IMG/VR virus record: IMGVR_UViG_3300005537_000001
Location: 62,001-126,000 of that record
Strand: one strand, 5' to 3'
DNA length: 64,000 nt
Shown here: piece after piece, positions 1 to 64,000 of the stretch
How the letters are laid out: each line of letters begins with the position of its first letter
Position numbering within the stretch: position 1 is the first letter of the stretch
Program-made: the position numbers and the translations under genes
Notes under the pieces: generated by a model
What the model saw: the letters and a program-made list of their open reading frames with translations, nothing else
Databases searched by the model: none
Told to the model about the DNA's origin: nothing

Positions 1-141
1 CGGTGAGCTCTGGATTCGACAGAATGACGATGGTACATTCTCGTACGACACCGAGTGCATGGGGGCAAAATCAGTCCGCAAGTTTCTTCACGCGCTGGCT
101 GACAAGATTGCAGATGATCTCGTAAAGCAGGGTGCGTTCAA

Positions 142-522
142 GTGAAGCTTAACCACGAATACGCACCAGCTGGACATGGTTGCACCTGTCCTTGTCACGG
201 TGGTGCTCAGCTGTTTGAATACTTGCCGTGCTGCAAGTATGAAGGCATGCTTAATTCACCAACCGAAGATAAAGTAAAACTGTCAGATGATGACTGGCAG
301 AATAACGTTAAAAATTCTGCAGACTTTCTTAGCGGTCTTATCCCACTGGTGAGGAAAATGAATCCTCAACGAATTGCCGAAGATATCTGCGACGTTCAGC
401 CAATGCCGAATGATCTCATGAAGCGCACGATGGAAGCTGCTAAGGATGAGAAATGGCTAATCGAAAATGGATATGAGCCAGTCTCTCACCACCGCCTCAT
501 GTGGACTAAGAAACATGATTAG
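142..522 (+). CDS. hypothetical protein, Cys-rich N-terminus
   Basis: ORF track; coupled to neighbours. Confidence 0.6.
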   Translation: MKLNHEYAPAGHGCTCPCHGGAQLFEYLPCCKYEGMLNSPTEDKVKLSDDDWQNNVKNSADFLSGLIPLVRKMNPQRIAEDICDVQPMPNDLMKRTMEAAKDEKWLIENGYEPVSHHRLMWTKKHD

Positions 523-760
523 CTTTGACATCACGGACAAGTCTGTCACGTTCGACCGCGATCACTACTGCAAGCATCGTGAAATTTATGAGCGGTGCAC
601 TCAAGATTTCGGTAGCTCAATCGATTTAAACCCGCGGTGGAAGTGGCAGCAAATTTTTGGCTATACGACTATCTGGTTTAATAGCTTAGAAGATTATCGA
701 GCATTCAGTAAGTGGGTTAGGAAAAACAGAAAATCACTCGTTTACAATGAAGCCATTTAA
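515..760 (+). CDS. hypothetical protein
   Basis: ATG at 515 overlaps upstream stop. Confidence 0.6.
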   Translation: MISFDITDKSVTFDRDHYCKHREIYERCTQDFGSSIDLNPRWKWQQIFGYTTIWFNSLEDYRAFSKWVRKNRKSLVYNEAI

Positions 761-856
761 CATCTGGGAAAGAATTCTCTGGGGATTAATCCTCACCGTA
801 GGAATCCCACTAAATTGGGTTGTGAGAAATATCAGGAAATTTTTCAAGGCGAAAGC

Positions 857-1180
857 ATGAAGTTTACGATACAAGATCTCAAAAATGCCGTCGAAGGTGA
901 GCTAGGTGAAGCTACCTACGATACATCTATGTGGTTGGTAAATGCATCCGCGCATGTAGAATTCCCCATGACAGAAAAGGAAATCATTGAGGTTGGACGG
1001 AAGCTGGGAGCTTCCGGGGCGCTGACCATGTGGGATAACAGGTGTCTAGAAGAAAAAACAACTTATCATGAGCCAGAAAATGTTGTCTTTTTCATGGGCC
1101 CGAAGGAATATTTGTGGTGGGCGCGGGAGAGACTTGAGCATGGTGGCATCGTTAGTGTTGTTCCGCTAGATGGCGTTTAA
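857..1180 (+). CDS. hypothetical protein
   Basis: ORF track, ATG 857 preferred. Confidence 0.6.
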   Translation: MKFTIQDLKNAVEGELGEATYDTSMWLVNASAHVEFPMTEKEIIEVGRKLGASGALTMWDNRCLEEKTTYHEPENVVFFMGPKEYLWWARERLEHGGIVSVVPLDGV

Positions 1181-1643
1181 ACTCGACATTTTTGAACTTT
1201 TGGGAAAGCTGAACAGCCCTCACAGCGGGGATATCTATTCAAAGCTTACCGAGGAAGAGAAGAAAGGGTTCGCGCCGCTTGTCGTAATGCGCTGGTTGTC
1301 TGGAACATCCGACAAGCGGCAAATAATGATGCTCAACGAATTTGTCAACCCATACATCTTCGCCTTGGGCAAGCACCCCCACCTGCTGATGCAGCTCCTA
1401 CAGGTTGCTTCGTCCAAGACGGGTGGTCGAAACAACTGGTTGGGCATCAAGAGCAAGAAGAAAAATGTGGAGGCGCTGAAGGTAGTTGGGGAATATTTCG
1501 AGATGTCCGAGCGTGAAGCTAGAACGCTAAACCCATTCCCGTCAGATCAAGAAATCTTCGAGATGGCTGAAGAGCTTGGATGGCAAAAAGACGAGCTTAC
1601 CAAGCTCAAGAAGGAGTTGAAAGATGCAAATACTGCAGCATGA
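1170..1643 (+). CDS. possible clamp-loader small subunit (gp62-like)
   Basis: size and FAPLVVMRWLS...LNEFVN segment recall T4-like gp62 proteins; from memory, unverified. Confidence 0.4.
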   Translation: MAFKLDIFELLGKLNSPHSGDIYSKLTEEEKKGFAPLVVMRWLSGTSDKRQIMMLNEFVNPYIFALGKHPHLLMQLLQVASSKTGGRNNWLGIKSKKKNVEALKVVGEYFEMSEREARTLNPFPSDQEIFEMAEELGWQKDELTKLKKELKDANTAA

Positions 1644-1911
1644 TTATACCGGTATTCGGGAAGTTGCAAAATATGAGCATGTCATTGTTAGAAAATGTCT
1701 TGGCGTGCTCATTACGCGGCGCGGGGAAAATGATCCGCATGTAGTTCTACAGCCCATCATCGAGGATGACAAAACTTGGCATACACCATCCGGTGGTTTC
1801 AGCAGTTTCTGGCTGCCAGAGTATATTGATGTGCTGAATGAAGCGCGAACGTGGATTCAAATGAACTGTGATTCAGATCCATCCGGATATGGTTGGAAAT
1901 TTAGGAGCTAA
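1624..1911 (+). CDS. hypothetical protein
   Basis: ORF track. Confidence 0.55.
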   Translation: MQILQHDYTGIREVAKYEHVIVRKCLGVLITRRGENDPHVVLQPIIEDDKTWHTPSGGFSSFWLPEYIDVLNEARTWIQMNCDSDPSGYGWKFRS

Positions 1912-1912
1912 C

Positions 1913-2239
1913 ATGGGCATATCTTTGTTTGGTGGAAGTAGATGTTCGAGCAGTCCGTATGCCGTAGCCAATTCCAACCCGCGACCGGAAAATTTCAAGA
2001 TTGTCAAGGAGAAGTATCTCAATGGATATCTCATCCTCATCGTTAAGTATCCGGATTGCAGCAATTATGAAGGAAAGAAGCTGCTGGTCTATGAGGGTTT
2101 CAAAACCAGCTTAGCGCTTCTCAAGTACAACAAGGGACGCTTGGACCCGCACTTCTCACGAGATAAGGGTTCACCCATCGCAAGATTTAAACCAACTCCA
2201 GAATCAATGGATTTGGTTTCACGCATGATAGGAGTTTAA
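1913..2239 (+). CDS. hypothetical protein
   Basis: AGGAG RBS before ATG 1913. Confidence 0.65.
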   Translation: MGISLFGGSRCSSSPYAVANSNPRPENFKIVKEKYLNGYLILIVKYPDCSNYEGKKLLVYEGFKTSLALLKYNKGRLDPHFSRDKGSPIARFKPTPESMDLVSRMIGV

Positions 2240-2241
2240 CA

Positions 2242-2430
2242 ATGTGGAAAACCGCGCTCAAGGCAATTGGCTATGCAGTTGGAGGATTCGTCGGCATCAA
2301 CGTCGCCGCGATGCTAATCATGTATTTCATGGAATGGCTGATCTTTAAACCATTTTCGGTTACGATTGGATTTATTCTAATCATTTCAGCCATCGTATTC
2401 TTCTTCATGAATAAGAAAAATGCCTCGTAA
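2242..2430 (+). CDS. small two-TM membrane protein
   Basis: two hydrophobic stretches. Confidence 0.65.
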   Translation: MWKTALKAIGYAVGGFVGINVAAMLIMYFMEWLIFKPFSVTIGFILIISAIVFFFMNKKNAS

Positions 2431-3028
2431 CATCAGCAGCGTGCGAAATGAGCGAAACCGCACCGAGCGCAAGGCGCGATACATTCGCCTCAAGAACAAG
2501 ATGAGGAAATATCCAGATAGCTCGTTTGGTGGAGAGTTCTACTGCGATCAGCTGCTTGGAGCGTATGGCCCATCGCTTGGTGCTGACTTTAGCTTCTTTC
2601 ACACCCAGAAGAAGCGCTATTACGCTTGTTGTCTGCAGACGCTAGAATGCAAGGTGTATACCGATTTTGAAGATTATGCCCATGAACAGGCATCTCAGAT
2701 ATTTCCATATCCATCAAGCTATTTTGACGAATCCTTTAACTACATACCTGATGCGCATCACGTTGAACGCCAAAAGCTGCACAACAAGCTGATGGATGAT
2801 TTTATCGTTCCGGTAAAATCAGCACCAAGCATTCACGTGAAGAATTACGGACCTGTCGCGGTAGGGCTTTGGGCAACGGTAAATAAAGAGTACGTAGACG
2901 AACATGGCATTAGAGAATTCATTGCTTTCTTTCGATCTCTCGGAGAACCAATTAAAGCAGGATGGTCTTGGTATGGTGAAGAAATCGAAGTTGACCCGCG
3001 GCGGATCCACCGAGCTAAAGCTGCTTAA
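2420..3028 (+). CDS. hypothetical protein
   Basis: 202-aa ORF. Confidence 0.65.
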   Translation: MPRNISSVRNERNRTERKARYIRLKNKMRKYPDSSFGGEFYCDQLLGAYGPSLGADFSFFHTQKKRYYACCLQTLECKVYTDFEDYAHEQASQIFPYPSSYFDESFNYIPDAHHVERQKLHNKLMDDFIVPVKSAPSIHVKNYGPVAVGLWATVNKEYVDEHGIREFIAFFRSLGEPIKAGWSWYGEEIEVDPRRIHRAKAA

Positions 3029-3761
3029 CGCTGAACAAATTGCCGCGCGCCGCATTCCGCTAGAAGATGCGGAAATTAAAACATCAAGCCATAGTAAGTG
3101 GCACTGCGCGTTTTGCGATAAACGCTTTGCCGCTGAAGGCAACTTCATGAAGCATCATTGCGAGGAGAAGCGAAGGCTTGAGCAGCTTAAATCTCCGCTT
3201 GGTCAAGCCGCTCTCGGGTATTATCGAGATTGGATGAAGCTGAAAAAGTTCAGCCAACCAAGCGCCGAAGCCTTCATGGAGTCTAGGTACTACCGTCCGT
3301 TCATTACGTTCGCGCAGCTTGTCATCGACGCAAACATCTCACGACCGGATCGCTACGCGGAGCTTATGGTTGAGGGAGATATTTCTCCAACGCTGTGGTG
3401 TCGAGGCCAGTGCTACGCGATGTACCTTGAGTGGACTGATAAGCTGACCGATCCTCTAGATCAAGTGCAAGAATCAATCAACTATCTTCTCGATCTGTGC
3501 GAGAAGGAGGGCGTCGAACTACCAAAAATATTTGAGCATCTCGGAGCGCAGCGAGTTTTATCACTCGTCAGGCAGCGCCGGCTAACACCATGGCTGCTCT
3601 TCTGCTCACCAAAATTTGGTAAATTTCTCAAGCTGCTAGATCAATCGCAGCTTAAGGTGTTTGACGGCGTTGTTAGCTCCTCCTATTGGGGCAACCGGTT
3701 TCAGACAGAAAAAGCAACCATCAACAACATCAAGATGATCGTAGCTGAGGTTGGGCTATGA
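2904..3761 (+). CDS. C2H2-type zinc-finger protein (true start probably near 3020)
   Basis: CAFCDKRF...FMKHHC motif. Confidence 0.6.
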   Translation: MALENSLLSFDLSENQLKQDGLGMVKKSKLTRGGSTELKLLNAEQIAARRIPLEDAEIKTSSHSKWHCAFCDKRFAAEGNFMKHHCEEKRRLEQLKSPLGQAALGYYRDWMKLKKFSQPSAEAFMESRYYRPFITFAQLVIDANISRPDRYAELMVEGDISPTLWCRGQCYAMYLEWTDKLTDPLDQVQESINYLLDLCEKEGVELPKIFEHLGAQRVLSLVRQRRLTPWLLFCSPKFGKFLKLLDQSQLKVFDGVVSSSYWGNRFQTEKATINNIKMIVAEVGL

Positions 3762-3940
3762 TCGTTTGCATCTGCAACAACGTTAGCGATCGCAAGATAA
3801 AAAATGCCGTGATAAAGCATGAAGACGTGCACGGCATCAAGGATCTGCAGAAGTACATGAAGATTTGTGATTCATGCGCGGGTTGCACGCTGTACCTGGA
3901 AAAGATCATACAGCAGATTGATGGCGCGAGGTTGAAATGA
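3758..3940 (+). CDS. bfd: Bfd-like [2Fe-2S] ferredoxin
   Basis: MIVCICNNVSD...CDSCAGC matches Bfd pattern. Confidence 0.85.
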   Translation: MIVCICNNVSDRKIKNAVIKHEDVHGIKDLQKYMKICDSCAGCTLYLEKIIQQIDGARLK

Positions 3941-4091
3941 TCGATATAACCTGGAACAGGGATGAGCGCTCGATAGAGTACTATCGCGATAAGAACCACG
4001 TCATCGTGATAGGATTATTCGAGCAAGGTGCTCTCTTCAACTGGGCCATCAGGTGGAACGGAAAATCGCATTCTGGCAGGTTTCCAAAAAA

Positions 4092-4670
4092 ATGAAGCTA
4101 CCAGATATCGACATCGATTTACAGACATCCTTCGACCCGAAGGATTTGTTTCCATGGACGCGCGCGTCTCTCGTGAAGAACGAAGAGCTAGTGCAGCATC
4201 CGTGTGGCGTCTATCCACAGGCGATACCAGAAGATAAACTAACCGGCCTATCGGCGATTCCCTACAAGGAAGCTGAGCAAGTTGGTTATCTCAAGATTGA
4301 TTTTCTCCACCTCAACATCTACGACAATTTCAAGTCTCGTTCAGAAATTGATGAACTGCTAAAGGTAGAACCGGATTGGGGGCTGCTGACCATCCCATCG
4401 GAACAGGTGAAGCTGTTCCAGCTGTCCAAGCATGGTGATGTTCTCACGGCGGTTAAACCGAGGTCGATAGAAGACCTAGCTGACGTTCTCGCTCTCATTA
4501 GACCCGGCAAGAAACAGCTTGTCAAGCTCTACAACACCCAAAAGGAAGCCACCCGTCGCATCCTCTATGCCAAGGGAGAAGATGGTTACCAATTCAAGCG
4601 CTCTCATAGTGTGGCTTATGCGATGGTAATAGTTCTCCAGCTCCACCTCATCTCCGCGGGAATAATATGA
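4092..4670 (+). CDS. miniature DNA polymerase III alpha (DnaE)-like protein
   Basis: PDIDID, HPCGV, KIDFLHL, RPG, FKRSHSVAYA motifs in DnaE order. Confidence 0.8.
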   Translation: MKLPDIDIDLQTSFDPKDLFPWTRASLVKNEELVQHPCGVYPQAIPEDKLTGLSAIPYKEAEQVGYLKIDFLHLNIYDNFKSRSEIDELLKVEPDWGLLTIPSEQVKLFQLSKHGDVLTAVKPRSIEDLADVLALIRPGKKQLVKLYNTQKEATRRILYAKGEDGYQFKRSHSVAYAMVIVLQLHLISAGII

Positions 4671-4730
4671 GATCAACCCAAAGTATCTCCGGTGTTACAT
4701 TATCGTCACCTGTGACTATAACGTAATACA

Positions 4731-4760
4731 GTGTACGTCAGGTTGACATCAGGGTATAAT
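4731..4760 (+). promoter_or_regulatory. sigma70-like early promoter
   Basis: GTGTACGTCAGG...TATAAT, same pattern as other intergenic promoters. Confidence 0.55.
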
Positions 4761-5319
4761 GACTCCTACATCAATAGGAGATTTCACCATGCTGCTCGAA
4801 GGCAAGAATCTTTTCCCCCTGACATACATTGAGGCCCGGCTTATCGGGTATTTCATGGATTCGTTCCACTACATCTATTCCAACCGCACTCGAAAGGGAC
4901 AGCTGACGAAGCTTCGTGGATCTTTAACTTCCTCTGGCCAATACTACACCTTGGCCGGCGTCGCCTACCGTGCTGATGCGCTGGCGGGCGACGCGAGAAA
5001 ACATCCGGCCTGGGCTAAAGAAACGTCGCCAAACATCTTGGATCAAATTCGATCTAGTGACTCGCGGTTGAGCGCGCAGGACAGCACCTTAGATCGCAAC
5101 TATGCCGTTTCTATGGATTTGGCCATCAAGGGTCGGGCTGTCATCATTGCCACCGTCCAAGGCGATAAGCTTATCTTCGGTACCAATCCAAGAATGCACA
5201 TCGGCGAAAAATCCTGGAAGTCAGAAATGGAGCGGCTTGCTAAACTTAATTCGGGAACAAAATTCGTTGCCCTGCAGTTGGTTTCGTCTGTAATCTCTGG
5301 TGGAATTCGCTGGGAGTAA
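4759..5319 (+). CDS. hypothetical protein (start likely 4789)
   Basis: AGGAGA RBS before ATG. Confidence 0.65.
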   Translation: MTPTSIGDFTMLLEGKNLFPLTYIEARLIGYFMDSFHYIYSNRTRKGQLTKLRGSLTSSGQYYTLAGVAYRADALAGDARKHPAWAKETSPNILDQIRSSDSRLSAQDSTLDRNYAVSMDLAIKGRAVIIATVQGDKLIFGTNPRMHIGEKSWKSEMERLAKLNSGTKFVALQLVSSVISGGIRWE

Positions 5320-5321
5320 TC

Positions 5322-5606
5322 ATGGGCTGCTACATAAATTCTCGGCACTTAACGAAGGAAGCTTGGCTCAAGCAGAACGCGGTTATGACGGCCGGGCCGA
5401 CACCTATTTCTGAAACAATGATCCCAATCTGTCTTGTCGACAATGGGCCGTTCACCGCCGCCGCGGTATGCTTCAACGATGGTGAGCTTCAAGCGTTCCA
5501 GCGTCCCGACGGTAGACCGAAAATCTGGTTTACCGCTCCTCGCGAGCTTGTTCGCCAGGTGTCGGATCTTGAAAATTGGGAAAAGGAACGCGGACGAATC
5601 CGATGA
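5322..5606 (+). CDS. hypothetical protein
   Basis: GGGAG RBS. Confidence 0.6.
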   Translation: MGCYINSRHLTKEAWLKQNAVMTAGPTPISETMIPICLVDNGPFTAAAVCFNDGELQAFQRPDGRPKIWFTAPRELVRQVSDLENWEKERGRIR

Positions 5607-5869
5607 TCTACGTCGACGAACCAATCTACGCTCGCGCGGGAGTAAAGAAACCACGCACGCTGTACGCGCACATGGTTGCCGACACGTTTTCAGAGCTGCA
5701 TGAATTTGCAGCTAAGATTGGGGTTCGTAGGCACTTCTTCCACAAATCCAAGGCAGCGCATCACTACGATATCAACGGCACGCAATGGTACAAAGCAATC
5801 ATCGCCGGCGCCAAGCAAGTTTCGTCGAAAGAAATCGTTAAAATCGGAAAAAAGTTAACAGGAGAATGA
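5603..5869 (+). CDS. DUF4031-family protein
   Basis: IYVD...HMVADT..ELHEFA..IG...HYDI pattern. Confidence 0.8.
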   Translation: MIYVDEPIYARAGVKKPRTLYAHMVADTFSELHEFAAKIGVRRHFFHKSKAAHHYDINGTQWYKAIIAGAKQVSSKEIVKIGKKLTGE

Positions 5870-5870
5870 C

Positions 5871-6725
5871 ATGATTGGATTTTTATTGGGCATCCCATTT
5901 CTTTGGTGGATGGTGATATTAGCGACGCTGTTCATCATTGACGTGGCCTGCTTTACGTATGAAGCTTATGGTTGGTCTCTATCGATTATGGCTCTATCGA
6001 TCGCTGGTGCGATCTACCTCGATCACCACACCGCGGCTCCATGGCTAGCGACAAACCTGCATGGCATTCTGCTCTACTACATTCCTGGATATCTTGCTCT
6101 TGGACTCGGCACCGCCTTAATTAAGTGGGTGCTTTACGCGGCGAAGCGTGTCGGTTGGATCAAGGAAGCAAAGCATCAGTTTGATGAGAAGGAATTCAAG
6201 CCGGAAAAACCCGATTTCTCCGACAAGGCAAAGCTTAAAACTCAAGATGAGATGCATGCTGAGCTTATCAGAATTAATCGATTTGATCACGGACAGCTTA
6301 CTGACGCGCAAGCTGGAAATCGCGCCGATACGATGGGAAAGTTTAACGCTAGGGCAGCGGAGCTCGAAGCTGGGTATGATGCAGCTTGGACTGCTACAAT
6401 TCCAGCCCTAAAGCGCAAGGCCTTCATCGACTTCTACCAGCATGGAATGAGCGTTGGGATGTTCGGTGCGCCCTCCAACTCAAAGCATAAAATCTATGAC
6501 GTCAATCACGCCAAGGAAACTTCGGTCATTGACGCCCTGGCACCGCGCGCCAAGGACAACATCGGAAAGATCACCATCTGGATCTTCCAGTGGCCGGTAG
6601 TTATCGTCTCCTCGCTGATCGAAGACTTAATCATCAAGCTTGCCAAGCACTTCGCGACGGCGCTTGATGCGATGTTCTCAAGGGTCGTTCGTGGCATGGT
6701 CGCGAAAGTTACCAAGGGTCTGTAA
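5871..6725 (+). CDS. membrane protein
   Basis: several TM segments; AGGAG RBS. Confidence 0.75.
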   Translation: MIGFLLGIPFLWWMVILATLFIIDVACFTYEAYGWSLSIMALSIAGAIYLDHHTAAPWLATNLHGILLYYIPGYLALGLGTALIKWVLYAAKRVGWIKEAKHQFDEKEFKPEKPDFSDKAKLKTQDEMHAELIRINRFDHGQLTDAQAGNRADTMGKFNARAAELEAGYDAAWTATIPALKRKAFIDFYQHGMSVGMFGAPSNSKHKIYDVNHAKETSVIDALAPRAKDNIGKITIWIFQWPVVIVSSLIEDLIIKLAKHFATALDAMFSRVVRGMVAKVTKGL

Positions 6726-6822
6726 TGAAATCCTACTTCATAGGCGGTGGCGTTATGATGGTACTTTGGATTGCGCATGACTGGAGTTGTGGGCGGTTTA
6801 AGGGTTGGTTTAAGAGGAATAC

Positions 6823-7947
6823 ATGAAAACGTATCTCGTAGGTGGAGCTGTTCGCGACCAGCTGATGGGTAAAGATGTTAGCGACCTCGATTGGGTAGTG
6901 GTTGGAGCTACCCACGATGAAATGATCGTCAGCGGATACGAGCGCGTTGGTGCTGATTTTCCCGTCTACCTTCACCCCGAAACTAAGGATGAGTATGCTC
7001 TGGCTCGCACGGAGCGAAAGAGCGGTAAGGGATATCTCGGCTTTGAGGTTAAATTCGGTACGGATGTTACCATCGAACAGGATTTGGAACGTCGCGATCT
7101 CACCATCAATTCAATCGCCATGGAGCGAGGTAGCGAGGGTTGGTATTTCACCGACCCATTCAACGGTCGCGCTGACATTCAGAATAAGGTGCTGCGCCAT
7201 ACGAGTCCAGCATTTTCTGAAGATCCGCTGCGCGTTATTCGTCTCGCGCGCTTTTACGCGCGCTTTGAGGATTTTACGATAGCTCCGGAAACAGTAGAGC
7301 TTGCATCTAAGCTTGTTGATTCAGGTGAGCTCGAGCACCTATCACGTGAGCGCTTTTGGGCTGAAATGGAAAAGACGCTCGATCAGACGGCGCGGCTTGA
7401 TAGATTCTTTAGCGCGCTTGATATCTTTGGAGTTATGGATAAGGTATCGTTCTTCAAGGACGTGTTTGGCACTCCATGGTGTCAGCGCCAAACATTCTTG
7501 ATTCCAGCTATCGCGGCAAACCTTGATAATTTCTACATCCCGCTGACTTTACAGCTTGATGCGTTCGTGGCTCTTATCGCAAGCGACAATGCCGAGCAAA
7601 AATCGCAAGTAATTCCGCTAAAGGCGAAAAAGCTTACAAGCGCCATTCGAGCAATTCGAAGTGGAGTAGCTGGACGATCCCTTGCCGAAAATATTTTAGG
7701 ATTCTTGAAAAGTCAACGGGCATTTACCGCTGGTAGCGGCATGGATGATATCATCAACACTATGCGACTTGGTGAACATGTTGGAATTGACTTTCCGATT
7801 AGCTCTTTACAGCTTAGTCGCGCGTTCCACTACGCGTCAGCTATTACTGGTGTCAACTATCAGCACCTGAGCGGACCAGCTGTTGGTAGAGCCATCGACG
7901 CTGATCGACTTGAAGCTATTGACGTGTCGCTTCGCGATCAATCATGA
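6823..7947 (+). CDS. cca: class II tRNA nucleotidyltransferase (CCA-adding enzyme)
   Basis: VGGAVRD, DLD, ARTERK, RRDLTIN, EDPLRV.R.ARF. Confidence 0.92.
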
Positions 7948-8231
7948 ACCTACCGACATCAAACACTGGAAGATTTTTCTTCTACTTTTCCGTCCAATTT
8001 TTGGTCTATGGACTAGTTGTTGCAAACGGCAGAGCGTATGTTCAGGGACTATACGCGTGGACGGCGGTAACCGACGCGCTAATAGCGGCGGTTAATTTTC
8101 TGGTTGTTAGGAAGATGGCAAAAGAGTCGCAAGATGACCTTCATGGTCCATCATTTATCGGCTACGTTTTGGGTGGAACAATGGGATCATTGTTCTCAAT
8201 CTGGATCACCAAGATGGTTTACGGGCAATGA
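7944..8231 (+). CDS. small membrane protein
   Basis: three hydrophobic helices. Confidence 0.65.
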
Positions 8232-8341
8232 AGTGGCTGAAGCGACTTTGGAATAAAATAAAGCCGAAGCGGTGGATGTGCCCAACATGTCTAGGTTATG
8301 GGTGCTACGAGTGTGATTACCGAGGTGACATAGACACATGA
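8228..8341 (+). CDS. 37-aa Cys-rich mini-protein (CPTCLGYG-CYEC)
   Basis: ATGA overlaps at both ends; not in ORF track. Confidence 0.55.
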   Translation: MKWLKRLWNKIKPKRWMCPTCLGYGCYECDYRGDIDT

Positions 8342-9423
8342 AAGCCAAGAAAGAAACAACCCTTTTCACCGTGTTGACTGGATCACATCTCTACGGTAAC
8401 GCGAGCGAAACATCGGATTTTGACTACAAGGCCGTCTGCGTCCCTCCTCTCGATGAACTGCTTCTCAACACCAAGATAACAAACCGCAAGGAAAAACCGG
8501 TTGGTCTCAAGCAAGGTGATAAGATGGCGGCCGGTGAAGCTGAAACCGAATATCTTCCGCTCCAAGTTTTCCTCGATGACTTCTTCAATGGTCAAACCTA
8601 CGCCCTTGAGGTAGCCTTCGCGGTGAAGCAGGGAAAGTTTGAGCTCTTCTCGCCCAATGATCGAGATACGTTAGAAGCATCTACTTCCCGCGATATCGAC
8701 ATCGATCCAGGCTATATTAGGGATATTATTTCCGATCTCATAAATCTTTATCTCACGAAAAACGTCAAGAAGATGGTTGGTTACGCGGTATCGCAGTCCA
8801 AGCTGTATGGTTTGAAGACTCAGCGCTACACTTCGTTGAACGAAGCTTTGTGCATCATCGAGGAATATTCGCACGACTTCTTGAGTCCAAATGACAACAA
8901 TGAGAAGCTTACCTTCAATGATTCGCCAATTCTTCTCGCTCGACTGCTTGCGCTACCACACATCAAGGAAATTCAAATCTTCAATGCTGATGGTGGAAGC
9001 GCGCTTGCACCAGCTCTCGAAATCTGCGGAAAGCAATATCCGTACACGAGTCGAATTTCTACCGTCGTAAAATCAATGCTGAAAACAGTTGGTGATTATG
9101 GTGCCCGCGTTAAGGAGTTCGACGGGCAGGGTGTTGATTGGAAAGCGCTATCCCATGCCATCAGGATAACTGATCAGGTTCTCGAGTTGTGCAGCACAGG
9201 TTTTCTCACATTTCCACGCCCGAACGCTCAGTTCTTATTGGATGTAAAGACCGGGAAATTGACGCTTGACGAGGCGACAGACTACCTCAATGCCGCATTT
9301 GCGAAGGTGGATGATGCGATTATCACCTCAAAATTGCAAGAACGGACGCCTGAACTAGAGAAAAAATTCAGGGAATGGAAAATTCAGGTTCTCAGGTCAA
9401 TCTACGGAGTTGACGTTGGATAA
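8338..9423 (+). CDS. Pol beta-superfamily nucleotidyltransferase (RlaP/NrdC.11-like)
   Basis: GSHLYG...SDFD motif; K...HA.R helix. Confidence 0.8.
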   Translation: MKAKKETTLFTVLTGSHLYGNASETSDFDYKAVCVPPLDELLLNTKITNRKEKPVGLKQGDKMAAGEAETEYLPLQVFLDDFFNGQTYALEVAFAVKQGKFELFSPNDRDTLEASTSRDIDIDPGYIRDIISDLINLYLTKNVKKMVGYAVSQSKLYGLKTQRYTSLNEALCIIEEYSHDFLSPNDNNEKLTFNDSPILLARLLALPHIKEIQIFNADGGSALAPALEICGKQYPYTSRISTVVKSMLKTVGDYGARVKEFDGQGVDWKALSHAIRITDQVLELCSTGFLTFPRPNAQFLLDVKTGKLTLDEATDYLNAAFAKVDDAIITSKLQERTPELEKKFREWKIQVLRSIYGVDVG

Positions 9424-9736
9424 AACCAAAAGCTTTCTTTGGATGCTGCTCGGCGCGCTCGTCGTACTAAGCTTGTCAGACTTCGTGATAACGCGCTCCA
9501 TCATTTTCCAGGTTGGCAACGGTGGTGAGGCCAATCCGCTTCTCAAGCTTGCCATCGATCGGTTTGGGGTCAACTTCATCGCTTACTTCAAGATCGCAAC
9601 TCTCGCGCTTATGGCAGGTTGCATATACTTTGGCAGACCATTTGTGTATAATCGCATTCGGATAGCTTTGATCGCGCTGAACGCTGGAGCTATCGCGATA
9701 GTTTGTTACGGATTTTTCTGCCTGTTGAGCATTTAG
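9410..9736 (+). CDS. DUF5658-like membrane protein
   Basis: D..IT...G..EANP motif with TM helices. Confidence 0.65.
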   Translation: MTLDKTKSFLWMLLGALVVLSLSDFVITRSIIFQVGNGGEANPLLKLAIDRFGVNFIAYFKIATLALMAGCIYFGRPFVYNRIRIALIALNAGAIAIVCYGFFCLLSI

Positions 9737-9743
9737 GAGAAAG

Positions 9744-10250
9744 ATGATGTCGCACGGTGAAGTCTCCACCCCTCCAAGCAAGGGTATCGTTCGGATACTT
9801 GAGCTCGCTTTATTCAACGTTCGTTGGATACTCATTCCATTTTACTTCGGTCTGGTAGCCGTTCTTTTCTATTACGGCATCGCCTACTTTCATGAGCTGA
9901 TGATGTTTCTTCGCGCCGCGTCTTTGAACATCGAGCAGGTAAAGATATTCGCGCTTGACACCATTGACATCGTCATGGTCGCAAATCTCATCAAGATGAT
10001 TATTACCGGATCCTACAATTCCTTCGTAACCAAGGGGCACGGATATACCGGTGAAAACGTTAGCAGCGGAGAGCTTAAGATAAAAATCGCCACAAGCGTG
10101 GTCGTGCTTAGCATGATTCATCTGCTCAAAACCTTCATCGGCACTGAGGAATCATGGTTGATGATTGAGAAACAGCTGATAATTTTCGGCGCGTTCGTCG
10201 TGACGGCGCTCGTTCTTGCCGTCATTGAATACATCCACAACAGGAGTTGA
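9744..10250 (+). CDS. yqhA: UPF0114/YqhA-family membrane protein
   Basis: RW.L.PFY.GL, ID...ANL..M...GSY.SFV, LK.K...S......IHLL..F. Confidence 0.8.
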   Translation: MMSHGEVSTPPSKGIVRILELALFNVRWILIPFYFGLVAVLFYYGIAYFHELMMFLRAASLNIEQVKIFALDTIDIVMVANLIKMIITGSYNSFVTKGHGYTGENVSSGELKIKIATSVVVLSMIHLLKTFIGTEESWLMIEKQLIIFGAFVVTALVLAVIEYIHNRS

Positions 10251-10251
10251 A

Positions 10252-10740
10252 ATGAAATTTATCTTCGCGCTTCTCGTATCGGTCGCTCTAGCTGCATGCG
10301 GTGGGCATCATCACTCGCGCGCAAAGCTAGCTTACGGTGGTGGCAATGTAAAAGAATATCGGGTTCAGCAATCCGATAATTCTTGGATGTATTGGTATGT
10401 CCTTTACTCAAGCATGGACCATCAAACAAGCGTATACTACTATCGAAGCTCAACCCCACTCACGAGCTACAGTTCTGCAAGCTTTACCAGAGCGGCGGGA
10501 AATCAGCTTCCGGATGAAGTAGCTTCCGAAGTTGGGCGCGGACAAGAGGTTGGTGAACAGCAGCTTAACGAGCAGGAACTCCCGGGAAGCGTTGAACAAG
10601 ATGTAGCAGCTCAACAGGAGGCGTATTCAGAATATGAAGCTACGCAAAATGCAGCTGATTCGGAGTCAAGCGCGCCTCCTTCTGATTCTTCACCATCTTC
10701 TGACTCAAGCTCTTCAGACAGCAGCTCTTCTTCAGATTAA
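10252..10740 (+). CDS. predicted lipoprotein with Ser/Asp-rich tail
   Basis: LAAC lipobox. Confidence 0.65.
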   Translation: MKFIFALLVSVALAACGGHHHSRAKLAYGGGNVKEYRVQQSDNSWMYWYVLYSSMDHQTSVYYYRSSTPLTSYSSASFTRAAGNQLPDEVASEVGRGQEVGEQQLNEQELPGSVEQDVAAQQEAYSEYEATQNAADSESSAPPSDSSPSSDSSSSDSSSSSD

Positions 10741-10751
10741 GAGAGGATAAC

Positions 10752-10961
10752 ATGGGAAACAAAGTCATAGTGCTGAAATTTAGCTCACCGCTGCTGTTGG
10801 ACACCGGTGTTATTCGTTCAACGATATTCGTTGATGAGGCGAAGGGACAGCGGGCGATTGATGAGGTGCGACGGGTCATTGATGGAATGTATGAGGATGA
10901 GCGCTTCGTTCGTGGTCGATTCGTTATTTCGGAAATTACCACGCTGTGGGAAGATACATGA
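10752..10961 (+). CDS. hypothetical protein
   Basis: GAGGA RBS. Confidence 0.6.
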   Translation: MGNKVIVLKFSSPLLLDTGVIRSTIFVDEAKGQRAIDEVRRVIDGMYEDERFVRGRFVISEITTLWEDT

Positions 10962-11161
10962 TCGAATGGGAATTCATCGCGGATGAGCTCAACACGAAAG
11001 TAGGTAAAGCCATTTTCGCAATCGGTGGTAAATCTATCGTACTTCAAGTTGACAGCTTTGCCCATGCCCACAAGATTTCGGTGTTAATGAATGAAGCGTA
11101 TATGACCGGCCGGGCAACTGGAATAGCTGAAGTTAAAAGCTTGGTTAGGAATTTTTCTTAA
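10958..11161 (+). CDS. hypothetical protein
   Basis: ATGA overlap. Confidence 0.55.
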   Translation: MIEWEFIADELNTKVGKAIFAIGGKSIVLQVDSFAHAHKISVLMNEAYMTGRATGIAEVKSLVRNFS

Positions 11162-11576
11162 GGCGAATTGCAACGCCTTCTGGAATAGGTACAACTCGTC
11201 GGCGTCTAACCTTCGACTTGTTCATTCCGTCGTAGTTGAAAGCATGACCAACTATTCGAGCGACGTAGGTTGTATCGAAGGTTCGATAGAGGGGAGCGCA
11301 GCGCTCAGTTAATCCCTGCTTAGCAACTTCAACGCTAAGTGGGTGATCATCTGACTTGCTGTAAAACCACTTTGTGACTACGCTAAGAAATTCCTGAACT
11401 GGAACATTTTCCTGTTCGGCAAAATCGAGCACGTAAGCACCAATTTCAGTCGGCGTAATTTGATCGATAATGCAAAGATAGATTTCGCGCTTATATTCTA
11501 GCAGTGACATGAAGTGTAGATTTGAACGCTCATTTATCTGTTCTATCTTCAGCTCCGGAATTCGCTTTTTGGTCAA
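11145..11576 (-). CDS. hypothetical protein
   Basis: RBS on minus strand; divergent from promoter at 11648. Confidence 0.7.
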   Translation of the reverse strand: MTKKRIPELKIEQINERSNLHFMSLLEYKREIYLCIIDQITPTEIGAYVLDFAEQENVPVQEFLSVVTKWFYSKSDDHPLSVEVAKQGLTERCAPLYRTFDTTYVARIVGHAFNYDGMNKSKVRRRRVVPIPEGVAIRLKKNS

Positions 11577-11647
11577 ACTGGATCTCCCAGGTTACAATAT
11601 TGTTTGAAATATTTAATCAGACGCTGACCTGTAGCAGGATAAAATAA

Positions 11648-11677
11648 ATGTACTTTTCAGGTCTAGCGTGATAGAAT
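11648..11677 (+). promoter_or_regulatory. sigma70-like early promoter
   Basis: ATGTACTTTTCAGG...TGATAGAAT. Confidence 0.6.
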
Positions 11678-11696
11678 TCTTCTACTGAACAAGGAG

Positions 11697-11942
11697 ATGA
11701 TCATGTGGCAAGGTGACTTCGTTCAAAAACCTGAAGCTTCAGTTCGTGAAAAGCTGCTCGCGCAGCGGGCAGAGCTGGTGAAGCAAGTCAAGGCAGTTCA
11801 GGCGCGCAAGTTTCCCAAGGGTGCCGACATCGAGCAACTCAAGCGCTTTCAGAAGAAGGACCTTCTCGAGCTGGCCGCAAAGATCGTCAAGATTGACAAC
11901 AAGCTTGGACGCAACGAAGGCGTCAAGATGCTTCGGGTGTAG
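11697..11942 (+). CDS. basic coiled-coil hypothetical protein
   Basis: AAGGAG RBS. Confidence 0.7.
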   Translation: MIMWQGDFVQKPEASVREKLLAQRAELVKQVKAVQARKFPKGADIEQLKRFQKKDLLELAAKIVKIDNKLGRNEGVKMLRV

Positions 11943-12153
11943 CTTGATTCTCGAGGGTAAAACCGGAAAAGGTAAAAACCGGATTCGTGAAAATGGATCC
12001 GAGTGGGTTCTCCTTCAAGAAGCCGATCACGTCATGTTTAACCCCGAACGCGGTCCTTGGCTTCTCATTCGCCCAGCTGCAAGAACCGACGACGCCAAGG
12101 ATCGGTGGATTCACTCAAAGCACGATGTTGACTTCCGCATCCTCCCAGACCCA

Positions 12154-12230
12154 ATTTAACAATAATGCTCCATTTAACATAATGCGCTGTCTCACGAAGA
12201 AGTGTACTTTCATCAGGTTCAGTGTAGAAT
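12154..12230 (+). promoter_or_regulatory. paired ATTTAAC(A)ATAATG boxes plus promoter
   Basis: same cassette at 14861-14924 and 23428-23510. Confidence 0.7.
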
Positions 12231-12241
12231 AGGCATACGAA

Positions 12242-12616
12242 TTGAAACTGATGAGGATACATTCGATGAATAGCAAAGTGAACGTGAATGAGTCCAAGGT
12301 GTTGAGCATCCTTAACCAGATCTCTCACCTCACTCTCGAAGACATGTTGGTGCTGAACAAGGGTTTGGTTCAGATGATCAACCAAAAGTCGCGTCTCTCC
12401 CATCTCGAAGCTTCCATGAAGTTCACGCCTGGTCAGATCATCAAGTTTACCAAGCTGGGTCGTGGGCGCGACGCCGGAACGCACTTCATCAAGATCGAAG
12501 GTTTCAACCGAGCCGGCACCGCGGTTAAGGGATATCCGGTGCATCCCACCTCCTACGAGAAAATTCCTGGTCCGAGTTGGACGGTATCCACCACTTCCTG
12601 CACGTTGGTCAAGTAA
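12242..12616 (+). CDS. hypothetical protein
   Basis: ORF track. Confidence 0.65.
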   Translation: MKLMRIHSMNSKVNVNESKVLSILNQISHLTLEDMLVLNKGLVQMINQKSRLSHLEASMKFTPGQIIKFTKLGRGRDAGTHFIKIEGFNRAGTAVKGYPVHPTSYEKIPGPSWTVSTTSCTLVK

Positions 12617-12857
12617 TGGCTAACGTGCTGAAGGTTTCGGGAACCAATTGGTTGTGCATGCAGGTGGGATCAAGGTGGATTCCGATTTGCCAGCTTACGA
12701 GCGAGCAGATCAAATCGTACGACGAGGTCGCGCGAATGGATCCACACGTCCGACACGTCAAAAGTAGACCACCTTGCGACTGCGGTGCGTTGGATTTTAG
12801 CCAGGGTCCACTACCCCACGCGATTGGTTGTTCATCGAAATTCGTGGGAGATAAATC

Positions 12858-13115
12858 TTGAGCAAAAATCTTTCTTCGGCAGTTTGGCCGGCGATCTTCA
12901 ACAGCTCAGCCGCGCTGAAAACTCGAGATCCAATCTCCCTCTGCAATGACCTTCTGTTGGCGTGGGCGATGGTCAAAAGCAGGGCATCAAATTTCGCCCC
13001 TCATCCCAGGCTTGGAGCCACATTTGAGGCGGCGAAAAAGCAGCTAGGAATTCCGAGCACTTCACCAACTTATCTCGCGTACCATCTCAAGATGCTCCAG
13101 GAGAAAGCGGCATGA
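12858..13115 (+). CDS. hypothetical protein
   Basis: GGAG RBS, TTG start. Confidence 0.55.
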   Translation: MSKNLSSAVWPAIFNSSAALKTRDPISLCNDLLLAWAMVKSRASNFAPHPRLGATFEAAKKQLGIPSTSPTYLAYHLKMLQEKAA

Positions 13116-13705
13116 GCAAGCGACAGGATACCCAGCTTCTGAAGCTTTTAACCCCCGAGTTGAAGGCCAAGGTTGAACAGAAGACGAAGGAGTGCTTCGC
13201 GGCAGCGGCCAAGCACTTCAAGACCGAATTTCCGGATTTGGAAATTCGCTACGACATCAAGAACTGGACCGGTGGAATTGCCTACCGCGGCCGAAATCTG
13301 GTTCGCTACAACCTTATCCTTCTAGTAGAGAACGAGAAGCACTTCATCGAAAACATCGTGCCTCACGAGGTCGCCCACATTGTGGTCAACAAGACCGCGC
13401 GGTTGGAACCGGGTGACAAGCGGAAACGGATCATGCCTCACGGCAAGGAGTGGAAGTTCGTGATGACGGAAATCTTCAAGGTGCCCGCCAATCCCAAGCA
13501 CACGTATGACTGCTCGTCTATCGAGAAAAATTCGAAACGGAAGAGTTCGAGGCGGGCCCGAGTTGAGAACGCGCTCAACGTCATCAGCTCCGTGGTTCGC
13601 CGAGCTAACAAGAAGTTTACCCCTGAGGAGCTCGCCCGGTTCCATCGTGAGGTCTTCAACATATTCAGCGTCTTTGGGTCAAATCACGAGCGGGAAGCAG
13701 CATGA
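13112..13705 (+). CDS. sprT: SprT-family zinc metalloprotease
   Basis: HEVAH and PHGKEW motifs. Confidence 0.88.
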   Translation: MSKRQDTQLLKLLTPELKAKVEQKTKECFAAAAKHFKTEFPDLEIRYDIKNWTGGIAYRGRNLVRYNLILLVENEKHFIENIVPHEVAHIVVNKTARLEPGDKRKRIMPHGKEWKFVMTEIFKVPANPKHTYDCSSIEKNSKRKSSRRARVENALNVISSVVRRANKKFTPEELARFHREVFNIFSVFGSNHEREAA

Positions 13706-13869
13706 GCGCAGCTCGCTTCATTTTGGCTATTCAGCCCTATCGTCCACCAGTTTCAAACCCCGAAACTGAACGACTTCTGCGTGAGGCGATCAAGATCATC
13801 CACGCGAATTCCCGGAACATCAACAAGGATTGGCTTGCTCGCGCGCGAGCCCACATTGGGAGATTGAAA

Positions 13870-14042
13870 TGAGCAGAATGCAAATTGTTCTTGAGAACAG
13901 TCCCGATTCGGTGATTTACCGTTCGGATCCGATTGAGGTTACCGAAACAATGGATATCACCGAAGTGGTTATCCAAGTTCTGCAAAATGACTGCATCGAT
14001 TTAGCCGTAGGTGACACACTCAAAATTATGGAGCTAACATGA
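13870..14042 (+). CDS. hypothetical protein
   Basis: 3' part of ORF-track 13830..14042; start approximate. Confidence 0.5.
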
Positions 14043-14228
14043 TCATCATCGATTTGTATTCCATCGCTGGATTTCTCGTTGCCATTCTGGCAACGTTCAC
14101 CTTCAAGATGTGGCATTTGCCGCTAATTCAGTGGTTCGTGGCATTTTTGCTCGCGATGTTCGCGTGGCCGTTAGCCGCGCTGATAATTTTTGTTTACCGC
14201 TTAGATAAACACGGTACGTGAGGAGATT

Positions 14229-14612
14229 ATGGGCTACCGAACGGTTGTTATTCTGTACAATGATCAAGCTCATGAATGGGAGAATGATCCGAAGCTTGGA
14301 GAGAAGATTTCTCGGGCAATGCACGAGGTAGCCCAAAGATCAGAACCATCAAGCTTGTCATATTCTACCGGAGCATCAATTCATTACGGAAATGTTGTGG
14401 AGTGCGCTCATGCCGATGGAGAAACTCTCGCGATGATCGAGAGCTACAGCTTCTATCCACTCGCGTATGGGTCGTGGCATTCCGGTAAATCGATCATCAA
14501 GCAGAAGCTGGAACTGCTCACGCGTGCTGCCGAGACGATGGGATACCATTTGGTAAAGAATAAACCCGAGCCGGAAATCGTCGGCACGAATCACGACGGA
14601 CACGACATCTGA
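14229..14612 (+). CDS. hypothetical protein
   Basis: GAGGAG RBS. Confidence 0.7.
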   Translation: MGYRTVVILYNDQAHEWENDPKLGEKISRAMHEVAQRSEPSSLSYSTGASIHYGNVVECAHADGETLAMIESYSFYPLAYGSWHSGKSIIKQKLELLTRAAETMGYHLVKNKPEPEIVGTNHDGHDI

Positions 14613-14866
14613 TGCCGAAGCTAAAGCTGCGCGATCGATACGTGGTTGAGGATGGAATACCTATCATCCGCCAAATCAACCGAACAACAGGGGCACCCAT
14701 TCCAACTGAGCGGGAAAAGCAGGCTGCGATCGATAGGTATCATGCCTCACGCATGATCATCGACCAAAGCTGGGCTTCTCAGATGATTGAAGTCGAATTC
14801 GAACCAGAAGATTTGGATGTCAAGCTTGACGTCTGGGATCACAGCCGCAACCTCTGGCCAATTTAA
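14612..14866 (+). CDS. hypothetical protein
   Basis: TGATG coupling. Confidence 0.6.
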   Translation: MPKLKLRDRYVVEDGIPIIRQINRTTGAPIPTEREKQAAIDRYHASRMIIDQSWASQMIEVEFEPEDLDVKLDVWDHSRNLWPI

Positions 14867-14924
14867 CATAATGTGCATTTAACAATAATGCGATTGTGTA
14901 CTTCTGTCAGGTTCAGTGTATAAT
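14861..14924 (+). promoter_or_regulatory. paired ATTTAAC(A)ATAATG boxes plus promoter
   Basis: GTGTACTTCTGTCAGGTTCAGTGTATAAT, near-identical to 12202-12230. Confidence 0.7.
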
Positions 14925-14953
14925 ATCTTTACGCTGACAAACACGAGGATGGT

Positions 14954-16255
14954 ATGACAAATTTCGTCAAGGTGATTAAGGCTTGTGAAAGCGCAAGCGG
15001 AGCTGGAACCAAGGAGACCATCAAGGCCGCCCTGAAGACAGCAGATCCTACTGCGGTTCGCCTCATCGCGGAAGCCCTCAACCCATACCGCGTCTTCGGT
15101 ATCCGGAAGTACGATCGACCAAAGGCTTACGGAGCTGCTCCGAAATCCGCAGCATCATTCAACGTTTGGTTTGATCTCCTCGACAAGCTGGCCTCACGTG
15201 AGCTTACGGGAAATGCCGCTTCGATCGCGGTAACCACCGACCTTGCTTGCTACGATGTGGAGACGGCTTCCTACCTCGAGCGTATCCTCGACAAGGACCT
15301 CAAGGCCGGCTTTAGCGCAGACACGGTCAACAAGATTCACAAGAACGCGATTCCCACCTTCGAGGTGATGCTTGCCGACAAGTGCGACACTCCGGAGGAG
15401 CTAGAAACTGAAATCACGTTCCCTTGCCAAGCTGATTTCAAATACGACGGCGAGCGGACAATCGCGGTCGTGAAGAAAGATTCCGTGATCTACTACTCGC
15501 GTAGCGGCAAGGAAGCTACCCACGTCAACGGTCTCTTCGATGATGAGCTTCAGCGCCTCCGTGATCTTTCCGGTGAAGACATCGTCCTCGATGGCGAACG
15601 CTACGCTTCTAACTTCACCGAGACGATGAACGCCAAAAAGAGTGGCAACGATGAGGCGAAGGCGAATCTCCGCTTCCGCGCCTTCTTCATGATGCCGCTC
15701 TCCGATTGGATCGCGCAGAAAACCAACATCACGATGAAGGCAGCTCGTGAGACCCTCATCTTCCTCCTCAAGAAAGCCAACTGCAAGAAGATCATCATCT
15801 CGGAAGGTCGGGAAGTCAAGAACTACCAGGACATGATGAATTACTGCAACGAGGCCATCGACAAGCACGGCGTCGAAGGTCTCATCTTGAAGAATTGGAA
15901 CTCACCCTATATCTGGGATCGCAAGCTGGCCTGGTGCAAGGTGAAGCGGTTTTTTGATGTTGATTGTCGCGTCGTCGGATTTTATCCTGGCCGGCCGAAG
16001 AGCCGGTTGGAAAATAGTCTTGGTGGCATCAACGTGGTTGGCTTCACCGAGGATGGTACCCGAGTTGAAGCCAACGTCGGAAGCGGGTTCAGCGATGAAC
16101 TCAGAACCGAGATATGGAACAACCAGAAGGCTTGGATGGGACGCACTGTGGTCATCAAGTACCAAGAAGTCAGCAAGTCCAAGAGCAAGGCGGTTGCTTC
16201 CCTGCGGTTCCCCACCTTCGAACGTGATCGTGACGACAAGGAAGTGGAGATCTAG
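14954..16255 (+). CDS. lig: ATP-dependent DNA ligase
   Basis: KYDGER, EGLILK, WCKVK, VGSGF, LRFP.F motifs. Confidence 0.93.
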   Translation: MTNFVKVIKACESASGAGTKETIKAALKTADPTAVRLIAEALNPYRVFGIRKYDRPKAYGAAPKSAASFNVWFDLLDKLASRELTGNAASIAVTTDLACYDVETASYLERILDKDLKAGFSADTVNKIHKNAIPTFEVMLADKCDTPEELETEITFPCQADFKYDGERTIAVVKKDSVIYYSRSGKEATHVNGLFDDELQRLRDLSGEDIVLDGERYASNFTETMNAKKSGNDEAKANLRFRAFFMMPLSDWIAQKTNITMKAARETLIFLLKKANCKKIIISEGREVKNYQDMMNYCNEAIDKHGVEGLILKNWNSPYIWDRKLAWCKVKRFFDVDCRVVGFYPGRPKSRLENSLGGINVVGFTEDGTRVEANVGSGFSDELRTEIWNNQKAWMGRTVVIKYQEVSKSKSKAVASLRFPTFERDRDDKEVEI

Positions 16256-16257
16256 CG

Positions 16258-16560
16258 ATGAGCGAAATCGAGCTCCGTCGAGCCACGCCGGAAAACTCGG
16301 CCGCCATTCGTCAAGATATGGCGGAGGAAGAAGTCCATATCAGTAGGGGTGCCTACAATGGCAAGTGCAACATTATGCGTTGCATAACCGTACTTCCCGC
16401 TAACTGGTATAACGCCTCGACCCACGCCTACTACTGTCTAAATTGCGCGGACTACATCAATTCTTTTGATCACGTGATTTGCAGTTTCTGCGATCATGAT
16501 CTTTCCTTCGAGGAAAAGGATAATCTGAATCGGGAACTCTACAAGAGGTTGAAACCATGA
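16258..16560 (+). CDS. Cys-rich hypothetical protein
   Basis: several CxxC. Confidence 0.6.
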   Translation: MSEIELRRATPENSAAIRQDMAEEEVHISRGAYNGKCNIMRCITVLPANWYNASTHAYYCLNCADYINSFDHVICSFCDHDLSFEEKDNLNRELYKRLKP

Positions 16561-16802
16561 GCCGTAACGCGCTTGAAATTTTTCAAGCTGAAGATCCTGA
16601 AGGATTTCAACTGCTCCAAGTAGCTGCTCAGATGTCTCGAAGCGAGAAGGTTGATCCAATCGATCGGTTGGTTCTTCTAGCTGAAATATCAACGGCAGTT
16701 GGGCCGTACATGATTAAGGCAGCGGTTGAACAGCTCGCCGAAGAAGAAAAACCAAAATATGAATGGCGAAATGGAGCGCGGGTTCGCGTTAAAAATTCAT
16801 GA
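16557..16802 (+). CDS. hypothetical protein
   Basis: ATGA overlaps. Confidence 0.6.
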   Translation: MSRNALEIFQAEDPEGFQLLQVAAQMSRSEKVDPIDRLVLLAEISTAVGPYMIKAAVEQLAEEEKPKYEWRNGARVRVKNS

Positions 16803-18346
16803 GCGCTACAGCCGAAAGGGTTTGCTTCAGCATCGAGGGTGAATGGCTTGCCAACTTTGCCCGAACTAGAGTCATGGAGGGTGCTTGGGAAAGCGCCTTA
16901 CAGATTCTGGTTCGAGATTGCAGCTGCACCCATGAACAGGCCATTCAAATTCTCAAGGGTCATGCTACCTTCACCGGCGTGAGTTCGGATGAGGACGGTT
17001 TGGGCTGGAAGGAGCTTCCGCCAAAAGGTAAGATAGCTAAGGACATGCAGCACCAGCTTGACTACTTGTACGGCGCTGTATTCAAGCACGGTGACAAGTA
17101 TTGGAAGCCGTACGCCTACGTCCAAGGATGGGGACCCGAGGACATGAAGTTCAACCACGAATATTCCGGTAGCAGAAATATTCTTGGAAGCAGTGAGAGA
17201 CAGAAGTATCTGCTTCGCAGCCTGTATTACGCAAACGATCCTGGTAGGGATATGTTGATCTATATCGATGCAGCACCCGACAAAATTTCTGACGTGCTTT
17301 GTGAAGAAACTCCGATGCCGCCGCTGTGGTATGAGGTTTCTGTCAATCGACCAATCGAGCATCTTCTCAAGCTTCGAAATTCGGGCAAGCTGCGAATTGA
17401 ACGGCGCGGCGCATCTTCTGAACCATATCTTGGTGTCTCGACCATACGCTACAACGACATCGTCGAGCCCGGCTACAGAGGCTCCGCTCGCGAGGAAAAG
17501 AAATCTGCTGCCGAGATTACCACCGAATTTTTGGATGAACTGAACAAAGCTACGACCATTGATCAAATACGGGCGATAGAGCAAAAGTACGAGGGTGCCG
17601 ACGCTGAAGCCTACGATCAAAGTCAAGCCATCATCGAAAAAATTACCTGTAAGCGCATTCAAAAACAGGCCGATGAGGTTGGTGGTTGGTACGAATTGAA
17701 TCTTCGGACTGAAAATAACCCCAACTATGACCCTCCGACGTTACGAGTTCCCAAGAACGCCTTTCTCCGCTGGGCACTCCGTGGATTTCACTTCGAAAAT
17801 TTTGGCAAGGTAACGCCTGAGTGGTCATGCGTTACTTCATCCGGTTGGAAGCTTCCTCTAGACGACCCATTTCACACGGATTGGGTGATTGGAGCTGGAA
17901 TACCGTTAGCGCAAACGTACGATCGAAATTCTGAAAGCCTTGGCGCGGTCGCTATGACCGCCGCTCATGAAGCGAAATACAACCTCGTCAAGGAGTGGAC
18001 TGGAGTAGAATTCTCCATCCTCGCTCGCGGTGATGAATCGTGGATTGGCGGTGAGATAGTTCATCCCAAGCCCAACAATCGCGTTGCTCCCGGCAGCATC
18101 GCGATTGTTCCTTCGGCAGGGCCTGACTACTACAACGCGATGGTGAGTGCCTGCAAACCAGATCCCAAGTATGATCGACCGGGCTTGATTATCTGCGAAA
18201 CTGGAGGTAAGCTTGCCCATCTCGCGATAGTTGGTCGAGAGCAGAAATGCACGGTGCTGCTGGTGCCTAACGCGCTCAAGAAATACCTCCCTGGTGATCG
18301 CATTTCCATAAATTTTGAAACCAATCAAATAACGGTAACTCTATAA
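16799..18346 (+). CDS. large protein with C-terminal PEP-utiliser mobile (phospho-His)-like domain
   Basis: IICETGGKLAHLAIVGRE resembles GG..SH.AI.ARE. Confidence 0.6.
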   Translation: MSATAERVCFSIEGEWLANFARTRVMEGAWESALQILVRDCSCTHEQAIQILKGHATFTGVSSDEDGLGWKELPPKGKIAKDMQHQLDYLYGAVFKHGDKYWKPYAYVQGWGPEDMKFNHEYSGSRNILGSSERQKYLLRSLYYANDPGRDMLIYIDAAPDKISDVLCEETPMPPLWYEVSVNRPIEHLLKLRNSGKLRIERRGASSEPYLGVSTIRYNDIVEPGYRGSAREEKKSAAEITTEFLDELNKATTIDQIRAIEQKYEGADAEAYDQSQAIIEKITCKRIQKQADEVGGWYELNLRTENNPNYDPPTLRVPKNAFLRWALRGFHFENFGKVTPEWSCVTSSGWKLPLDDPFHTDWVIGAGIPLAQTYDRNSESLGAVAMTAAHEAKYNLVKEWTGVEFSILARGDESWIGGEIVHPKPNNRVAPGSIAIVPSAGPDYYNAMVSACKPDPKYDRPGLIICETGGKLAHLAIVGREQKCTVLLVPNALKKYLPGDRISINFETNQITVTL

Positions 18347-18726
18347 TGCCACGCTTAAAGAAGAGTGACCTAAAGGCGATCATCGCCCACCACAACAACA
18401 ATCCGATACTTGAGGAGTTGCAGCGGCGCAGAACCTCAGATGAGGCAACTTGCCCACGCTGCGCTGGTACCAAGCGCATGCCAGTTCCAGAATCAAGCCG
18501 GCGCTGGGTAGGAATTATCGCTGGATATGATCCGGCAACCGATACCTTCGAATGCAACAACTGTGGAGCGCAGCGCATGTTTGAACGCGCCACTGGAAAG
18601 GTGTTCGTGAGAGCGGATGGTACACCATGCCTTCACGAATATACGAGCAAGACCATCCGAAACTGCCTGACGCAGTATGACTGCAAGCACTGCCCTGAAA
18701 GTCACGTTATCGATAGCGGAGATTGA
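18346..18726 (+). CDS. zinc-ribbon protein
   Basis: CPRC, CNNC, CKHC. Confidence 0.65.
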   Translation: MPRLKKSDLKAIIAHHNNNPILEELQRRRTSDEATCPRCAGTKRMPVPESSRRWVGIIAGYDPATDTFECNNCGAQRMFERATGKVFVRADGTPCLHEYTSKTIRNCLTQYDCKHCPESHVIDSGD

Positions 18727-18953
18727 CATGTCCACATTTGAAATTCCCGGAGCGATCGATACGTTGGAGGAAGCTCAAGCTTTCTATTCCGATCTGCATC
18801 TGGTCTATTGGTTCTCTCGACCGCCAGAAAAATTCAAGCAGGGCCCAGCTTGGCAGAGCACGTGGTATCTTCGCCAGCATACTGAAGAGCTTATCGAGCT
18901 CTTGGTTGCTGAGGTACAAAGGGAACATCTGGCGAGGAGAGCGGCATGAGTGA
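18723..18953 (+). other. small ORF cluster; real gene probably ATG 18728 to 18949
   Basis: frame of 18677..18949. Confidence 0.45.
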
Positions 18954-19431
18954 AGAAGTAGAAGCGCGGGCCGCCTTAAGACTAGTGCTGGTGCAGCTCG
19001 AGGAAGCAAAATCAACCATCACGAAGGCGCTGCTTTGGACTTGTCCGCACAACGACGGCTTCGGGGTTATAACAACGCACGATGCCTGTCCAGCTTGTGG
19101 CAGGCTGAAGCCTTCGCTGGCCAGCTGAATCACGTTTGATATTTATGCCGGTGCCGTAAAAAGCGCCGTCGCGCCAATTTCGAAAATCGTCTTTCTAGGT
19201 TGACATGAAATAAATACGACTATGAAGATAGTCGACCTCAACCGTTATCGTACCCGCCGAACAATCGAAAAACTTGAAAAGAGAATCGGTGAGCTCGCTA
19301 TTACCCCACAAATTGGGGTAGTGCGTGAAATGAAAACCTGCTTCAAAGAATGGCTGAAGATGAATTCCCGCTAGTATACGCTAACGCGTATTTGTGTTAA
19401 GATAATTTTATCCCCGCTGAATGAGATACCC

Positions 19432-20424
19432 ATGCTGCACATCCGAGAAGTTTCCGATCTCCACCTGGAATTCATGTACGATTTGTATGATCGTGGTTCA
19501 GATCATGCAAAGAAAGAGCTACTCAAAATATTACCGCCGCTGCCTACCGACAAGAAATCCGTGCTAGTTGTAGCTGGAGATCTTGCGACGGCGAAACAGC
19601 CGCAGCGCATCGCTACATTCTTCGAAATTCTTCAGCCAAGATTTAAGCATTTCATCTACGTGCTTGGCAATCATGAGCATTATGGAATGTACATGTCTGA
19701 TACCCTGGACGCGATTGCTTCCCGCCTGAAGGATTCACCAACGCTCAACATGAAGAAAATTACAGTTGTTGGCAACGAGCCTGTTAAGGTGAAGATTGGT
19801 GAGGTGACGTTTATTTGCGGCACGCTGTGGACTGACTATAGCCTGGGGCCGAGCGATTCAGCTGACCTCCAGCTGTTTATCCGTGAGCAGTGGGCCCGTG
19901 AGGCGGCATACCGCAGGCGCGGTAAGATAGAAGATGCTGAACACTTGAAAAGATTCATCGAAGAACATTTCGAGAATAGCTCGGATCTTCAACAGCTCCA
20001 CCTCATAATTTCAAGATCAATCACCGATCACAAGCGCATCCTCGATGATACCGGATTGGGCGTTACGCCGTCACAGCTGGCTGCTGAGGTGTTCAACCCA
20101 ACTTTGGTCAAGTTCGAGGAATGGCTTAAAGAGGGCGATAATAGCAAGACGGTCGTTGTTACGCATCACATGCCTTCGTTTGACGCGGTGGCGCTGCAGT
20201 ACACAACCGATCCAGCTACCAGGATGCTAAATCACGCGTTCGCGTCAAACCTAAACGACTTCATCAAGCTGCATCAACCAGCTATGTGGTTTTTCGGTCA
20301 CACTCACGTAAAGTACAATGGGACTATCGGTAAAACCATTCTGCACTGCAATCCGCTTGGGTACCCGCACGAGCCTACCTCCGTAAACAATGAATACGAC
20401 ACTACGAAAATTTATTCGCTATGA
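19432..20424 (+). CDS. calcineurin-like metallophosphoesterase
   Basis: DLH, GD, GNHE, THH, GHTH. Confidence 0.88.
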   Translation: MLHIREVSDLHLEFMYDLYDRGSDHAKKELLKILPPLPTDKKSVLVVAGDLATAKQPQRIATFFEILQPRFKHFIYVLGNHEHYGMYMSDTLDAIASRLKDSPTLNMKKITVVGNEPVKVKIGEVTFICGTLWTDYSLGPSDSADLQLFIREQWAREAAYRRRGKIEDAEHLKRFIEEHFENSSDLQQLHLIISRSITDHKRILDDTGLGVTPSQLAAEVFNPTLVKFEEWLKEGDNSKTVVVTHHMPSFDAVALQYTTDPATRMLNHAFASNLNDFIKLHQPAMWFFGHTHVKYNGTIGKTILHCNPLGYPHEPTSVNNEYDTTKIYSL

Positions 20425-20876
20425 CGGCAAAAATTTTTCAATTTAAATCGAAGGAAGCTCGGAAACCTCAAACTAAGAAGCAACCTCCTACCGTATTCAA
20501 GAAAACCAACAGCGAGATATACGGTGACGTGATGGAAGATGTTTTGGGAGAATGGCAGGCCGCGGCTGGAAGAGATCAGCTAAACGGATATCTCACCAAG
20601 AAAATTCCAGCTTCAGCTAGACACGGTTGGCCAGAACCAGATTTTGTTTCAGATTTAAACTTGTTGTCTACGATAGAAAAGAAGCTGAAGATGAAGGTAG
20701 CTATCTTTTATCCCGGCTGCACCTCAACCAACAAAATCGGCTGGCTGGCAGCATTTCACATTGACAAAGAAATTTTTACAACTCCACCAGACATGGCTTC
20801 AGAGGGATACGCGCGCGCGATCTGCGTAGTCCTCTTTTTGGAATTTAACCGTCTCATGAAAACTTTAGGTCGATAA
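20421..20876 (+). CDS. hypothetical protein
   Basis: ORF track. Confidence 0.65.
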   Translation: MTAKIFQFKSKEARKPQTKKQPPTVFKKTNSEIYGDVMEDVLGEWQAAAGRDQLNGYLTKKIPASARHGWPEPDFVSDLNLLSTIEKKLKMKVAIFYPGCTSTNKIGWLAAFHIDKEIFTTPPDMASEGYARAICVVLFLEFNRLMKTLGR

Positions 20877-20890
20877 TCTAGGAGAATAAG

Positions 20891-21157
20891 ATGCAAGATA
20901 ACACAGCAGTTTCACTCTACGTAGTCAAAAGCGGTAATGGAAATTATTTCGCTGGGTTTGACGCCGCGAAGGGTCAAGCTAACTTCGTTGATGATCCGCG
21001 CGCTGGTAAAAAGTTTACGAACAAATTTGACATCAAGCTTCGCCCAGATGAAATGCTGGTAGAACTCGTAGTAGATCTGACTACCGTTCCCGTGAAGGTT
21101 TCTGAGCCATTTCGCCCTCACCGGCGCACCCAGAAGATCGTAGCCCTACCGAAATAA
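20891..21157 (+). CDS. hypothetical protein
   Basis: AGGAG RBS. Confidence 0.7.
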   Translation: MQDNTAVSLYVVKSGNGNYFAGFDAAKGQANFVDDPRAGKKFTNKFDIKLRPDEMLVELVVDLTTVPVKVSEPFRPHRRTQKIVALPK

Positions 21158-21422
21158 ATGTTTACGCCAGGTTAACTTTGTGTTACAGTTAACCTAACGG
21201 AGATGCACTCCGGAGGTGACAACAGATGTCGATGACGGTAAGAGAGCTGATAGAGCATCTTGCTCAGTTTGAGAGCGATATGGACGTCATGTACTTGGAT
21301 GATGGTTGCGTGTTGAAGGATATACGCGCCATCGAAGTTCAGGAAGATCCATATCATTATCCAGCGTATGATCGAACAAATTCGGCAGCTGGTCGTCTTC
21401 CCGCAAACGTCGTGGTGATCGA

Positions 21423-22580
21423 ATGATCAACGTTGACCTCCTTTGGTATCTGATCGTTCCATTCCTGTTCACCATTGGAACGATTTTCATTCTCCACAAA
21501 TTTGTTGCTGGAATAAATTGGAAGCAATCGGTTGGTGCCGCGGCGATAGGATTGGTGATTACAGCCGGAATTACAGCTGGAGCATTCTACGCTGGTAAGG
21601 GATCAAAAACGGCCGACAACGAAATTTGGAACGGTGAGATGCTTTCCAAGGCGCGAGTGCACGGTTCCTACGTGAGAAGCTATTCGTGCAACTGCTACAC
21701 TACGTGCAGTGGCTCTGGAAAGAATCGATCGTGCTCACAAACATGTCAAACGTGCTACGAAGATCACTACACCGTAAAGTGGGGCTGCGATTCGAACATT
21801 GGACACTTCGGAATTGATTCGAAGGATTGGACTTCCAGCTCAGTTTATCTGGTTCCGGATCCGCCGCGCTACACGATCATCCAGAAAGGTGACCCAGTTG
21901 CGGTAGAACATTCCTATACGAACTACATCAAGGCAGTTCCGGAAACTCTGTTCCGGCCAATTCAGGCGTCGCTTAAAACCCAGTTCATGGGAAAGATTCC
22001 TGAGTATCCAATTGAGGTTTACGATTTCTACCACGTAAACCGCGTTCTTGCCGTCGACGTTCCAGTTCCCAATATTCAGCAGTGGAACGACAAGCTGGCT
22101 GAAGCGCTGAAGAAGCTTGGTCCAGCTAAGCAAGCCAACGCGGTAATCGTAATCACGAAATACGGCCCCGATTACTTTTACGCTCTGCAAGATGCGTGGC
22201 TCAACGGAAAGAAAAATGACATCGTGCTCGTCATTGGTGCTCCAGAATTTCCTGGAAAAGCAGCTTGGGTGAAGATCATGGCGCTAACCCAAGACGATAT
22301 CTTCCAAGTCAAGCTGCGCGATGACATCTTGGCGCTCGATTCACTTACCGCCGACAGCGTGATCGACACCCTCACCAAGGAAGCATACGCTACCTTCAAG
22401 CGCAAGCACATGCATGACTTCGAATATCTCAACGCCGAAATTGATCCTCCAGCTTGGGTCATGGTTGTAACCATGATTCTTATCACCGGCGCGTATCTCG
22501 GTTTTTGGTTCTACGCATTTCGAAATGGAAATGCAAGCTCTTACGGCAGGTTTGGTTCGCCGCGGTTTAGGAGATACTGA
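21423..22580 (+). CDS. membrane protein with periplasmic domain (TPM-like, tentative)
   Basis: two N-terminal TMs, Cys-rich loop, C-terminal TM. Confidence 0.7.
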   Translation: MINVDLLWYLIVPFLFTIGTIFILHKFVAGINWKQSVGAAAIGLVITAGITAGAFYAGKGSKTADNEIWNGEMLSKARVHGSYVRSYSCNCYTTCSGSGKNRSCSQTCQTCYEDHYTVKWGCDSNIGHFGIDSKDWTSSSVYLVPDPPRYTIIQKGDPVAVEHSYTNYIKAVPETLFRPIQASLKTQFMGKIPEYPIEVYDFYHVNRVLAVDVPVPNIQQWNDKLAEALKKLGPAKQANAVIVITKYGPDYFYALQDAWLNGKKNDIVLVIGAPEFPGKAAWVKIMALTQDDIFQVKLRDDILALDSLTADSVIDTLTKEAYATFKRKHMHDFEYLNAEIDPPAWVMVVTMILITGAYLGFWFYAFRNGNASSYGRFGSPRFRRY

Positions 22581-22783
22581 TGGGCTGGACGGGTGGTGCG
22601 GAAATATTCGACAAGGTGTTGGACAAGCTTTTGACCGATGCTCCCAAGGAAGAAATTATCGAAGCGTTGATTAACGCGCTTGAAGATAGAGATTGGGATA
22701 CCCAGATGGAAAGTTCCTATTTCGAGCATCCGTTGGTCAACAAAATTTTTAGGAAGTTACATCCTAGTTGGTTCTTTATCTAA
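22580..22783 (+). CDS. hypothetical protein
   Basis: TGATG coupling. Confidence 0.6.
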   Translation: MGWTGGAEIFDKVLDKLLTDAPKEEIIEALINALEDRDWDTQMESSYFEHPLVNKIFRKLHPSWFFI

Positions 22784-22795
22784 GGAGAAACGTTT

Positions 22796-23377
22796 ATGAT
22801 GAGGCAAAAAGGTGCAGTTTCAACCGGTTTAGTTGTCGCGTTGGCCGCGACGGCATTTTTATCGTTCTTGGTCTTGATTGGTTTTATTTCCTACGTGAGT
22901 GCCTACAATTACGGCAACAAGATGGAAAATCAGCTGGTCGCTGTGCAGCAGGACAACAAGAACATTCTCGCTCAATACGGGCAGAAGGTCATGGAGGTAG
23001 CTCAAGTTCCTACGATGTATCGAGATGACTTGGTCAAGGTCACATCCGCCGCGATCCAGGGTCGCTATGGCGCCGATGGTTCCAAGGCTACGTTCCAGTG
23101 GTTGAAGGAGCAGAACCCGAATCTAGATGCAAGCTTGTACAAGCAGATTCAGCAGGTGATTGAAGCTGGTCGCGACAACTTCGAGAATGGTCAGCGCGGG
23201 CAGATCGATCTACTTCGACAGTACAACACCCAGCTTGGTTCCTTCTGGGGAGGTATGTGGTTGAAGATGGCTGGTTATCCAAAGGTCAATCTTGCTGACT
23301 TCGCCATCGTGTCAACTGGACGCGCCGACGATGCCTTCAAGAATCACAAGGAAGATGGACCTATTCAGCTTCGCTAA
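22796..23377 (+). CDS. LemA-like membrane-anchored coiled-coil protein
   Basis: N-terminal anchor, YN...EN, helical body, YN...F.G...GY tail. Confidence 0.55.
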   Translation: MMRQKGAVSTGLVVALAATAFLSFLVLIGFISYVSAYNYGNKMENQLVAVQQDNKNILAQYGQKVMEVAQVPTMYRDDLVKVTSAAIQGRYGADGSKATFQWLKEQNPNLDASLYKQIQQVIEAGRDNFENGQRGQIDLLRQYNTQLGSFWGGMWLKMAGYPKVNLADFAIVSTGRADDAFKNHKEDGPIQLR

Positions 23378-23401
23378 ATTCGAGAAATCTTGTAGAGATT
23401 C

Positions 23402-23424
23402 GACGGACCGCCCTGCGGTCCGTC
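23402..23424 (+). terminator. hairpin terminator candidate
   Basis: GACGGACCG/CGGTCCGTC stem. Confidence 0.6.
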
Positions 23425-23427
23425 GTC

Positions 23428-23510
23428 ATTTAACATAATTGATTTAGCTTCAATTTAACAATAATGCAGTCAAAATTGTTGTTTACATTTCTTTCAGGTT
23501 GTGATACAAT
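23428..23510 (+). promoter_or_regulatory. paired ATTTAAC(A)ATAAT boxes plus promoter
   Basis: TTTACA...TCAGG..TGATACAAT. Confidence 0.65.
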
Positions 23511-23534
23511 AGCTTCACGTACAGATGAGGATGC

Positions 23535-23798
23535 GTGATGAAAGTTGATGATATTTCTGATGTTGGACAAAACATCATCGATGATGGAATAGTGAAAACT
23601 GAAATCATTCGATCCCGCCATGGCGATACGATCATCGTCAAAACAAAATTCAACGCCAAATTTAACCGCAGCATCGAGCACATCGAAATAGTTGGAGCTT
23701 CAATCTTGCTCCCAACCGTGCCGCCGCCTCGGTTGGGTAGAGAATACCTTGTCTCGTCACGGGAACCTTTCGACTTCTCAGGGGTTTTGAAATCATGA
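23535..23798 (+). CDS. hypothetical protein
   Basis: GAGGA RBS. Confidence 0.6.
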   Translation: MMKVDDISDVGQNIIDDGIVKTEIIRSRHGDTIIVKTKFNAKFNRSIEHIEIVGASILLPTVPPPRLGREYLVSSREPFDFSGVLKS

Positions 23799-24070
23799 TT
23801 GACAGAGAATCCACTGTAAATACTCGAACGCACCAAGTTAAATCGTTGGGCAAATACAAGTGCATCCAAATACGCGAGATTGATGGGGCGCAGTGCTATC
23901 GAAAGATGGACGAAAAGCGTAGGACGTCCCAAGATCTGGTGTGGTTGGTTGGCATCGATCGAATTCAGGGTATCAAGGTGGGAGATGAGGGAGAGATGGT
24001 CTACCTATTTTCCCACACTCGCGGCAAAAACTTCTTCACAAAGGATGAAACAACACCATGCTTTCTCTAA
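23795..24070 (+). CDS. hypothetical protein
   Basis: ATGA overlap. Confidence 0.55.
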   Translation: MIDRESTVNTRTHQVKSLGKYKCIQIREIDGAQCYRKMDEKRRTSQDLVWLVGIDRIQGIKVGDEGEMVYLFSHTRGKNFFTKDETTPCFL

Positions 24071-24182
24071 TTGTGCAGCGAATCGGCCTCTACATCGAGC
24101 GCGGAATCCTGAAATTCCAAATCGCTTGGTTGAAGAGTGAATTAGAGTTGGTTGACCGCCAGCTTGCTAAGCTTGGTGCGAC

Positions 24183-24485
24183 ATGAGAGCAAAAAAGATC
24201 GAGCGCATCGCTGAAATTCATCGAGCTCGTAATGCCACGGATGGTGCCCCGAATGGCGGCACCAGTGGTATTTTCTCAAAACCCGAACAGCTGTACGCAA
24301 GCTTGGTCGGACCGCTGATCGGGTGTTATCTACCGATGTCGAGCTCGGACATCCACGAAGCTCGCATCAACCTCAACAACTCGAAGTTGGCCAAGCTTTG
24401 GTGCGCCGTCTATCCGGAATCGGTCGTGGACGAGCAGATCAAGAAATCCGGCGGCTTCAAGCTTCCCCTGGTGAACGCGCTATGA
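24183..24485 (+). CDS. hypothetical protein
   Basis: ORF track. Confidence 0.6.
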   Translation: MRAKKIERIAEIHRARNATDGAPNGGTSGIFSKPEQLYASLVGPLIGCYLPMSSSDIHEARINLNNSKLAKLWCAVYPESVVDEQIKKSGGFKLPLVNAL

Positions 24486-24769
24486 GCCACTTCGACAAAT
24501 TTCCGATTCTCCAGCTGGCTCTCTTCGAGATGGCCTATGATAATGGAGCGATCAACCGCGAGCGAACCGAAGAGTCGGTTATCGAAAGTGGAATTGCCAG
24601 CCTCGTTGGTTATTCCGACGAAGATCTCGCGGAGGTTTCAGCTGAGCTGTCCACCCTCACGCTCGAGGAGCTGGGTACTGTCTGCACCGGTGATCAGGAC
24701 GACCCGGTTTGTAAGGCCCGCTCCGCGAAGTTGAACGATGTCCTCAACGCGCTTTTCGAGTCGCTATGA
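24482..24769 (+). CDS. acidic hypothetical protein
   Basis: ATGA overlaps. Confidence 0.6.
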   Translation: MSHFDKFPILQLALFEMAYDNGAINRERTEESVIESGIASLVGYSDEDLAEVSAELSTLTLEELGTVCTGDQDDPVCKARSAKLNDVLNALFESL

Positions 24770-25109
24770 AGTTCTCTGTCATAGCTCTCCAATACGGAAA
24801 CGCGCACTTTGGCTGGACGGGTACCGGCTATTCATCCCTAACTGAAGCTGAAATGGCCAAAAATGACCACGTCACGCGCAGCTTGAAAATCGTCGCCAGC
24901 GGGTCATTCAGTACCACGAAGGGCTACTTGATCATCAGCAGCGATGGCTCAATTCATTACTACGACAGCGAGGGTCGTTACCTCGAAGCTCACGCAATTA
25001 GGTGGCAAGCATGAAAAAGTTGTTTTCCTTGATTAGATTTCGCATTGCCCTCAAGCGCTGGCAGAAATCGCTGCGCAACGACTATGACGTGAATGATTTG
25101 GGCATCTAG

Positions 25110-25715
25110 GTGGAGATACTTTCACTGAATGAAGCCCGGGTTCTTGGCGTTCTGATAGAAAAGGAAAATATCCTACCCGGATACTACCCGCTGACCCTGA
25201 ATTCCGTTAAGCGGGGGTGCAATCAGAAAACAAATCGACACCCGATAATGCACATCTTCGAAGCTGACGTGCTAAATGCAATTCGGGGGCTGCAGTCAAT
25301 GGGACTTGTCAGCGAGTATAAAACTCGAAATGGATTTCGATATTCCCACAACGTGGCTAAGGTGTTTCACATCGCAAATCAAGCTGTTCCTCTTCTTGGG
25401 ATATTGCTGCTGCGCGGGCAGCTAACACCATCTGAGATGCGCTTGAATGTCGATCGAATCTACAAGTTCGACAATATTTCGACGATAAAGGGCTTGCTCC
25501 TACACATGTCGCGCGATCGTGAAGAGCCGCTTGTGTCACCGCTACCTCGCCAGCGCGGTGAACGTGAGATTAGATGGACTCAGCTGTTGACCGGTGATAC
25601 CGTGGAAAAAACGGAGAAGCCGGAGATGTCCATCCGCGAGATGATGGACATGGTCTTCGATTTACAGCGCAGGATAAGGGAGCTCGAGGAGGATGCCCTC
25701 GTCAGGTCAAAGTGA
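25110..25715 (+). CDS. yceH: UPF0502/YceH (DUF480) winged-helix protein
   Basis: EARVLGVL.EK...YPLTLN...CNQK.NR.P, LLLRG. Confidence 0.85.
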   Translation: MEILSLNEARVLGVLIEKENILPGYYPLTLNSVKRGCNQKTNRHPIMHIFEADVLNAIRGLQSMGLVSEYKTRNGFRYSHNVAKVFHIANQAVPLLGILLLRGQLTPSEMRLNVDRIYKFDNISTIKGLLLHMSRDREEPLVSPLPRQRGEREIRWTQLLTGDTVEKTEKPEMSIREMMDMVFDLQRRIRELEEDALVRSK

Positions 25716-25835
25716 GATGTTGTACTTGTACAGGCCTGCGTGATATAGTGTATTTCATGGTTTCTTCAGTCCATAAAACTGAAGTGGAGTACCGGGTATG
25801 ATGAGGCAATCGAATTTTTTGTTAGAGGAGATTTT

Positions 25836-26345
25836 ATGACGAAGACCTTAACAGTAGCAAGTGAAGTCCAGAAAGCGGTCTTCCTCGAGATCCTTCTCGG
25901 CGAGATCGCAACGGGGTTTTGGAAAAATGCACGACCTTCCGACCACGCGGATTCGTGGAAGGGCATTTCGGTTGTGGTTGGATCGGATCTTGGATCCAAC
26001 GGATTCGACGTACCGCGAAATTACAATTTCGTGAATCCCGATTTCTTTCGCAAGGCCGAAGAGCGGCTGATGGCATCAGCCAAGACGGTCAATCCGGATA
26101 TTACCGTGAAGCAGCTTAAGAAGCAGCTCATCTCGCTCAACCAAATTCTTGGTGCCCGTCTCAAGGAGATTGGTGGCGCGGTGACGAAGCTTCCGCGCGG
26201 CCGAAAGCAGACATCTGAAGCTGCCGTCATCAAGTCGACGAAGTCGGCAAAGTCAACCGTTCGCAAGGTAGCTGCCAACATCGTTGAGCCGACATCTGCG
26301 TCAACAGAGAAAGTTGCTCCGGTGAAGCAGGCCGAAGCAGCCTAA
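25836..26345 (+). CDS. hypothetical protein
   Basis: GAGGAG RBS; promoter at 25721-25749. Confidence 0.75.
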   Translation: MTKTLTVASEVQKAVFLEILLGEIATGFWKNARPSDHADSWKGISVVVGSDLGSNGFDVPRNYNFVNPDFFRKAEERLMASAKTVNPDITVKQLKKQLISLNQILGARLKEIGGAVTKLPRGRKQTSEAAVIKSTKSAKSTVRKVAANIVEPTSASTEKVAPVKQAEAA

Positions 26346-26365
26346 GCGTCAAGCTCGAGGCAAAC

Positions 26366-26392
26366 GAAAGGGGATCAACTTGATCCCCTTTC
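26366..26392. terminator. bidirectional terminator
   Basis: GAAAGGGGATCA/TGATCCCCTTTC between convergent genes. Confidence 0.75.
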
Positions 26393-26411
26393 CAGCTTAA
26401 AATTTTCTAAA

Positions 26412-26978
26412 CTATGAAGCTTCGTCTTCCCTGTGCTTGTCAGCTACCTTCATCGCTTCTTGATAATCCTTTCCATGACCTACAAACGTAGTTCCCTTCG
26501 TTACGTGATAAACTCCACCTTCTTTTCTCGAAAGCTTATATCCTTTGTATGTTATTTCTGCTCGTTCAAACACTTCTGCTTCGTTAGCTAAACCCTGTAC
26601 CCAATCACGTTCTGCTGCTCGAGCCATCGCGGCATTCTGCTGGTTGCTTGGTATCTTGTCAAATTTCTTTTGCGCTGATGGATTCTTTTGAGAAGCAACC
26701 CAATTCATCCATTCCTTATTTTTATCCAAAGCTTTCGTATTCTTAGCTAGAGCTCCCTGCTTTGCGGCTATAGATGTTTGCAACCCAGCTTTCTTAGCCT
26801 TGAGATCCGCAACGGCGCTTGCCTTCGCCGCGGGAGATTTGTTACCAAAGAAGGCACCGAATATTTCAGTTAGCTTCTCTTCCGAAACTTGATCTTCGGT
26901 AAGATTGGCGAGCGCGGAATATTGCTTAAACGACAATTTCATGAGTTTATCCTTAGGATGCGCTGAATGCGTGATCAT
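26412..26978 (-). CDS. hypothetical, possibly late/virion protein
   Basis: minus-strand ATAAATA upstream; AAGGA RBS. Confidence 0.65.
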   Translation of the reverse strand: MITHSAHPKDKLMKLSFKQYSALANLTEDQVSEEKLTEIFGAFFGNKSPAAKASAVADLKAKKAGLQTSIAAKQGALAKNTKALDKNKEWMNWVASQKNPSAQKKFDKIPSNQQNAAMARAAERDWVQGLANEAEVFERAEITYKGYKLSRKEGGVYHVTKGTTFVGHGKDYQEAMKVADKHREDEAS

Positions 26979-27317
26979 ATTTATCGGGCGGTTAAAATTT
27001 TGAGGTTGATTTTGACGTAAATATCCTTACCAAATCAATTCAGGTTGTAGGCAAATGCAGCTGATGGTAATGATAAGCGGCGAATACACTGAAGCTGAAC
27101 TCGAGGCGGCCAGAAAGCACATGAGCATCTTGCGCCAGCTGCACCCAGAGTGCGGGTTGGACATGATAGTGCCGCCCAACACAGCATCAGATCGTATCAT
27201 CCGCGCGATAGCTAAACCATTCGACGATCAAGGTTATCCGCTTTTGAAGGTTTCGGCGCGCGAATTCACCTCGTATAGCATAAATAATCTATCAAGCACC
27301 ATTAACTGAGAGTCAAC

Positions 27318-28052
27318 ATGAGTCTACTTCAAGATCTATTTCAGCTTAACGAAAAAGCTGCCTATGTTACGCACGCTGAAAAGGGTAACCTAAAGGCGTT
27401 CATAGACTCATTTGAAGACAAGCACAACAGTTCAGCTTCAATCTACCTCAGCGCTGCCCAGCAGAAGAAGCTCATGAAGAGCGTTGCTGACGGTCACGAG
27501 GTAAAGGTTCTCCCATTCAAGAGCGAGGATGCCGTTTACAAGGCAGAAGAGGAGCTCAAGAAGAAAGATTGGACTCTGCTTGGCGATGGAGATAACGGTG
27601 GTGGACAGGTAGAAGCTATCTTCACGCGTGATAGCATTAAGGAAGGCGAAATATTTGAATCCTCGGAATCCATCAAGAAGCTCGTGTTCAATTTCCTTGA
27701 CAACCTCGAGGACAATGGTGATGAGGCTCATACTCAATCGCTAGAGAAGCTCGCTGATGCTCTCGAAGAGCACCATGAAGAGCTTCGCGATGTTGGCACA
27801 ATGCGATTAGTTCAGAACATTCGTGCATGGCGTGAAAAGCACCCTAAGCCAGTCAAGGAAGCACGTGGTTCAGACGATCATTGGGGTCCTAATGCAGACA
27901 AGATGGTTAAGATCAAGCAAGTTTACGACATGATCATATCATCAGCATTTGAAACGTGGTATAAGAAAGATTTTGAGCATCACACAGAAGGCGAAGATGA
28001 TTCGAAGGATGAGATCGCTATCATCAACGATCTTTACAAGATGCTTCACTAG
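27318..28052 (+). CDS. hypothetical, possibly internal head protein
   Basis: charged; N-terminal ...LNE. Confidence 0.65.
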   Translation: MSLLQDLFQLNEKAAYVTHAEKGNLKAFIDSFEDKHNSSASIYLSAAQQKKLMKSVADGHEVKVLPFKSEDAVYKAEEELKKKDWTLLGDGDNGGGQVEAIFTRDSIKEGEIFESSESIKKLVFNFLDNLEDNGDEAHTQSLEKLADALEEHHEELRDVGTMRLVQNIRAWREKHPKPVKEARGSDDHWGPNADKMVKIKQVYDMIISSAFETWYKKDFEHHTEGEDDSKDEIAIINDLYKMLH

Positions 28053-28232
28053 TGAAAAATTTTACACTTGCCAACAAGCAGGCGCTGCAGTTGTTTCTGA
28101 AAACAAGCAAGAGCCAGGTAGCAGAAGTTGCATACAATCCTGGAACGGTTTCAAGCAACCCAGAAACAACCGCGGTTGCGAACGGATGGATTCAGTACTA
28201 CAAAGAAGTTAATCCTGGTTTGACTGAAGTGA

Positions 28233-28261
28233 TTTACACCAGACCAGATGCGTGATAGAAT
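28233..28261 (+). promoter_or_regulatory. sigma70-like promoter of tmRNA
   Basis: TTTACA-17-TAGAAT with TG. Confidence 0.7.
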
Positions 28262-28267
28262 AAGTTT

Positions 28268-28623
28268 GAAAACAGCGTAAACGTAGATTGCGAAAATTGG
28301 TGACACCCGGGTTCGAATCCCGGCATCTCCACCAAAAGCATCTTCTTTTGGGGCAGACCTTTGAGGAGTCGAGGTAGCAACGTAAACCCTCCAGTAAATG
28401 TTGCATTGAGGATGCTTTTGATGGGGATGATACATGGCATTCGACCATCAGTGAATAACCTTCTATGCGCTCGATAGGCGTTCGCCGTAAGCGAAGCAAA
28501 TCCAATAAAAGCTAATGATGCTTTTTTCGGGGAAGAACTACGCCTAGCGGCCTAGTCCCTGCGGGGCTTAAACCACCCTGTAACCTAACGGTTAGGGAGG
28601 AGATCAGACAAGGGTCTCCTCCC
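28268..28623 (+). ncRNA. ssrA: circularly permuted two-piece tmRNA, tag ANDAFFGEELRLAA
   Basis: T-arm and CATCTCC-ACCA at 28306-28334 precede GGGGATG at 28423; G3:U70 pair; tag 28511-28555. Confidence 0.9.
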
Positions 28624-28646
28624 GCTCCTACGCTAGGAGGCGTGAA

Positions 28647-28931
28647 TTGAAAGAAGAAAAATCCGTTCACCGGGTAACAAAGCTTGAAGTAGATATTCTA
28701 CTCATTTTCTACAACTTCTCCGATCAAAACGGAGTTGTCGATATCAAGAACGCGTCAGTTTGGGCTAAGAATAAGCTTGGCGTTGACATTCCGCAAAAGC
28801 CGTTTACGCTCACGCAAAAGCACTTTGATTTTCTCATGGATAGAGGCGTGATCCCAGATACCCGCACGATGATGCAGAACTTGTTGAATCCGAAACCACC
28901 GGTTGATATTCCGGAAGAACCATATCCTTAA
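28647..28931 (+). CDS. hypothetical protein
   Basis: AGGAGG RBS. Confidence 0.6.
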   Translation: MKEEKSVHRVTKLEVDILLIFYNFSDQNGVVDIKNASVWAKNKLGVDIPQKPFTLTQKHFDFLMDRGVIPDTRTMMQNLLNPKPPVDIPEEPYP

Positions 28932-28945
28932 AAGAGAATTTAAAT

Positions 28946-29269
28946 ATGGCAGATAAAATTAAAATTTACGTAGATTGGGAAATCGAAAGAGTAATTTTTG
29001 AGCTCGAGAAGCTCGCTTTCGAAAAAGCTCACATAGCCAATCGCGCTCGCGCGGAACGTGGTTTGAAATGGAAGGATGGTCTAGAGATAGCTACGATTGA
29101 ATGTACCGCCATTTCGATCATCCGTCAGCTTCAGCAGCAAGTAATTGATCAAGCGAAGATGGCCGCAGTTCCAAATGCAGATATCAAGATTGATCTCCCT
29201 CCTATCGTTGATAAACCGATTCCCAAACGGCGCAAGAAGCCGGTAGCTGGTGTGTTGGTGGGATCATGA
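28946..29269 (+). CDS. hypothetical protein
   Basis: ORF track. Confidence 0.6.
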   Translation: MADKIKIYVDWEIERVIFELEKLAFEKAHIANRARAERGLKWKDGLEIATIECTAISIIRQLQQQVIDQAKMAAVPNADIKIDLPPIVDKPIPKRRKKPVAGVLVGS

Positions 29270-29586
29270 TGGGTGATGGAGATACATTAACTGTTACGAT
29301 AGACGTAGCAGGTATTATCGCCGCGATCAATGCCCAAACGGCAGCTATCACCGCGCAAACTGCCGCTATAAACGCTCAGGGAGCTGCGATAGCTAGCGCG
29401 GTAGCTGTAGCCGCTGACAACGTTAAGTCGCTGGCGATCATCACCGAATATTGGCGCCAGCTTGATTTCGCATTCGGTCAACTTATAACCAAAAAGCCGG
29501 TCGATTTTCCTGGAGCTGAAGCGATAGCGCGAACGCCACCAATCGTACCTGCCCATAACACAGTTCTAACTAAAATAGAGTCATAA
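29266..29586 (+). CDS. Ala-rich protein with AI(N/T)AQ heptad-like repeats
   Basis: AAINAQTAAITAQTAAINAQ. Confidence 0.6.
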   Translation: MMGDGDTLTVTIDVAGIIAAINAQTAAITAQTAAINAQGAAIASAVAVAADNVKSLAIITEYWRQLDFAFGQLITKKPVDFPGAEAIARTPPIVPAHNTVLTKIES

Positions 29587-29587
29587 T

Positions 29588-29944
29588 ATGTCAGAAATTT
29601 CAGAAATTCTCGCGTTCAAAATGATCATAGGTGAAGAAGTAGTCGGCGAAGTAGTCGACGTGGTTAGAAGCACGTGGCTGCTTGAAGGTAAGTCGGGTAA
29701 CGGTGGTGAGATCACCGCCTACAAGGTCCGCCGTCCGCACATTCTTCGCTTTATTCAATCAGCAGGTGGTGCCAACTTGGCTTTCATTCCATGGACGCTC
29801 TGCAACCCTACCATTGAGGTCATTACCATTCCAGCTTCAGCTGTTCTTCTAACGTTTCCACCCGCCGCCAACGTTGAGAAGCAGTACATCGAGCAGACAA
29901 GCGGTATCGCTCTCGCATCTCCAGGAACGCGAATTAGCAAATAA
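29588..29944 (+). CDS. Sm-like-fold protein of T4-like phages (tentative)
   Basis: K..IGEEVVGEV...PW...Y...TSGI pattern. Confidence 0.5.
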   Translation: MSEISEILAFKMIIGEEVVGEVVDVVRSTWLLEGKSGNGGEITAYKVRRPHILRFIQSAGGANLAFIPWTLCNPTIEVITIPASAVLLTFPPAANVEKQYIEQTSGIALASPGTRISK

Positions 29945-30240
29945 TATGCAGTCAATCATCCTCATAATACTCGGTGGAATTGGTTTAGGCCTATCCTTGG
30001 AAGTTCCTCACCGTGAGAACTTTACACCTGACCACGCGGTTGGTGCCGGCGTCTGCGGAATTTTGTGGGTTATGCTCTGCTTCGCGCTAGCGATGAGGCT
30101 AACGTTTGCCGCGTAATCTACATAAATGAAGATCACGGTTACGCAGGTTAAGAGAAAGTTTACTTTTTGGGGATTCTGTATATAACTATATCAAATCAAC
30201 TAAACGCTAGTTGATCACTTCTAACCAACGTGGAGCACGT

Positions 30241-31359
30241 ATGGACAAAAAGAAAGAAATTACCGTATTCATCGGTCGATTTTCCCCATTTCACAATGGT
30301 CACGCTGAAGTGCTCAAGCGGGCGCTGGAAACCTCACAAGTAGTTCTCGTGCTGGTTGGCAGCTCTGGGCAGGCACGGACCACCAAAAATCCCTTCACCT
30401 TCGAAGAACGCCGTCAGATGATTACCGACTACGTTCGATACCTAGGCGCGATATGGCGCCCTGGTCAGGGAGGTGAGCTAATTGTCGAACCAATCTACGA
30501 TCATCCCTACAACGACAACAAGTGGATTGAAGGCGTCCAAGCCGTTGTCAACAGGGTAAAGGCAGAAAATACCAGCCTTCGTGGACTGTCAAACTGGTAC
30601 AATTATCTTACCGGCTCAGATCGCGACGCAACTACCTGGTATCTCAACGCCTTCGGTGATTTCTTCGAGAAGGACCTTATCACCAACCATTCAGCTGGAT
30701 TAGACTTAAGCGCGACAAAGATTCGTGACATTCTATTCAACACGGAAACGCTGGTTGAGCTTGAAGTCAAGCTGAATAAGCTTGTACCGTCATCGACTCT
30801 CAGCCACCTGATCGCGTTCGTGGATCATCACCCAGCATATTCGGAGCTGGCGAAGGAATACCTGTACATTGAAAGGTACAAGGAGAGCTACAAGCTGGCT
30901 CCCTATCCGGTAAGCATTCAAACCGTCGACGCGTGCGTGATTCAATCCGGACACGTGCTTGTCTGCGTTCGCGACAACTTCCCCGGCAAGGGGCTTTGGT
31001 GCCTGCCGGGTGGACATCTTGACATTGATCTCGGAGAACGCCTCCTTGACGCGGCCATCCGTGAGCTCACGGAGGAAACTCGAATCGAGCTTTCAAAAGC
31101 GCAGCTTTATGGCTCCGTGCGTGACAAGGAGGTGTTCGATCATCCCGGCCGCAGCCTCAAGGGTCGAGTTATAACGATGGCCTACCTCTTGAAGCTGGAC
31201 GATACGAAACCCCTACCGAAGGTGAAACCTCAGAAGGGAGAGGTTAAGAAGGTAATGTGGTTGCCGATCGCCGAAGCGCTGTCGAGCAAGAACATGGACA
31301 AGTGGTTCGACGATCACTATTCGATTTTGGAAACCCTATACGGGCGGATTAAAAACTGA
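30241..31359 (+). CDS. nadM: bifunctional NMN adenylyltransferase/Nudix ADP-ribose pyrophosphatase
   Basis: GRFSPFHNGH; Nudix box GG...GE....AA.REL.EET. Confidence 0.92.
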   Translation: MDKKKEITVFIGRFSPFHNGHAEVLKRALETSQVVLVLVGSSGQARTTKNPFTFEERRQMITDYVRYLGAIWRPGQGGELIVEPIYDHPYNDNKWIEGVQAVVNRVKAENTSLRGLSNWYNYLTGSDRDATTWYLNAFGDFFEKDLITNHSAGLDLSATKIRDILFNTETLVELEVKLNKLVPSSTLSHLIAFVDHHPAYSELAKEYLYIERYKESYKLAPYPVSIQTVDACVIQSGHVLVCVRDNFPGKGLWCLPGGHLDIDLGERLLDAAIRELTEETRIELSKAQLYGSVRDKEVFDHPGRSLKGRVITMAYLLKLDDTKPLPKVKPQKGEVKKVMWLPIAEALSSKNMDKWFDDHYSILETLYGRIKN

Positions 31360-31398
31360 GAGAACGACTCTCAGGTCATTCACGATAAGGAGCTTATC

Positions 31399-32889
31399 AT
31401 GGCAGCAAAAAGAAAAGAATTTACGGTCGAGCAATACCTCTCTCCTTCCAAGAAGGATATTGAGTATATGCAGCCGGATCAGTTGAAAATCAGCTTGATC
31501 TGCCGCATGGACAGCTACAAGTTTGCGCACCCCTTCGCTTACCGTAAGGGAATTCAGGCGATGAGCGCCCACATGCTGGCGCGAGTCAAGAGCCACGTTA
31601 CGATCATTCCAGCCGGAATGCAACTGCTGACCAAGAAGTATCTAACGCAGCGCATCACGATGGCCGACGTGGACGCCGCAGAGCAATTTGCGATTGGTCA
31701 CTTTGGCCGCAAGCTCTTCGCTCGCGACAGCTGGGAAGGCGTTGTCAACGAGCATGGCGGAGCCATTCCCATCATCATCCGCGCGGTGCCGGAAGGTACT
31801 CGAATTCGCGGTGGGCAGCCGCTGTATTCAGTAACGGCGTTCGGTGAGCTGTATTACTGGATGTCAACCGCCTTCGAAACGCTCCTGCAGCGCGGTATCT
31901 GGTATCCAACGACCATCGCCACGATGGACTACGATATCAAAAATGATATTCGTATGTTCTACGAAGATACTGGCGCGGACATGGCGATGCTTCCATTCGC
32001 TCTCCACGATTTCGGTGCTCGCGGTGTGACCGCACCCGAACAGGCAGAAATTGGCGGTTTTGCCCACACGATTGGATTCATGGGTTCAGACAACATCGAA
32101 GGAATACTTACCGCAAACTTCTACTACAAGTGCGCGATGTCGGCTTTCTCGGTCTACGCTACCGAGCACAGCGTTGAGTGCTCCTTCGGGCTGGGTTCTG
32201 AGGATGAGGTTGAGTACATTCGACATCAGCTGCGTCAAGCTCCAGCTGGATCGATAGTTTCGATCGTCATCGACGGTAAGGATACCTACCGAGCAACCGA
32301 AGCGATCTGCACAACGCTTCGAGATGAGGTGATCGCGTGCAAGGCGAAGGTAGTTCTTCGCCCAGACAGCGGTGATATGCAGGAAATCGTTCCTCGCCTG
32401 CTCCGCCGGCTCGATCAAGCGTTTGGGCACGTCGTTAACAAGAAGGGCTTCAAGAAGATCAACTACGTTGGTATCCTGCAGGGAGACGGAGTCGATCACC
32501 TCGCGATTCGCAGCCTGCTTGGCAACATCATGTCGCGTGGATATTCGGCCGACAACGTTATCTTCGGCAGCGGAGGTGCGCTGCTGCAGAAGGTCAACCG
32601 TGACACCTACAAGTTCGCCCAAAAGGCGAGCGCCATGATGGTTGATGGGAAGTGGATTGGATTGGCGAAAGATCCCATCACCGACAAAGGTAAGAAATCG
32701 GAGGAAGGCGTGCTCACCTTGCTTCGCAGTCGAATGACCGGAGAGCTGATGACCGGTCGGTTGGACGATGGTCCATTCGACACCGAGTGGGAAGATGTTC
32801 ACCAGCTTGTCTATCACTGCGGCCGTCTCTTCAACGAGACAACCCTCGATGAGGTTCGCAATCGGGTTGAAGCCCTAGGAAACTACTGA
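31399..32889 (+). CDS. nadV: nicotinamide phosphoribosyltransferase
   Basis: DSYK..H, HDFG.RG, ATEHS, RPDSGD, QGDGV, FGSGG.LLQK..RDT. Confidence 0.93.
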   Translation: MAAKRKEFTVEQYLSPSKKDIEYMQPDQLKISLICRMDSYKFAHPFAYRKGIQAMSAHMLARVKSHVTIIPAGMQLLTKKYLTQRITMADVDAAEQFAIGHFGRKLFARDSWEGVVNEHGGAIPIIIRAVPEGTRIRGGQPLYSVTAFGELYYWMSTAFETLLQRGIWYPTTIATMDYDIKNDIRMFYEDTGADMAMLPFALHDFGARGVTAPEQAEIGGFAHTIGFMGSDNIEGILTANFYYKCAMSAFSVYATEHSVECSFGLGSEDEVEYIRHQLRQAPAGSIVSIVIDGKDTYRATEAICTTLRDEVIACKAKVVLRPDSGDMQEIVPRLLRRLDQAFGHVVNKKGFKKINYVGILQGDGVDHLAIRSLLGNIMSRGYSADNVIFGSGGALLQKVNRDTYKFAQKASAMMVDGKWIGLAKDPITDKGKKSEEGVLTLLRSRMTGELMTGRLDDGPFDTEWEDVHQLVYHCGRLFNETTLDEVRNRVEALGNY

Positions 32890-33092
32890 TGAATTCCATT
32901 GACCTCTGCGGGTTGATCAAGGGAATGAAGCTGCCGGCGGCGATAGCTGAAATCGAAAAGGCCGGGTGTACCGCGCGGTACACCTACCTTAACGGTAAGA
33001 ACCTGGTTGACAATGTAACGAGCGATTTCGTTGATACCCGCCTCAACCTTCGGGTTGAGCGCGACATCGTTAAGCACGCGAGAATCGGTTGA
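32889..33092 (+). CDS. peptidase inhibitor I78-like small protein
   Basis: VTSDF...RLNL.V...I...G. Confidence 0.5.
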   Translation: MNSIDLCGLIKGMKLPAAIAEIEKAGCTARYTYLNGKNLVDNVTSDFVDTRLNLRVERDIVKHARIG

Positions 33093-33250
33093 GCAAGAAG
33101 CCAAAATTCAAGAAGGTAACGATACCGGTAGGCAAGCGCTGCTTGTATTGCCGAGGTACCGGGCTGAAGCGAGCGTATGATCCGACGCGGACCGACGATT
33201 GCACGTGCTACTATTGCGCCGGCACCGGTTACGACGGAACCCGGTCATGA
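33055..33250 (+). CDS. DnaJ-type CxxCxGxG zinc-finger mini-protein (start uncertain)
   Basis: CLYCRGTG and CYYCAGTG; stop overlaps pnuC ATG. Confidence 0.55.
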
Positions 33251-33819
33251 TCCTCGAAATCGCAGCAAACGCTGTTACCGCGGCATCGATACTTCTCGCA
33301 ACTAGAAACAGCATTCATACCTGGTGGACTGGCATAATCGGCTCACTGCTGTTTCTCGCGCTGTTCTATCTCAACCAGCTCTACGCCGATTCGATGCTGC
33401 AAATTTTCTTCGTCGCTACCAGCTTGATGGGATGGTGGCAGTGGAAGCACTTTCGGGGTAAGAAAGTAGATAGGCCAATCTCCAAAACGGATGGTTCTAC
33501 CGCCATCATTATCTCGTGCTTAGCGATCGTAGCGACCATGGGATATGGATGGCTGCTAAAAACATTCACGAATGATTTTATGCCCTACGTCGATGCCGCG
33601 GTAATGGCGCTCAGCATAATCGCGCAGTGCCTGCTGATGCAGCGCAAGCTTGAAAGCTGGTGGGTTTGGGTAGTCGTGAATACCATCTCAATTCCTCTCT
33701 ACGCCTCACGTGGAATGTATGTTACGGCGGCGCTCTACGCTGCCTACTGGATCAACGCATGGATTGGAGCAGCATCATGGAAAAACATAGCGCGGTCTCA
33801 AATGTTGAGCGCGGCATGA
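33247..33819 (+). CDS. pnuC: nicotinamide riboside transporter
   Basis: W..GII, LYAD..LQ.FF...GW..W, DA....SI.AQ.L...K..E.W..W. Confidence 0.9.
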   Translation: MILEIAANAVTAASILLATRNSIHTWWTGIIGSLLFLALFYLNQLYADSMLQIFFVATSLMGWWQWKHFRGKKVDRPISKTDGSTAIIISCLAIVATMGYGWLLKTFTNDFMPYVDAAVMALSIIAQCLLMQRKLESWWVWVVVNTISIPLYASRGMYVTAALYAAYWINAWIGAASWKNIARSQMLSAA

Positions 33820-33966
33820 GCGAAGAAACGTGGCGGTGGAACGTCGGTGAAGGTACAGAGGAGCAGAGAAATCTCGCTCTCATCTACTGCGCGATGGATC
33901 ATCCGAATCCAGTAACTCGTCACGTCTGCCGTGAAATCTTGGCGCGGAAGTTAACGGAGAAATCAA

Positions 33967-34977
33967 GTGAAGACATACGGCCTAATCGTCGGTAAGTTCT
34001 CCCCGCTTCACCGCGGTCATGAGCACCTCATCAGTGAAGCTGAAAAACAGTGTGATAGCCTGTTGGTTCTGAGCTACTCGAATCCGGAATTTCGCAAGTG
34101 CGAGGCAAAGATTAGAAAAGAATGGTTGCAGGCACGGTTTCCTTCGGTTCGCTGCGTCGTTCTTGACCCGATTAATTTTCCATCGATGCCAGACAACCAA
34201 GCGAGCGACGCTGAACAGCAGGAATTTTTCAGCTGGATAGTCAACGACGTTTTGGAATATCCGGTGACCCACCTGTTCGCTAACGAGCGATGGGCTGAAA
34301 AGTGCGCACTAAACCTTTCGATTGGCGCGGGGCACCATGTAACAGCGGTAGCATTGGATCCACTGCGGGTGAAGAATCCGATCAGCGCGACATCCATCCG
34401 AGAAGCTCCACACCTCAACGCAAATTGGATGTCACCATTCGTTCGCGCGTCATACGTTACGCAGAAGATAGTTCTTCTTGGTGGTGAATCAACGGGTAAA
34501 ACGACTCTCGCGAAAGCCCTTGCTGAAAAATTCGATACCAGCTGGGTACCTGAATATGGCCGTGAGCTGTGGGAAGAAAAGAATGGTGAGCTTGTTTTTA
34601 GCGACATGTTGAGAATCGGTCATGAGCAGAAATTTCGTGAAAAGTATTTCAACATCGGCGCTAATCGCTATCTCTTCTGCGATACCTCTCCTCTTACCAC
34701 GATGGGGTACAGCATGTGGCTGTACGGTAAAGTTGATGACAAGCTCGTGAAGCTGGCTGAAGAACTATACGACGGCGTCATTTTTTGCCAGGCAGATTTT
34801 GCGCACGTGAACGACGGGACGAGAGTTGGGCATGATTTTCGAAGCATGCAGCAAGATTGGTACAAGCACGTCATTCCGAAGATGAAGTGCCCAATCATCT
34901 CGGTGACCGGTACCATTGAGGAACGCGTTCTTACCGTGACCAACTGGCTGAAGACATCCAACCACAATTGGAACTAG
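33967..34977 (+). CDS. nadR: NadR-like NMN adenylyltransferase/ribosylnicotinamide kinase
   Basis: GKFSPLHRGH; GGESTGKT; EYGR; DT. Confidence 0.92.
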   Translation: MKTYGLIVGKFSPLHRGHEHLISEAEKQCDSLLVLSYSNPEFRKCEAKIRKEWLQARFPSVRCVVLDPINFPSMPDNQASDAEQQEFFSWIVNDVLEYPVTHLFANERWAEKCALNLSIGAGHHVTAVALDPLRVKNPISATSIREAPHLNANWMSPFVRASYVTQKIVLLGGESTGKTTLAKALAEKFDTSWVPEYGRELWEEKNGELVFSDMLRIGHEQKFREKYFNIGANRYLFCDTSPLTTMGYSMWLYGKVDDKLVKLAEELYDGVIFCQADFAHVNDGTRVGHDFRSMQQDWYKHVIPKMKCPIISVTGTIEERVLTVTNWLKTSNHNWN

Positions 34978-34985
34978 GAGATAAA

Positions 34986-37194
34986 ATGAAGGCGATGATG
35001 CTCGCTTTACTGTTGATCGGTGCCGCTCAGGCGGATGAGCTTGATGAGGTAGTTGTAACAGCTTCGCGGCAAGGTATCCAGTCGCTCCAGAAGATACCAG
35101 CTTCCATCACGGTAGTTGACCTAAAGGCTGAAGGACGCCTTGGAGCTACCGATCTCAGCGATGTCGCTAATTCGATTCCATCTCTCACCATCGAGCAAGG
35201 TGGACCAGGGTTAAACAAGATTGACATCCGTGGAATTACCGTTGAAAATGCCGACGTTCTCAACAACATCGACAGCAGACCTCTTGTCGCGGTCTACGTT
35301 GACGATACCCCGCTCGCCCTCGACGGCTTCAATCCGGATCTTAAGGTATTTGACCTTGACCGCATCGAGGTGCTGCGCGGTCCTCAGGGCACCCTCTACG
35401 GTGCCAGCTCCATGGCCGGCACGATTCGCTACATCACGAAAAAACCGAATCCCCAGGAATATTCTGGATCCGATGAAATTACGGTTTCAGATACGGTTGG
35501 CGGCGGCGTCAACTACGGCATCAAGGCGAGCGTCAACCTCCCGCTCAGCGCTCAAACGGCGCTGCTACTAAGCGGATACAACGCGCGCAATTCTGGATGG
35601 ATCAACAACATTCAGAATGGTCAGAACGGTGAAAATTGGGATCGGTCAACTCAAGGTCGAGCCGCGCTGCGTTGGACGCCGTCTGACTATTTCACCCTCG
35701 ACGCGAGCGTTCTCTTCGAGGAGCTTAACACCGGTGGAAGCAACTTTTCCTTCTCGGGCTTGGGCAAGAACGAATACGCAAGCTTAACTCCAACTCCAAT
35801 CACCGACAACATGAAGGTGTACAACCTAACCGAAACGATTACCCCGGATTTCGGTACTATCATCTCCTCAACCTCGTACACCACGCGAACTACCGGTTTC
35901 AACGACCAGGGGCAGTACCTTTCGGAGCTGTTCTTCGGAGTAACCGAGCCTACCACCTACGTCAACCAGAACACCCTGTCGCAGTTCTCCCAGGAATTTC
36001 GAGTCGTTTCTCGCCAAGATCAGCGCACGCGCTGGATTGTTGGCACCTTCTTCAATCACCTCAGCCGCGTCAACTACCAAGATGACAGCGGCGTCGGTTT
36101 TGGGCAGTACATTGGCTTCGATCCTCGAACGATCGGTGGATTTACGGCGGACAGCGTTTTCTCTGGAACTCAGGGCGTTAGGGAACGCGATTTTGGCATC
36201 TTTGGTGAGGTTACGTGGGCGCTAACGGATCGCCTCGACTTTACGGCCGGAGCCCGCTACTTCAACTGGCGACAGCGCTTCAACCTGCAGTTTGGTGGAC
36301 CAGGTGGATACGGAGCGTACGATACCGGCAGCAACGTTGTCAACAAGCAGCTCATCGAGGACGTTGGAGCTAAGGCGCAGGGAGTCAACCCGCGCTTCAT
36401 CGTTAGCTACAAGCTTTCCGATGACGCTATCGTCTTCGCCGAGGCGGCTGAAGGATTTCGCTACGGTGGTGCGAACGAGGCGGTACCAAACGCCAACGTT
36501 CCTGGCGCGTGCGGTGGGCAGCTGCAAAGTCAATTTCACCTGACTTCAGCTCCACCGTCCTACGGCCCAGATCACCTGTGGAGCTACTCGCTTGGTGAGA
36601 AGTCGCTCTTCCTTGACGACAAGCTTCGCGTCAACGCGACCATCTTCCTCATCGATTGGAAGAACGTGCAGGAGGCTGCCTACCTCGGTTCTTGCTCGTA
36701 TACGTACACAACCAACGCTGGAACGGTTATTAGCAAGGGCGGAGAGCTGGAAGCGACCTACAAGCTGGCACGCTATCTTACGCTCGGAATTAACGGATCC
36801 TTTACCCATGCCGCGGCAGATGGTGCTCTTCCCAACGTTGGAGCTCAAAGCGGAGATCTTACTCCGTACAGCCCAGAATGGCTTGGAGCCGCAACTGTTG
36901 ATTACAAGCTTGGTTTCAGCCGGTTGAACGTTGAATATTCGTACCACGGTCGAAGCGGAACGCGCTTCGACCCAGCTGATCCCAGCTACGTAGTTCTACC
37001 AGCCTACAAGAATCTCAATCTGGCTGAAACGTTCGAAGTTCGGTAGGACGCAGGTTAGCTTGTTCTCGCGGAACGCGTTGAACAGCTCACAGGTAACGAT
37101 GATCTACCCGGATCTTCTCGGCACTCAGCCTGGAAATCAGGTAGCGTACGCCAGACCCAGAACCATTGGGGTTCGATTCTCACAGCAATTCTAG
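34986..37194 (+). pseudogene. TonB-dependent receptor with +1 frameshift near 37041
   Basis: signal peptide, EVVVTA, plug RIEVLRGPQGTLYG; 50-aa tail ...PRTIGVRFSQQF in next frame 37042-37194. Confidence 0.88.
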
Positions 37195-37272
37195 GAGCAC
37201 CTATGAACTTTTCTATCAAGCATCTTCCGAATGGTGATTTCGAAGTAATTTACCCAGCGCAACAGTAAGTTT

Positions 37273-37301
37273 GAAGGCTGAGAATTCTCAGCCTTCTTTT
37301 T
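37273..37301 (+). terminator. rho-independent terminator
   Basis: GAAGGCTGAG/CTCAGCCTTC stem plus T-run. Confidence 0.8.
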
Positions 37302-37364
37302 GCGCGGGATTTGACAGGTATCCCAAGGGGCAATAAATAAAACTGAACCCCTGGAGAACTTCCC

Positions 37365-38444
37365 TTGTCAAATCCCCGCCTACTTTTTATAGTCAAGCGT
37401 CGTGAAGACTATTCCGACGACACCTCATACTCCTACCAAGGTGTATCGACCGGCCTTTGGAACTCAGCTAGATTTGTCGTTGACATGCTCAATAGAAATC
37501 ACATTGAAGCAAAGCTTGTAGAAGTTATCGACAACAATTGCATAGACAGAGAAGTCTTCAACTACAAACCAACTGACGTCATCATTGAGGGCCTGTGGGT
37601 CGTTCCAGAAAAATTCGAAGTCCTTACCAAGCTCCACCCGACGGTAAAGTGGAATATCCGACTGCACAGTGATCTACCATTCTTAGCGAATGAAGGTATC
37701 GCTATGCAATGGATTACCGATTACGTAAAGTTTCCTTCAGTTTCGATATCGACGAATTCTCCTAGAATGCTTGACGAGCTAACATTCTTGCTAGATCTTC
37801 AAAACTATTGGTCAGATGAAGAGCTACGCGAGAAGGTTTACTACACACCAAATTACTACATGCCAGCCATCGTAAGCCCAGCTGATAAATTGTCTATCGA
37901 CTATAGGGATTACATTGACGTTGCCTGCTTTGGCGCAATTCGTCCTTTGAAGAATCAGTTGCTTCAGGCTATCGCCGCCCTAAAGTTTGCTGATGATCTC
38001 GGTAAAAATTTGAATTTCCACGTCAATGTGGGTAGAGTAGAAAATAAAGGAGATCCAGTTCTACGCAACCTCATCGATTTATTTGACTCAGTTAGCGCCC
38101 AAGGTCATACCCTTGTTATGCACCAATGGACCACACACGATAAATTCATCGAAATAGTTCGCAACATGGATATCGGATTGCAAGTCTCATTTACGGAAAC
38201 ATTCAACATTGTTTCTGCTGACCTGGTTGCATGTGGTGTTCCAATCGTCGTATCTAAGGAGGTCAATTGGGCTGTACCTCCACATGCTGATCCTACCGAC
38301 TCAAATGACATAGCGCGTAAGATGAAGCTCGTTTGGGAATTCAAGCGCTGGGATTGCATGAACCTGAATGCGTCTGCCAATCTCGATGCCCTGAAGGAAT
38401 ATTCTCGCAAGTCGATTAAGATTTGGAAGAAGAAATTCGTCTAA
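37365..38444 (+). CDS. GT-B (GT4-like) glycosyltransferase
   Basis: RPLKN and ETFNIVSADLVACGVPIVVS. Confidence 0.75.
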   Translation: MSNPRLLFIVKRREDYSDDTSYSYQGVSTGLWNSARFVVDMLNRNHIEAKLVEVIDNNCIDREVFNYKPTDVIIEGLWVVPEKFEVLTKLHPTVKWNIRLHSDLPFLANEGIAMQWITDYVKFPSVSISTNSPRMLDELTFLLDLQNYWSDEELREKVYYTPNYYMPAIVSPADKLSIDYRDYIDVACFGAIRPLKNQLLQAIAALKFADDLGKNLNFHVNVGRVENKGDPVLRNLIDLFDSVSAQGHTLVMHQWTTHDKFIEIVRNMDIGLQVSFTETFNIVSADLVACGVPIVVSKEVNWAVPPHADPTDSNDIARKMKLVWEFKRWDCMNLNASANLDALKEYSRKSIKIWKKKFV

Positions 38445-38473
38445 TTTACATCTGATTCACCGCGTGATATAAT

Positions 38474-39148
38474 GTGCAGATGGATGCACCTCTATCATTC
38501 AATGCTTTAGCAGCAGCTGAACGAACTATCAGTTCGAACGCGTTCTTTTACATCGTCGCCCACAACATCCTCAACCACACAGCACTTTCTGTTGTTAGGA
38601 TGGGTGATGGCGAGCGCCTTCTGCTCGATGCAAATGGCGCCGATGGTGAAATCATTCGCCGATTCGATGACGCATGGTTAGAAAGAATGGGTTTGACAGG
38701 GATGACTTATGGTGAGCTTCGGCGGCGATTGCAGCTCGCGGTAGACACCACTCAATATTTTGCGCCATCCATAACCGGCCTAGTCAACAAAAGTTTCGAT
38801 CTTCACTCGTATTTTTCCCATAAGAAGCTCGTGGACAATTTCTTTATCAACCAATGGGACGCTGCTCAAAAAGAAGAACTCTTGATGAAGGCCGATGGTG
38901 TCCTTTTAATTCACGCAAATGCTGAAATCGCTGACGCGATGCAGCGCAAGTATACCAGATTCAAAGTTTCATTCTTGAAACTGTCAATGTGGGATCAAAC
39001 TGAAGATGTGATCGCTAAATCGCGAACCAATCCTGCACAACTCGTTCTATTTTCTGGTGGCTGCGCTGGAAAATACATTGGTCCTGCGATCGCCAAGCAG
39101 GGAAAAGTAGTTATCGACGTTGGTAACTCGATGAGCGTTTGGCTGTAA
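38474..39148 (+). CDS. GT-D-fold glycosyltransferase-like protein
   Basis: SVVRMGDGE and VIDVG; promoter TTTACA-17-TATAAT at 38445. Confidence 0.65.
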   Translation: MQMDAPLSFNALAAAERTISSNAFFYIVAHNILNHTALSVVRMGDGERLLLDANGADGEIIRRFDDAWLERMGLTGMTYGELRRRLQLAVDTTQYFAPSITGLVNKSFDLHSYFSHKKLVDNFFINQWDAAQKEELLMKADGVLLIHANAEIADAMQRKYTRFKVSFLKLSMWDQTEDVIAKSRTNPAQLVLFSGGCAGKYIGPAIAKQGKVVIDVGNSMSVWL

Positions 39149-39217
39149 TCTACAGTTTACTTTCGCCTGAAACATGATAGTATTAGAATCACCACGTTAC
39201 TTGCAGGAACAACTATA

Positions 39218-39517
39218 ATGGGTAAATTGACTGTCAATCCTGATTCAGGGCTCTCTGATGTAGAAGTCAAGAAGCTCGAAAAGATCTTCGCGAAGCTGGA
39301 AGATAAGGTAGAAAAGCTCAAGCCCCTCGAAAAGGCTGCCGAAGAGTATTTCGATCTTCTCTATGAACTCGGTGAAGATATGAATGAGCTCTCTGAAGAT
39401 CAAGAGCACATCCTACTTGATGGTGACGAAGATTCATTCTACGTCAACGAGGACAACCCTTTGTCTGGCGCGTCAGGTACATTCGGGTTCTGGGTTCCAT
39501 CGTCGATGGAGTGCTAA
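39218..39517 (+). CDS. FW[IV]PSSM[ES]C-tail paralog 1
   Basis: ends FWVPSSMEC. Confidence 0.85.
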   Translation: MGKLTVNPDSGLSDVEVKKLEKIFAKLEDKVEKLKPLEKAAEEYFDLLYELGEDMNELSEDQEHILLDGDEDSFYVNEDNPLSGASGTFGFWVPSSMEC

Positions 39518-39518
39518 C

Positions 39519-39833
39519 GTGGCAAAGTTTACACTTACCGAAGGTTCAGAACTGACACCCGCTCAAGTTAAGCGGCTCAAGGCATCCTTCACGAGGATTG
39601 AGGCGAAGGCTGAGAAGCTCCGTCCGCTGGAAAAGAAGGTGATTGCCGCCAACGCGGTGATTGAAAAGTACCTCGAAAAGCTGTATGAGCTTGGTGAGGA
39701 ATTCCAATCTGAATTAAGCCATGATTCTGATCAATTTCTGGTGAATGGCGATGAAATCTACTTCGGCGATTATCCTGAAGCCGCGATAGCCAACGCCTTC
39801 GACTTCTGGATTCCCTCATCGATGTCCTGCTAG
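39519..39833 (+). CDS. paralog 2
   Basis: GTG start; ends FWIPSSMSC. Confidence 0.85.
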   Translation: MAKFTLTEGSELTPAQVKRLKASFTRIEAKAEKLRPLEKKVIAANAVIEKYLEKLYELGEEFQSELSHDSDQFLVNGDEIYFGDYPEAAIANAFDFWIPSSMSC

Positions 39834-39841
39834 GAGTGACC

Positions 39842-40132
39842 ATGTCTAAATTCACCATCAACGACAGCGCCAATCTCACCGCCGCTGAAACCGAAAAGCT
39901 TCAGGCCACCTTCAAGGAATTTGAAGAACGAGCCGAGAAGCTCAAGCCACTCTCCGAGCAAATCGAAAAGTATTTCGATGAGCTCTACACACTTGGCGAC
40001 GACATGAACAACGCGTTCGGTTCGTACGAAATCGACTACGGTGACCGAGAATTTTACGCCAACGTGGACAACCCGGTGGCTGGAGCGGCCTATACCTTCG
40101 ATTTCTGGATTCCCTCATCGATGGAGTGCTAA
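39842..40132 (+). CDS. paralog 3
   Basis: ends FWIPSSMEC. Confidence 0.85.
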   Translation: MSKFTINDSANLTAAETEKLQATFKEFEERAEKLKPLSEQIEKYFDELYTLGDDMNNAFGSYEIDYGDREFYANVDNPVAGAAYTFDFWIPSSMEC

Positions 40133-40135
40133 ACG

Positions 40136-40411
40136 ATGGCTATTTTCAAAATCAATAAAGATGCGAAGCTGACTACCGCTGAAGTCGATAAGCTGAAGGA
40201 AGCCTTCGTAAGCTTGGAGGCTAAGTATCAGGAAGTAAAGACCCTGGAAGCTCAAGCTAGTCAGTACTTCAGGTCACTCTACGAGCTGGGTGAGCAGCTG
40301 AGCGAAATTCGCGCCTATCGAGAAGATTACACGATGGACGGGGAGGAAGCTTGGGTTGGTGAAGCTGGATATCCGACCGGCTTTTGGGTTCCATCGTCGA
40401 TGGAGTGCTAG
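40136..40411 (+). CDS. paralog 4
   Basis: ends FWVPSSMEC. Confidence 0.85.
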   Translation: MAIFKINKDAKLTTAEVDKLKEAFVSLEAKYQEVKTLEAQASQYFRSLYELGEQLSEIRAYREDYTMDGEEAWVGEAGYPTGFWVPSSMEC

Positions 40412-40470
40412 TGTACTTTTGCCAGGTTTTAGTGTAAGATATCTTATCTAAACCGATGAGGGCTGAAACT

Positions 40471-40764
40471 ATGGCTGCATTCAAGATCAATGATAGCGCG
40501 AAGCTGACCGCCACCGAGGTCAACAACCTGCAGAAGGCCTTTGAGAAAATTTCGGCTAAGATCGAGGAGGCAAAGGCCCTCGAGCGGCCGGCGCGAGATT
40601 ATTTTAGCGCTCTCGAAAGCATCGGTGAACAGCTGATCGAGCTTCACAAGTACTCCGATGATATCACCTACAACGATCACGAAGTTTGGATAGACCAGGA
40701 TAATTACTACGGCACCGCCCAGAGCGTAGTGCGATTCTGGATTCCTTCCTCGATGAGCTGCTAA
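40471..40764 (+). CDS. paralog 5
   Basis: ends FWIPSSMSC; own promoter at 40411-40440. Confidence 0.85.
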   Translation: MAAFKINDSAKLTATEVNNLQKAFEKISAKIEEAKALERPARDYFSALESIGEQLIELHKYSDDITYNDHEVWIDQDNYYGTAQSVVRFWIPSSMSC

Positions 40765-40765
40765 C

Positions 40766-41701
40766 GTGCTGCTCATCGGCTCTCACGCTGCGATCCTAAA
40801 CGGTCTTCCGCTCACCCGCAAGCCCATCGACATCGATCTGATAATGTCGCCGAGCGATTTTGTGCAGCTCAAGGAGTTCCTCAATGACGACATCGAGCGA
40901 ACAATCCTAATTGACAAGAGGCGGGTCGCCCTCAAGCTGAAGTCCAGTGAGATCGTTGAAATCGAAATCGCCTGGCCCGATTCTAGCGCCGAGTGGCTGC
41001 TTCGCGGTGATCTGATGTGCCCTGAGATTCCCTTCTTCAGGATAGCTGAAATTCAGGTGGGACCACATACCCTATCGGTAGATGTTCCGCTGCTCAACGT
41101 GCTCCTCGCGCTCAAGCTGTCCCACCGCTACAAGAAAAATTCGCCGCACTTTCTCAAGACGATGCACGACATCCACGCGCTGCGGAAGACGGGAGCTGAC
41201 GTTGACGGTCTTCAAGACTTCATCAAGCTGCGCGAGAAGGAAACTTACGACTACGCGCATCCGAGCTTGAAGCGCGACAAGAAGAACTTCTTCAAGGACG
41301 ACGGCATCAAGTACGTTTACGACCACGACTCCATCCACGAGGCGGTGGCGCTTGGTGACAAGCCGGCCTACCGCTCTTTCTCGGCGGAAGGACAGGAAGT
41401 TTACTCCTCCAAGGAGCTGTTCAACAAGTGCTCCGAGCAGCTGAAGCTGAGCGCCGTCGTAGAGGAATCCTATGTGCTCGCGCTGGAACGCAGCCAGATT
41501 CCGTTCAAGGGTCAGGTAGATCCGGATCGATCATTCACCATGGCGCTGCAGAAGGTTTGCACCTCCATTACGAGTGGTTGGTTCCGCGAATATGCGTGGG
41601 AACATTACTGGGAAGCTATGTCGATGTATTCTCCCGACTACGTCAATGTGTTCTGGAACGCAGTCGAGAAGAACAAGGTCAAACCTCATAAGGTGACATG
41701 A
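40766..41701 (+). CDS. nucleotidyltransferase-like phage protein
   Basis: LIGS.A...DID at N-terminus; K..SH, DHD..H. Confidence 0.6.
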   Translation: MLLIGSHAAILNGLPLTRKPIDIDLIMSPSDFVQLKEFLNDDIERTILIDKRRVALKLKSSEIVEIEIAWPDSSAEWLLRGDLMCPEIPFFRIAEIQVGPHTLSVDVPLLNVLLALKLSHRYKKNSPHFLKTMHDIHALRKTGADVDGLQDFIKLREKETYDYAHPSLKRDKKNFFKDDGIKYVYDHDSIHEAVALGDKPAYRSFSAEGQEVYSSKELFNKCSEQLKLSAVVEESYVLALERSQIPFKGQVDPDRSFTMALQKVCTSITSGWFREYAWEHYWEAMSMYSPDYVNVFWNAVEKNKVKPHKVT

Positions 41702-42315
41702 TGAATGAATCGCGTGGGCATCATTTAATTAAACAGCCAAAGAAAAGAATAGGATCTAGTGGTGGTGGGTCATGGTGGACATCAACTCCTCGGCGGCTTG
41801 CTTGTAAATTTCGAGCACGTGAGCTAATTGAAATTGAATTAGGAGGAGAAGAGCTCATGCTCAGTGGTAGGGGCATTTATAGCACCGTACCGAAAATATT
41901 TGAGCAAGTAAAATCTGAATTCCCAGATGTTTTTGAAGAATATTTGAGAGATAAAGGTAAGGATATTACGCAAAAAATTTTGGGTGATAGAGTTCACAAA
42001 ATGTACTATTCCTACTTGCCTAAAGAAGGAAAGAAATATCATGGTAGATCAACTGAACATCCAATTTTTAATGGTGAAAAGAATACTGAGCCAAGTGATA
42101 GATGGACCATAAAGCCGAAACAAATCGGTATGGACATCAAGCTGGTTATAATTGTTGATGATCAAGCTTACGAAGGTAATCACGACAAGCTTGTTGACAT
42201 AATTCGTGCTGACATACTTGCTAAGGGTAAAAATTGGTCTAGATATGAAAGAACTAGATATGATGGTAAGGGATTACGTGGTGGCGCTGAAGTTTGGTCT
42301 AAAATAGAAAAATAA
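41698..42315 (+). CDS. AT-rich hypothetical protein
   Basis: ORF track; visibly lower GC. Confidence 0.6.
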   Translation: MMNESRGHHLIKQPKKRIGSSGGGSWWTSTPRRLACKFRARELIEIELGGEELMLSGRGIYSTVPKIFEQVKSEFPDVFEEYLRDKGKDITQKILGDRVHKMYYSYLPKEGKKYHGRSTEHPIFNGEKNTEPSDRWTIKPKQIGMDIKLVIIVDDQAYEGNHDKLVDIIRADILAKGKNWSRYERTRYDGKGLRGGAEVWSKIEK

Positions 42316-42352
42316 CTGTTTACTTTTAGCGTCAACTGTAGTAATATGTCAT

Positions 42353-42834
42353 CTCGGTAGCAATACTGATGTCTACACAGGGGCAAAACGACCTGAAGGC
42401 AAAACCTTCAGGTCGTTCTCAAAAACGGTGGAGATCCATAAATAGATTCACGTTTAAATGTCTTCTGGAGTAGTTTGTGTCTTCGATATCAGTTCTTCCG
42501 CAGTCCTATCTAGCGATTCTCGCTACAGGTAGCGTATTGCCAGCAGGAACAGAGACTATCTGACCCTTAATCAACGAAAGCGAAGATTAAGGGGAGCTCA
42601 AAGCTCCCCAAATTGTTTCTGAAGACGAAGATTTGAAAATTAGCGGTTCAAGGCTCCGCTAGGAAGAGGACAGATGAGTCCCACCAAACAAAAGTCGGAC
42701 CGCGAAGAAGCCGATCGGTGCCCTTGCCTGAGATCGGAATGAGTGCGAGACAAGGTACCTATGGTATCCGGGTTAGGCAACTAGCCCGGGTACTATTTTG
42801 AAGCTCATTTACACGAGTGAGCTTCAAAATAGTA
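42353..42834 (+). ncRNA. candidate large structured ncRNA
   Basis: promoter 42319-42347, no ORF, many perfect hairpins and GNRA loops. Confidence 0.55.
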
Positions 42835-42835
42835 T

Positions 42836-42910
<75 letters not shown>

Positions 42911-42915
42911 TTTTT

Positions 42916-43001
42916 GGGTGTGTATGCAAGAGGCCAAAGCGCGCAGTCTGTAAAACTGACTCCTTCGGGATTCGTAGGTTCGACTCCTACCGCACCCACC
43001 A
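42916..43001 (+). tRNA. tRNA-Tyr(GTA)
   Basis: cloverleaf, long V arm. Confidence 0.92.
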
Positions 43002-43005
43002 TTTT

Positions 43006-43139
43006 AGCAAACCGTTGATTAGGATTATCTGGCGCAGTGAGTTTCGATACCACGCCTACAGGTGCTAACATCTGTAGAGCCTCAGTTTAGGGAGAGGCAT
43101 CTGACCGCCTACGGGCACCCCTATCGCTCTTTGTTTGCT
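43006..43139 (+). ncRNA. element copy 1, permuted, around T-arm-like/acceptor/D-arm pieces
   Basis: AGCAAAC-CG..GATTATC ... TTT-GTTTGCT. Confidence 0.7.
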
Positions 43140-43217
43140 CTTTTAAAGGGACACGGCTGCAGTTGTGAACGTGGAGAAATCCATTCGGTGGCATGCTGCA
43201 GCAACCTCCCTACTTTT

Positions 43218-43324
43218 TGCAACCGCTTAAAGAAGGTTATCTAAGTTCAACTCTTAGGCTGCTCACGCAGTCACGGCATATCCTCACGGATACGGCGCCA
43301 ACTCCGTCTTTTACCTTTGTTGCA
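43218..43324 (+). ncRNA. element copy 2, permuted
   Basis: TGCAAC-CG..GGTTATC, CTAAG-TTCAACT-CTTAG T-arm, TTT-GTTGCA. Confidence 0.7.
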
Positions 43325-43524
43325 TTTCTTTCGAAGTGTCTCGTTAAAAACGGGTCTTACAGGTCCACGAAGATCGAGTCAACCGTCACTTTGAATCCTT
43401 CCTCTTGATCGACTAAGCCAAAAGTCACCGGCTCACGATGCTGGAAACGTCGCATAACCGACTGTAGAGGACCATTTTACAGCTACCAGAACGATCTCTG
43501 CTTAAGCAAATCGCTGGGGCTCCT

Positions 43525-43598
43525 GCGGGTTTGGTATAGAGGTTGTGCCAAAGCCTTCCAAGCTTTAGAGGCGGGTCCGAGTCCCGCAACCCGCTCCA
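43525..43598 (+). tRNA. tRNA-Gly(TCC)
   Basis: cloverleaf. Confidence 0.9.
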
Positions 43599-43783
43599 AT
43601 TTAATCCTTCCCGAGATGATGTGAAGGGCTGGTCTTCGCCAGTGAAGCTGGACAACCCAGCGATCATCAAATACTACTCTGCTGCATCCGGTAACAAGGG
43701 CCTAGGTAAGCTCTTGGGGTGCAGTGGGACCAGTGAAAGTCTGGCGCATGGATCGCTTGCGAAACGGGTCCCTTGAATTTTAT

Positions 43784-43871
43784 GCGCTTGTAGGCGAATT
43801 GGCATAGCCACTGGTTTGAGGTACCAGAACTCGAAAGGGTCCTGTGGGTTCGAGTCCCACCATGCGCACCA
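43784..43871 (+). tRNA. tRNA-Leu(GAG)
   Basis: cloverleaf. Confidence 0.9.
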
Positions 43872-44202
43872 AATACAGGAATTAAATTCCTCCGGAAGTC
43901 CGGCGTGCGGGTTCCACGATAACGCGCCCAACATCTAAGTCCTATTTGAGAACGCGGGTTGAAATCCTCCCCTCATCTAGGCGCATTTTTGTTCGCTGGT
44001 AAGCAAACGGTACATAGCCGTGGGTCTAACTGTCGGAATTAGCCGGCTCATTGACGAGCAAGTGACAGTCGAACAAATTAAACCCGACCGAAGCTGATTT
44101 AGTTCGGCTTAGCGTAGAAGAACCGCCGCAGGATATTGCGGCGAGACGGGCATCGCCACTCAGGGCGTCTGGGCACAGCCCATAAGTACTGAGACGATTT
44201 AT

Positions 44203-44280
44203 AGCGGATGAGTGAAACGGTTTACATTCAAGGCTCATAACCTTCGAGACACTAGGTTCGACTCCTAAGATCCGCTACCA
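44203..44280 (+). tRNA. tRNA-Met(CAT)
   Basis: cloverleaf; Met versus Ile2 not certain. Confidence 0.8.
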
Positions 44281-44308
44281 CCAGGTTAGGGTGATGCATA
44301 AATAACTA

Positions 44309-44944
44309 ATGCATCACCTTTTATACAAAACCACAAATATTCTCAACAATCGCTTCTACGTTGGGATGCACTCTACTAAGAACCCTAAAGACAGGTATCT
44401 TGGGAGTGGCAAGCGAATAAAGTACGAGATCCAAAAGTATGGTAAAGAAAACTTCAAGAGAGAAATCTTGGAGGAGTTCCCAACTCGTAAGGCGCTCGAA
44501 GATGCTGAAGCAGAAGTCGTGAATGAGGAACTTCTTTCCGATCCTCTCTGTCTCAATTTGAAAAATGGTGGAGAAGGTGGTGGTAGAATATGGAATTCTA
44601 ACCATGCAAAGAAATTTCATCGGGCTGGTTGGGAAGCGATGCATAGAAACAAAGATCATGTAGCAGCCGGATTAAAATCGGGTAAAACTAGAGAAAAAAG
44701 AAATCAAGAAGGATTGTACCCTCCTGGAACTTTTACGAGTCATTTTGGTGGAATGCAGCATTCTGAAAAATCTCGTGCGCAGATGAAAAATACTCATGCT
44801 AGAAACGCTCATCAGCGGGCTGAAAAAAATTCAAATTTTGGCAAGCGAAATGCTTGTGTTAACAAGGACGGAAAGAATAAAAGAATTCCACTAGATCAAC
44901 TTGAAATGTTTATAACTGATGGATGGACTAAAGGTCTAGTTTAG
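44309..44944 (+). mobile_element. free-standing GIY-YIG (Seg-like) homing endonuclease
   Basis: LLYKTTN..N.FYVG.H....D.YLGSG. Confidence 0.85.
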
Positions 44945-45015
44945 AAATACGTTTTTCGAGGTGGCGGAGTTTCCACCATTTGTAGGCCATGGATGGCCCA
45001 AAAGTTTACGCGAAT

Positions 45016-45105
45016 GCCTGGGTGGCGAAATTTGGTATCCGCGGCGGGCTTAGAACCCGTTGATCTTGATCGGTCGTGCAGGTTCGAGTCCTGTCCCAGG
45101 CACCA
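45016..45105 (+). tRNA. tRNA-Leu(TAG)
   Basis: cloverleaf. Confidence 0.9.
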
Positions 45106-45179
45106 ATTAGCGTCGGCAAAACCGACGAAAGCGCGGGCAGCCATTGTGATTTAGAGATCACGTATGGTCCGCGCAGTTT

Positions 45180-45259
<80 letters not shown>

Positions 45260-45465
45260 AAATTCGCTCAACAAGAGCGCGTCAGTTTGATCGGAAAAAT
45301 CCAGTGTTCACCTGGATAATGCACTGCAAGGCCAAATGTCCTAGGAAACTTTTGGTACTCAGTTATTGGTAGAAGAAATAGAGAGTAAGCTTCTCAGAAA
45401 TAAGCTACCAAGCTAAAAGCAAACGGCAGCGGGGCTAGCGTTGTCCATAACGATCAATTTAATTC

Positions 45466-45540
45466 GGGGGTATGTTGAAGCTGGGATCATAAGACGTTCG
45501 CAACGTCTAGTCGCGAGTTCGACTCTCGCTACCTCCACCA
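45466..45540 (+). tRNA. tRNA-Ala(CGC)
   Basis: G3:U70. Confidence 0.85.
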
Positions 45541-45556
45541 AATCTAGGAGAATAAT

Positions 45557-45739
45557 ATGAACCCATTAGATCAAGAGGAACACATCAAGCGCATCGTTTG
45601 CGAAAGTCAAACGTATACTGAAGTGATTAAGAAGCTGGGTTTCTCCAAGAATGCAAATTATGAGTGGATCGTCAATTTTATCAAGGAAAACAACCTTAAG
45701 TTGAAACCACTCTCGTTCGAGAACGCTAATTTAAGTTAG
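45557..45739 (+). CDS. small hypothetical protein
   Basis: AGGAG RBS. Confidence 0.6.
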   Translation: MNPLDQEEHIKRIVCESQTYTEVIKKLGFSKNANYEWIVNFIKENNLKLKPLSFENANLS

Positions 45740-45787
45740 CTGCAGTAGAAGTCTGCCGTTTGGGCGTCGAAAAGTCCACAAGATTAC

Positions 45788-45913
45788 GAGGTAATAGCTC
45801 AATAGTAGAGCATCAGGGAAGTAGAAGAAATAGGAACTACGCTGAAGTACAAAGCGACTATCTAAAGTATTGAAAACCGGAAGACAATGGTGCGATCCCA
45901 TTTTACTTCACCA
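45788..45913 (+). tRNA. tRNA-Phe(GAA)-like gene with 52-nt insert
   Basis: acceptor, D and T arms intact; TTGAAAA loop after insert. Confidence 0.65.
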
Positions 45914-46021
45914 TCAAATAAAGCTGCTACGAGCGAGTGAAAAATAGCAGCGCCGCCGGAAACGGTCCCACCTGGAGTGGTTAAGAGAATCTCGCATGCG
46001 GCAGAAATGCCGTCTCTTTAT

Positions 46022-46166
46022 GAAGTTGTAGGGAAGTGGTTAAACCCAGCGAAGCCGAAAGGCATATCCATTCTCGCCTTTTGTTGCGCAAGCAACCGAT
46101 AGAAAATGGTTATCATTAAGTCGCTGCCGAAAGGCTACGCCGGTTCGAATCCGATTGCCAACTTCA
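46022..46166 (+). tRNA. Tyr-like tRNA body interrupted by element copy 3 (46066-46114)
   Basis: GAAGTTG/CAACTTC acceptor; anticodon unresolved. Confidence 0.55.
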
Positions 46167-46219
46167 CTCCCAATCTTTTTGCTGGTTCTTATAAATATTC
46201 TCGTAAGGAGAATTTTAAA

Positions 46220-46930
46220 ATGAAGCCTGCAAAATATGTAAGACAAGAAAATCGAAAATATCACTACATTTACAAAATTACTCGATTTGATAATCATTAC
46301 TATTATGGCCGTCATTCAACGGATAATTTAGATGATGGATATTTTGGTAGTGGCAAACGTCTTTGGCATTCCATAAATTATCATGGCATAGAAAAACACA
46401 CTAAGGCGATTTTGGAATATCTTCCAACACTAACCTCTCTAAAAATAAGAGAAAGCCAGATAGTAAATGAAACATGTCTAAATGATCCCCTCTGCTTGAA
46501 CCTCCAATTAGGAGGTGGTGGTGGATTCATTAGTGAAGAACATCAGCGAAAGGCCTCATTAGCAGGTAGAGATAAAGCTCTCACTGCAATGAGGGAAATT
46601 TTTAAAAGTGGTAGCGAAGAAGCGGCGCGAAGAGCAAAAAATTCTGCTGCTACTCAAAAGCGTATGAGGCAAAATGGTGAGTTAACATATACCAAAAGAG
46701 AGCGAAATAACATCACCACTGTAGCCGCAACATTAGCCGCCGCCACTCCTAAATCTAGGGAAAAGAAAAAGAAAACATTTGCTGAGCGAAAACATCAGCA
46801 GGGTGAAAAGAATTCAAATTTTGGAAAGAGAAATGCTGTCATCAACAAAGATGACAAGAATAAGAGAATCCCTCTGTCAAAATTAGATGAGTATCTAAAT
46901 GCCGGATGGACCAGAGGTCTAATACGATAG
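46220..46930 (+). mobile_element. second GIY-YIG (Seg-like) homing endonuclease
   Basis: YIYKIT...YYG.HST....D.Y.GSG; C-terminus shared with 44309. Confidence 0.85.
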
Positions 46931-47012
46931 GGAGGTTGTCTATGTCATCGCTAAACGCAACAAGGGTAATCTACGCCACAGCGTAGGTGGAACCACCGCA
47001 AAATTTAGAAGG

Positions 47013-47273
47013 ATGTGCGAGGTATATCGATACTTCTCGCGTCACTGGGAACACGTTTTAGATTTTAGCGACGAGTCGCTAGTCGAACTGTTCAACCATG
47101 AGTCCTACGGAACTCCATGTTCACCAAAGAACGGATTTCTAGTAGGCAAGCAGCACCTTAACGTCAACGTTGCCATGTGGAAGGAAGACATCATCAAGGG
47201 AGTTCTGTTTAAACAGGAACTTTACGATGGTGAATTTCCAACTTGGTGGCTTGACAGTATTTTCAGGGTATAG
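47013..47273 (+). CDS. hypothetical protein
   Basis: ORF track. Confidence 0.6.
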   Translation: MCEVYRYFSRHWEHVLDFSDESLVELFNHESYGTPCSPKNGFLVGKQHLNVNVAMWKEDIIKGVLFKQELYDGEFPTWWLDSIFRV

Positions 47274-47338
47274 CTCAGCGGGAGAGCGCTCGTTTTGGAA
47301 ACGAGAGGTCGCACGTTCAATCCGTGTTACCCTGACCA
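47264..47338 (+). tRNA. tRNA-Pro(TGG)
   Basis: cloverleaf. Confidence 0.88.
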
Positions 47339-47401
47339 CTTTATACGTCCACCATGCTGTGGAATGTGCACCTAAGACCGTCACGCGGTCTTTGCCTATA
47401 T

Positions 47402-47477
47402 GCCACTTTAGCTCAGCTGGTAGAGCAAAGGTTTTGTAAACCTGAGGTCGTGGGTTCGATCCCTACAAGTGGCACCA
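47402..47477 (+). tRNA. tRNA-Thr(TGT)
   Basis: cloverleaf. Confidence 0.9.
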
Positions 47478-47625
47478 AATTCAGCTCTCGCAAGAGAGTT
47501 CGAGCGCGGCTCGAAGGCGCTCCGATGCTGTCCAGCGCGACAGTGGCTTTCTTCGAAAGGCGGATTCGAACCGCCGGGTTAGTAGCCAGTGATTGTTAAT
47601 CTCAAAACCCCGAAAAATTTTTCAT

Positions 47626-47748
47626 GAGGAAGTAGCTCAGTGGCAGAGCAGCCGCCAAACATCGTTTACGATATTTTGTCGAGCAATCGACCGTTGTATA
47701 ATGGTTATCCAAAGCAGCTTGTCGTAGGTTCGAATCCTATCTTCCTCT
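47626..47748 (+). tRNA. tRNA-Trp(CCA)-like gene interrupted by element copy 4 (47661-47709)
   Basis: GAGGAAG/CTTCCTC acceptor; TCCAAA directly after element. Confidence 0.65.
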
Positions 47749-47782
47749 CTTATTCTTTGAATATACGATTGATAAATATCGT

Positions 47783-48325
47783 ATGGCAAATCAATTTACA
47801 AAAGCAAAGGCATTAGGATTACCCAATCCTATACCATCCGAAGCTACATTAAAGAAATGGTCAGTTTCAGCTACAATAACCAATAATCGTAGATTTTCAG
47901 ATCCCAAAAATAGGGATCGTCAAAGTGCAGCTATGAAGCTTGCTGTTGAGAAATATCCAGAATCTTATGGTCCTTCGAATAGAGGTAGAACCAAGCGGAT
48001 AGATAAACATGGTCAAGCCTTTCAGGGAAAGTGGGAGCTGTATTTCTTTGAATGGTGCTTAGAAAATAACGTGGAAATTAAACGAGTTACTGAATCATTT
48101 CCATATGAATGGAATGGTAGTAGAAAATATTTTCCGGATTTTTATTTACCACAACTCAGCATGTATGCTGAAGTTAAGGGATATGAAACTCCTAGAGATT
48201 TAGCAAAATGGCGTGATTTTCCACATCGTCTAAAAATTATTAGGCGGGCGGATATCGAAAAGATATTAAAGAGGAATTTTGATTTAGGGTCTCTAGCTCA
48301 ATTGGTTAGAGCAGGAAACTCATAA
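47783..48325 (+). CDS. PD-(D/E)XK endonuclease
   Basis: Y.PDFY......EVKG. Confidence 0.8.
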   Translation: MANQFTKAKALGLPNPIPSEATLKKWSVSATITNNRRFSDPKNRDRQSAAMKLAVEKYPESYGPSNRGRTKRIDKHGQAFQGKWELYFFEWCLENNVEIKRVTESFPYEWNGSRKYFPDFYLPQLSMYAEVKGYETPRDLAKWRDFPHRLKIIRRADIEKILKRNFDLGSLAQLVRAGNS

Positions 48326-48363
48326 TTTCTTGGTTGCGGGTTCAAGTCCTGCGGGACCCACCA
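48287..48363 (+). tRNA. tRNA(CAT), Ile2-like
   Basis: body resembles bacterial ileX-type tRNAs. Confidence 0.85.
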
Positions 48364-48370
48364 CATATTT

Positions 48371-48445
48371 GCGACTGTAGCTCAGGGGTAGAGCAAACGA
48401 CTGATAATCGTTAGGTCGTAGGTTCAAATCCTACCTGTCGCACCA
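48371..48445 (+). tRNA. tRNA-Ile(GAT)
   Basis: cloverleaf. Confidence 0.92.
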
Positions 48446-48461
48446 TCAAAACGAGGAACAA

Positions 48462-48767
48462 ATGAATCGCGAACTCATCTATGTATTTCCGGATTATTGC
48501 TCCACCGGGTTGTGGAGAGCATCGACGGGTGTAAATCTTGAACCATCGAGTCTTGGTATATCTTCGGGCTTGCAGATAGCCCTAAAGTACTGGCACGCTC
48601 ACTGGGAACTCAACTTGACCGACATGGATAACTTGACATCGGATAGTCAAACTGATCTAACTTATGGTCAGAAAAGAGCCTTTGCGAGATGGACTGTTGA
48701 TGGCTACGAGCTTGCCCGTCGAATGACAAATGAGAGTGAGCGATACGAATTTCAATTCAAAGAATAA
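48462..48767 (+). CDS. hypothetical protein
   Basis: GAGGA RBS. Confidence 0.65.
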   Translation: MNRELIYVFPDYCSTGLWRASTGVNLEPSSLGISSGLQIALKYWHAHWELNLTDMDNLTSDSQTDLTYGQKRAFARWTVDGYELARRMTNESERYEFQFKE

Positions 48768-48918
48768 AGTTTTACTGCAAGAGCTGGAGGACGGGGGTAT
48801 CACCGAAATTGACCTCTCCTCGTTGGGCAGCGGCTAGTCGGTATGCCGGTTGTGTTGGAGCGTGATTTCACGCTGTCTTGGAGGAAACTAACAAGGCGTT
48901 GCGAGCACAAATTTTTAC

Positions 48919-49001
48919 GCGAGTGTGGATAATGAGAATTGGCAGATCTAACAGGCTCAAACCCTGTACCTTTGTGGGTTCGACTCCCACCACTCGTACC
49001 A
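48919..49001 (+). tRNA. tRNA-Leu(CAA)
   Basis: large D loop, short V region. Confidence 0.82.
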
Positions 49002-49006
49002 GTTTA

Positions 49007-49102
49007 TGGGAGATTAGTCAGCGCGCATCCGACTCGAGACAACGTATGCGTGAGGGTGATAGCGGCTTAAAATATTGGTTCGACCCCAATATCTCCCAGC
49101 CA
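49007..49102 (+). ncRNA. atypical tRNA-like RNA with 8-bp acceptor stem
   Basis: TGGGAGAT/ATCTCCCA-GCCA; T-arm ATTGG/CCAAT. Confidence 0.55.
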
Positions 49103-49110
49103 AAATCTAT

Positions 49111-49193
49111 GCGAGTGTGGATAATGAGAATTGGCAGATCTAACAGACTTAAAATCTGTTCCCTTGTGGGTTCGACTCCCACCACTCGTACCA
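49111..49193 (+). tRNA. tRNA-Leu(TAA)
   Basis: near-duplicate of Leu(CAA). Confidence 0.82.
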
Positions 49194-49271
49194 AGCTTTG
49201 AGTAAGGAAAGTAAACGGAGGATGGGCAGGCCGCGAACGTTAGCGGGCGGATACCCCACCGGCTCAAAACA

Positions 49272-49401
49272 ATTTCCAAACCGTTGATCGTTGATTATCG
49301 GTAAAATCGTCCCCTCATTAAAGGGTACAGATGAGTTTCAGGTTCAAGCCCTGCACCCTTCCGCGAGGAAGGTCTATCGACTTTCGCTTTTGTTTGGAAA
49401 T
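49272..49401 (+). ncRNA. element copy 5, permuted, around degenerate tRNA pieces
   Basis: 10-bp ATTTCCAAAC/GTTTGGAAAT; T-arm; CCTTCC-GCGA-GGAAGG. Confidence 0.72.
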
Positions 49402-49408
49402 TTATCAC

Positions 49409-49487
49409 GCGCTTGTGGTCAAACTGGCAAAGGCGCTCCGTTCAGACCGGAGAGATTCTGTGGGTTCGAGTCCCACCTTGCGCACCA
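49409..49487 (+). tRNA. tRNA-Leu(CAG)
   Basis: cloverleaf. Confidence 0.85.
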
Positions 49488-49492
49488 AATTT

Positions 49493-49569
49493 CAGGGTAT
49501 TGGAAAGTCTGGTAATCCGCTTCCCTCGGACGGAAGAGATCGCCCGTTCAAATCGGGCTACCCTGACCA
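49493..49569 (+). tRNA. tRNA-Pro(CGG)
   Basis: cloverleaf. Confidence 0.88.
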
Positions 49570-49608
49570 ACTGTTTACTTTTTACGATGTTCATGGTACA
49601 ATGAGCAA

Positions 49609-50622
49609 ATGAAACAAGCGCTAATCTTCTTGCTGCTGTTTATGACGCTGCCCGCGGTGGCATCTCATCGCCACCGCTCGCGATCACCGATAGCTATGAC
49701 GACGTCAAGCGTTGGCGCGAAGATCGATGCCTTCTCAGCTAGGATGGCCGCTCAGCATCAGTTTGACCGGCAGGAGATTCATGATTTCCTTACCCGCACC
49801 GAACCAAACATGGACGTGTTCAAGTTCTTCAACCGCAAGGCGAAGAAGAACTTCACCCCAGAAGAGCTTGAGGAGCTGAAGCTTCTCGCTCAACTTCGAA
49901 TTCAGCATGGAGTGGAATTTTGGAACAAGAACCAGAAAGCCCTCGACAAGGCGCAACTCGTTTACGGTGTTCCAGCTGAAGTCATCGTCGGTTTGATCGG
50001 CATCGAGACAAGCTACGGCTCCTACCTTGGCAAGTTCAAGGAACACCAGGTACTGGTCACCCTCGCGTTCTACGGTGATCATCGTTCTAGCTACTTTCAA
50101 ACCGAGCTAGAAAGCTTCTTGGTGTTATCACGCGAGTTTGGCTGGGATCGAGAAAACATCCCATGCTCCTACGCTGGAGCCGTTGGCATTCCGCAGTTCA
50201 TGCCCGACAACATGAAGCCATACGCGGTAGACTTTGATGACGATGGACGAGTTGATCTCATGGACCCTGCCGACGCGATCGGCAGCGTCGCGAGCTTTCT
50301 TTCTCAGCATGGCTGGGTAAAGGGTGAAGCGATAGCAACTCGAACAGGCGCTAGGATAGCCCGCAAAACCTTCGTGCTCAGAACTCTGCCTGGTCCAGCT
50401 CCTACGATCTGGAAGAAGCAGGAAAATTTCACGGTGATTCGACGGTACAATCCGCTCGACTCATACGCGATGGCGATCTTCATCCTAGCAAACAAGGTGA
50501 AGGACGTTAAAGATCATCAGCTTGAACCTATCGAGATCGATTCGGTTCAGATTGAAGCTCCTCCGGAATCTGATGAGGAACCCATGATAAATAGTAACGA
50601 GATTTCAAATCTCATGTTTTAA
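49609..50622 (+). CDS. mltB: lytic murein transglycosylase B-like
   Basis: IGIETSYG, SYAGA.G.PQFMP, AVDFD.DG.VDL, S.A..L..HGW. Confidence 0.9.
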   Translation: MKQALIFLLLFMTLPAVASHRHRSRSPIAMTTSSVGAKIDAFSARMAAQHQFDRQEIHDFLTRTEPNMDVFKFFNRKAKKNFTPEELEELKLLAQLRIQHGVEFWNKNQKALDKAQLVYGVPAEVIVGLIGIETSYGSYLGKFKEHQVLVTLAFYGDHRSSYFQTELESFLVLSREFGWDRENIPCSYAGAVGIPQFMPDNMKPYAVDFDDDGRVDLMDPADAIGSVASFLSQHGWVKGEAIATRTGARIARKTFVLRTLPGPAPTIWKKQENFTVIRRYNPLDSYAMAIFILANKVKDVKDHQLEPIEIDSVQIEAPPESDEEPMINSNEISNLMF

Positions 50623-50735
50623 CCGTTGGTATTCAGTTATCTTAAACTTGTGTGTATAACCCGAGGACGTTCGATTCGTTCGTGGCCATTTGGAAAAGGG
50701 GGCCAATCTCTGAATCCGCTTTTGTTGAATCATGA
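50612..50735 (+). ncRNA. element copy 6, permuted
   Basis: TTTAAC-CG..GTTATC; GGACG-TTCGATT-CGTTC T-arm; TTTT-GTTGAA. Confidence 0.7.
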
Positions 50736-50865
50736 GCTTTGAAATTTCATAATTTGGAGAATCGCGATGATTGGTTTAGTTGCTCGGTGGGGACACAACG
50801 TCCTCTTGGTTTCGCTGGTGCTGTTGACGATCGTGTACGTCATATCTACGCGATAGGAGCCCAAA

Positions 50866-51132
50866 ATGAATTTTGAAGAAGAGCTTAACAAGCTGGTGGC
50901 AGAATCTGGAAGCGCTACAACTCCAGAAGAACATCTCGCTATTCTTCGCAAGCTGCAGAAGCTTTTTGAGGACAACCGTAAACACGCGTACGATCATGGT
51001 GTTGAAACGTCAGCTTCTTACTATGACAACCCGGCGTACTGCATCATGGAAAATGCTGAGAACGGTGGGATCAACGTTTACACGGCAACCAACTACTACG
51101 AGTGGTTGCCATCGAGCTGGGATCGATGTTGA
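50866..51132 (+). CDS. distant W.PSS..C-tail protein
   Basis: helical N-terminus; ends EWLPSSWDRC. Confidence 0.65.
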   Translation: MNFEEELNKLVAESGSATTPEEHLAILRKLQKLFEDNRKHAYDHGVETSASYYDNPAYCIMENAENGGINVYTATNYYEWLPSSWDRC

Positions 51133-51402
51133 ACTGGCGATAACCGAGCTAGCCAGCGGTACGGGACGAGCTCACCCATAAGCGAGCTCACTGAATTTGA
51201 TCACCCTACCCAAGGGGTTCGAGAGAGTGGTTGGAAGCATCTCGGCAAGCGCGGCAATGCAAACCGCCGTGATCAAACGCATGCATCAGTTGACGGCGAC
51301 TGCGATAGCCGAGACTAATCGGGAGAGACCGATTGACACGCCGGTACAGACGGCGACGCGGCGAACTTTGAACCGGCCAGGGAGAAGTTCTCCAAGTATA
51401 CT

Positions 51403-51492
51403 GGAAGTGTGGCAGAGTGGTTGATTGCACCAGTCTTGAAAACTGGAGGCTACGCAAGTGGCTCGTGAGTTCGAATCTCACCGCTTCCGCCA
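51403..51492 (+). tRNA. tRNA-Ser(TGA)
   Basis: cloverleaf. Confidence 0.92.
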
Positions 51493-51735
51493 ATTTGATT
51501 TAGCGAAAAATTCTGACAATGCACTGCTTGATGTCGAAACATCGTGATGATGTAATCAAGTATCAGGTTAAACGTTTGTCGGCGCGCTAGTAGATTTTTG
51601 AAGTAGATTGTAAGAGGTCCATAACGCAGAGCGTAGCTTAGCGGCTCGCGCTGCCGGATTCGCGATACGGATTGCATTGCCGGGTTATTTGTACCGCGCG
51701 GATGTATGAAGTACCTGTCTACTTCACTTGTTTAT

Positions 51736-51811
51736 GGGGGATTAGCTCAGCTGGGAGAGCGTACGGTTTGCATCCGTAAGGTCATCGGTTCGATCCCGAT
51801 ATTCTCCACCA
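51736..51811 (+). tRNA. tRNA-Ala(TGC)
   Basis: identical to Ala(GGC) outside anticodon arm. Confidence 0.92.
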
Positions 51812-51813
51812 AT

Positions 51814-51880
51814 TTTGAAAAACCGATAGACATGGTTATCTATCATTCACGCTACCCGTGTCGAACTTTTGTTTTTCAAA
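51814..51880 (+). ncRNA. element copy 7, permuted, near-empty
   Basis: TTTGAAAAAC/GTTTTTCAAA; about 17 nt enclosed. Confidence 0.7.
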
Positions 51881-52022
51881 TTCGATTTTGAGACCCGAGA
51901 AATCGGGGTTATGGACCGCGGTGGTTGGCACGCTTAGACGTTGAGCTGAATATACCTGGGTTAGAAGCTCACCGAACGGGATTCTAGGCCTCTGCAGTGC
52001 ACGAACTATCTCTCAAAATTTT

Positions 52023-52098
52023 CGGAGTGTCGCCTAGCGGCCATGGCACTGGTTTTGGGTACCAGCTCTCGCGAGTTCGAGTCTCGCCACTCCGACCA
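52023..52098 (+). tRNA. tRNA-Pro(TGG), second type
   Basis: cloverleaf. Confidence 0.82.
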
Positions 52099-52266
52099 TT
52101 TATGCACACCTACCATGTTGTAGGATGTGTTATGAGGTAGTCTGACTGCCTCAGTCTATTTTACTGGTTTTCGTAAAACCAGTTGGGGTGGGTTAGCAAT
52201 AGCCGCCGGTTACTGGACCTAAACCAGTTGGTGGGGCGGTCGACTAAGTCGGCCCCGCGTTTGAAT

Positions 52267-52400
52267 TGACAACCGTTGATGATTGGTTATCTTTCGCCAA
52301 AACTGAAAGGCTAGCACAATTGGAATAGTGCACCCAACTTAGACTTGGGAGATGAGGGTTCGAGTCCCCGCTAAAACATCGATCTTCGCTTTTGTTGTCA
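52267..52400 (+). ncRNA. element copy 8 around a circularly permuted tRNA
   Basis: TCTTTC-GCCA precedes GAAAGG; D arm; CCCAA-CTTAGAC-TTGGG; T loop. Confidence 0.75.
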
Positions 52401-52424
52401 TCATAATTTTCAAGGAGATTGCTC

Positions 52425-52748
52425 ATGAATAAAATCGCAGCAGCTTTGCTTCTCTCGATTATTGCTGGATGCACGATAACTCCAGCTCCGTATACGTACG
52501 CGCAGGAAGTCTGCACGGTTAACGGCGTTGTCGTCGCGTGTTATAATCCAGACTACGTAGTTTATCCAGCTTACGCCGACGCGTATATCTGGGACGCAGA
52601 ATTTGGTGCCTACTACTTCTGGGGTGGTGGATATCGTCACTACATGGATCGAGATTGGCGCTATGGACACGGTGTTCCACGCGGATACTGGCATGGTAAC
52701 CGAGTCTACGGTGGTCATGGCGGATTCCATGGCGGTCATCACCGCTAA
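52425..52748 (+). CDS. Tyr/Gly/Trp-rich lipoprotein
   Basis: IAGC lipobox. Confidence 0.7.
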   Translation: MNKIAAALLLSIIAGCTITPAPYTYAQEVCTVNGVVVACYNPDYVVYPAYADAYIWDAEFGAYYFWGGGYRHYMDRDWRYGHGVPRGYWHGNRVYGGHGGFHGGHHR

Positions 52749-52778
52749 TTTAATTTCTCTAGCATGAGAGTGACGTGA

Positions 52779-52849
52779 GCGGGATTGGTGTAGTGGTAGC
52801 CCGAAACCTTGCCAAGGTCTAAGTACCGGTTCGATTCCGGTATCCCGCT
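52779..52849 (+). tRNA. tRNA-Gly(GCC), CCA not encoded
   Basis: cloverleaf. Confidence 0.85.
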
Positions 52850-52886
52850 CAGGTCACTTTTGTGCTTTGATGTTTAGAGCTAAATC

Positions 52887-53390
52887 ATGATAACGATCGA
52901 AAGAAATGGTTGGGCTGTTTCTCGCCGGCTTGGCGTCGGTGATCGAGAACACGTTAGAGCTGGGCTGCTTCAGGTTTACTGCATGGATACGACCGATGTC
53001 GTTAAGCAGTGCGAGGGTGCCCTTGCCGCGGCAAAGAAGCTGCAAAAGACGGCGCGCATCTACATCAACGCCAAGAAGCTACCACCGGAAATCACCAACC
53101 ACATCATCATGTCAACCTTCGGGCAGCACCGCGATCACGATCTCATGGAGGAGAAAGATCTAAGCCGCAAGCGCTTTGAGTGGGTGCTTGGACGCTGCGA
53201 CATCATCGTTGCTCCCCATGGAGGATCCGTTACAGCTCTTCGAGACATCATTGTGGAACTTTGGAATTCTACTGGTGGAAGAGAGATTACTGGCGGCAAC
53301 CATGGACAGCTTACTGAAGCTGAGCTGCGCAAGCTTCATCCCCAGTTCTACGGTGGCGAAGAAGATCTTTGGACTGAGTACAACAAATAA
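52887..53390 (+). CDS. hypothetical protein
   Basis: ORF track. Confidence 0.65.
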   Translation: MITIERNGWAVSRRLGVGDREHVRAGLLQVYCMDTTDVVKQCEGALAAAKKLQKTARIYINAKKLPPEITNHIIMSTFGQHRDHDLMEEKDLSRKRFEWVLGRCDIIVAPHGGSVTALRDIIVELWNSTGGREITGGNHGQLTEAELRKLHPQFYGGEEDLWTEYNK

Positions 53391-53394
53391 ATTT

Positions 53395-53486
53395 GGAAGT
53401 GTGGCAGAGCCTGGTTTATTGTACCTCCCTGCTAAGGAGGAGCTGACTAACGTTGGCCGTGAGTTCGAATCTCACCACTTCCGCCA
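53395..53486 (+). tRNA. tRNA-Ser(GCT)
   Basis: cloverleaf. Confidence 0.9.
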
Positions 53487-53628
53487 AATAAGGAAATCGT
53501 CATGACCCTCAAGAATAACACCGTAGCAAGCATTCTACTCAACGTTTGCAGTCGTTCAAGCGATATTGATCTGATAATTTACGGCGAGTGGCTCAAGAGT
53601 CACGGAGCCGTCCCACTGGAATACCCAA

Positions 53629-53952
53629 ATGAATCTCAAGAACTCAAATGTTCACCAGGCCTTGCTGAACGCCTACGCGTATTTCAAGAATCTACTGCTG
53701 GTGATCAAGGATCAGCTACCGCTTAAGCGCTTTATTCGGAATTTCTTCATCACGCGCAACGCGTGGGGATTGTTCCACGTAAACTCGCACGTTGCTCAGG
53801 GTACCGGCAAACCGAAGGTCGCGTACAATACGAAGAAATCAGCGGTTAAAGCGGCAGAGTCTATGGGCAAGAAGCATGGAAAGCACTTCAGTCCGTACAA
53901 ATGCCTGCACTGCAGCGGGTTTCATATCGGTAGAAATCGAGACAACAAATAA
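53629..53952 (+). CDS. hypothetical protein with Y.C..C..FH motif
   Basis: YKCLHCSGFHIG. Confidence 0.6.
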   Translation: MNLKNSNVHQALLNAYAYFKNLLLVIKDQLPLKRFIRNFFITRNAWGLFHVNSHVAQGTGKPKVAYNTKKSAVKAAESMGKKHGKHFSPYKCLHCSGFHIGRNRDNK

Positions 53953-54067
53953 TTCTGACTGTTGACAAGCCGTCGTAACGAGAAGGTGGACCTAGGGACT
54001 TTTACGGCTTTCTACCTAGGGCGTCAACGCATTGGCACTCGAGCGCTAAAATCGTTACAGTCAGATT

Positions 54068-54158
54068 GGAAGCATGGCAGAGTGGTTTATTGCACCTGGT
54101 TCGAACCCAGGAAATCATAAATGTTGGTTCGTAGGTTCGAATCCTACTGCTTCCTCCA
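54068..54158 (+). tRNA. tRNA-Ser(CGA)
   Basis: cloverleaf. Confidence 0.88.
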
Positions 54159-54199
54159 CATAAATAGCCCAGTGTTATCACCCCATCTAGGAGAATTTC

Positions 54200-54463
54200 A
54201 TGAGTGACGTAGAACAGACAGTTGAGGCTCCAGCCTCTGGCGACACGGTAGCCGATGGTTTTTTCGCCAGCGTTTACAGCAAGATCGTTGCCGAGGTAAA
54301 AGCCGTTGAGAAGGATGCGCTTGCCGTTGAAGCGAAGGTCAAGGCTTCAATCGAGGCATTCGCGGCCGGCATTTCAGCTAAGCTCCACAGCCTTCACGCT
54401 GAAGCTGCCGTTGTTGCAGCTGACGTTAAGACGGATGTTGCTGAAGTAGAAACGAAGGTCTAA
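54200..54463 (+). CDS. Ala/Val-rich helical protein
   Basis: AGGAG RBS; ATAAATA upstream. Confidence 0.65.
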   Translation: MSDVEQTVEAPASGDTVADGFFASVYSKIVAEVKAVEKDALAVEAKVKASIEAFAAGISAKLHSLHAEAAVVAADVKTDVAEVETKV

Positions 54464-54466
54464 CTT

Positions 54467-54745
54467 TTTCAAAGTCCGACCTATCGCTGGTTGAACAGCT
54501 GAAAGGCACGTGTGGATGCTAGCGTCCACCAACCAGAGGAAGCTCGGGACTGGCACAAGAGACGTGTGGGAGGGAAACCGTTAAACCACCGTGATCGCCA
54601 GCAAGCCAAACAGAACGAGGGAATCTCTTGCTTATTCGTTCGGGTTGGTGCGGCGATGATCTGGATTTAAACCCAGGGAGCACGTTCGTAAGAGCGTAGT
54701 GGAATGATAGGATAAAACAAAATCCCGGCTATTTGGACTTTGAAA
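54467..54745 (+). ncRNA. rnpB: compact RNase P RNA-like gene
   Basis: P1, P2, P3, P5 helices; P4 AGC(T)CGGGA/TCCCGGCT with bulged U; GAGGAA and ACAAAA flanks. Confidence 0.78.
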
Positions 54746-54764
54746 ATTATTTAGGAGAGATGCA

Positions 54765-54968
54765 ATGACACCGCGAGAACGAGTTAAGGCAGCAGAAGAG
54801 CGTCTGAAAGCGCTTGGCGTTAAGGACGTAAAGTTCGCTTGGAACTATGAAGCGGTAGCCAAGAATACACCAGATCAGGTTTTTACCGACGTGGCTGTCG
54901 CGCTTGAGGCATACCTTGACGGTAAGTACACTCCTCTAGCTGAGCTTAACGACCGTCCTGCTGCATGA
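54765..54968 (+). CDS. hypothetical protein
   Basis: AGGAG RBS. Confidence 0.6.
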   Translation: MTPRERVKAAEERLKALGVKDVKFAWNYEAVAKNTPDQVFTDVAVALEAYLDGKYTPLAELNDRPAA

Positions 54969-55118
54969 AAAGCTTGAGGCATCGGCGAGGAGGTGGTAGC
55001 TTCAACCTCAAGGGGAAGCTTACCAAAGCGTGCGCCTGTCGGTGCTGCACGATGATAAACCCTAAATACAAGATAAAGAAAAAGGAAGATCAAAGAGAAC
55101 TTCATCTTGCGCTAAGAG

Positions 55119-55658
55119 GTGTTTAACGTGGAATCAGTACCCTATTCTGTCGGTCGCAGCCAGATTCAAGATGGCGACATCGTATTCATGGCTCACCGTA
55201 AAACGGTTATGTCATTCATAATCAGGCTGTTCACGCGATCAATCTACTCGCACTGCAACATTGCATTTTGGATTGATACGCCAGCTGGAAAGAGGCTGAT
55301 GGCCGTTGAAGCGCAGGGCGGAACGGCGCGTCGAGTCATCAATCTTAGCTGCTATGAAAAGCTTAGCGACATGCACGTCGTATCTCCTCCTAAAGATTGG
55401 AACACCGTGGCACCGGTCGCGCTGGTTGAGCTTGGATTTCAGAAATACAGCTACATCGACGCGATCTACGTTGGGCTGAGAGAATTTCTCCTGCAGTATT
55501 TTGACATCAAGATAGCCGAAAAGCGACTTGGTGAAATCTGTTCTGAATTTGTTGCGCGTATTAATCAAATGCCGGACCAACAGATTAGTCCAGAGCTTTT
55601 GATGCAAGAGCTTAACCGTGAAGGTCATCAAATCAAGCTGATGATTTCACGCCCATAA
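55119..55658 (+). CDS. permuted papain-like amidase (YiiX/YebB, NlpC/P60)
   Basis: GDIVF...YSH...ICSEFV. Confidence 0.75.
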   Translation: MFNVESVPYSVGRSQIQDGDIVFMAHRKTVMSFIIRLFTRSIYSHCNIAFWIDTPAGKRLMAVEAQGGTARRVINLSCYEKLSDMHVVSPPKDWNTVAPVALVELGFQKYSYIDAIYVGLREFLLQYFDIKIAEKRLGEICSEFVARINQMPDQQISPELLMQELNREGHQIKLMISRP

Positions 55659-55661
55659 CTT

Positions 55662-55753
55662 GGAAACGTGGGAGAGTGGCTTAATCCACCAGATTGGAAA
55701 TCTGGAGAGTCACGCAAGTGGCTCCGTGAGTTCGAATCTCACCGTTTCCGCCA
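55662..55753 (+). tRNA. tRNA-Ser(GGA)
   Basis: cloverleaf. Confidence 0.92.
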
Positions 55754-55758
55754 ATTAT

Positions 55759-55851
55759 GCTTCTGTAGTTTAATGGTAGAACGCCGGCCTTATACCCCGG
55801 ATAGCGCCAGATTAGCGCGTGGTGGAGGTTCGATTCCTCCCAGAAGCACCA
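55759..55851 (+). tRNA. tRNA with TAT anticodon and long variable region
   Basis: GCTTCTG/CAGAAGC; loop CTTATAC. Confidence 0.7.
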
Positions 55852-55859
55852 ATTTCAAT

Positions 55860-56011
55860 GCGTCGATAGCTCAGAGTTCTGGCGACTACCTTGTACAGGG
55901 GAAAGTTGGATGCTTGCTGCGACGGAGGCGGTTGATCACGCTTCTATAGCTCAAGCGAAGAGCAGCCGGTATTTAACCGGCGTGTCGGTGGTTAGAATCC
56001 ATCTCGGCGCT
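55860..56011 (+). tRNA. tRNA-Lys(TTT)-like gene with 80-nt insertion and ATAGCTCA direct repeat
   Basis: GCGTCGA/TCGGCGC; GCCGG-TATTTAA-CCGGC. Confidence 0.6.
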
Positions 56012-56168
56012 CCTCAACATAGGTACCTGATTGAAGTTGTAATCTTCACGTGACGCGTGATATAATTCTAACTTGAAAGTTTTTCAGGTTGAGTCCTGAT
56101 TAAATATTTTGTGCGATGCTGATCGCATTTTTGCACTTTACAATTTATTTTTAGAAGGAAAAACTTTA

Positions 56169-57233
56169 ATGAAGAAAAACTATATCGGCATTTCTCGTGA
56201 CCATTCTGGTTCCATGTTCTCGATCGCTCGCCCAGCAGCCCGCGACTACAATGACAACATAGCTTCCATTCAAGAAGCGTCGCAATCCCAAAATCAAGAC
56301 ACGATCGTTTCGGTAGTTGAGTGTGGTGGAAACCACGGCATTCCGATTCGGCGCGTCATCGTGAACTCAAACGTATCCACGTTACAGCCAATCGCAGAGA
56401 GCTCATATCATACCGGTGGCGGCACCGCCCTGTTTGATTCAATCGGTGAGCTCATCGAGATGTTTGAAAAGGTACCTGATGCATCCAATCCGGATGTTTC
56501 GTTTCTCATCATGGCGGTTACCGACGGTGAGGAACAGCACTCGCGCAAGTACAACGCGCGCAGCCTTGCAGCTAAGATTCGTGAGCTGCAAGCTACCGAC
56601 CGCTGGACATTCGTATTCCGGGTTCCCGTTGGTTATGGTCGTAAGCTTGCAAGCTTAGGTATTCCGGATGGCAACATTCTTGAGTGGGAACAATCATCAC
56701 ACGGCGTGCAGGTAGCTTCTGCTGCCACCCGCTCGGCATTTACGGATTACTACAGCGCTCGTTCGGCTGGTGCAACTTCTACCAAGAAGTTCTACGCTGA
56801 TCTTTCAAGCGTTTCAAGCAAGGACGTCGCCGTAGCTCTCCGCGATATTTCATCTGAAGTTATGCTGTGGCCGGTATCAACAAAGGATGATGGTGCCGCG
56901 ATTCGCGACTTCGTAGAACAGCGCCTCAACGGTGACCCTCTTTTGAAGGGCGCCGCATTTTACCAGCTTGTCAAAACCGAGAAGGAAGTGCAAGATCACA
57001 AGCGTCTAATCATCCGCGATAAAACTTCAAATGCAATCTACGAGGGAGCCGCGGCGCGTAAGATGATGGGCCTACCAACGTATGGAACCATCCGCTTGGC
57101 GCCAGATGATCTTGGTAACTTTGATCTTTTCATCCAATCGACTTCTGTAAACCGTAAGGTCGACAAGGGCACGCAGGTGCTGTACTGGAAGAATGTAGGC
57201 AAAGCTTACAAAGAAGGACCGTCCGCTCGCTAA
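56169..57233 (+). CDS. vWA-domain protein
   Basis: DHSGS MIDAS, T.L.D.IG, TDGEE. Confidence 0.82.
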   Translation: MKKNYIGISRDHSGSMFSIARPAARDYNDNIASIQEASQSQNQDTIVSVVECGGNHGIPIRRVIVNSNVSTLQPIAESSYHTGGGTALFDSIGELIEMFEKVPDASNPDVSFLIMAVTDGEEQHSRKYNARSLAAKIRELQATDRWTFVFRVPVGYGRKLASLGIPDGNILEWEQSSHGVQVASAATRSAFTDYYSARSAGATSTKKFYADLSSVSSKDVAVALRDISSEVMLWPVSTKDDGAAIRDFVEQRLNGDPLLKGAAFYQLVKTEKEVQDHKRLIIRDKTSNAIYEGAAARKMMGLPTYGTIRLAPDDLGNFDLFIQSTSVNRKVDKGTQVLYWKNVGKAYKEGPSAR

Positions 57234-57239
57234 AGCTGC

Positions 57240-57271
57240 GTGAAGTCCCGAACCATTATTCGGGACTTCAC
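57240..57271 (+). terminator. hairpin terminator candidate
   Basis: GTGAAGTCCCGAA/TTCGGGACTTCAC. Confidence 0.65.
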
Positions 57272-57288
57272 TTCACAAGGAGATTTAC

Positions 57289-57516
57289 ATGCGTCAGAAA
57301 GGTTTTACCTTCATTGAGCTATTCATCGTGATTGCTATCATCGCGGTCCTAGCGATAATAGCAGTTCCAGCTATCAACGACGTCATCTCGCGTGGCAAGC
57401 AAGCTGCTACCCAAAATCAACAATTTCAGGGAGTTCCTGGTATTTCGTGCGCACCGGCCCCAGATGATAGCTCACTGCTCGTATGTTCTAACGGTCAGAC
57501 CTACCGAGCAAATTGA
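57289..57516 (+). CDS. type IV prepilin-like protein
   Basis: KG/FTFIELFIVIAIIAVLA class III signal. Confidence 0.85.
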   Translation: MRQKGFTFIELFIVIAIIAVLAIIAVPAINDVISRGKQAATQNQQFQGVPGISCAPAPDDSSLLVCSNGQTYRAN

Positions 57517-57740
57517 TGCCACGTCCTACCCAAAAGCAGAAGATCGAGATGTATGAAGGACTCCTTCACGATATCAATTCTTCTGCTGCCATCGCGATGC
57601 GAGCTGAAGACGTTCAGAGGTTGATTCGAAACATCTGCGATTGGTCATACGCGCACCGACAGGGAAATGGTGAACTTACTGACAAGCAACAACGAAATCT
57701 CATCAATGGAGCCTTCTGGCGGCTGAGAAATCGTAAGTAG
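57513..57740 (+). CDS. hypothetical protein
   Basis: ORF track. Confidence 0.55.
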   Translation: MMPRPTQKQKIEMYEGLLHDINSSAAIAMRAEDVQRLIRNICDWSYAHRQGNGELTDKQQRNLINGAFWRLRNRK

Positions 57741-57870
57741 AATAATCACGCGCTCAAGACGCGTGATGCCAGGATTATAAATATCCGATATGGCTATCAG
57801 ATCAAAACCAGCAACCAAAGCCTATCGTGATGGATGGGATGCGATCTTTGGACGATCAAAGAAGAATAAA

Positions 57871-58138
57871 AATGAACTTTCAAGTAACACCAGAAGAAGA
57901 ATCAAAGATAGACAAGTGGCTCCGAGAAACGGTTTACCCGCCAATTCTCGAAGAGCAAAGGAAAGATCCACATCTAGCGTCGCTCCACTTTGAGGATGAA
58001 GAAGGATATACGTATCCTTACTTCGGAGCCGTAGGCGGCGACCTAACGTATTCATTCAGACCAACTAGCATCGGCACAATCTTCACGGTAAAATCTTGTG
58101 GTCATGAGCTCGACTTGACCGACTATGAGAGCTGGTAA
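57871..58138 (+). CDS. hypothetical protein
   Basis: 3' part of ORF-track 57827..58138; start approximate. Confidence 0.55.
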
Positions 58139-58140
58139 GC

Positions 58141-59079
58141 ATGCCGCGCCCTAAAGAAACACCAACGTTAAAGATTAAGCGTCTATCACCAAATCTTGCT
58201 GGTCGCGACTTTGTGTGTGGAGATATCCATGGCAGCTACTCATGCGTTACGGCAGCTCTCAACGGACTCAATTTCGACAAGACGAAGGACCGTCTAATCT
58301 GCGCGGGTGACCTCGTTGACCGCGGCCCATCCAACGAAGCGTGTCTTGACTTAATCAACCAACCATGGTTCTTCGCGTGCATGGGTAACCACGAGCAGCT
58401 CATGTTCGAATTTTTCAAAGGCGGCTACTATGGGCAGTGGTGGCAGCCTAACGGAGGTTCATGGGGAACCAGATACAAAACTGAACAAACTACGATGGGC
58501 GAATTTGTTCGAAAGGCGATCAAGCAGATTGAGGATCTTCCGTACCTCATAACCGTTGAAAAGAAAGATGGCAGCTTGTTTCACGTGCTCCACGCTGAGC
58601 TTCCGCCGCGCGCACCGTTTGATTCATCGCATCGAGAAGACTGTCAAGATGAGGTTATTACCGACGCGATGCTAGCAGACCCAGCTACATTTACAAAGGT
58701 AGCTACGATTCAGACCCAAGATGGTGACACGATTACTTGGGGTCGGTATATTTTCTATTCGCTCTACAAGCAGCAGCTTGATGAGCGCTCGATTAAAAAA
58801 TTTAGCACGATGGCTAAGCAGCAGAAGCTTGGTGCCGTTTTTAATCCGGCGCTATCGCACATTTATTCCGGTCACACCATCATGCGCGCTCCAGTAACCT
58901 TTATGGGTCAGACAAACCTTGATACAATGGCCTACGCGTCGTACAAGCTTCCAAGCCGGTACAACGATGGCAGCCCCGAGCTATGGTGTGGTTTGACGAT
59001 AGCTGAACCGGAGACTGGAAAATTTTGGTTGGCCAACGATAGAGAATTCAAAGAAGTTCAGGCGATTGTTATTCTCTGA
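58141..59079 (+). CDS. Ser/Thr protein phosphatase (NinI/PphA-like)
   Basis: GDIHG, GDLVDRG, GNHE, GHT. Confidence 0.9.
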   Translation: MPRPKETPTLKIKRLSPNLAGRDFVCGDIHGSYSCVTAALNGLNFDKTKDRLICAGDLVDRGPSNEACLDLINQPWFFACMGNHEQLMFEFFKGGYYGQWWQPNGGSWGTRYKTEQTTMGEFVRKAIKQIEDLPYLITVEKKDGSLFHVLHAELPPRAPFDSSHREDCQDEVITDAMLADPATFTKVATIQTQDGDTITWGRYIFYSLYKQQLDERSIKKFSTMAKQQKLGAVFNPALSHIYSGHTIMRAPVTFMGQTNLDTMAYASYKLPSRYNDGSPELWCGLTIAEPETGKFWLANDREFKEVQAIVIL

Positions 59080-59139
59080 GTGTACATTCTTCCTAATCTG
59101 TGTTACAATCTTTCTACTTGATTTCCCTTAGGAGAAAAA

Positions 59140-59409
59140 ATGTCTCGAAATTCAAAATCTGCCCGTCTTATCGCCGAAGGAAAAAATAATCGGCGAGCTA
59201 AGAATAATGGGCCAACTGGACCTATTTCAACTGGCAACAAGGGTCCAGCTCGCACAGAGTCTAAGCATGGGAAAAGAAAGGCTTGGTTCCAGCTTTACGA
59301 TTCCCACAGTGATTACATGAAGGCGCAGAAGGGCGGCAAGAAGCGAGAACGTCAGGAAAAAGAAGCTGATGAACGAGCGGAAGCAGCTGAAGATCAAAAG
59401 GCAGCTTGA
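59140..59409 (+). CDS. basic hypothetical protein
   Basis: promoter TGTACA-17-TACAAT at 59081; AGGAG RBS. Confidence 0.7.
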   Translation: MSRNSKSARLIAEGKNNRRAKNNGPTGPISTGNKGPARTESKHGKRKAWFQLYDSHSDYMKAQKGGKKRERQEKEADERAEAAEDQKAA

Positions 59410-59630
59410 ACTCAACAAGAGGGTGCATAGCAAAGGCTACGCGCTTCTCTATTCGATAGTCTTTTTTCAAGTCGGTATTTTCTGCCTTACGATTGGTGTT
59501 CTGGCATCAAGATCAATCTACTCAACTGCTGATATAGCCGGTGGCATTTTCTTCTTGATTAGCGGATATGGCTACTTGACGCGTTTTAGAAAGATGAATA
59601 AATAGTTGGATAGATCCAACCGGAGATAAC

Positions 59631-64000: not shown

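What the first reader, a model, noticed from the sequence alone, without database searches (positions are those of the whole stretch)
28268..28623. Circularly permuted two-piece tmRNA in a phage
The acceptor piece (ending CTCCACCA at 28334) precedes the coding piece (GGGGATG at 28423). The 88-nt intervening segment is closed by CAAAAGCATC/GATGCTTTTG. P2 pairs across the pieces (CATCAGT/ATTGGTG, TCTATG/CGTAGA, CGCT/AGCG), and it has its own promoter. Established: two-piece tmRNAs occur in Alphaproteobacteria and some cyanobacteria and betaproteobacteria. The tag ...ELRLAA recalls rhizobial-type tags, hinting at an alphaproteobacterial host. No smpB was seen in the window.
Basis: partly seen in the sequence, partly recalled or inferred. 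Interest (0 to 1): 0.78.

Follow-up and report, generated by a model that had tools for sequence, protein, structure and literature searches.

The report
Two-piece tmRNA gene in jumbo phage
A 368-kb soil jumbo phage carries a genuine, circularly permuted (two-piece) ribosome-rescue RNA gene; this kind of phage gene is already documented, and its form does not reveal the host.

Summary
ARAGORN and Rfam (tmRNA_permuted, 75 bits against a cut-off of 47, E 1e-12) both call a permuted tmRNA at 28242-28646. The acceptor piece ends in CCA at 28334. An 88-nt intervening segment closed by a 13-bp stem follows, and the coding piece starts at G28423. The tag is ANDAFFGEELRLAA. No conventional 3' half lies downstream. 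The genome has no SmpB, AlaRS or integrase.

The gene sits at a syntenic site in related uncultivated jumbo phages, and permuted tmRNAs also occur in the cultured relatives XacN1, RsoM2USA and Phosso. Across 12 orthologues the acceptor stem, T-arm and inter-piece P2 helices covary, and G3.U70 is invariant. A soil metatranscriptome contig matches the coding piece at about 98% identity and ends at its predicted 3' end.

The resume region and 3' domain resemble the betaproteobacterial consensus. The gene falls on the beta side of the alpha/beta split (93% bootstrap), in a clade that contains only phage sequences. Relatives with permuted tmRNAs infect Xanthomonas, Ralstonia and Sinorhizobium.

Phage two-piece tmRNAs are already published (Buchholz 2022; Al-Shayeb 2020). 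This is a new member of a known kind and of modest interest.

The parts
28233..28261 (+). Sigma70-type promoter: -35 TTTACA (28233-28238), 17-nt spacer, extended -10 TGaTAGAAT (28253-28261). The predicted transcription start is about 28268.
   Evidence: 10 of 12 matches, TG present. The same arrangement lies at the same distance upstream in orthologues L056 and L042, and probably L055. The -10 aligns with the UAuAAU box modelled in Rfam beta_tmRNA.
28268..28334 (+). Acceptor piece (3' half of the tRNA-like domain). It holds the P2c strand 28274-28277, P2b strand 28282-28287, P2a strand 28296-28302, T-arm 28307-28323 (T-loop UUCGAAU), acceptor 3' strand CAUCUCC 28324-28330 and the encoded ACCA 28331-28334.
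   Evidence: The 5' end is inferred from the promoter only.
28335..28422 (+). Intervening segment of 88 nt, predicted to be excised. It is closed by a 13-bp stem (28333-28345 / 28408-28420) that stacks on the acceptor stem.
   Evidence: fold, -32.4 kcal/mol. The segment is 13 to 410 nt long and unconserved across the 12 orthologues, as expected for a spacer that is discarded.
28423..28510 (+). 5' part of the coding piece. It holds the acceptor 5' strand GGGGAUG 28423-28429 (G3.U70 with U28328), the D-loop-like region with UUCGAC 28440-28445, P2a 28446-28452, P2b 28462-28467, P2c 28468-28471, a weak hairpin at the PK1 position 28472-28487, and the leader GCAAAUCCAAUAAAA before the resume codon.
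28511..28555 (+). Tag reading frame: resume codon GCU (Ala), tag ANDAFFGEELRLAA, stop UAG at 28553-28555.
   Evidence: A relative in RNA run X2 differs in this frame only by one synonymous change (28516) and one Phe-to-Tyr change (28527), and keeps UAG.
28556..28623 (+). 3' domain of the coding piece. The beta-type motif CGGGGCU...CCACCCUGUAACCUAACGGU ends at 28592. It is followed by a terminal 11-bp GC-rich hairpin at 28595-28623. No U-tract follows.
   Evidence: alignment to the beta_tmRNA consensus; the same domain occurs in L055, L056, L057, XacN1 and Phosso. One search found no canonical terminator.
28625..28639 (+). Second small hairpin, CUCCUA-CGC-UAGGAG. Its 3' strand contains the AGGAGG Shine-Dalgarno of the next ORF. 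It probably belongs to that ORF's translation-initiation region.
   Evidence: The RNA-library contig ends at 28644.
28647..28931 (+). g138, a conserved 94-aa ORF of unknown function, immediately downstream of the tmRNA in ours and seven tmRNA-carrying relatives, and retained at the same site in G159, which lacks the tmRNA. It is listed as context, not as a demonstrated part of the tmRNA system.
   Evidence: No Pfam or PHROG family matches. The AlphaFold model has pLDDT 83 and no significant fold match.

Best explanation
This is a functional, phage-encoded, circularly permuted ssrA gene.

Inferred mechanism. Host RNA polymerase transcribes a precursor of about 380 nt from the promoter at 28233-28261. 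Host tRNA-maturation enzymes process it: RNase P cuts 5' of G28423, and trimming exposes the encoded CCA at 28334. This removes the 88-nt intervening segment. The acceptor piece (about 61-67 nt) and the coding piece (about 200-220 nt) stay together through the 7-bp acceptor stem and the three-part P2 helix.

Host AlaRS charges the molecule through G3.U70. Host SmpB and EF-Tu deliver it to ribosomes stalled on truncated mRNAs. Translation resumes at GCU 28511 and appends ANDAFFGEELRLAA. The ...LAA end of the tag targets the product to host proteases.

For the phage, the likely benefit is a supply of free ribosomes, and recycled amino acids, while host mRNAs are being destroyed and 44 phage tRNAs, including two amber suppressors, are reshaping translation.

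What is shown: gene anatomy, conservation, covariation, and presence in an RNA library. What is inferred: processing, charging, tagging, and the benefit to the phage.
For: Two independent detectors call the gene.

All hallmark features are present:
- G1-C, G2-C and G3.U70
- a canonical T-loop
- an encoded CCA
- a UUCGAC D-region
- an Ala resume codon
- a tag ending in LAA followed by a stop

The gene is syntenic in related jumbo phages. It lies between homologues of g133 and g138 in G001/G002 and in seven further IMG/VR contigs. Permuted tmRNAs also occur in the cultured relatives XacN1, RsoM2USA and Phosso.

Across 12 orthologues, acceptor-stem positions 4-6 and the T-stem covary, and there are only 2 non-canonical pairs in 144. 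RNAduplex recovers the same P2 architecture in all 11 orthologues tested. Cognate arms pair better than non-cognate arms, -13.1 against -9.7 kcal/mol, with 0 of 20,000 permutations reaching the observed mean. The intervening segment is hypervariable at 13-410 nt.

A 206-nt contig from a soil metatranscriptome matches 28472-28644 with 2 substitutions and 1 deletion. One substitution in the tag frame is synonymous and the other is conservative. The contig ends where the coding piece is predicted to end.

There is no downstream conventional 3' half and no standard tmRNA in the genome. There is no integrase.
Against: Scores against the lineage-specific models are low: alpha 46.5 against a cut-off of 50, and beta 48.6 against 84. 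True bacterial beta genes score 222-336. This is therefore a divergent member. The hairpin at the PK1 position has two non-canonical pairs.

The genome has no SmpB, so function depends on compatibility with an unknown host's SmpB. A complete 343-kb relative lacks the gene, so it is dispensable in the clade.

The RNA evidence is a single low-depth assembled contig from a relative. The library could contain DNA, and the contig does not show the two pieces or their ends directly. No U-tract terminator is present.
Confidence: 0.85

Rival explanations
1. The gene is a decaying relic of a captured bacterial ssrA. It is recognisable but no longer active in trans-translation.
For: It has the lowest model scores among the orthologues: 75 bits against 95-143 for RF04321, and 48.6 against 79-113 for beta. 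The hairpin at the PK1 position is weakened. It uses an unusual UAG stop. The gene is absent from a complete relative.
Against: Every element essential for function is intact in ours, with zero non-canonical pairs in the acceptor stem and T-arm. Its own P2 arm ranks first among 12 as the partner for its coding strand. The near-identical relative in run X2 shows only a synonymous and a conservative change in the tag frame. The promoter is good.
Confidence: 0.07
2. The RNA acts as a decoy or antagonist. It competes with the host's own tmRNA for SmpB, AlaRS or stalled ribosomes. Its purpose would be to block or redirect host trans-translation, for example to escape tmRNA-dependent sensing or defence, rather than to rescue ribosomes for the phage.
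For: The phage brings no SmpB, so its RNA must share the host's pool. A tRNA-like-domain-only tmRNA from mycobacteriophage DS6A is reported to resemble molecules that inhibit tmRNA (PMC4131195). The tag differs in length and sequence from the bacterial beta tags, 14 aa against ANDERFALAA.
Against: A pure decoy would not need a conserved resume codon, reading frame...AA end and stop, yet all 12 orthologues keep them. The tag retains the canonical LAA end.
Confidence: 0.06
3. The sequence is an attP-type fragment of ssrA, carried because the phage integrates into the host tmRNA gene.
For: Integrating elements often carry 3' fragments of ssrA (literature).
Against: Both halves of the tRNA-like domain, the P2 strands, the tag frame and a promoter are all present. 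The genome has no tyrosine integrase. The genome is a 368-kb virion-type molecule with direct terminal repeats.
Confidence: 0.01

Closest known systems
Permuted tmRNA of Xanthomonas phage XacN1 (AP018399, 37231-37530 and its terminal-repeat copy). Listed as 'Permuted' in Table S1 of Buchholz et al. 2022, but not annotated in the record or mentioned in the 2018 genome paper.
   Same: It is a jumbo myovirus of the same broad clade (terminase 41% identical). It has a permuted tmRNA with the same 3'-domain type (CCAC...GUCACCGAACG plus a GC-rich hairpin). It has two tRNA(CUA) suppressors. The tag has the same style, ANANTFDYALAA.
   Different: XacN1's tRNA-like arm is 'type II' and groups with bacterial beta genes, whereas ours is in the phage-only 'type I' clade. 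Its stop is UAA. It lies next to a tRNA cluster rather than behind its own promoter.
Betaproteobacterial two-piece tmRNA (Rfam RF01850: Rhodocyclaceae such as Accumulibacter, Thauera, Azoarcus and Dechloromonas).
   Same: The gene order is permuted. The leader before the resume codon is nearly the consensus (GCAAAUCC-AUAAA-GC-AA-GAUG). The 3' motif GGGGCU...CCUUGUUACCAAA and the terminal hairpin match. The promoter position matches. The bacterial tags ANDERFALAA resemble the phage tags.
   Different: Ours scores 48.6 bits against a cut-off of 84, and bacterial members score 222-336. The P2 strands do not fit the model. The tag is 14 aa rather than 10. Nucleotide similarity is limited to about 51 nt.
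Alphaproteobacterial two-piece tmRNA (Rfam RF01849: Caulobacter, rhizobia) and their phages (phiCbK-like phages, pelagimyophages, Melnitz).
   Same: It works the same way: acceptor piece first, an excised spacer, and the two pieces held by P1 and P2. The rhizobial tag ANDNYAEARLAA shares the ...RLAA end.
   Different: Ours scores just below the alpha threshold (46.5 against 50). It lies across a 93%-supported split from the alpha genes. It lacks the ANDN start that 25 of the 26 sampled alpha tags share, the other reading ANNN. Of the phages examined here, only Phosso, a Sinorhizobium phage, groups with alpha.

Membership tests
tmRNA, permuted (two-piece) form (Rfam RF04321) | Score at or above the curated gathering threshold of the family model | tested here: met
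   75.1 bits against 47, E 1.4e-12, full-length match to model positions 1-213. ARAGORN independently calls 'tmRNA*'.
tmRNA, permuted (two-piece) form (Rfam RF04321) | tRNA-like domain: 7-bp acceptor stem with G3.U70 (the alanine identity element), a T-arm with a canonical T-loop, and a 3' CCA | tested here: met
   GGGGAUG pairs with CAUCUCC, with G28425.U28328. The T-arm is CCGGG-UUCGAAU-CCCGG. ACCA is encoded at 28331-28334. G3.U70 is invariant in 12 orthologues.
tmRNA, permuted (two-piece) form (Rfam RF04321) | Permuted gene order: the 3' (acceptor) half lies upstream of the 5' (coding) half, and no conventional 3' half lies downstream | tested here: met
   The CCA end at 28334 precedes G1 at 28423. 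The only exact CATCTCCACCA in the window is the upstream one. The standard tmRNA model RF00023 has no hit above threshold in the genome.
tmRNA, permuted (two-piece) form (Rfam RF04321) | Long-range P2 pairing that holds the two pieces together, supported by covariation | tested here: met
   The same three-part duplex appears in all 11 orthologues tested, with compensatory changes. Cognate beats non-cognate pairing, with 0 of 20,000 permutations reaching the observed mean.
tmRNA, permuted (two-piece) form (Rfam RF04321) | mRNA-like domain: an Ala resume codon, a short tag frame ending in hydrophobic residues plus AA, and an in-frame stop | tested here: met
   GCU at 28511, tag ANDAFFGEELRLAA, UAG at 28553. 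All orthologue tags are AN...AA.
tmRNA, permuted (two-piece) form (Rfam RF04321) | The precursor is processed into two stable RNA pieces in vivo | tested here: inconclusive
   One 206-nt contig from a soil metatranscriptome covers 28472-28644 of a near-identical relative. It stops at the predicted 3' end and does not enter the spacer or the next ORF. It is a single low-depth contig without strand or end information.
tmRNA, permuted (two-piece) form (Rfam RF04321) | SmpB-dependent trans-translation activity | not testable with these tools
   No SmpB gene is present in the phage, and the host is unknown. This needs an experiment.
alpha_tmRNA (RF01849) | Score at or above the gathering threshold, and grouping with alphaproteobacterial genes | tested here: not met
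   46.5 bits against 50. The split of alpha plus Phosso from all others, including ours, has 93% bootstrap support. The tag lacks the ANDN start seen in 25 of the 26 sampled alpha tags.
beta_tmRNA (RF01850) | Score at or above the gathering threshold | tested here: not met
   48.6 bits against 84. Bacterial members score 222-336. Five phage orthologues do pass, at 84.7-113.5.
beta_tmRNA (RF01850) | Lineage-specific resume-region and 3'-domain motifs | tested here: met
   The alignment to the consensus shows conserved GCAAAUCC.AUAAA.GC.AA.GAUG, CGGGGCU, CCyUGUaACC.AA and the terminal hairpin. The resume-region pattern hits mainly Rhodocyclaceae among 112 bacterial stretches.
cyano_tmRNA (RF01851) | Any significant match | tested here: not met
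   There is no match at the locus. The best hit in the genome has E 1.3 and lies in a tRNA.

The most novel reading that the evidence does not exclude
The tag frame of this tmRNA is the only one of 12 orthologues that ends in UAG, and the same genome carries two tRNA(CUA) amber suppressors. If those suppressors read the tag's stop, the tag would gain one suppressor-inserted residue plus SLRGLNHPVT (the next stop is UAA at 28586-28588). That would bury the C-terminal LAA degron. The phage could then switch trans-translation from 'rescue and destroy' to 'rescue and keep' once the suppressors accumulate. More generally, suppressor tRNAs and a phage tmRNA may travel together because amber read-through creates extra non-stop ribosomes. 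XacN1 also pairs two CUA suppressors with its tmRNA.
Probability: 0.06. Interest if true: 0.65.

Novelty: new member of a known kind. Interest (0 to 1): 0.3.

Why it matters
The finding itself adds little. Huge phages are already known to carry tmRNAs (Al-Shayeb 2020), and a survey found 53 permuted forms among 133 unique phage tmRNAs, XacN1 among them (Buchholz 2022).

The follow-up adds three modest points.
1. The gene is vertically inherited at a fixed locus across a clade of soil jumbo myoviruses whose local GC content ranges from 33 to 57%. It can still be lost, since a complete relative lacks it.
2. These phage genes are modular. Two types of tRNA-like arm and two types of 3' domain occur in all four combinations. 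Ours belongs to a sub-clade that contains only phage sequences and fits neither bacterial lineage model.
3. The form of the tmRNA does not predict the host, which argues against using it as a host marker. Cultured relatives with permuted tmRNAs infect Xanthomonas and Ralstonia, which by textbook knowledge (not tested here) have one-piece tmRNAs.

It also flags unannotated tmRNA genes in the public records of RsoM2USA, Phosso and XacN1.

Tried and rejected
1. **Genome-wide TAG recoding**, which would have explained the suppressor tRNAs. Coverage gains and ORFs merged across a stop were no greater for TAG (4 merged ORFs) than for TGA (5) or TAA (14). Rejected.

2. **DNA similarity to cultured phages.** Neither megablast nor blastn found a match.

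3. **A recent bacterial donor.** blastn of the gene against 80 bacterial loci carrying beta-type tmRNAs found only about 51 nt at 80% identity. Rejected.

4. **g138 as an SmpB-like or RNA-binding partner.** It is the conserved 94-aa ORF immediately downstream. It matches no Pfam or PHROG family. A confident AlphaFold model (pLDDT 83) has no significant match in PDB or AFDB clusters (all E above 0.2, TM below 0.45). It is helical, unlike the SmpB beta-barrel. The lead is closed. Conserved adjacency among related phages is not evidence of a functional link.

5. **attP fragment.** No integrase is present.

6. **A canonical intrinsic terminator.** None was found.

7. **MFE folding of the precursor or of the two pieces.** It recovers P1, the T-arm and the spacer stem but not P2, because local alternatives compete. 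P2 rests on comparative evidence instead.

8. **Other dead ends.**
   - 'relatives' is not available for virus records.
   - Sharkady & Williams 2004 is not held.
   - RNA run X3 gave nothing when laid on the locus.
   - I did not use the count of structure pairs, to avoid typing a long dot-bracket string. Equivalent counts were scripted.

Full report
**What is there.** The window is bases 62001-126000 of a 368,054-bp IMG/VR virus record with direct terminal repeats, rated 100% complete. It is 48% GC. It encodes a tail sheath, a large terminase subunit, ribonucleotide reductase, helicases and topoisomerase II, so it is a jumbo myovirus. It carries 44 tRNA genes and one tmRNA. One DNA run, a soil metagenome, holds the region in full and is probably the source.

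At the finding, ARAGORN calls a permuted tmRNA at 28242-28646 with the tag ANDAFFGEELRLAA. Rfam's tmRNA_permuted model matches 28274-28555 over its full length at 75.1 bits (cut-off 47, E 1.4e-12).

**Check of the observation.**
- CCA ends at 28334 and G1 of the coding piece is 28423, which leaves an 88-nt spacer.
- The spacer is closed by a stem that is in fact 13 bp long (28333-28345 / 28408-28420).
- The acceptor stem GGGGAUG/CAUCUCC contains the G3.U70 alanine identity pair.
- The T-loop is canonical.
- The three P2 segments pair as described.
- A good extended -10 promoter (TTTACA, 17 nt, TGaTAGAAT) sits at 28233-28261.

No second acceptor 3' strand with a T-arm lies downstream. The standard one-piece model has no hit above threshold anywhere in the genome.

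**Evidence that it is a working gene.** Using the terminase and a neighbouring ORF as probes, I found related uncultivated jumbo phages (terminase 67-74% identical).
- In G001/G002 and in seven more contigs, a permuted tmRNA lies in the same block, downstream of the g133 homologue. In eight of these records the g138 homologue was found immediately after it.
- The cultured relatives Xanthomonas phage XacN1, Ralstonia phage RsoM2USA and Sinorhizobium phage Phosso (terminase about 40% identical) also carry permuted tmRNAs at 97-123 bits. PA5oct and Atu_ph07 do not.
- In all three records the site is an unannotated gap.

Across the 12 sequences, acceptor pairs 1-3 are invariant (G-C, G-C, G.U). 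Positions 4-6 and the T-stem covary, and only 2 of 144 pairs are non-canonical. RNAduplex recovers the same three-part P2 in all 11 orthologues tested, with different sequences in each (for example AGCG/CGCU, GAUAG/CUAUC, UGUCG/CGACA). Cognate P2 partners are more stable than non-cognate ones: -13.1 against -9.7 kcal/mol, with 0 of 20,000 permutations reaching the observed mean. The spacer varies from 13 to 410 nt and shows no conservation, as expected for a discarded segment. All tags follow the AN...AA pattern.

**Expression.** Two soil metatranscriptomes share words with the gene. When laid on the locus, run X2 gives one 206-nt contig.
- It matches 28472-28644 with two substitutions and one deletion.
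- Within the tag frame, one change is synonymous (AAU to AAC) and the other is Phe to Tyr. The UAG stop is kept.
- The contig ends just before the next ORF and does not enter the spacer.
- Its remaining 34 nt are a different P2 strand, of the type seen in L058 and L062. It therefore comes from a relative with a swapped tRNA-like module, or from a chimeric assembly.

This is consistent with a discrete coding-piece RNA, but it is a single low-depth contig and does not prove processing.

**Lineage and host.** The three lineage-specific Rfam models give alpha 46.5 (cut-off 50), beta 48.6 (cut-off 84) and cyano nothing. The beta alignment shows that our resume-codon leader, 3' domain and promoter position follow the betaproteobacterial consensus closely, while the P2 strands do not. 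A pattern from the resume region found 112 stretches in bacterial genomes. Nearly all are Rhodocyclaceae, with tags ANDERFALAA, ANDERFAVAA or ANDEHFAIAA. True bacterial beta genes score 222-336 bits.

I sampled 151 genomes of the phylum and obtained 26 alpha references. All but one of their tags start ANDN, and they include the rhizobial ANDNYAEARLAA. In a tree of spacer-stripped sequences:
- The split of alpha plus Phosso from everything else has 93% bootstrap support.
- 'Type II' phage genes (L055, L056, L058, L062, XacN1) join bacterial beta at 77%.
- Ours sits in a phage-only 'type I' clade with L057, L042, G001, L060 and RsoM2USA at 72%.

Two arm types and two 3'-domain types occur in all four combinations, so these genes are mosaic.

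The tag's ...RLAA end does recall rhizobia, but L056 (ANDSVYEDLRLAA) has the same end and passes the beta threshold. Phages with these genes infect gamma-, beta- and alphaproteobacteria. The tmRNA therefore says little about the host. That Xanthomonas and Ralstonia themselves use one-piece tmRNAs is textbook knowledge I could not test here.

**Mechanism.** The genome has no SmpB, no AlaRS and no integrase. The RNA must therefore use the host's RNase P, 3' trimming enzymes, AlaRS, SmpB and EF-Tu. The most likely role is to keep ribosomes free during infection. The tagged products would go to host ClpXP-type proteases through the LAA end; this is inferred from the established tmRNA pathway. A complete 343-kb relative keeps the flanking genes but has no tmRNA anywhere. 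The gene is therefore accessory.

**Comparison with what is known.** Huge phages are known to carry tmRNAs and sometimes SmpB (PMC7162821). Buchholz et al. found 53 permuted forms among 133 unique tmRNA structures in 18,146 phage genomes. Their Table S1 already lists XacN1 as permuted, although the XacN1 genome paper does not mention a tmRNA. A Sinorhizobium jumbo phage with one tmRNA has also been described. This is therefore a new, rather divergent member of a known kind.

**Side lead.** The 94-aa ORF immediately downstream (g138) is conserved next to the tmRNA in seven tmRNA-carrying relatives, and is also present in G159, which has no tmRNA. Its Shine-Dalgarno lies inside the small hairpin at 28625-28639. 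It has no family match and no structural neighbour, and it is helical, not SmpB-like.

**Verdict.** The core interpretation is supported. The host hint is not supported. Novelty is low and interest is 0.3. The one unusual detail is the UAG stop of the tag in a genome with two amber suppressors. It supports a speculative read-through reading, to which I give about 6%.

Noticed in passing
window 62199-62272, and genome position 126682-126759 (just beyond the window end): There are two tRNA genes with a CUA (amber suppressor) anticodon. They are unrelated to each other and to the other phage tRNAs. The genome shows no sign of genome-wide TAG recoding, and TAG is the rarest stop. XacN1 also has two CUA suppressors, 1 kb upstream of its tmRNA. 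Its authors found no target genes for them.
   Followed up: partly
window 28553-28588: The tag frame ends in UAG, the only such case among 12 orthologues (9 use UAA, 2 use UGA). Read-through would add SLRGLNHPVT before a UAA at 28586-28588. The near-identical relative in RNA run X2 keeps the UAG.
   Followed up: partly
window 28472-28644 (run X2 contig): A metatranscriptome contig is about 98% identical over the coding and 3' domain but carries a completely different P2 strand (CGACAGGAUC...GCAACA). This indicates either recent module exchange within the tmRNA gene or an assembly chimera.
   Followed up: partly
window 28647-28931: g138 is a conserved family of proteins of about 90 aa (motif LE.D.LL.FY.FS.Q.G.VD ... 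Q.H.D.LMD.G.IPD.R, often with a basic tail). It lies directly after the tmRNA in the tmRNA-carrying relatives and is also kept in G159, which lacks the tmRNA. No family or fold match was found. Its ribosome-binding site is sequestered in a hairpin.
   Followed up: yes
L045:1530-1560 (G001) and L060 (near 9740): The orthologous tmRNAs of G001/G002 and L060 have a non-canonical T-loop, GGCAGUG in place of UUCGAAU. They otherwise score well (100 bits). This is odd for a domain that must mimic tRNA.
   Followed up: no
L084 (MG752970 331728-331923, minus strand); L085 (PV764938 349596-350198, minus strand); L083 (AP018399 37231-37530): The public records of RsoM2USA, Phosso and XacN1 contain unannotated permuted tmRNA genes. 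Phosso's has a 410-nt spacer and RsoM2USA's has only 13 nt. ARAGORN miscalls the RsoM2USA tag; the alignment gives ANDSRYAVAA.
   Followed up: partly
L061 5400-8400, and the whole of G159 (343,229 bp, terminal repeats): A complete relative keeps the g133 and g138 neighbours but has no permuted tmRNA anywhere. Only a 112-nt tRNA-model match lies in the interval.
   Followed up: yes
window 53953-54062: There is a borderline Rfam match to the Rhizobiales sRNA Atu_At1 (60.1 bits, cut-off 60). It lies directly upstream of tRNA-Ser(CGA), inside the tRNA array. It may be a tRNA-related sequence rather than that sRNA.
   Followed up: no
window 45788-45910 and 47626-47748: There are two Rfam tRNA matches of 123 nt (41.8 and 46.6 bits) that ARAGORN does not call. 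They could be tRNAs with an insertion or intron, or degenerate copies.
   Followed up: no
window 30211-32889: An NAD-salvage pair lies just downstream: a NadR-like cytidylyl/adenylyltransferase fused to a Nudix domain (30211-31359), and nicotinamide phosphoribosyltransferase (31399-32889).
   Followed up: no
table (bacterial genomes G074, G154, G058 and others): About 20 proteobacterial genomes give RF04321 hits only just above the cut-off (47-65 bits), mostly on small contigs. The cut-off alone may therefore admit doubtful calls. Ours (75 bits) needed the extra comparative evidence.
   Followed up: no

What the first reader, a model, noticed from the sequence alone, without database searches (positions are those of the whole stretch)
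34986..37194. Phage TonB-dependent receptor at the end of the NAD operon, split by a 1-nt frameshift
It follows nadR almost directly. The frame stops at 37046 (GTT CGG TAG), but the frame starting at 37042 gives a 50-aa barrel end with terminal Phe, which is typically needed for BAM insertion. It may be an assembly error, a recent inactivation or a recoding site. With PnuC and NadR it would form an outer-membrane-to-cytoplasm route for NAD precursors; alternatively a receptor decoy or exclusion factor.
Basis: partly seen in the sequence, partly recalled or inferred. Interest (0 to 1): 0.65.

Follow-up and report, generated by a model that had tools for sequence, protein, structure and literature searches.

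The report
Broken phage outer-membrane NAD-precursor gate
A 368-kb T4-like soil phage carries a TonB-dependent outer-membrane transporter gene fused into its NAD-salvage (PnuC-NadR) operon, a three-gene block conserved in at least five related phages, but in this genome the gene has very recently been broken by one extra base that removes the last two barrel strands.

Summary
Window 34986-37046 encodes a 686-aa TonB-dependent transporter (signal peptide, TonB box, Plug, barrel) that stops at TAG. The missing 51-residue barrel end, ending in Phe, continues in the +1 frame to 37194. Five intact orthologs (715-764 aa) show exactly one extra base at 37035-37038.

The window lies in a complete 368-kb T4-like jumbo phage. 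Two assemblers give the identical sequence, but probably from one read set. The site has no homopolymer, no slippery motif and no conservation, and the genome does not recode TAG. The tail still shows strong purifying selection, and the conserved residues are kept. I therefore read this as a very recent inactivation, not recoding.

The more interesting result is the gene itself. PnuC-NadR-TBDR is a tightly packed block, often with overlapping stop and start codons. It is conserved in six related phage contigs, and the phage TBDRs form one clade nested among proteobacterial ones. PnuC+NadR is the validated counter-defence pathway NARP3, and NAMPT+NMNAT (NARP2) lies just upstream. The TBDR is most likely an outer-membrane gate for NAD precursors; its substrate is untested. 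Bacterial relatives of the TBDR are not linked to NAD genes. I rate it a new variant of a known kind.

The parts
30211..31359 (+). NadM-type NMN adenylyltransferase fused to a Nudix domain (the NMNAT half of NARP2)
   Evidence: Pfam CTP_transf_like + NUDIX. Full-length NCBIfam match to the bifunctional NMNAT/Nudix models: 281 bits, below the equivalog cut-off.
31399..32889 (+). Nicotinamide phosphoribosyltransferase (NAMPT/NadV; the NARP2 partner)
   Evidence: Pfam NAMPT_N + NAPRTase. NF006629 scores 452.5 bits, above its cut-off of 405.
33199..33819 (+). PnuC nicotinamide riboside transporter (inner membrane). The JGI gene call starts at 33247.
   Evidence: PF04973 164 bits. TIGR01528 78.9 bits, above its cut-off of 42.45.
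33967..34977 (+). NadR-like bifunctional enzyme without an HTH domain (NMNAT + ribosylnicotinamide kinase)
   Evidence: AAA_28 107 bits + CTP_transf_like. TIGR01526 matched end to end (1-318 of 325), 134.7 bits, below its cut-off. The GKFSPLHRGH and GGESTGKT motifs are present.
34986..37046 (+). TonB-dependent transporter, frame-0 ORF (686 aa), ending at a premature TAG (37044-37046)
   Evidence: Translation. Plug + barrel Pfam domains. 77% identity to the intact P0002 and 60% to the intact P0003.
34986..35033 (+). Signal peptide (16 residues, ending AQA)
   Evidence: Read from the translation. Short hydrophobic leaders are shared by the phage orthologs. No signal-peptide predictor was run.
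35046..35063 (+). TonB box (EVVVTA)
   Evidence: Translation. The E, V, V and T columns are invariant in the phage alignment.
37035..37038 (+). Frameshift site: one extra base within GAA-G, between codon GAA and codon TTC
   Evidence: DNA alignment with four intact orthologs. Fragment alignment: frame 0 ends at P0003 residue 679 and the +1 frame resumes at residue 680.
37039..37194 (+). Displaced +1-frame tail: 51 codons for strand 21, loop 11 and strand 22, with the C-terminal Phe, then stop TAG at 37192-37194
   Evidence: Translation. 86% identical to the tail of P0002; pN 0.106 against pS 0.713. Strand assignment comes from the AF2 model of P0003.
37273..37301 (+). Intrinsic terminator closing the NAD/TBDR transcription unit
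   Evidence: 10-bp stem with 6 G-C pairs, a 4-nt loop and a T run; the strongest terminator-like site in 29500-38600.

Best explanation
The gene is a genuine, vertically inherited phage gene for a TonB-dependent outer-membrane transporter. It forms the third cistron of a conserved PnuC-NadR-TBDR block in a lineage of T4-like jumbo soil phages.

In intact relatives the most likely mechanism runs in three steps. (1) The host Sec and BAM machineries insert the transporter into the outer membrane of the infected cell. (2) Powered by the host's TonB-ExbBD, it concentrates a scarce pyridine precursor (nicotinamide riboside, NMN or NAD) into the periplasm. (3) PnuC passes nicotinamide riboside across the inner membrane, and the NadR-like kinase/adenylyltransferase traps it as NMN and then NAD+. 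This supplements the adjacent NAMPT + NMNAT pathway and sustains replication when NAD+ is depleted.

In this genome a single-base insertion at 37035-37038 shifts the frame at the periplasmic turn between strands 20 and 21. The product lacks the last beta-hairpin and the C-terminal beta-signal, so it should not assemble. The gene is a very recent pseudogene.

Shown: the gene's family, the break, the phage context, the conserved linkage and the single origin of the phage clade. Inferred: the substrate, the TonB dependence in vivo, the counter-defence role and the loss of function.
For: Family and fold:
- Plug + barrel Pfam domains.
- An AF2 model of the intact ortholog P0003 has pLDDT 89.7, pTM 0.89 and 22 strands. 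Foldseek places it in the TonB-dependent transporter fold; the top hit is FyuA, TM 0.78/0.89.

The break:
- One extra base relative to intact orthologs. It maps after P0003 residue 679, the turn before strand 21.
- The sequence is identical in the JGI and Logan assemblies.

Recency:
- Tail pN 0.106 / pS 0.713 against body pN 0.134 / pS 0.772, measured against L006.
- 62 of 63 invariant and 86 of 94 near-invariant family columns are kept. That is no worse than the intact P0002.

Phage identity:
- Direct terminal repeats, Gp23, terminase and PHROG matches.
- The related contigs share backbone genes with this genome, including Gp23 at 62% on L011.

Conserved block:
- PnuC-NadR-TBDR occurs in the window, L002, L010, L011 and L012, with NadR-to-TBDR gaps of +8, +1, -4, -1 and -22 nt.
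- The flanking genes differ between contigs.
- Divergence is in step across the module: TBDR 53-65%, NAMPT 55-69%, PnuC 50-71%, NadR 43-56%.
- The six phage TBDRs form one clade, SH-aLRT 100.

Dependence on the host and published context:
- The phage has no TonB or ExbB.
- PnuC + NadR-like is the experimentally validated, NR-dependent NARP3 pathway (PMC13464706). NAMPT + NMNAT is NARP2 (10.1101/2024.02.11.579819).
- An operon of a TonB-dependent transporter, a Pnu-family permease and a trapping kinase is established for thiamine in Bacteroidetes (PMC5613172).
- The beta-signal lies in the final strand (PMC10945584).
Against: - No uptake or binding data exist for any member of this clade.
- The closest bacterial relatives (46-54% identity) sit beside sarcosine oxidase or dimethylglycine dehydrogenase, MFS, SBP_bac_5 or aromatic-catabolism genes, never pnuC/nadR.
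- Four pnuC loci, in the three genomes (L022-L024) that topped the genome contigs TBDR hit list, have no TBDR within 8 kb.
- Nicotinamide riboside (255 Da) can cross general porins in many bacteria.
- The searchable literature describes no TonB-dependent transporter for NAD precursors.
- This phage reached high enough abundance to assemble completely with the gene broken, so the gene is dispensable at least in the short term.
- The break was seen only in contigs that probably derive from one read set. A consensus error or a minority intact allele is not excluded.
Confidence: 0.6

Rival explanations
1. Sequencing or assembly artefact: the gene is intact in the real phage, and the extra base is a consensus error.
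For: Only one run holds the sequence, and it is probably the source of the JGI contig. Only contigs, not reads, could be laid, at a word depth of 14. The tail is perfectly preserved, which is also what an artefact would give.
Against: Two different assemblers (the JGI contig of 368,054 bp and the Logan contig of 105,986 bp) agree base for base over 8 kb. The exact 686-aa product is on record on four contigs. The site is not a homopolymer: GAAG, longest run two bases. No alternative contig or variant is seen.
Confidence: 0.12
2. Programmed +1 ribosomal frameshift, or stop-codon recoding, produces the full-length transporter from the split gene.
For: The tail is intact and under purifying selection. 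The premature stop is TAG, and the genome encodes two tRNAs with anticodon CUA. CGG, the codon before the stop, is among the less used Arg codons.
Against: All five orthologs are in one frame, so the shift is not conserved. There is no slippery codon whose tRNA could re-pair in +1, and no Shine-Dalgarno-like stimulator upstream. CGG, at 6.7 per 1000 codons, is not rare. Reading TAG through in frame 0 meets a second TAG three codons later and yields a tail unrelated to TBDRs. TAG is a normal stop in this genome: 63 of 335 long ORFs end in it, and treating it as sense lengthens ORFs less than doing so for TGA or TAA.
Confidence: 0.03
3. The transporter has nothing to do with NAD. It is a host-derived gene that imports another nutrient (a siderophore, or a methylated amine as the neighbours of its bacterial relatives hint), or it acts at the cell surface as a receptor decoy or superinfection-exclusion factor. 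On this view it merely rides at the end of the NAD operon.
For: Bacterial sister proteins are linked to sarcosine or dimethylglycine oxidation and other catabolic genes, not NAD genes. NCBIfam gives only generic siderophore-receptor subfamily matches below cut-off. TonB-dependent transporters have been reported as accessory genes in other (temperate) phages with proposed iron or heme roles (10.64898/2026.05.02.722434). TonB-dependent transporters are common phage receptors (PDB entries of FhuA with T5 pb5 appear).
Against: The position directly behind NadR, often with overlapping stop and start codons, is kept in five lineages whose TBDRs are only 53-65% identical and whose other flanks differ. 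The phage clade is monophyletic and has diverged in step with PnuC, NadR and NAMPT. No iron-related genes are adjacent.
Confidence: 0.25

Closest known systems
NARP3 (phage PnuC-like transporter + HTH-less NadR-like enzyme; Escherichia phage TrudiRoth Bas30_86/87; PMC13464706)
   Same: A phage-encoded PnuC next to a NadR-like NMNAT+RNK enzyme without the HTH domain. The logic is the same: import nicotinamide riboside and convert it to NAD+. NadR-like genes occur in 771 phage records.
   Different: NARP3 is described as a two-gene module, and the paper never mentions TonB. Here a third, outer-membrane gene is fused to the module, and NARP2 lies in the same gene run. The NadR-like protein is at most 34% identical to any phage NadR in GenBank. 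The hosts are uncultured soil bacteria, not Enterobacteriaceae.
Bacteroidetes thiamine operon OMthi (TonB-dependent transporter) - PnuT - Tnr3 kinase (PMC5613172)
   Same: The three-tier architecture is the same: a TonB-dependent outer-membrane gate, a Pnu-family facilitator and a cytoplasmic trapping kinase in a single operon, for a small cationic vitamin.
   Different: That system is cellular, not viral. Its substrate is thiamine and it is controlled by a TPP riboswitch. Here the permease passes the NR-type PnuC equivalog model and no riboswitch is found.
Proteobacterial TonB-dependent transporters of the Steroidobacteraceae/Sphingomonadales type (P0005-P0120)
   Same: The same family, with 39-54% identity over the full length. 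The phage clade is nested within them.
   Different: The bacterial members have longer leaders, and those whose neighbourhood was examined have other genomic neighbours. No named genome holds a relative closer than 44%.
Solved TonB-dependent transporters (FyuA 4epa, Fiu, FptA, FecA, PqqU)
   Same: A 22-strand barrel with an N-terminal plug; TM-score 0.7-0.9.
   Different: Only 13-19% sequence identity. These matches give no information on the substrate.
TonB-dependent transporters reported as accessory genes in phages of ammonia oxidisers (bioRxiv 10.64898/2026.05.02.722434)
   Same: Phage-borne TonB-dependent transporter genes.
   Different: That preprint reports them in its section on morons and auxiliary metabolic genes and proposes iron and heme uptake, with no link to NAD genes. 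Here the gene sits in a T4-like jumbo phage inside a metabolic operon.

Membership tests
TonB-dependent outer-membrane transporter | N-terminal signal peptide followed by a TonB box | tested here: met
   A 16-residue leader ending AQA, then EVVVTA. The TonB-box columns are invariant among the phage orthologs. This was judged by inspection; no predictor was run.
TonB-dependent outer-membrane transporter | Plug domain | tested here: met
   PF07715 scores 63.1 bits against a cut-off of 23.9, covering residues 34-146.
TonB-dependent outer-membrane transporter | Complete 22-strand beta-barrel | tested here: not met
   The frame-0 product matches PF00593 only to position 417 of 436. It ends at the turn after strand 20 of the AF2 model of the intact ortholog. 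Strands 21-22 are encoded in the +1 frame.
TonB-dependent outer-membrane transporter | C-terminal beta-signal with a terminal aromatic residue | tested here: not met
   The frame-0 product ends ...FEVR. The terminal Phe, conserved in at least 90% of 50 relatives, is present only in the +1 frame.
NARP3 (phage PnuC + NadR-like NAD+ reconstitution) | PnuC-type nicotinamide riboside transporter | tested here: met
   TIGR01528 scores 78.9 bits against a cut-off of 42.45.
NARP3 (phage PnuC + NadR-like NAD+ reconstitution) | NadR-like enzyme with NMNAT and RNK modules and no HTH domain, encoded next to PnuC in a phage | tested here: met
   TIGR01526 is matched over 1-318 of 325 positions (134.7 bits, below the equivalog cut-off). 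Both nucleotide-binding motifs are present and there is no N-terminal HTH. The gene lies 147 nt after PnuC.
NARP3 (phage PnuC + NadR-like NAD+ reconstitution) | NR-dependent restoration of NAD+ and rescue from NAD-depleting defence | not testable with these tools
   This needs infection assays like those in PMC13464706.
NARP2 (NAMPT + NMNAT) | Both enzymes encoded together in a phage | tested here: met
   NAMPT: NF006629 452.5 bits against a cut-off of 405. NMNAT-Nudix: full-length match of 281 bits, below its cut-off. The two genes are adjacent at 30211-32889.
Programmed +1 frameshift site (prfB / Ty type) | A slippery P-site codon, a slow A-site codon or stop with a stimulator, and conservation among orthologs | tested here: not met
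   There is no re-pairing codon and no Shine-Dalgarno-like element. CGG is not rare. All five orthologs are unshifted.
Stop-codon-reassigned phage genome (TAG as sense) | Genes interrupted genome-wide by in-frame TAG, together with a suppressor tRNA | tested here: not met
   Two tRNA-CUA genes exist. But TAG ends 63 of 335 long ORFs, and reading it as sense adds only 2 ORFs of 500 aa or more. Gp23 and the terminase contain no internal stops.

The most novel reading that the evidence does not exclude
In its intact relatives this clade is the first TonB-dependent transporter dedicated to pyridine nucleotide precursors (NR, NMN or NAD). It would also be the first virus-encoded outer-membrane gate that completes a trans-envelope counter-defence pathway: outer membrane TBDR, then inner membrane PnuC, then cytoplasmic NadR. 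That would let jumbo phages of porin-poor soil bacteria rebuild NAD+ from nanomolar external precursors.
Probability: 0.4. Interest if true: 0.75.

Novelty: new variant of a known kind. Interest (0 to 1): 0.55.

Why it matters
NAD+ depletion is a major bacterial anti-phage strategy, and phage NAD+ reconstitution pathways (NARP1-3) have only just been defined. NARP3 depends on external nicotinamide riboside, so how that precursor crosses the outer membrane sets the limit on its usefulness.

A conserved phage operon that adds a TonB-dependent gate suggests some phages solve that step themselves. It also points to a TonB-dependent transporter substrate class not described in the literature searched here, and it supplies intact natural orthologs that can be tested directly.

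It further shows that a T4-like phage (lifestyle not tested here) can invest in an outer-membrane protein that needs the host's Sec, BAM and Ton systems. The broken copy in this genome is a natural knockout and implies the gate is conditionally dispensable.

Tried and rejected
- GenBank phages: megablast of the region found nothing. tblastn with the TBDR found only weak partial matches (38% identity or less, over 59% of the query or less), most of them in unannotated fragments or host-like DNA.
- IMG/VR pattern scans, with the single protein and with the alignment, found no relative.
- TAG recoding was rejected. Programmed frameshifting was rejected on context and lack of conservation.
- I asked whether the insertion destroyed an EcoRI-type site, because CGAA-G-TTCG would be the palindrome CGAATTCG without the central base. 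GAATTC is not avoided in the genome (147 observed, 96 expected), so I dropped the idea.
- I asked whether the 359-aa gene after the terminator belongs to the module. It has no Pfam or PHROG match and no similarity to the gene at the same position in L002, so it does not.
- A riboswitch upstream of the module (TPP or NAD+) was sought with Rfam at E up to 1; none was found.
- I looked for a bacterial precedent for pnuC next to a TBDR. Four pnuC loci in three genomes had none within 8 kb. The sample is small, so this is weak evidence.
- Literature searches for a TonB-dependent transporter of NR, NMN or NAD returned nothing relevant.
- Read laying could show only Logan contigs, not reads, so allele frequencies at the break remain unknown.
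- One call failed on a usage slip ('of' needs a G handle) and was redone correctly.
- The large representative search, complex prediction and the Atlas searches were not used, because the family was already clear.
Full report
**1. The observation**

- An ATG at 34986 lies 8 nt after the stop of the NadR-like gene, with a GGAG in the spacer.
- It opens a 686-codon frame that ends GTT CGG TAG at 37038-37046.
- The product has a short signal peptide ending AQA, a TonB box (EVVVTA), a Plug domain (63.1 bits) and a TonB-dependent-receptor barrel (96.9 bits). The barrel match stops at position 417 of 436 in the Pfam model.
- The +1 frame is open from 36991. It encodes a typical barrel end that finishes ...PRTIGVRFSQQF before a TAG at 37192-37194.
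- A strong intrinsic terminator follows at 37273-37296, so the transporter gene closes the transcription unit.

**2. Where and what the break is**

The word search found close full-length relatives of 715-764 aa (P0002 77%, P0003 60%, P0004 57%, P0008 53% identity). A metagenome scan added a fifth (L012, 732 aa).
- All have the barrel end in frame.
- A DNA alignment of the last 260 nt shows one extra base in the window and no other indel.
- Protein homology follows frame 0 through ...LAETFE and resumes in +1 at FGRTQ.... This puts the extra base within GAA-G at 37035-37038. Frame 0 stops at P0003 residue 679 and the tail starts at residue 680.
- An AlphaFold2 model of the intact P0003 (50-sequence alignment; pLDDT 89.7, pTM 0.89) gives a 22-strand barrel around a plug. 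Foldseek matches solved TonB-dependent transporters, with FyuA at TM 0.78/0.89.
- By my strand count on that model, residue 679 is the end of strand 20. The break therefore lies in the periplasmic turn and removes strand 21, the last extracellular loop and strand 22 with the terminal Phe.
- The final strand carries the beta-signal that engages BAM (PMC10945584) and must pair with strand 1 to close the barrel. The 686-aa product should therefore not assemble. This last step is inference.

**3. Real, artefact or recoding?**

*Evidence that the break is real.*
- The 8 kb around the gene is base-for-base identical in the JGI contig (368,054 bp) and in an independent Logan assembly (105,986 bp).
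- The exact 686-aa product is on record on four contigs.
- The only public run holding the sequence covers it with one contig at word depth 14 and no variant.
- That run is probably the source sample, so these are independent assemblers, not independent samples. Raw reads could not be seen.
- The site is not a homopolymer.

*Evidence against recoding.*
- The five orthologs are unshifted.
- No codon at the site allows tRNA re-pairing in +1, and no stimulatory element is present.
- CGG is used at 6.7 per 1000 codons.
- The genome carries two tRNAs with anticodon CUA, so I tested TAG reassignment. TAG ends 63 of 335 long ORFs. Making it sense adds only two ORFs of 500 aa or more, fewer than for TGA or TAA. 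The capsid and terminase genes have no internal stops.
- Read-through in frame 0 meets another TAG three codons on and gives a non-homologous tail.

*Evidence that the break is recent.*
- Against its nearest relative (L006), the displaced tail has pN 0.106 and pS 0.713. The body of the gene has pN 0.134 and pS 0.772.
- The window copy keeps 62 of 63 invariant and 86 of 94 near-invariant family columns. Its 8 departures compare with 10 in the intact P0002, and most of them are shared with P0002.

The break is therefore evolutionarily very recent. My odds are roughly 0.8 for a real recent inactivation, 0.12 for an artefact and 0.03 for recoding; the rest is left unassigned.

**4. The context is a phage, and the gene belongs to it**

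- The window is bases 62001-126000 of an IMG/VR record with direct terminal repeats, estimated complete.
- The genome has a T4-type Gp23 capsid gene (E 1e-94), a large terminase, 44 tRNAs and a tmRNA. Its neighbouring genes match PHROG families.
- The gene run upstream of the transporter is NMNAT-Nudix, NAMPT, PnuC, then a NadR-like enzyme with both catalytic motifs and no HTH.
- The relatives' contigs share backbone genes with this genome. Examples are the capsid gene at 62% on L011, nine further non-NAD genes on L002, and the two genes downstream of P0002 on L006.
- On every contig that extends upstream (L002, L010, L011, L012), the order PnuC, NadR-like, TBDR is kept. The NadR-to-TBDR spacing is +1, -4, -1 and -22 nt, against +8 here. 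The genes downstream differ.
- Pairwise identities are commensurate across the module: TBDR 53-65%, NAMPT 55-69%, PnuC 50-71%, NadR 43-56%.
- In a maximum-likelihood tree of 46 proteins, the six phage transporters form one clade (SH-aLRT 100). It is sister to three bacterial proteins and nested in a proteobacterial family.
- The best explanation is a single capture from a bacterium, followed by vertical inheritance as part of the module.
- The phage encodes no TonB or ExbB, so the transporter must use the host's.

**5. What it most likely does**

- PnuC plus an HTH-less NadR is the recently validated phage pathway NARP3. It imports nicotinamide riboside, converts it to NAD+ and overcomes Sir2-HerA defence in an NR-dependent way (PMC13464706). 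That paper describes two genes and never mentions TonB.
- NAMPT plus NMNAT is NARP2.
- The closest architectural precedent for the three-gene form is the Bacteroidetes thiamine operon: a TonB-dependent OMthi, the Pnu-family PnuT and the kinase Tnr3, mostly in one operon (PMC5613172).
- By analogy and by conserved linkage, the phage transporter most likely concentrates an NAD precursor across the outer membrane to feed PnuC and NadR. That would matter most in hosts without general porins and at soil concentrations.

This step is inferred, and there is real evidence against it.
- The nearest bacterial relatives (46-54% identity) lie beside sarcosine oxidase or dimethylglycine dehydrogenase, an MFS transporter, a peptide-type binding protein or aromatic-catabolism genes.
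- No named genome has a relative above 44%.
- Four bacterial pnuC loci examined have no TBDR nearby.
- No TonB-dependent transporter for pyridine nucleotides turned up in the literature searches.
- The main rival (about 0.25) is an unrelated nutrient gate or a surface decoy or exclusion factor that rides on the operon. Conserved translational coupling over deep divergence argues against a passenger, but does not exclude it.

**6. Comparison and novelty**

- The gene is a member of the TonB-dependent transporter family by signal peptide, TonB box, plug and barrel. The copy in this window fails two defining features, a complete barrel and the C-terminal signal, and should be annotated as a frameshifted pseudogene.
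- The PnuC and NadR genes meet the sequence-level definition of NARP3, and the two upstream genes meet that of NARP2.
- What is new is the third, outer-membrane component fused to a NARP3-type module in a lineage of T4-like jumbo phages. It is absent from 50,697 GenBank phage records at useful similarity and was not found by two pattern-seeded scans of IMG/VR.
- I rate it a new variant of a known kind. Interest is moderate (0.55). The broken state in this genome is ordinary. The conserved module is unexpected and directly testable with the intact orthologs.

**7. Limits**

- No raw reads were available, and there is no independent sample of this phage.
- Hosts are unknown.
- The substrate is untested.
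- The tree used a quick search with SH-aLRT support only.
- Contexts were examined for only five bacterial relatives.
- Signal peptide and strand numbering were assigned by inspection of the sequence and the model.

Noticed in passing
window 28242-28646 (+): The phage encodes a permuted (two-piece) tmRNA with the tag ANDAFFGEELRLAA (ARAGORN; Rfam RF04321, 75.1 bits). From my own knowledge, permuted tmRNAs are typical of Alphaproteobacteria and a few other groups, so this is a host clue.
   Followed up: partly
window 62199-62272 (+); a second copy at G000:126682-126759, just outside the window: Two tRNA genes with anticodon CUA (amber suppressors, which ARAGORN labels Pyl) in a genome that otherwise uses TAG as a normal, if least frequent, stop. 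Their role is unexplained.
   Followed up: partly
window 42836-55851 (+), continuing at G000:139898-145869: A very large tRNA complement: 22 tRNAs in this stretch and 44 in the genome.
   Followed up: no
window 30211-32889 (+): A NARP2-type pair (NMNAT-Nudix and NAMPT) lies immediately upstream of the NARP3-type pair, so the phage carries two NAD+ reconstitution routes in one gene run. Relatives L002 and L010 also have a stand-alone AAA_28 (kinase-like) gene whose homolog in this genome lies at G000:214831-215364.
   Followed up: partly
window 30211-37194 versus its flanks: The NAD/TBDR genes are richer in G+C (50-54%; GC3 57-65%) than the window as a whole (48.5%) and the next gene (43.6%; GC3 48%). 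This fits acquisition from a host with higher G+C.
   Followed up: no
window 37204-37269 (+): A 21-codon ORF (MNFSIKHLPNGDFEVIYPAQQ) sits between the transporter's natural stop and the terminator. It is probably not a gene.
   Followed up: no
window 37365-38444 and 38474-39148 (+): After the terminator and a promoter-like site come a 359-aa protein with no Pfam, NCBIfam or PHROG match and a GT-D-like glycosyltransferase. The 359-aa protein has no counterpart at this position in L002.
   Followed up: partly
L007-L009 (bacterial contigs holding P0009) and the contig of P0005: The closest bacterial relatives of the phage transporter sit next to sarcosine oxidase (SoxABDG) or a dimethylglycine-dehydrogenase-like gene. 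P0009 additionally has a GntR regulator, a sugar-type ABC transporter and a creatinase nearby. This hints at a methylated-amine substrate for that bacterial subclade.
   Followed up: no
L011 3-809 and 1911-2930; L012 5762-6448: In relative L011 the T4-type major capsid gene lies about 2 kb upstream of the NAD module, with an HNH-type endonuclease gene between them. L012 has a SegE-like GIY-YIG endonuclease downstream. Homing endonucleases may help move this module.
   Followed up: no

Follow-up and report, generated by a model that had tools for sequence, protein, structure and literature searches.

A phage gene module that pairs small acidic proteins sharing a C-terminal Ser/Cys tail with a MenT-fold nucleotidyltransferase

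We describe a phage module made up of one to five small acidic proteins with a shared C-terminal tail and a single, very conserved enzyme of MenT fold. The tail genes and the enzyme gene almost certainly form a real, functionally linked two-gene module, a link supported by their co-occurrence in both search directions and by the nucleotidyltransferase fold of the enzyme with its intact catalytic residues. The stretch of viral DNA analysed here (the window, 64,000 nucleotides) contains one copy of this conserved module, with an unusually high gene count of five tandem tail genes plus two orphans, one of which lies beyond the window. The features are as follows.

39218..39517, + strand: tail protein 1, 99 aa, pI 4.1, ending FWVPSSMEC; AGGA 9-10 nt 5' of the ATG
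39519..39833, + strand: tail protein 2, 104 aa, GTG start, ending FWIPSSMSC
39842..40132, + strand: tail protein 3, 96 aa, ending FWIPSSMEC; AGGAG 5 nt 5' of ATG 39842
40136..40411, + strand: tail protein 4, 91 aa, ending FWVPSSMEC; open reading frame and gene call
40471..40764, + strand: tail protein 5, 97 aa, ending FWIPSSMSC; 59-nt gap 5' of the gene
40766..41701, + strand: MenT-like Pol-beta-superfamily nucleotidyltransferase, 311 aa, GTG start 1 nt past the gene 5 stop (TGC TAA C GTG)
50866..51132, + strand: orphan family member, 88 aa, ending EWLPSSWDRC, within the tRNA array; whole-genome tail scan and translation
genome positions 132105-132479, outside the window: seventh copy, 124 aa, ending NGWQSSSC; whole-genome tail scan

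The open reading frames of all five tandem tail genes were confirmed on the plus strand, and their sizes (99, 104, 96, 91 and 97 aa) match independent gene calls. Five tandem paralogues ending in FW[IV]PSSM[ES]C, as the initial annotation had described them, are therefore what the reading frames, translations and gene calls give, all of them acidic (pI 4.1-4.8) and with a terminal Cys. Tail protein 2 has close metagenomic relatives of 103-104 aa. Tail protein 3 has an alternative start at GTG 39836, which would lengthen it to 98 aa, and tail protein 5 has one at ATG 40456, giving 102 aa; the GAGGG Shine-Dalgarno sequence of gene 5 belongs to ATG 40471. The GTG of gene 2 lies 1 nt past the stop of gene 1 (TAA C GTG), and its Shine-Dalgarno sequence is the GGAG within the tail codons of gene 1. 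Because the same TAA-C-GTG arrangement is found between gene 5 and the enzyme, the sequence points to translational coupling along one operon. The only sequencing run found was one of soil-metagenome DNA. The enzyme gene, with GS at residues 5-6 and DID at 22-24, indeed starts 1 nt after the fifth stop, as had been noted; the promoter that gene 5 and the enzyme were said to share was not supported, since a sigma-70-type promoter scan of the 59-nt gap before gene 5 (40412-40470) gave no consensus match.

Within the tails of the five window proteins, F, W, P, S, S, M and C are identical throughout the alignment, and the only Cys in each protein is its last residue. Pairwise identity between the bodies is only 24-45%, and the tail codons vary synonymously, with Pro encoded by CCA, CCC or CCT and the first Ser by TCG, TCA or TCC. 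Diverged bodies combined with synonymous differences in the tail indicate that the tail is under selection at the protein level and is not the product of recent gene conversion or a DNA repeat. A purely local explanation would invoke tandem duplication, gene conversion or nucleotide constraint from a GGAG ribosome-binding site embedded in the ATG GAG codons, and at three junctions the GGAG in TCG ATG GAG TGC TAA is indeed 7-8 nt ahead of the following start codon. However, the M-[ES] positions are precisely those that vary across the family, and more than 1,000 distant clusters, whose downstream sequences are unrelated, carry the same tail. The synonymous codons and the conservation of the tail across these clusters refute a local artefact, to which we give practically no credence.

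The small-protein family comprises at least 1,009 clusters at 50% identity. Among the top 150 of these clusters, 147 have a C-terminal Cys and 146 have W-x-[SAP]-S-S-x-x-C, and in the widest family alignment the only invariant columns are W, the Ser at W+3 and the Cys. The family-wide signature is thus W, Ser at W+3 and Cys at W+5 or W+7, with Cys mostly the last residue. The nine-residue pattern first reported is present in all five window copies, but it is specific to this phage and the rule for the family is shorter. Similarly, the bodies are as variable as had been proposed but they are not free-form, as they share a predicted plan in which a long helix leads into a beta-hairpin (YGMGG.Y in most relatives) and then a short helix. 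The AF2 model of tail protein 3 (pLDDT 90.5) has the long helix, hairpin, short helix and tail, and it predicts an ordered tail that packs on the body (pLDDT ~82) rather than a free flexible tag. A fold search with this model returned only generic coiled coils (Z<=4.3), and a PDB profile search with the tail family matched only designed helical proteins. The phrog_899 HMM weakly matches two of the five window paralogues (protein 3, E 0.0035; protein 5, E 0.0024), and it matches the partners in Mx1, RsoM2USA, ASO2A and HX01 at E 6e-6 to 1e-22. Aligned with this family, the window copies have W, S and C invariant and helix and hairpin in register, and they lie directly upstream of the enzyme. 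In some members (L070, L072, L032 and ASO2A) the motif is repeated two or three times, and the partner in Brevibacillus phage Sundance carries the ending EEEEYSSSYY twice and has no Cys.

We examined the association with the enzyme in both directions. In a forward sample of 80 diverse viral contigs carrying the enzyme, 921 same-strand ORFs ended <=2 kb upstream of it, and 124 of these (13.5%) had a strict tail pattern (W-x-x-S-S-x-x-C or W-x-[SG]-S-x-C at the C-terminal end), compared with 4 of 6,149 opposite-strand ORFs (0.07%) and 11 of 2,421 downstream ORFs. The tail family was the sole conserved neighbour of the enzyme across the 80 loci. There was no conserved third gene; Metallophos, ATP-dependent ligase, PNKP and Sir2 recur in subsets of loci only, with PNKP and ATP-dependent ligase adjoining the enzyme in 7-9 of the 80. 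For the reverse direction we searched with a DNA pattern that encodes the body motif F.F..AYGMGG and is blind to both tail and enzyme. Of the 20 viral loci it returned, 18 were testable, and all 18 had the enzyme within ~1 kb. The gene order is sometimes flipped, with tail genes and enzyme still <=2 kb apart. Co-occurrence, which the initial annotation had put forward as the check on its proposal, is thus strong both ways, and the attempt to refute it failed.

The enzyme is also found where no tail gene is detectable, in Gordonia phage Smoothie and in a 96%-complete contig of 141 kb. Nearly all the invariant residues are kept in the enzymes of tail-less phages, Smoothie excepted, and thus the enzyme may have a primary substrate other than the tails. 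The KVCTSITSGWFR motif is kept in every tail-associated enzyme checked, including that of Sundance, and is lost in the tail-less Smoothie, a weak hint that this pattern could be a sign of the tail-enzyme link. In both the window and Smoothie the enzyme lies directly upstream of a tRNA array. Among the 80 loci, tRNA genes occur <=6 kb from the enzyme in only 16, at most a weak enrichment, and we rejected tRNA linkage as a general feature.

The enzyme contains DUF7277 (residues 1-78) and DUF7275 (residues 112-288; Pfam E 7e-11 and 2e-69), with scores of 43.1 bits for PF23942 and 233.8 bits for PF23940 that both exceed the curated cut-off of 27, and phrog_2141 matches residues 1-309 at E 7e-103. 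Forty residues are invariant among 50 homologues, including G5, S6, D24, K117 and D135, and a further 42 are kept in >=90%, including D22, E65 and E67. The Pol-beta motifs hG[GS], [DE]h[DE]h and h[DE]h are found as G5-S6, D22-I-D24 and E65-I-E67 on an alpha/beta core. The retention of G-S, D-x-D, E-x-E, K117 and D135 suggests that the enzyme is probably catalytically active. Its AF2 model (pLDDT 92.7) has the bi-lobed MenT fold. The closest structure is MenT1 (8an4, Z 11.2, 154 residues aligned, model range 1-281), with further matches to MenT3 (Z 9.3), ANT(2'') (Z 9.1), LnuA (Z 8.8) and MenT4 (Z 8.0), and TM1012 and CCA-adding enzymes are also among the matches. The predicted MenT-type fold and intact catalytic residues bear out the original nucleotidyltransferase-like assignment.

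The enzyme has a unique, highly conserved C-terminal helical part with many invariant His and Asp residues and a near-invariant Cys265, and no structure matched its last ~130 residues above noise. DUF7275 could be read as an HD phosphohydrolase (H...HD...H), a reading that we rejected because no HD-domain structure was among the best 50 fold matches. AbiEii membership by sequence was ruled out as well, since PF08843 (AbiEii/DUF1814) did not match the enzyme at E<=0.1 and was absent from the entire 368-kb genome even at E<=1. Neither the enzyme nor its profile matched any sequence in the PDB, PADLOC and NCBIfam were likewise negative, and the ESM Atlas returned only DUF-named or unnamed clusters. 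Prediction of a complex between the enzyme and paralogue 5 scored 0.01 and favours neither side.

We hypothesize, tentatively, that the enzyme covalently modifies the tail, with a Ser as acceptor of a nucleotidyl or phosphoryl group. The tail would be recognised by the enzyme, which would use an NTP to modify the invariant Ser at W+3 with either an NMP or a phosphate of the kind that MenT toxins put on their own active-site Ser/Thr, and the terminal Cys might help in recognition or in a later step. Each diverged body would then direct its paralogue to a separate host target, and the module's role early in infection would be to arm or switch these small effectors. The concentration of conservation in the tail counts in favour of an acceptor role, and motif repeats within one protein are easier to reconcile with several acceptor sites than with a plug. 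MenT-fold active sites are able to place phosphate on a Ser/Thr hydroxyl of a protein, at T39 in MenT1 and S78 in MenT3 (PMC11375011), which by analogy offers a precedent for modification of the tail Ser. However, the closest relatives of solved structure have tRNA 3' ends or small molecules as substrates, not proteins in trans, and the predicted packing of an ordered tail on the body and the existence of enzyme-only phages also weigh against the acceptor model. A more radical version, in which the Ser is activated with NTP and joined to the terminal Cys (as a thioether ring or other product) or primes a nucleotide chain, would be new nucleotidyltransferase chemistry and seems to us very improbable; if such Ser-Cys coupling or a Ser-primed chain were true, more than 1,000 phage small-protein families would be enzyme-armed effectors.

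The enzyme could instead act on RNA, for example on tRNA 3' ends in repair or host shut-off, with the small proteins regulating it as MenA1 regulates MenT1. The small proteins would then be inhibitors, pseudosubstrates or specificity adaptors, and the tail would fill the active site or induce auto-phosphorylation of S6. MenT1 is preceded by the gene for MenA1, a helical protein of 7.4 kDa. MenA1 blocks the active site and induces auto-phosphorylation (PMC11375011), and the tail proteins are likewise small, helical and encoded upstream. The fit of MenT1, MenT3 and MenT4 across both lobes (model residues 1-281), the enzyme-only phages, the tRNA array just downstream of the enzyme in the window and in Smoothie, and the PNKP and ATP-dependent ligase neighbours all agree with regulation of this sort. 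However, the scarcity of tRNA genes near the enzyme in the 80 loci and the missing Pfam AbiEii match do not, and as many as five fast-diverging partners per enzyme, with distant orphans besides, are unlike a toxin-antitoxin pair. Furthermore, the working part of MenA1 is its N-terminal helix (PMC11375011), whereas here conservation lies in a tail with an invariant Ser and Cys, and motif repeats within one protein are a poor fit for a plug. We regard regulation of an RNA-directed enzyme as plausible but doubtful.

It is unlikely, in our judgement, that the two genes serve the same pathway without touching, for example in countering an RNA-targeting or nucleotide-based host defence while a host factor reads the tail. 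Synteny is evidence of a functional link only, orphan tail genes are found distant from the enzyme, and the acidic helical bodies are generally similar to known phage inhibitor or mimic proteins, all of which would suit such an arrangement. However, the enzyme is the sole conserved neighbour in very distant phages, with hosts in Pseudomonadota, Myxococcota and Bacillota, and a tail read by the host would be expected to differ by host, whereas W-x-x-S-S-x-x-C is nearly constant. Crosslinking as in RiPPs is very improbable: here the NTP-activated tail Ser would become dehydroalanine by elimination, and addition of the Cys would give a lanthionine-type thioether ring. The Ser-Cys spacings (i+2, i+3 and i+4) do correspond to lanthionine ring sizes, there are several precursor-like genes per enzyme with a motif that can repeat, and the enzyme's unique C-terminal part has its invariant His/Asp and near-invariant Cys265. 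Against this, Pfam found no LanB, LanM, LanKC or LanC domain, protease or exporter among the window genes and recurrent neighbours, the variable 'leader' and constant 'core' are the opposite of most RiPPs, and the Sundance variant has no Cys. To our knowledge, no nucleotidyltransferase makes such a Ser-Cys crosslink.

Among known systems, MenT1-MenA1, MenT3, MenT4 and AbiEii come closest in structure, with both lobes covered (Z 11.2, 9.3 and 8.0 for MenT1, MenT3 and MenT4). MenT systems and the phage module share a G-[ST] and D-x-D core, a Lys and an Asp in the helical lobe, and a small helical protein encoded immediately upstream. The phage enzyme differs in being ~120 residues longer, with its unique conserved C-terminal helical part, and in having no PF08843 sequence match. 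It is accompanied by 1-5 Ser/Cys-tailed partners where MenT has one antitoxin, and it is found in lytic phage genomes rather than chromosomal toxin-antitoxin loci. In the HEPN-MNT type VII toxin-antitoxin system, a Pol-beta-type nucleotidyltransferase covalently (poly)AMPylates the small protein with which it is paired, which makes this system the closest precedent for a small neighbour protein as acceptor. The phage partners, however, do not have a HEPN fold (the model has one long helix and a hairpin), are multiple, and have a C-terminal Ser and not a Tyr as candidate acceptor; neither the R-x(4-6)-H motif nor any Arg or His is conserved in the small proteins. GlnD-PII and GlnE-glutamine synthetase are further cases in which nucleotidyltransferase-fold enzymes switch a protein by NMP transfer. 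Unlike these, the phage enzyme has no detected HD or second nucleotidyltransferase domain, and its partners are unrelated, with Ser rather than Tyr as the candidate acceptor. CitX and MdcG put a nucleotide-derived group on a Ser of a small acidic carrier subunit (of citrate lyase and malonate decarboxylase), but the phage enzyme has no Pfam match to those families and no conserved metabolic partner genes, and its candidate Ser sits in a C-terminal tail near a Cys. RlaP, a Pol-beta nucleotidyltransferase of jumbo phages, is found near RNA-repair genes (PMC7824862), and its family is defined as PF10127, RNA-ligase-associated (10.64898/2025.12.29.696909). Ligase and PNKP similarly adjoin the module enzyme in some loci. 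However, no tail-protein partner has been reported for RlaP, and PF10127 is absent from the Pfam hits of our enzyme at E<=0.1, which places it in a different Pfam family.

Both families are in databases only as DUFs or unnamed PHROGs, and our literature search found no paper on the enzyme family, the small-protein family, the tail motif or the linkage of the two. A near-invariant tail on fast-evolving acidic proteins, together with a MenT-fold enzyme, clearly points to a nucleotidyltransferase system, directed at proteins or regulated by them, that has so far gone unrecognised. Working out this module could reveal a new post-translational switch in phage-host conflict, or could show how phages tame a toxin-type enzyme. 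The enzyme (DUF7277 and DUF7275, phrog_2141) is present in 733 of 50,697 phage records (~1.4% of sequenced phage genomes), its carriers including relatives of model phages that infect E. coli (RB69, phAPEC8-like), Pseudomonas, Acinetobacter, Aeromonas, Ralstonia and Myxococcus. The tail-enzyme link itself extends over phages with hosts in three phyla, Pseudomonadota, Myxococcota and Bacillota. The module is present in Mx1, RsoM2USA, Phapecoctavirus ASO2A, HX01 and RB69, and in this last, a model phage in which its genes are ORF134c, ORF136c and ORF137c, it is directly testable in E. coli.

The five small acidic genes in the window, whose products we call tail proteins for their shared C-terminal tail ending in Cys, lie head to tail and run directly into the gene for a 311-aa protein, hereafter the enzyme, a MenT-like member of the Pol-beta nucleotidyltransferase superfamily. 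Two further family members lie away from the enzyme.

Tail-family and enzyme genes of the source virus (window coordinates unless marked).
39218-40764, all on the same strand: five tail-protein ORFs, head to tail, from ORF translation
40766-41701, + strand, as the tail genes: enzyme ORF, directly after them
50866-51132: extra tail-family copy away from the enzyme
132105-132479 (genome): second extra tail-family copy away from the enzyme

The initial annotation had described five tandem genes with a common tail followed by an enzyme, and the ORFs, lengths and endings were all found. With the best starts the tail proteins are 99, 104, 96, 91 and 97 aa long, in agreement with independent gene calls on the same contig, with pI values of 4.1-4.8 and a sole Cys as the last residue in each. 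They end in FWVPSSMEC, FWIPSSMSC, FWIPSSMEC, FWVPSSMEC and FWIPSSMSC, respectively, while their bodies are only 24-45% identical. The tail codons vary synonymously among the five copies, and the tail is therefore maintained by selection on the protein. At several junctions the ATG-GAG codons of the tail supply the GGAG ribosome-binding site for the next gene, and the junction TAA-C-GTG is identical at genes 1/2 and gene 5/enzyme. Duplication or a ribosome-binding-site artefact as the source of the shared tail is excluded by the synonymous codons together with the family-wide conservation of the tail. A promoter shared by gene 5 and the enzyme, also proposed initially, was not borne out, as no sigma-70-type promoter was found in the 59-nt gap ahead of gene 5. 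The enzyme stop overlaps (ATGA) the start of a gene for a basic protein of 205 aa and pI 9.5 (41698-42315). It has no match among the families of Pfam, PHROG, PADLOC and NCBIfam, nor is its gene a conserved neighbour of the enzyme in other phages.

The enzyme matches DUF7277 (residues 1-78) and DUF7275 (residues 112-288) in Pfam as well as phrog_2141; membership of AbiEii/DUF1814 and of RlaP/PF10127 was ruled out at the sequence level. Comparison of 50 homologues (45-75% identity) shows 40 invariant residues, including G5, S6, D24, K117, H120, R121, D135 and H187-D188-x-x-H191, and D22, E65, E67 and C265 are kept in at least 90%. Judged from its sequence, the nucleotidyltransferase site is intact. 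Among solved structures, a confident AlphaFold2 model (pLDDT 92.7, pTM 0.88) is closest to three toxins that are tRNA nucleotidyltransferases: MenT1 (Z 11.2, with an alignment spanning model residues 1-281), MenT3/TglT (Z 9.3) and MenT4 (Z 8.0). ANT(2'')-Ia and LnuA, nucleotidyltransferases acting on small molecules, rank next; no structural match was found for the last ~130 residues. In fold and, by prediction, in working, the enzyme is like MenT-type nucleotidyltransferases, yet by sequence it falls outside that family and has a large C-terminal elaboration of its own. Relatives occur in 733 of 50,697 phage records by tblastn, the majority being large myoviruses of Pseudomonadota, and also in Myxococcus phage Mx1, Brevibacillus phage Sundance and actinophages; T4 lacks the enzyme. 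At 90% identity, 2,428 protein clusters match it.

The linkage of tail proteins and enzyme is tight and ancient. Small proteins with related endings are encoded just upstream of enzyme homologues in distant phages.

Endings of small proteins upstream of enzyme homologues.
Mx1: GWVSSSQNC
RsoM2USA: GYWMGSSC, GWYPSSQSC
E. coli phage ASO2A: NWHPSSLSC, GVWHSSSC, GVWISSSSMC
RB69-like HX01: GAWVSSSALC, GGWIASSHTC, QGWVSSSYSC

In 80 viral contigs chosen by the enzyme alone, a strict tail pattern, which partly defines what it counts, was scored in ORFs of 40 aa or more, taken from stop to stop. It was found in 124 of 921 same-strand ORFs whose ends lie no more than 2 kb upstream of the enzyme (13.5%), 11 of 2,421 same-strand ORFs downstream and 4 of 6,149 opposite-strand ORFs (0.07%). 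Sixty of the 80 loci carry one to five strict copies, and most others have loose variants or copies just downstream of the enzyme. All-against-all clustering of the enzyme neighbours gave no other family common to more than 13 loci. In the reverse direction, a DNA-level pattern search for the body motif F.F..AYGMGG, a motif independent of tail and enzyme, retrieved 20 viral loci, with the enzyme within ~1 kb in all 18 that were testable. Co-occurrence, set beforehand as a check on a functional link, is therefore seen from both sides; the independence of the body-motif test, and the fact that profile-search hits end at the protein's last residue, guard against circularity.

Searching with a profile of 26 diverse tail proteins gave 1,009 hits among representatives of 50%-identity clusters; 598 of these hits reached E<=1e-10. 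Among the top 150, which have a median length of 81 aa and a median pI of 4.5, 147 are Cys-terminal, 146 contain W-x-[SAP]-S-S-x-x-C and 88 have a single Cys. The tails fall into two classes by their spacing from Trp to the terminal Cys: it is seven in 88 distinct tails (W-x-x-S-S-x-x-C) and five in 28 (W-x-[SG]-S-x-C). A few members have 1-4 residues beyond the Cys, and in some the motif repeats internally two or three times. When the window copies were aligned with distant relatives, only Trp, Ser at W+3 and Cys were invariant. Of the nine-residue pattern first described, W, Ser and Cys therefore hold family-wide, whereas F, P, M and E/S are specific to this phage. In the Bacillota phage Sundance (L106), the enzyme's partner (2175-2456) has a tail without Trp or Cys and ends in EEEEYSSSYY, present twice, in place of W-x-x-S-S-x-x-C, which suggests that the Ser run, not the Cys, is the most ancient element. 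The AlphaFold2 model of paralogue 3 (pLDDT 90.5) has a long helix (16-61), a beta-hairpin (66-73) corresponding to YGMGG.Y of most relatives, a short helix (80-88) and then a tail that is fairly well ordered. A structure search found no fold relatives, and the single long helix of the model suggests that the tail proteins could form coiled-coil oligomers.

RB69 carries the module as ORF134c (enzyme) and ORF136c and ORF137c (tail proteins). Its ORF139c (71 aa) and ORF138c (33 aa, ending GAWVSSPALC), at 2435-2741 on the minus strand of NC_004928, jointly correspond to a single 101-aa tail protein of HX01 and therefore represent a third copy split by a frameshift or sequencing error. In HX01 (NC_018855), a tail-family gene (1813-2085) is annotated 'tail completion protein', and a small gene without the tail motif just upstream of the enzyme (2343-2594) 'major capsid protein'; both annotations are almost certainly wrong.

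We favour a mechanism in which the enzyme would recognise the tail directly and modify its invariant Ser in an NTP-dependent reaction, because partner conservation is centred on a short motif offering both a hydroxyl and a thiol group, because up to five diverged partners accompany a single enzyme, because the motif is repeatable within one protein, and because MenT-fold sites are known to phosphorylate protein Ser/Thr (PMC11375011). In the main rival, the likeness to MenT extends to function: RNA would be the enzyme's substrate, and the upstream small proteins would be its regulators, as MenA1 is of MenT1. Consistent with this, the enzyme adjoins tRNA arrays in the window and in Gordonia phage Smoothie, RNA-repair genes are close to it in some lineages, and in some enzyme-bearing phages no tail gene is detected. 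Tail genes there may have diverged too far to be recognised: even in the window, the match of the tail proteins to phrog_899, the PHROG of the small proteins, is marginal. It is less likely that the two proteins act in the same pathway without contact, or that a lanthionine-like Ser-Cys crosslink forms in the tail.

The tail proteins resemble neither described antitoxins nor HEPN proteins, carrier proteins or RiPP precursors. A literature search turned up no mention of the small proteins, the enzyme or the link between the two. We therefore regard the module as a form, not found described there, of a Pol-beta nucleotidyltransferase that has its own dedicated small-protein partner; should its chemistry be unusual, it could prove categorically new.

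Directly upstream of the tail genes are two glycosyltransferase genes, one GT4-like (37365-38444) and one of GT-D fold (DUF1792-like, 38474-39148). Serine-rich repeat proteins are known to be O-glycosylated by GT-D enzymes. A connection with the Ser-rich tails is conceivable but unsupported; neighbour clustering showed that glycosyltransferases are not conserved near the enzyme overall. One other lineage (L107) has an unannotated 434-aa gene (1304-2608) between enzyme and tail genes.

The source record, assembled from a soil metagenome, is complete (368,054 bp, direct terminal repeats). A permuted (two-piece) tmRNA gene (28274-28555, Rfam RF04321, 75 bits) encodes the tag peptide ANDAFFGEELRLAA; permuted tmRNAs are typical of Alphaproteobacteria. 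Together with a match to the Rhizobiales sRNA Atu_At1 exactly at threshold (53953-54062), it hints at an alphaproteobacterial soil host. The stretch 30211-37046 holds a block of NAD+ salvage genes (NMN adenylyltransferase-Nudix, NAMPT, PnuC transporter and NadR-like kinase) and, after it, a gene unusual for a phage, which encodes a full-length TonB-dependent receptor comprising plug and barrel domains. From 1.1 kb after the enzyme, a large tRNA array (42836-56011 and 62199-62272) contains 22 tRNAs by ARAGORN and a few more by Rfam, and is broken by genes for a GIY-YIG endonuclease (44309-44944) and an SLT_2 transglycosylase (49609-50622) and by the extra tail-family copy at 50866-51132. Two Rfam tRNA matches (45788-45910 and 47626-47748) each span 123 nt and may contain introns, and the tRNA at 62199 has an amber-reading CUA anticodon.

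What the first reader, a model, noticed from the sequence alone, without database searches (positions are those of the whole stretch)
42353..42834. About 480-nt ORF-free structured RNA heading the tRNA array
It starts just after a promoter. It has a 13-bp perfect hairpin (42387-42417), a 17-bp hairpin (42791-42834), GCAA/GAAA tetraloop helices and likely long-range GTCTTC/GAAGAC pairing. Established: large ncRNAs such as GOLLD and ROOL lie near phage tRNA clusters; I cannot assign a family by eye.
Basis: partly seen in the sequence, partly recalled or inferred. Interest (0 to 1): 0.6.

Follow-up and report, generated by a model that had tools for sequence, protein, structure and literature searches.

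The report
Codon-sampling leader controlling phage tRNA array
The stretch in front of this jumbo phage's tRNA array is not one big non-coding RNA: it is a promoter, a tiny gene whose codons match almost every tRNA encoded downstream, a terminator switch, and a new conserved RNA module, which together look like a device that turns the array on when decoding capacity runs short.

Summary
The structure is real: MFE -180.5 kcal/mol, z = -9, with both long hairpins and a GCAA loop as described. The stretch is not ORF-free and it matches no Rfam family, GOLLD and ROOL included. Only about 42500-42835 is conserved in relatives. Comparison with related metagenomic jumbo phages, and with the cultured Ralstonia phage RsoM2USA, shows a composite leader.

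1. A promoter whose 12-nt word recurs at the genome's second tRNA array.
2. A 28-codon ORF (42477-42563). Its 27 codons cover 19 of the 21 anticodons of its own array with wobble (0 of 20,000 random gene windows did as well), against 7 of 18 for the other array.
3. An antiterminator/terminator pair next to the stop codon. This is the layout of classical leader-peptide attenuators.
4. A conserved hairpin plus K-turn-like module with strong covariation, unknown to Rfam.
5. A 20-bp hairpin that abuts the first tRNA.

The second array has its own leader ORF, which matches its own tRNAs. The two RsoM2USA leaders show the same reciprocal specificity.

Most likely mechanism, inferred and not shown: ribosome stalling for lack of any array tRNA favours read-through into the array. 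No expression data exist, and this window's terminator is the weakest in the family.

The parts
42316..42348 (+). Sigma-70-like promoter: -35 TTTACT 42319-42324, 17-nt spacer, -10 TAATAT 42342-42347. Predicted start near 42353.
   Evidence: Read from the sequence. The word CTGTTTACTTTT occurs 4 times in G000, all on the + strand, including the head of array 2. GTTTAC-N16-18-TAnnAT occurs 14 times on + and once on -. The paralogous copy is called by the promoter scan as TTTACT-17-TATTAT with TG.
42353..42476 (+). G000-specific 5' part: 34-codon ORF-A 42369-42473 containing the 13-bp perfect hairpin 42387-42417, and CATAAATA at 42437-42444 (one mismatch to the TATAAATA motif found upstream of most leader ORFs in relatives).
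   Evidence: No counterpart in G001 or G003. ORF-A codons do not match either array better than chance. TATAAATA occurs 13 times on + and once on - in G000 and lies upstream of the leader ORFs in relatives.
42477..42563 (+). Leader ORF ('codon sampler', type 1): GTG start, GGAG at 42467-42470, 27 sense codons, TGA stop at 42561-42563.
   Evidence: Counterpart ORFs of like composition stand at the same place in G001, G003, G012 and G009. Its codons cover 15 of 21 array anticodons exactly and 19 of 21 with wobble; the null is 0.33 and 0.50, and 0 of 20,000 windows reached the observed values.
42511..42525 (+). P1: 6-bp hairpin inside the leader ORF, a candidate transcription-pause hairpin.
   Evidence: Present in the MFE. 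A hairpin of different sequence stands at the same place in G001 and G003. In type 2 leaders it is the conserved CTGGCA-loop-TGCCAG hairpin, with compensatory variants. This reading rests on inspection of those outputs.
42564..42593 (+). Pa: 9-bp hairpin (42564-42572 with 42585-42593), a candidate antiterminator. Its 5' arm starts directly after the stop codon.
   Evidence: The helix is kept with different sequences in G001 and G003 (CCCTTAATC, ACCCGAGTT, GACCCGGGT).
42591..42620 (+). Pb: GC-rich 8-bp hairpin (42591-42598 with 42602-42609) plus the tail AAATTGTTTCT; terminator-like. It shares 42591-42593 with Pa.
   Evidence: Called terminator-like by the scan. The homologous hairpins in relatives have 10-14 bp stems, mostly GAAA loops and U-rich tails, and overlap Pa by 3-10 nt. 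In this window Pa shortened to 6 bp can coexist with Pb (-25.8 against -25.6 kcal/mol).
42640..42662 (+). Pc: 7-bp hairpin with the loop TTCAAGGCT; first helix of the conserved RNA module.
   Evidence: In the model-based alignment A7 the Pc helix has changes on both sides in 6 of 6 pairs. That alignment placed the three type 1 rows on their mini-hairpin instead. Their own Pc varies U-A, A-U, G-C at its sixth pair in A4.
42668..42681 (+). Type-1-specific mini-hairpin (GGAC-AGATGA-GTCC).
   Evidence: Alignment A4: A-U in G000 against G-C in G001 and G003 at one pair. Absent from type 2.
42697..42748 (+). K-turn-like core. GGACCGC 42697-42703; C-stem 42701-42703 with 42743-42745; 3-nt bulge 42704-42706; tandem G.A/A.G at 42707-42708 with 42741-42742; Pd 42711-42716 with 42732-42737 and a 15-nt loop; GAGTGCGA 42741-42748.
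   Evidence: GGACCGC and GAGTGCGA are invariant in the 16 pattern-selected members. Two members found later with model R2 change paired C-stem positions together. On A7, Pd has 5 of 6 pairs with changes on both sides and the C-stem has one compensatory change; 88.5% of cells pair against 68.9% in shuffles; covariation 0.574 against 0.209, and at most 0.084 when partners are slid.
42754..42789 (+). Two G000-specific hairpins: 42754-42768, and 42768-42789 (9 bp with a GCAA loop).
   Evidence: They are an insertion relative to G001 and G003.
42791..42834 (+). Pf: 20-bp hairpin ending one base before tRNA-Val; a candidate processing (RNase III-type) site.
   Evidence: A 10-26-bp hairpin ends 0-9 nt before the first tRNA in 11 of 19 leaders.
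42836..42910 (+). tRNA-Val(TAC), first of the 22 tRNAs of array 1 (to 55851).

Best explanation
The region is the cis-acting leader of a polycistronic tRNA-array transcript. It is built from separable modules.

(a) One or two promoters.

(b) A leader-peptide transcription attenuator. It holds a short ORF whose codons are a panel of the codons read by the tRNAs encoded downstream, a hairpin inside the ORF (P1, a possible pause site), an antiterminator hairpin Pa whose 5' arm sits at the ORF's end, and a terminator hairpin Pb that shares bases with Pa.

Inferred logic, as in the trp and his leaders: if all sampled codons are decoded quickly, the ribosome runs to the stop codon, keeps Pa from forming, Pb forms and transcription stops. 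If the ribosome stalls earlier for lack of any one charged tRNA, Pa forms, Pb cannot, and RNA polymerase reads into the array. The phage would then make its tRNAs when decoding capacity for exactly those codons is short.

(c) A conserved non-coding module: hairpin Pc, then a K-turn-like internal loop carrying hairpin Pd. It probably binds a protein or organises the 5' end of the precursor. Its role is not known.

(d) A long hairpin abutting the first tRNA, probably a processing site that separates leader from tRNA.

Shown here: the sequence elements, their conservation and covariation, and the codon/anticodon statistics. Inferred: translation of the ORF, termination at Pb, the direction of the switch, and the roles of (c) and (d).
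For: Family and position:
- The tRNA order Val(TAC)-Tyr-Gly(TCC)-Leu(GAG) is syntenic in relatives G001 and G003. Their array heads align with 42526-42835, with compensatory changes.
- A covariance model of the core finds a diverged paralog about 100 nt upstream of the first tRNA (His) of the second array, in both G000 and G001.
- A second model finds one or two copies in 7 of 7 near-complete related genomes.
- In all 19 leaders examined, a same-strand tRNA array follows the module; in 17 of them the first tRNA starts 50-226 nt after the core.

Leader ORF:
- The window ORF 42477-42563 has GGAG at -10 and counterparts of like composition in four related genomes.
- It covers 0.71 of its own array's anticodons exactly and 0.90 with wobble. 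The null is 0.33 +/- 0.09 and 0.50 +/- 0.11, and 0 of 20,000 windows reached either value. 0.85 of its codons are decoded by the array (P = 0.004).
- Cross-controls, exact coverage. G000 leader 1: 0.71 against array 1, 0.17 against array 2. G000 leader 2: 0.89 against array 2, 0.29 against array 1. G001 gives the same pattern.
- In 13 of 16 leaders, at least one of the two main measures (wobble coverage, share of codons decoded by the array) has P < 0.05.
- Within type 2, the cognate codon is present in 175 of 195 cases where the tRNA is in the array, against 98 of 155 where it is not.
- G045 has a mixed array and its leader has a mixed composition.
- The cultured phage RsoM2USA has two further leaders of unrelated sequence with reciprocal specificity. 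The share of leader codons decoded by the own run is 0.75-0.83 against 0.08 for the other run; wobble coverage for leader A is 1.00 against a null of 0.44.

Attenuator:
- Pb is a GC-rich stem plus a U-rich tail in nearly all members. The Pa 3' arm overlaps the Pb 5' arm by 3-10 nt. The stop codon lies 0-24 nt from the Pa 5' arm.
- Type 1 peptides keep composition but not sequence. The conserved 'WQxCQ' of type 2 coincides with the P1 RNA hairpin.

RNA module: strong covariation.

Pf: conserved in position.
Against: - There is no expression evidence of any kind. The only run holding the sequence is one soil DNA metagenome.
- In this window the attenuator is the weakest of the family. Pa and Pb overlap by only 3 nt, and a 6-bp Pa and a full Pb can coexist at equal energy. 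Three A's separate the Pb stem from a poor U-tract. The start codon is GTG.
- About half of the type 2 leaders lack a clear Shine-Dalgarno word.
- For type 2 the codon coverage exceeds the null only moderately. The genomes are related, so the many leaders are not independent tests. Roughly four or five independent leader types carry the argument: type 1, type 2, G045, and RsoM2USA A and B.
- In type 2 the stop codon lies 18-24 nt after the Pa 5' arm, so a terminating ribosome sits inside the Pa loop rather than on the arm. Blocking of Pa there is inferred.
- Arrays were delimited by a gap rule and by contig ends, which adds noise.
- The role of the K-turn-like module is unexplained, and no L7Ae-type protein is encoded.
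Confidence: 0.6

Rival explanations
1. One reading: the ~480 nt are one large structured non-coding RNA of the GOLLD/ROOL type that acts as an RNA, perhaps in trans, and merely lies next to the tRNAs.
For: Very stable fold (z = -9). A conserved, covarying RNA module lies inside it. GOLLD and ROOL are known to lie near phage tRNA genes (established knowledge).
Against: No Rfam family matches, even at E <= 10. Only about 335 nt are conserved. The 5' conserved part behaves as a coding ORF plus terminator. The modules occur separately: the ORF and attenuator stand alone in the G012 Val array and in RsoM2USA, and the RNA module stands alone in G039 and G044. Two diverged copies per genome, each at an array head, argue for a cis role.
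Confidence: 0.04
2. The small ORFs encode functional micro-proteins, Pb is simply their terminator, and the match to the array's anticodons has no regulatory meaning.
For: Type 2 peptides share a conserved motif. A gene followed by a terminator is the commonest arrangement in any genome.
Against: Type 1 peptides keep composition but not sequence. The conserved type 2 motif overlaps an RNA hairpin with compensatory changes. Reciprocal codon/anticodon specificity recurs in several unrelated leader types. The stop codon is always placed at Pa, and Pa always overlaps Pb. No homologs were found in PHROGs or in 5.8 billion proteins; the closest is a weak 0.08 hit.
Confidence: 0.12
3. The leader ORF senses translation, but through another route or with the opposite sign. 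For example, ribosome stalling exposes RNA to Rho or to RNases (polarity) and lowers array expression, or translation merely protects the leader.
For: The window's Pb has a poor U-tract, and Pa and Pb can coexist here. The array is long and untranslated, so it would be a target for Rho.
Against: Most members have canonical intrinsic terminators with 7-10 nt of obligatory overlap with Pa. That is the geometry of classical attenuators.
Confidence: 0.12
4. An RNA-only leader for processive antitermination or precursor processing, like the rrn leader or HK022 put. The ORF would be incidental, and the K-turn-like module the active part.
For: The module is the most conserved part. It is found in every near-complete genome of the clade and can stand without the ORF (G039, G044). 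Pf looks like an RNase III substrate.
Against: This does not explain the codon/anticodon match or the Pa/Pb/stop geometry. The module is absent from RsoM2USA, XacN1 and LucasX, and from the G012 Val array, which still has the ORF and attenuator. The module may well have such a role in addition to the attenuator.
Confidence: 0.1

Closest known systems
Leader-peptide transcription attenuators of amino-acid biosynthetic operons (trpL, hisL, pheL, leuL, thrL, ilvL)
   Same: A short ORF just after the promoter, a hairpin inside the ORF, mutually exclusive antiterminator and terminator hairpins, and a stop codon placed so that a ribosome reaching it prevents the antiterminator. Sensing would be by ribosome stalling at informative codons.
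   Different: The controlled genes are tRNA genes, not enzymes. The informative codons are not a run for one amino acid but a panel of about 15-20 different codons, roughly one per tRNA species encoded downstream. The element occurs in phages, with one distinct leader per array. I found no report of this in three full-text searches, which does not prove that none exists.
T-box riboswitches
   Same: They link the supply of a tRNA to read-through of a terminator, and they contain a K-turn at the base of Stem I.
   Different: A T-box binds one uncharged tRNA directly, needs no translation, and controls aminoacyl-tRNA synthetase and amino-acid genes. There is no Rfam T-box match here. In this element the K-turn-like module lies downstream of the terminator.
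GOLLD (RF01998) and ROOL (RF03087) large ncRNAs
   Same: Large structured RNA next to phage tRNA genes.
   Different: No covariance-model match. The element is much smaller, contains an ORF and is modular.
Kink-turn (K-turn) motifs such as Kt-7, U4 snRNA and box C/D
   Same: A 3-bp C-stem, a 3-nt bulge, tandem G.A/A.G pairs, and then a helix (Pd). The strand CGC-NAU-GA resembles the end of box C (GAUGA).
   Different: Identified by sequence pattern and covariation only. No L7Ae-family protein is encoded by the phages. There is a second GA/GA pair on the other side of the C-stem and a conserved 12-nt Pd loop (GAGUA-NN-CUUYA in type 2).
Phage T4 tRNA gene cluster with its stable species 1 and 2 RNAs, and rRNA-operon leaders
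   Same: Extra structured RNA is co-transcribed with tRNAs, and leader hairpins are processed by RNases. Both a TATAAATA motif and a sigma-70-like promoter are present.
   Different: No leader ORF or attenuator is known there. This comparison is from memory and was not tested here.

Membership tests
GOLLD / ROOL / any Rfam 15 family | Score at or above the family's gathering threshold with its covariance model | tested here: not met
   Nothing but tRNAs in 42200-43600, even at E <= 10. The best other hits are hairpin-level chance matches. The same holds for four relatives' leaders.
Leader-peptide transcription attenuator | Short ORF with a start codon and ribosome-binding site close behind a promoter | tested here: met
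   ORF 42477-42563, GTG start, GGAG at -10. Promoter at 42319-42347. The type 1 leaders of G000, G001 and G003 have GGAG or GAGGA 8-10 nt before the start. Only about half of the type 2 leaders have a clear SD word.
Leader-peptide transcription attenuator | ORF enriched in codons whose decoding reports on the product of the controlled genes | tested here: met
   19 of 21 array anticodons are covered by 27 codons; 0 of 20,000 null windows did as well. Reciprocal cross-controls hold in G000, G001 and RsoM2USA.
Leader-peptide transcription attenuator | Intrinsic terminator (GC-rich hairpin plus U-tract) between the ORF and the controlled genes | tested here: inconclusive
   Clear in the paralog and in relatives: 12-bp stems with tails such as CGTTTTTGG or TTTTGTTATC. 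In this window the hairpin is called terminator-like, but the tail AAATTGTTTCT is poor.
Leader-peptide transcription attenuator | Antiterminator helix mutually exclusive with the terminator, with its 5' arm within reach of a ribosome at the stop codon | tested here: inconclusive
   Met in the family: 7-10 nt overlap in 9 members, with the stop 0-24 nt from the Pa 5' arm (RsoM2USA). In the window the overlap is only 3 nt and both helices can coexist. The stop codon directly abuts the Pa 5' arm.
Leader-peptide transcription attenuator | Translation-dependent change in read-through | not testable with these tools
   No RNA data exist; the only run is one soil DNA metagenome.
K-turn | C-stem, 3-nt bulge, tandem sheared G.A/A.G, then an NC-stem | tested here: met
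   Sequence pattern CGC-NNN-GA...GA-GUG in 19 members. The C-stem has one compensatory change and G.U to G-C changes; the NC-stem (Pd) covaries at 5 of 6 pairs. One member has AA in place of GA.
K-turn | Kinked three-dimensional geometry or binding of an L7Ae-type protein | not testable with these tools
   No structure is available. No PF01248 (L7Ae) homolog was found in 5 genomes of the clade.
T-box riboswitch | Stem I with specifier loop and the T-box sequence in the antiterminator | tested here: not met
   No Rfam T-box match at E <= 10.

The most novel reading that the evidence does not exclude
Jumbo phages regulate their tRNA arrays with 'codon-sampler' leader peptides. Each array is preceded by a mini-ORF carrying about one codon for each tRNA species encoded behind it, and the ORF is wired to an antiterminator/terminator switch. 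The phage would thereby measure decoding capacity for exactly the tRNAs it can supply. It would switch the array on when any of them runs short, for example after host tRNA decay or cleavage by anticodon-nuclease defences. A second, previously undescribed K-turn-like RNA module then prepares the precursor.
Probability: 0.5. Interest if true: 0.9.

Novelty: new variant of a known kind. Interest (0 to 1): 0.8.

Why it matters
How phages control their often very large tRNA gene sets is essentially unknown. The arrays are usually treated as constitutive cargo.

A leader peptide that samples the array's own codons would be the first attenuator known to control tRNA genes, as far as my searches show. 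It would also be the first that integrates many amino acids at once. It would give a direct, testable link between translational stress and phage tRNA supply, including tRNA-targeting host defences.

The same signature in the cultured Ralstonia phage RsoM2USA makes this testable at the bench. The signature could also be used to find small regulatory ORFs that gene callers miss. None of these ORFs is in the protein databases or in the GenBank annotation.

The K-turn-like module is a new candidate RNA family. A covariance model found it in 19 viral records, two of which hold two copies. An exact pattern for its commoner form found none in 185,579 bacterial and archaeal species genomes.

Tried and rejected
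- Rfam, at gathering and permissive thresholds, on the window and on relatives: nothing.
- blastn of the element against 50,697 phage records and 20 related IMG/VR records: only tRNA matches or chance words.
- The flanking 205-aa ORF as a synteny anchor: an orphan, with no homolog anywhere. DUF7275 and NAMPT are too widespread or too diverged to anchor synteny. TerL worked.
- RNA-seq evidence: only one soil DNA run holds the sequence.
- My first reading of the conserved 5' part as an RNA 'aptamer domain', and of the region after Pb as an rrn-type boxA: dropped once the reading frame became evident.
- ORF-A (42369-42473) as a second sampler for array 2: coverage 0.50 and 0.72, which equals the null, so rejected.
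- Hammerhead-like CAGAUGAG in type 1: it lacks the conserved U and is absent from type 2. RNase P-like words: no model match.
- L7Ae partner: none found.
- The type 1 pattern in metagenome contigs: it found only the same three phages plus one chance hit in a high-GC bacterial coding region.
- About 32 of the 49 IMG/VR pattern hits have no tRNA downstream. That number fits the count I estimated for chance matches, so I set them aside.
- The K-turn module is not in RsoM2USA, LucasX or XacN1. I saw no clear sampler ORF at the XacN1 runs I fetched.
- Protein searches with the leader peptides: no homologs. One search used a wrong frame for the type 2 peptide, which one search corrected.
Full report
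**Setting.** The window is bases 62001-126000 of a 368,054-bp viral record with direct terminal repeats. The only sequencing run that holds it is a soil DNA metagenome. The genome is a jumbo phage with 43 tRNAs by ARAGORN, plus a permuted tmRNA. The tRNAs form two main arrays. Array 1 has 22 tRNAs from window 42836 to 55851. Array 2 has 20 tRNAs at G000 139898-145869, outside the window. The terminase has many relatives at 50-82% identity on large metagenomic contigs. Proteins from the window match cultured jumbo phages such as RsoM2USA and LucasX at only about 40-45% identity.

**Check of the observation.** The 482 nt fold to -180.5 kcal/mol against -130.1 +/- 5.6 for dinucleotide shuffles, z = -8.98. 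The 13-bp hairpin (42387-42417), the GCAA-capped helix (42768-42789) and the long hairpin before tRNA-Val (42791-42834, 20 bp) are all there. The promoter is below the scan's threshold. Its 12-nt word CTGTTTACTTTT recurs only four times in the genome, always on the + strand, and one copy sits at the head of array 2. There the scan does call TTTACT-17-TATTAT. The claim 'ORF-free' fails. The proposed GTCTTC/GAAGAC pairing rests on a G000-specific insertion.

**Finding relatives.**
- Sequence searches with the element itself found nothing, and the flanking genes are not conserved.
- The tRNA order is conserved. Val(TAC)-Tyr-Gly(TCC)-Leu(GAG) heads an array in G001 (358 kb) and G003.
- The DNA upstream of their tRNA-Val aligns with window 42526-42835, with many compensatory changes.
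- A covariance model of the core (R1) then found weaker copies about 100 nt upstream of the first tRNA (His) of the second array, in both G000 and G001. I call these type 2 and the window's element type 1.
- The pattern GGACCGC-NANGA-N22-40-GAGTGCGA hit 49 IMG/VR loci. Of these, 17 lie 50-230 nt upstream of a same-strand tRNA array. The rest are about the number I estimated for chance.
- A stricter type 2 pattern has no match in 185,579 bacterial and archaeal species genomes.
- A type 1 pattern finds only G000, G001 and G003 in the metagenome collection, plus one chance hit.
- A second model (R2, 13 sequences) finds the module in 7 of 7 near-complete genomes of the clade. In all 19 leaders examined a same-strand tRNA array follows it; in 17 of them the first tRNA starts 50-226 nt after the core.

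**The RNA module (window 42640-42748).** On the model-based alignment of 19 members, 88.5% of cells pair (shuffles 68.9 +/- 1.6). 14 of 18 pairs show changes on both sides. The covariation score is 0.574 against 0.209 in shuffles, and at most 0.084 when the partners are slid.
- Helix Pc and helix Pd covary at almost every pair. For Pc the count rests on the type 2 rows, because the model placed the three type 1 rows on their mini-hairpin.
- Between them, GGACCGC and GAGTGCGA are invariant in the 16 pattern-selected members. They form a 3-bp stem (CGC with GUG; one compensatory U-A, and G.U to G-C changes), a 3-nt bulge and tandem G.A/A.G pairs next to Pd. That is the K-turn signature.
- No L7Ae-family gene is present in five genomes.
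- Rfam has no such family.

**The turn: a leader ORF.** I printed 400 nt upstream of every module. What I had taken for a conserved 5' RNA domain is a small reading frame with start and stop codons, often preceded by a Shine-Dalgarno word, that ends in or next to hairpin Pa.
- In the window it is 42477-42563: GTG start, GGAG at -10, 27 sense codons.
- Counterpart ORFs stand at the same place in G001 and G003 and before the Val arrays of G012 and G009.
- Type 1 peptides share composition (Ser, Leu, Thr, Ala, Val, Gly, Ile, Pro, Tyr) but hardly any sequence. Type 2 peptides are rich in Thr, Arg, Gln, Asn, Glu, Phe, Lys, Asp, His, Trp and Cys.
- These are the amino acids of the tRNAs in the respective arrays.

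**Statistics of the codon/anticodon match.**
- The window ORF holds the exact Watson-Crick codon for 15 of the 21 distinct anticodons of array 1, and a wobble-readable codon for 19 of 21. 85% of its codons are readable by the array.
- In 20,000 windows of equal length taken from the genome's 262 long ORFs, the means were 0.33, 0.50 and 0.51. None reached the observed coverages.
- Exact coverage in the cross-controls. G000 leader 1: 0.71 against array 1, 0.17 against array 2. G000 leader 2: 0.89 against array 2, 0.29 against array 1. G001 behaves the same.
- In 13 of 16 leaders, at least one of the two main measures (wobble coverage, share of codons decoded) has P < 0.05.
- Within type 2, a codon is present in 90% of cases where its tRNA is in the array and in 63% where it is not (Fisher P = 3e-9). 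The genomes are related, so this is not a true probability. Examples are Val(GAC) at 7 of 7 against 2 of 7, and Cys(GCA) at 11 of 11 against 1 of 3.
- G045 has a mixed array and a mixed leader.
- The cultured Ralstonia phage RsoM2USA gives an independent test. A 24-codon ORF rich in His, Trp, Tyr, Ser, Leu, Pro, Val, Glu and Cys precedes a run of exactly those tRNAs: wobble coverage 1.00 against 0.44, codons decoded 0.75 against 0.27, both P <= 2e-4.
- A second ORF in the same phage, rich in Phe, Asn, Gln, Arg, Met, Ile, Lys, Ala, Asp and Val, precedes the matching run: codons decoded 0.83 against 0.45. Each decodes only 0.08 on the other's run.
- Neither ORF is annotated in GenBank.

**The switch.** Behind each ORF stands Pb, a GC-rich stem of 8-14 bp, mostly with a GAAA loop, and a U-rich tail. 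The 5' arm of Pb is at the same time the 3' arm of Pa, with 3-10 shared bases. The 5' arm of Pa lies at the end of the ORF.
- In the G000, G001 and G003 type 1 leaders the stop codon touches the Pa 5' arm.
- In type 2 the stop lies 18-24 nt further on, inside the Pa loop.
- RsoM2USA has the same layout, with the first tRNA only about 10 nt after the U-tract of head B.
- A hairpin inside the ORF (P1) is kept with different sequences. In type 2 it explains the conserved 'WQxCQ'.

This is the architecture of classical leader-peptide attenuators. From it I infer, but cannot show, that a ribosome reaching the stop prevents Pa, so that Pb terminates. A ribosome stalled earlier lets Pa form, and polymerase reads on.

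**Caveats for this window.** Pa and Pb share only three G's. A shortened Pa and a full Pb are isoenergetic (-25.8 against -25.6 kcal/mol). The U-tract is poor. This copy may regulate weakly, or differently, compared with its relatives. The first ~125 nt (42353-42476, with ORF-A and the 13-bp hairpin) are specific to this genome, and ORF-A shows no sampler signal. They also contain CATAAATA (42437-42444). That is one mismatch from TATAAATA, which lies upstream of most leader ORFs in relatives and is strongly strand-biased in G000 (13 against 1). It may therefore be a second, T4-late-like promoter.

**Downstream of the module.** A long hairpin ends 0-9 nt before the first tRNA in 11 of 19 leaders. 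Its position suggests a processing site, but nothing here tests that.

**Modularity.** The ORF and attenuator occur without the RNA module in the G012 Val array and at both RsoM2USA heads. The module occurs without the ORF in G039 and G044, directly after a coding gene. So the 480 nt are a composite.

**Literature.** Three full-text searches found no report of leader-peptide control of tRNA genes or arrays. That is an absence in one library, not proof.

**Verdict.** What is there is, most likely, a known mechanism (leader-peptide attenuation) in a new and surprising form, plus a new RNA motif. All functional statements are inferences from sequence.

Noticed in passing
window 28242-28646: A permuted (two-piece type) tmRNA gene in the phage; Rfam tmRNA_permuted, 75 bits. 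ARAGORN gives the tag peptide ANDAFFGEELRLAA.
   Followed up: no
window 34968-37046; also 30211-32889 and 33967-34977: A phage-encoded TonB-dependent-receptor-like ORF (Plug plus beta-barrel domains) lies next to an NAD salvage set: NMN adenylyltransferase/Nudix, NAMPT and an AAA_28/NadR-like ORF. An outer-membrane receptor gene in a phage is unusual.
   Followed up: no
window 62199-62272 and G000:C1:126682-126759: Two tRNAs with anticodon CTA (amber-suppressor type; ARAGORN calls them 'Pyl'). XacN1 also carries two. This may point to TAG read-through or recoding in part of the genome.
   Followed up: no
window 53953-54062: An Rfam Atu_At1 (Rhizobiales sRNA) match at essentially the gathering score (60.1 against 60), ending five bases before tRNA-Ser(CGA) at 54068. 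It may be a tRNA-linked structured spacer rather than that sRNA.
   Followed up: no
window 45788-45910 and 47626-47748: Two 123-nt matches to the tRNA model that ARAGORN does not call. They could be tRNA genes with an insertion of about 50 nt (intron-like), or decayed copies.
   Followed up: no
window 44309-44944 and 46106-46930; 48916-49001 and 49108-49193: A GIY-YIG homing-endonuclease-like ORF sits inside the array, and a second ORF shares its 3' end (129 nt, 74% identical). A 92%-identical duplicate of a tRNA-Leu-like segment is also present.
   Followed up: no
window 49571 (G000 111571); G000 174936: Two further copies of the promoter word CTGTTTACTTTT. The one in the window follows tRNA-Pro(CGG) and precedes the SLT transglycosylase gene (49609-50622) inside the array.
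   Followed up: partly
G000:C1:139353-139897 (outside the window; locus L183 1160-1700): The paralogous type 2 leader of array 2: promoter TTTACT-17-TATTAT, TATAAATA, a 43-codon leader ORF (L183 1301-1432), a 12-bp terminator, the K-turn module, then tRNA-His.
   Followed up: yes
MG752970.1 112047-112133 (-) and 87248-87361 (-) (loci L209, L210): The cultured Ralstonia phage RsoM2USA has two unannotated sampler leader ORFs with an antiterminator/terminator pair before tRNA runs. In the GenBank record one is overlapped by an opposite-strand 'hypothetical protein' call. No tRNA feature was listed in the two stretches I fetched, one of which spans several tRNA genes found by the model.
   Followed up: yes
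L105 12366-13480 (-) (G009, head of the Val array): About 1.1 kb without long ORFs lies between the type 1 leader ORF/attenuator and tRNA-Val. It contains two near-identical ~90-nt repeats with promoter-like TTGTATAAT words and a remnant resembling the type 1 core.
   Followed up: partly
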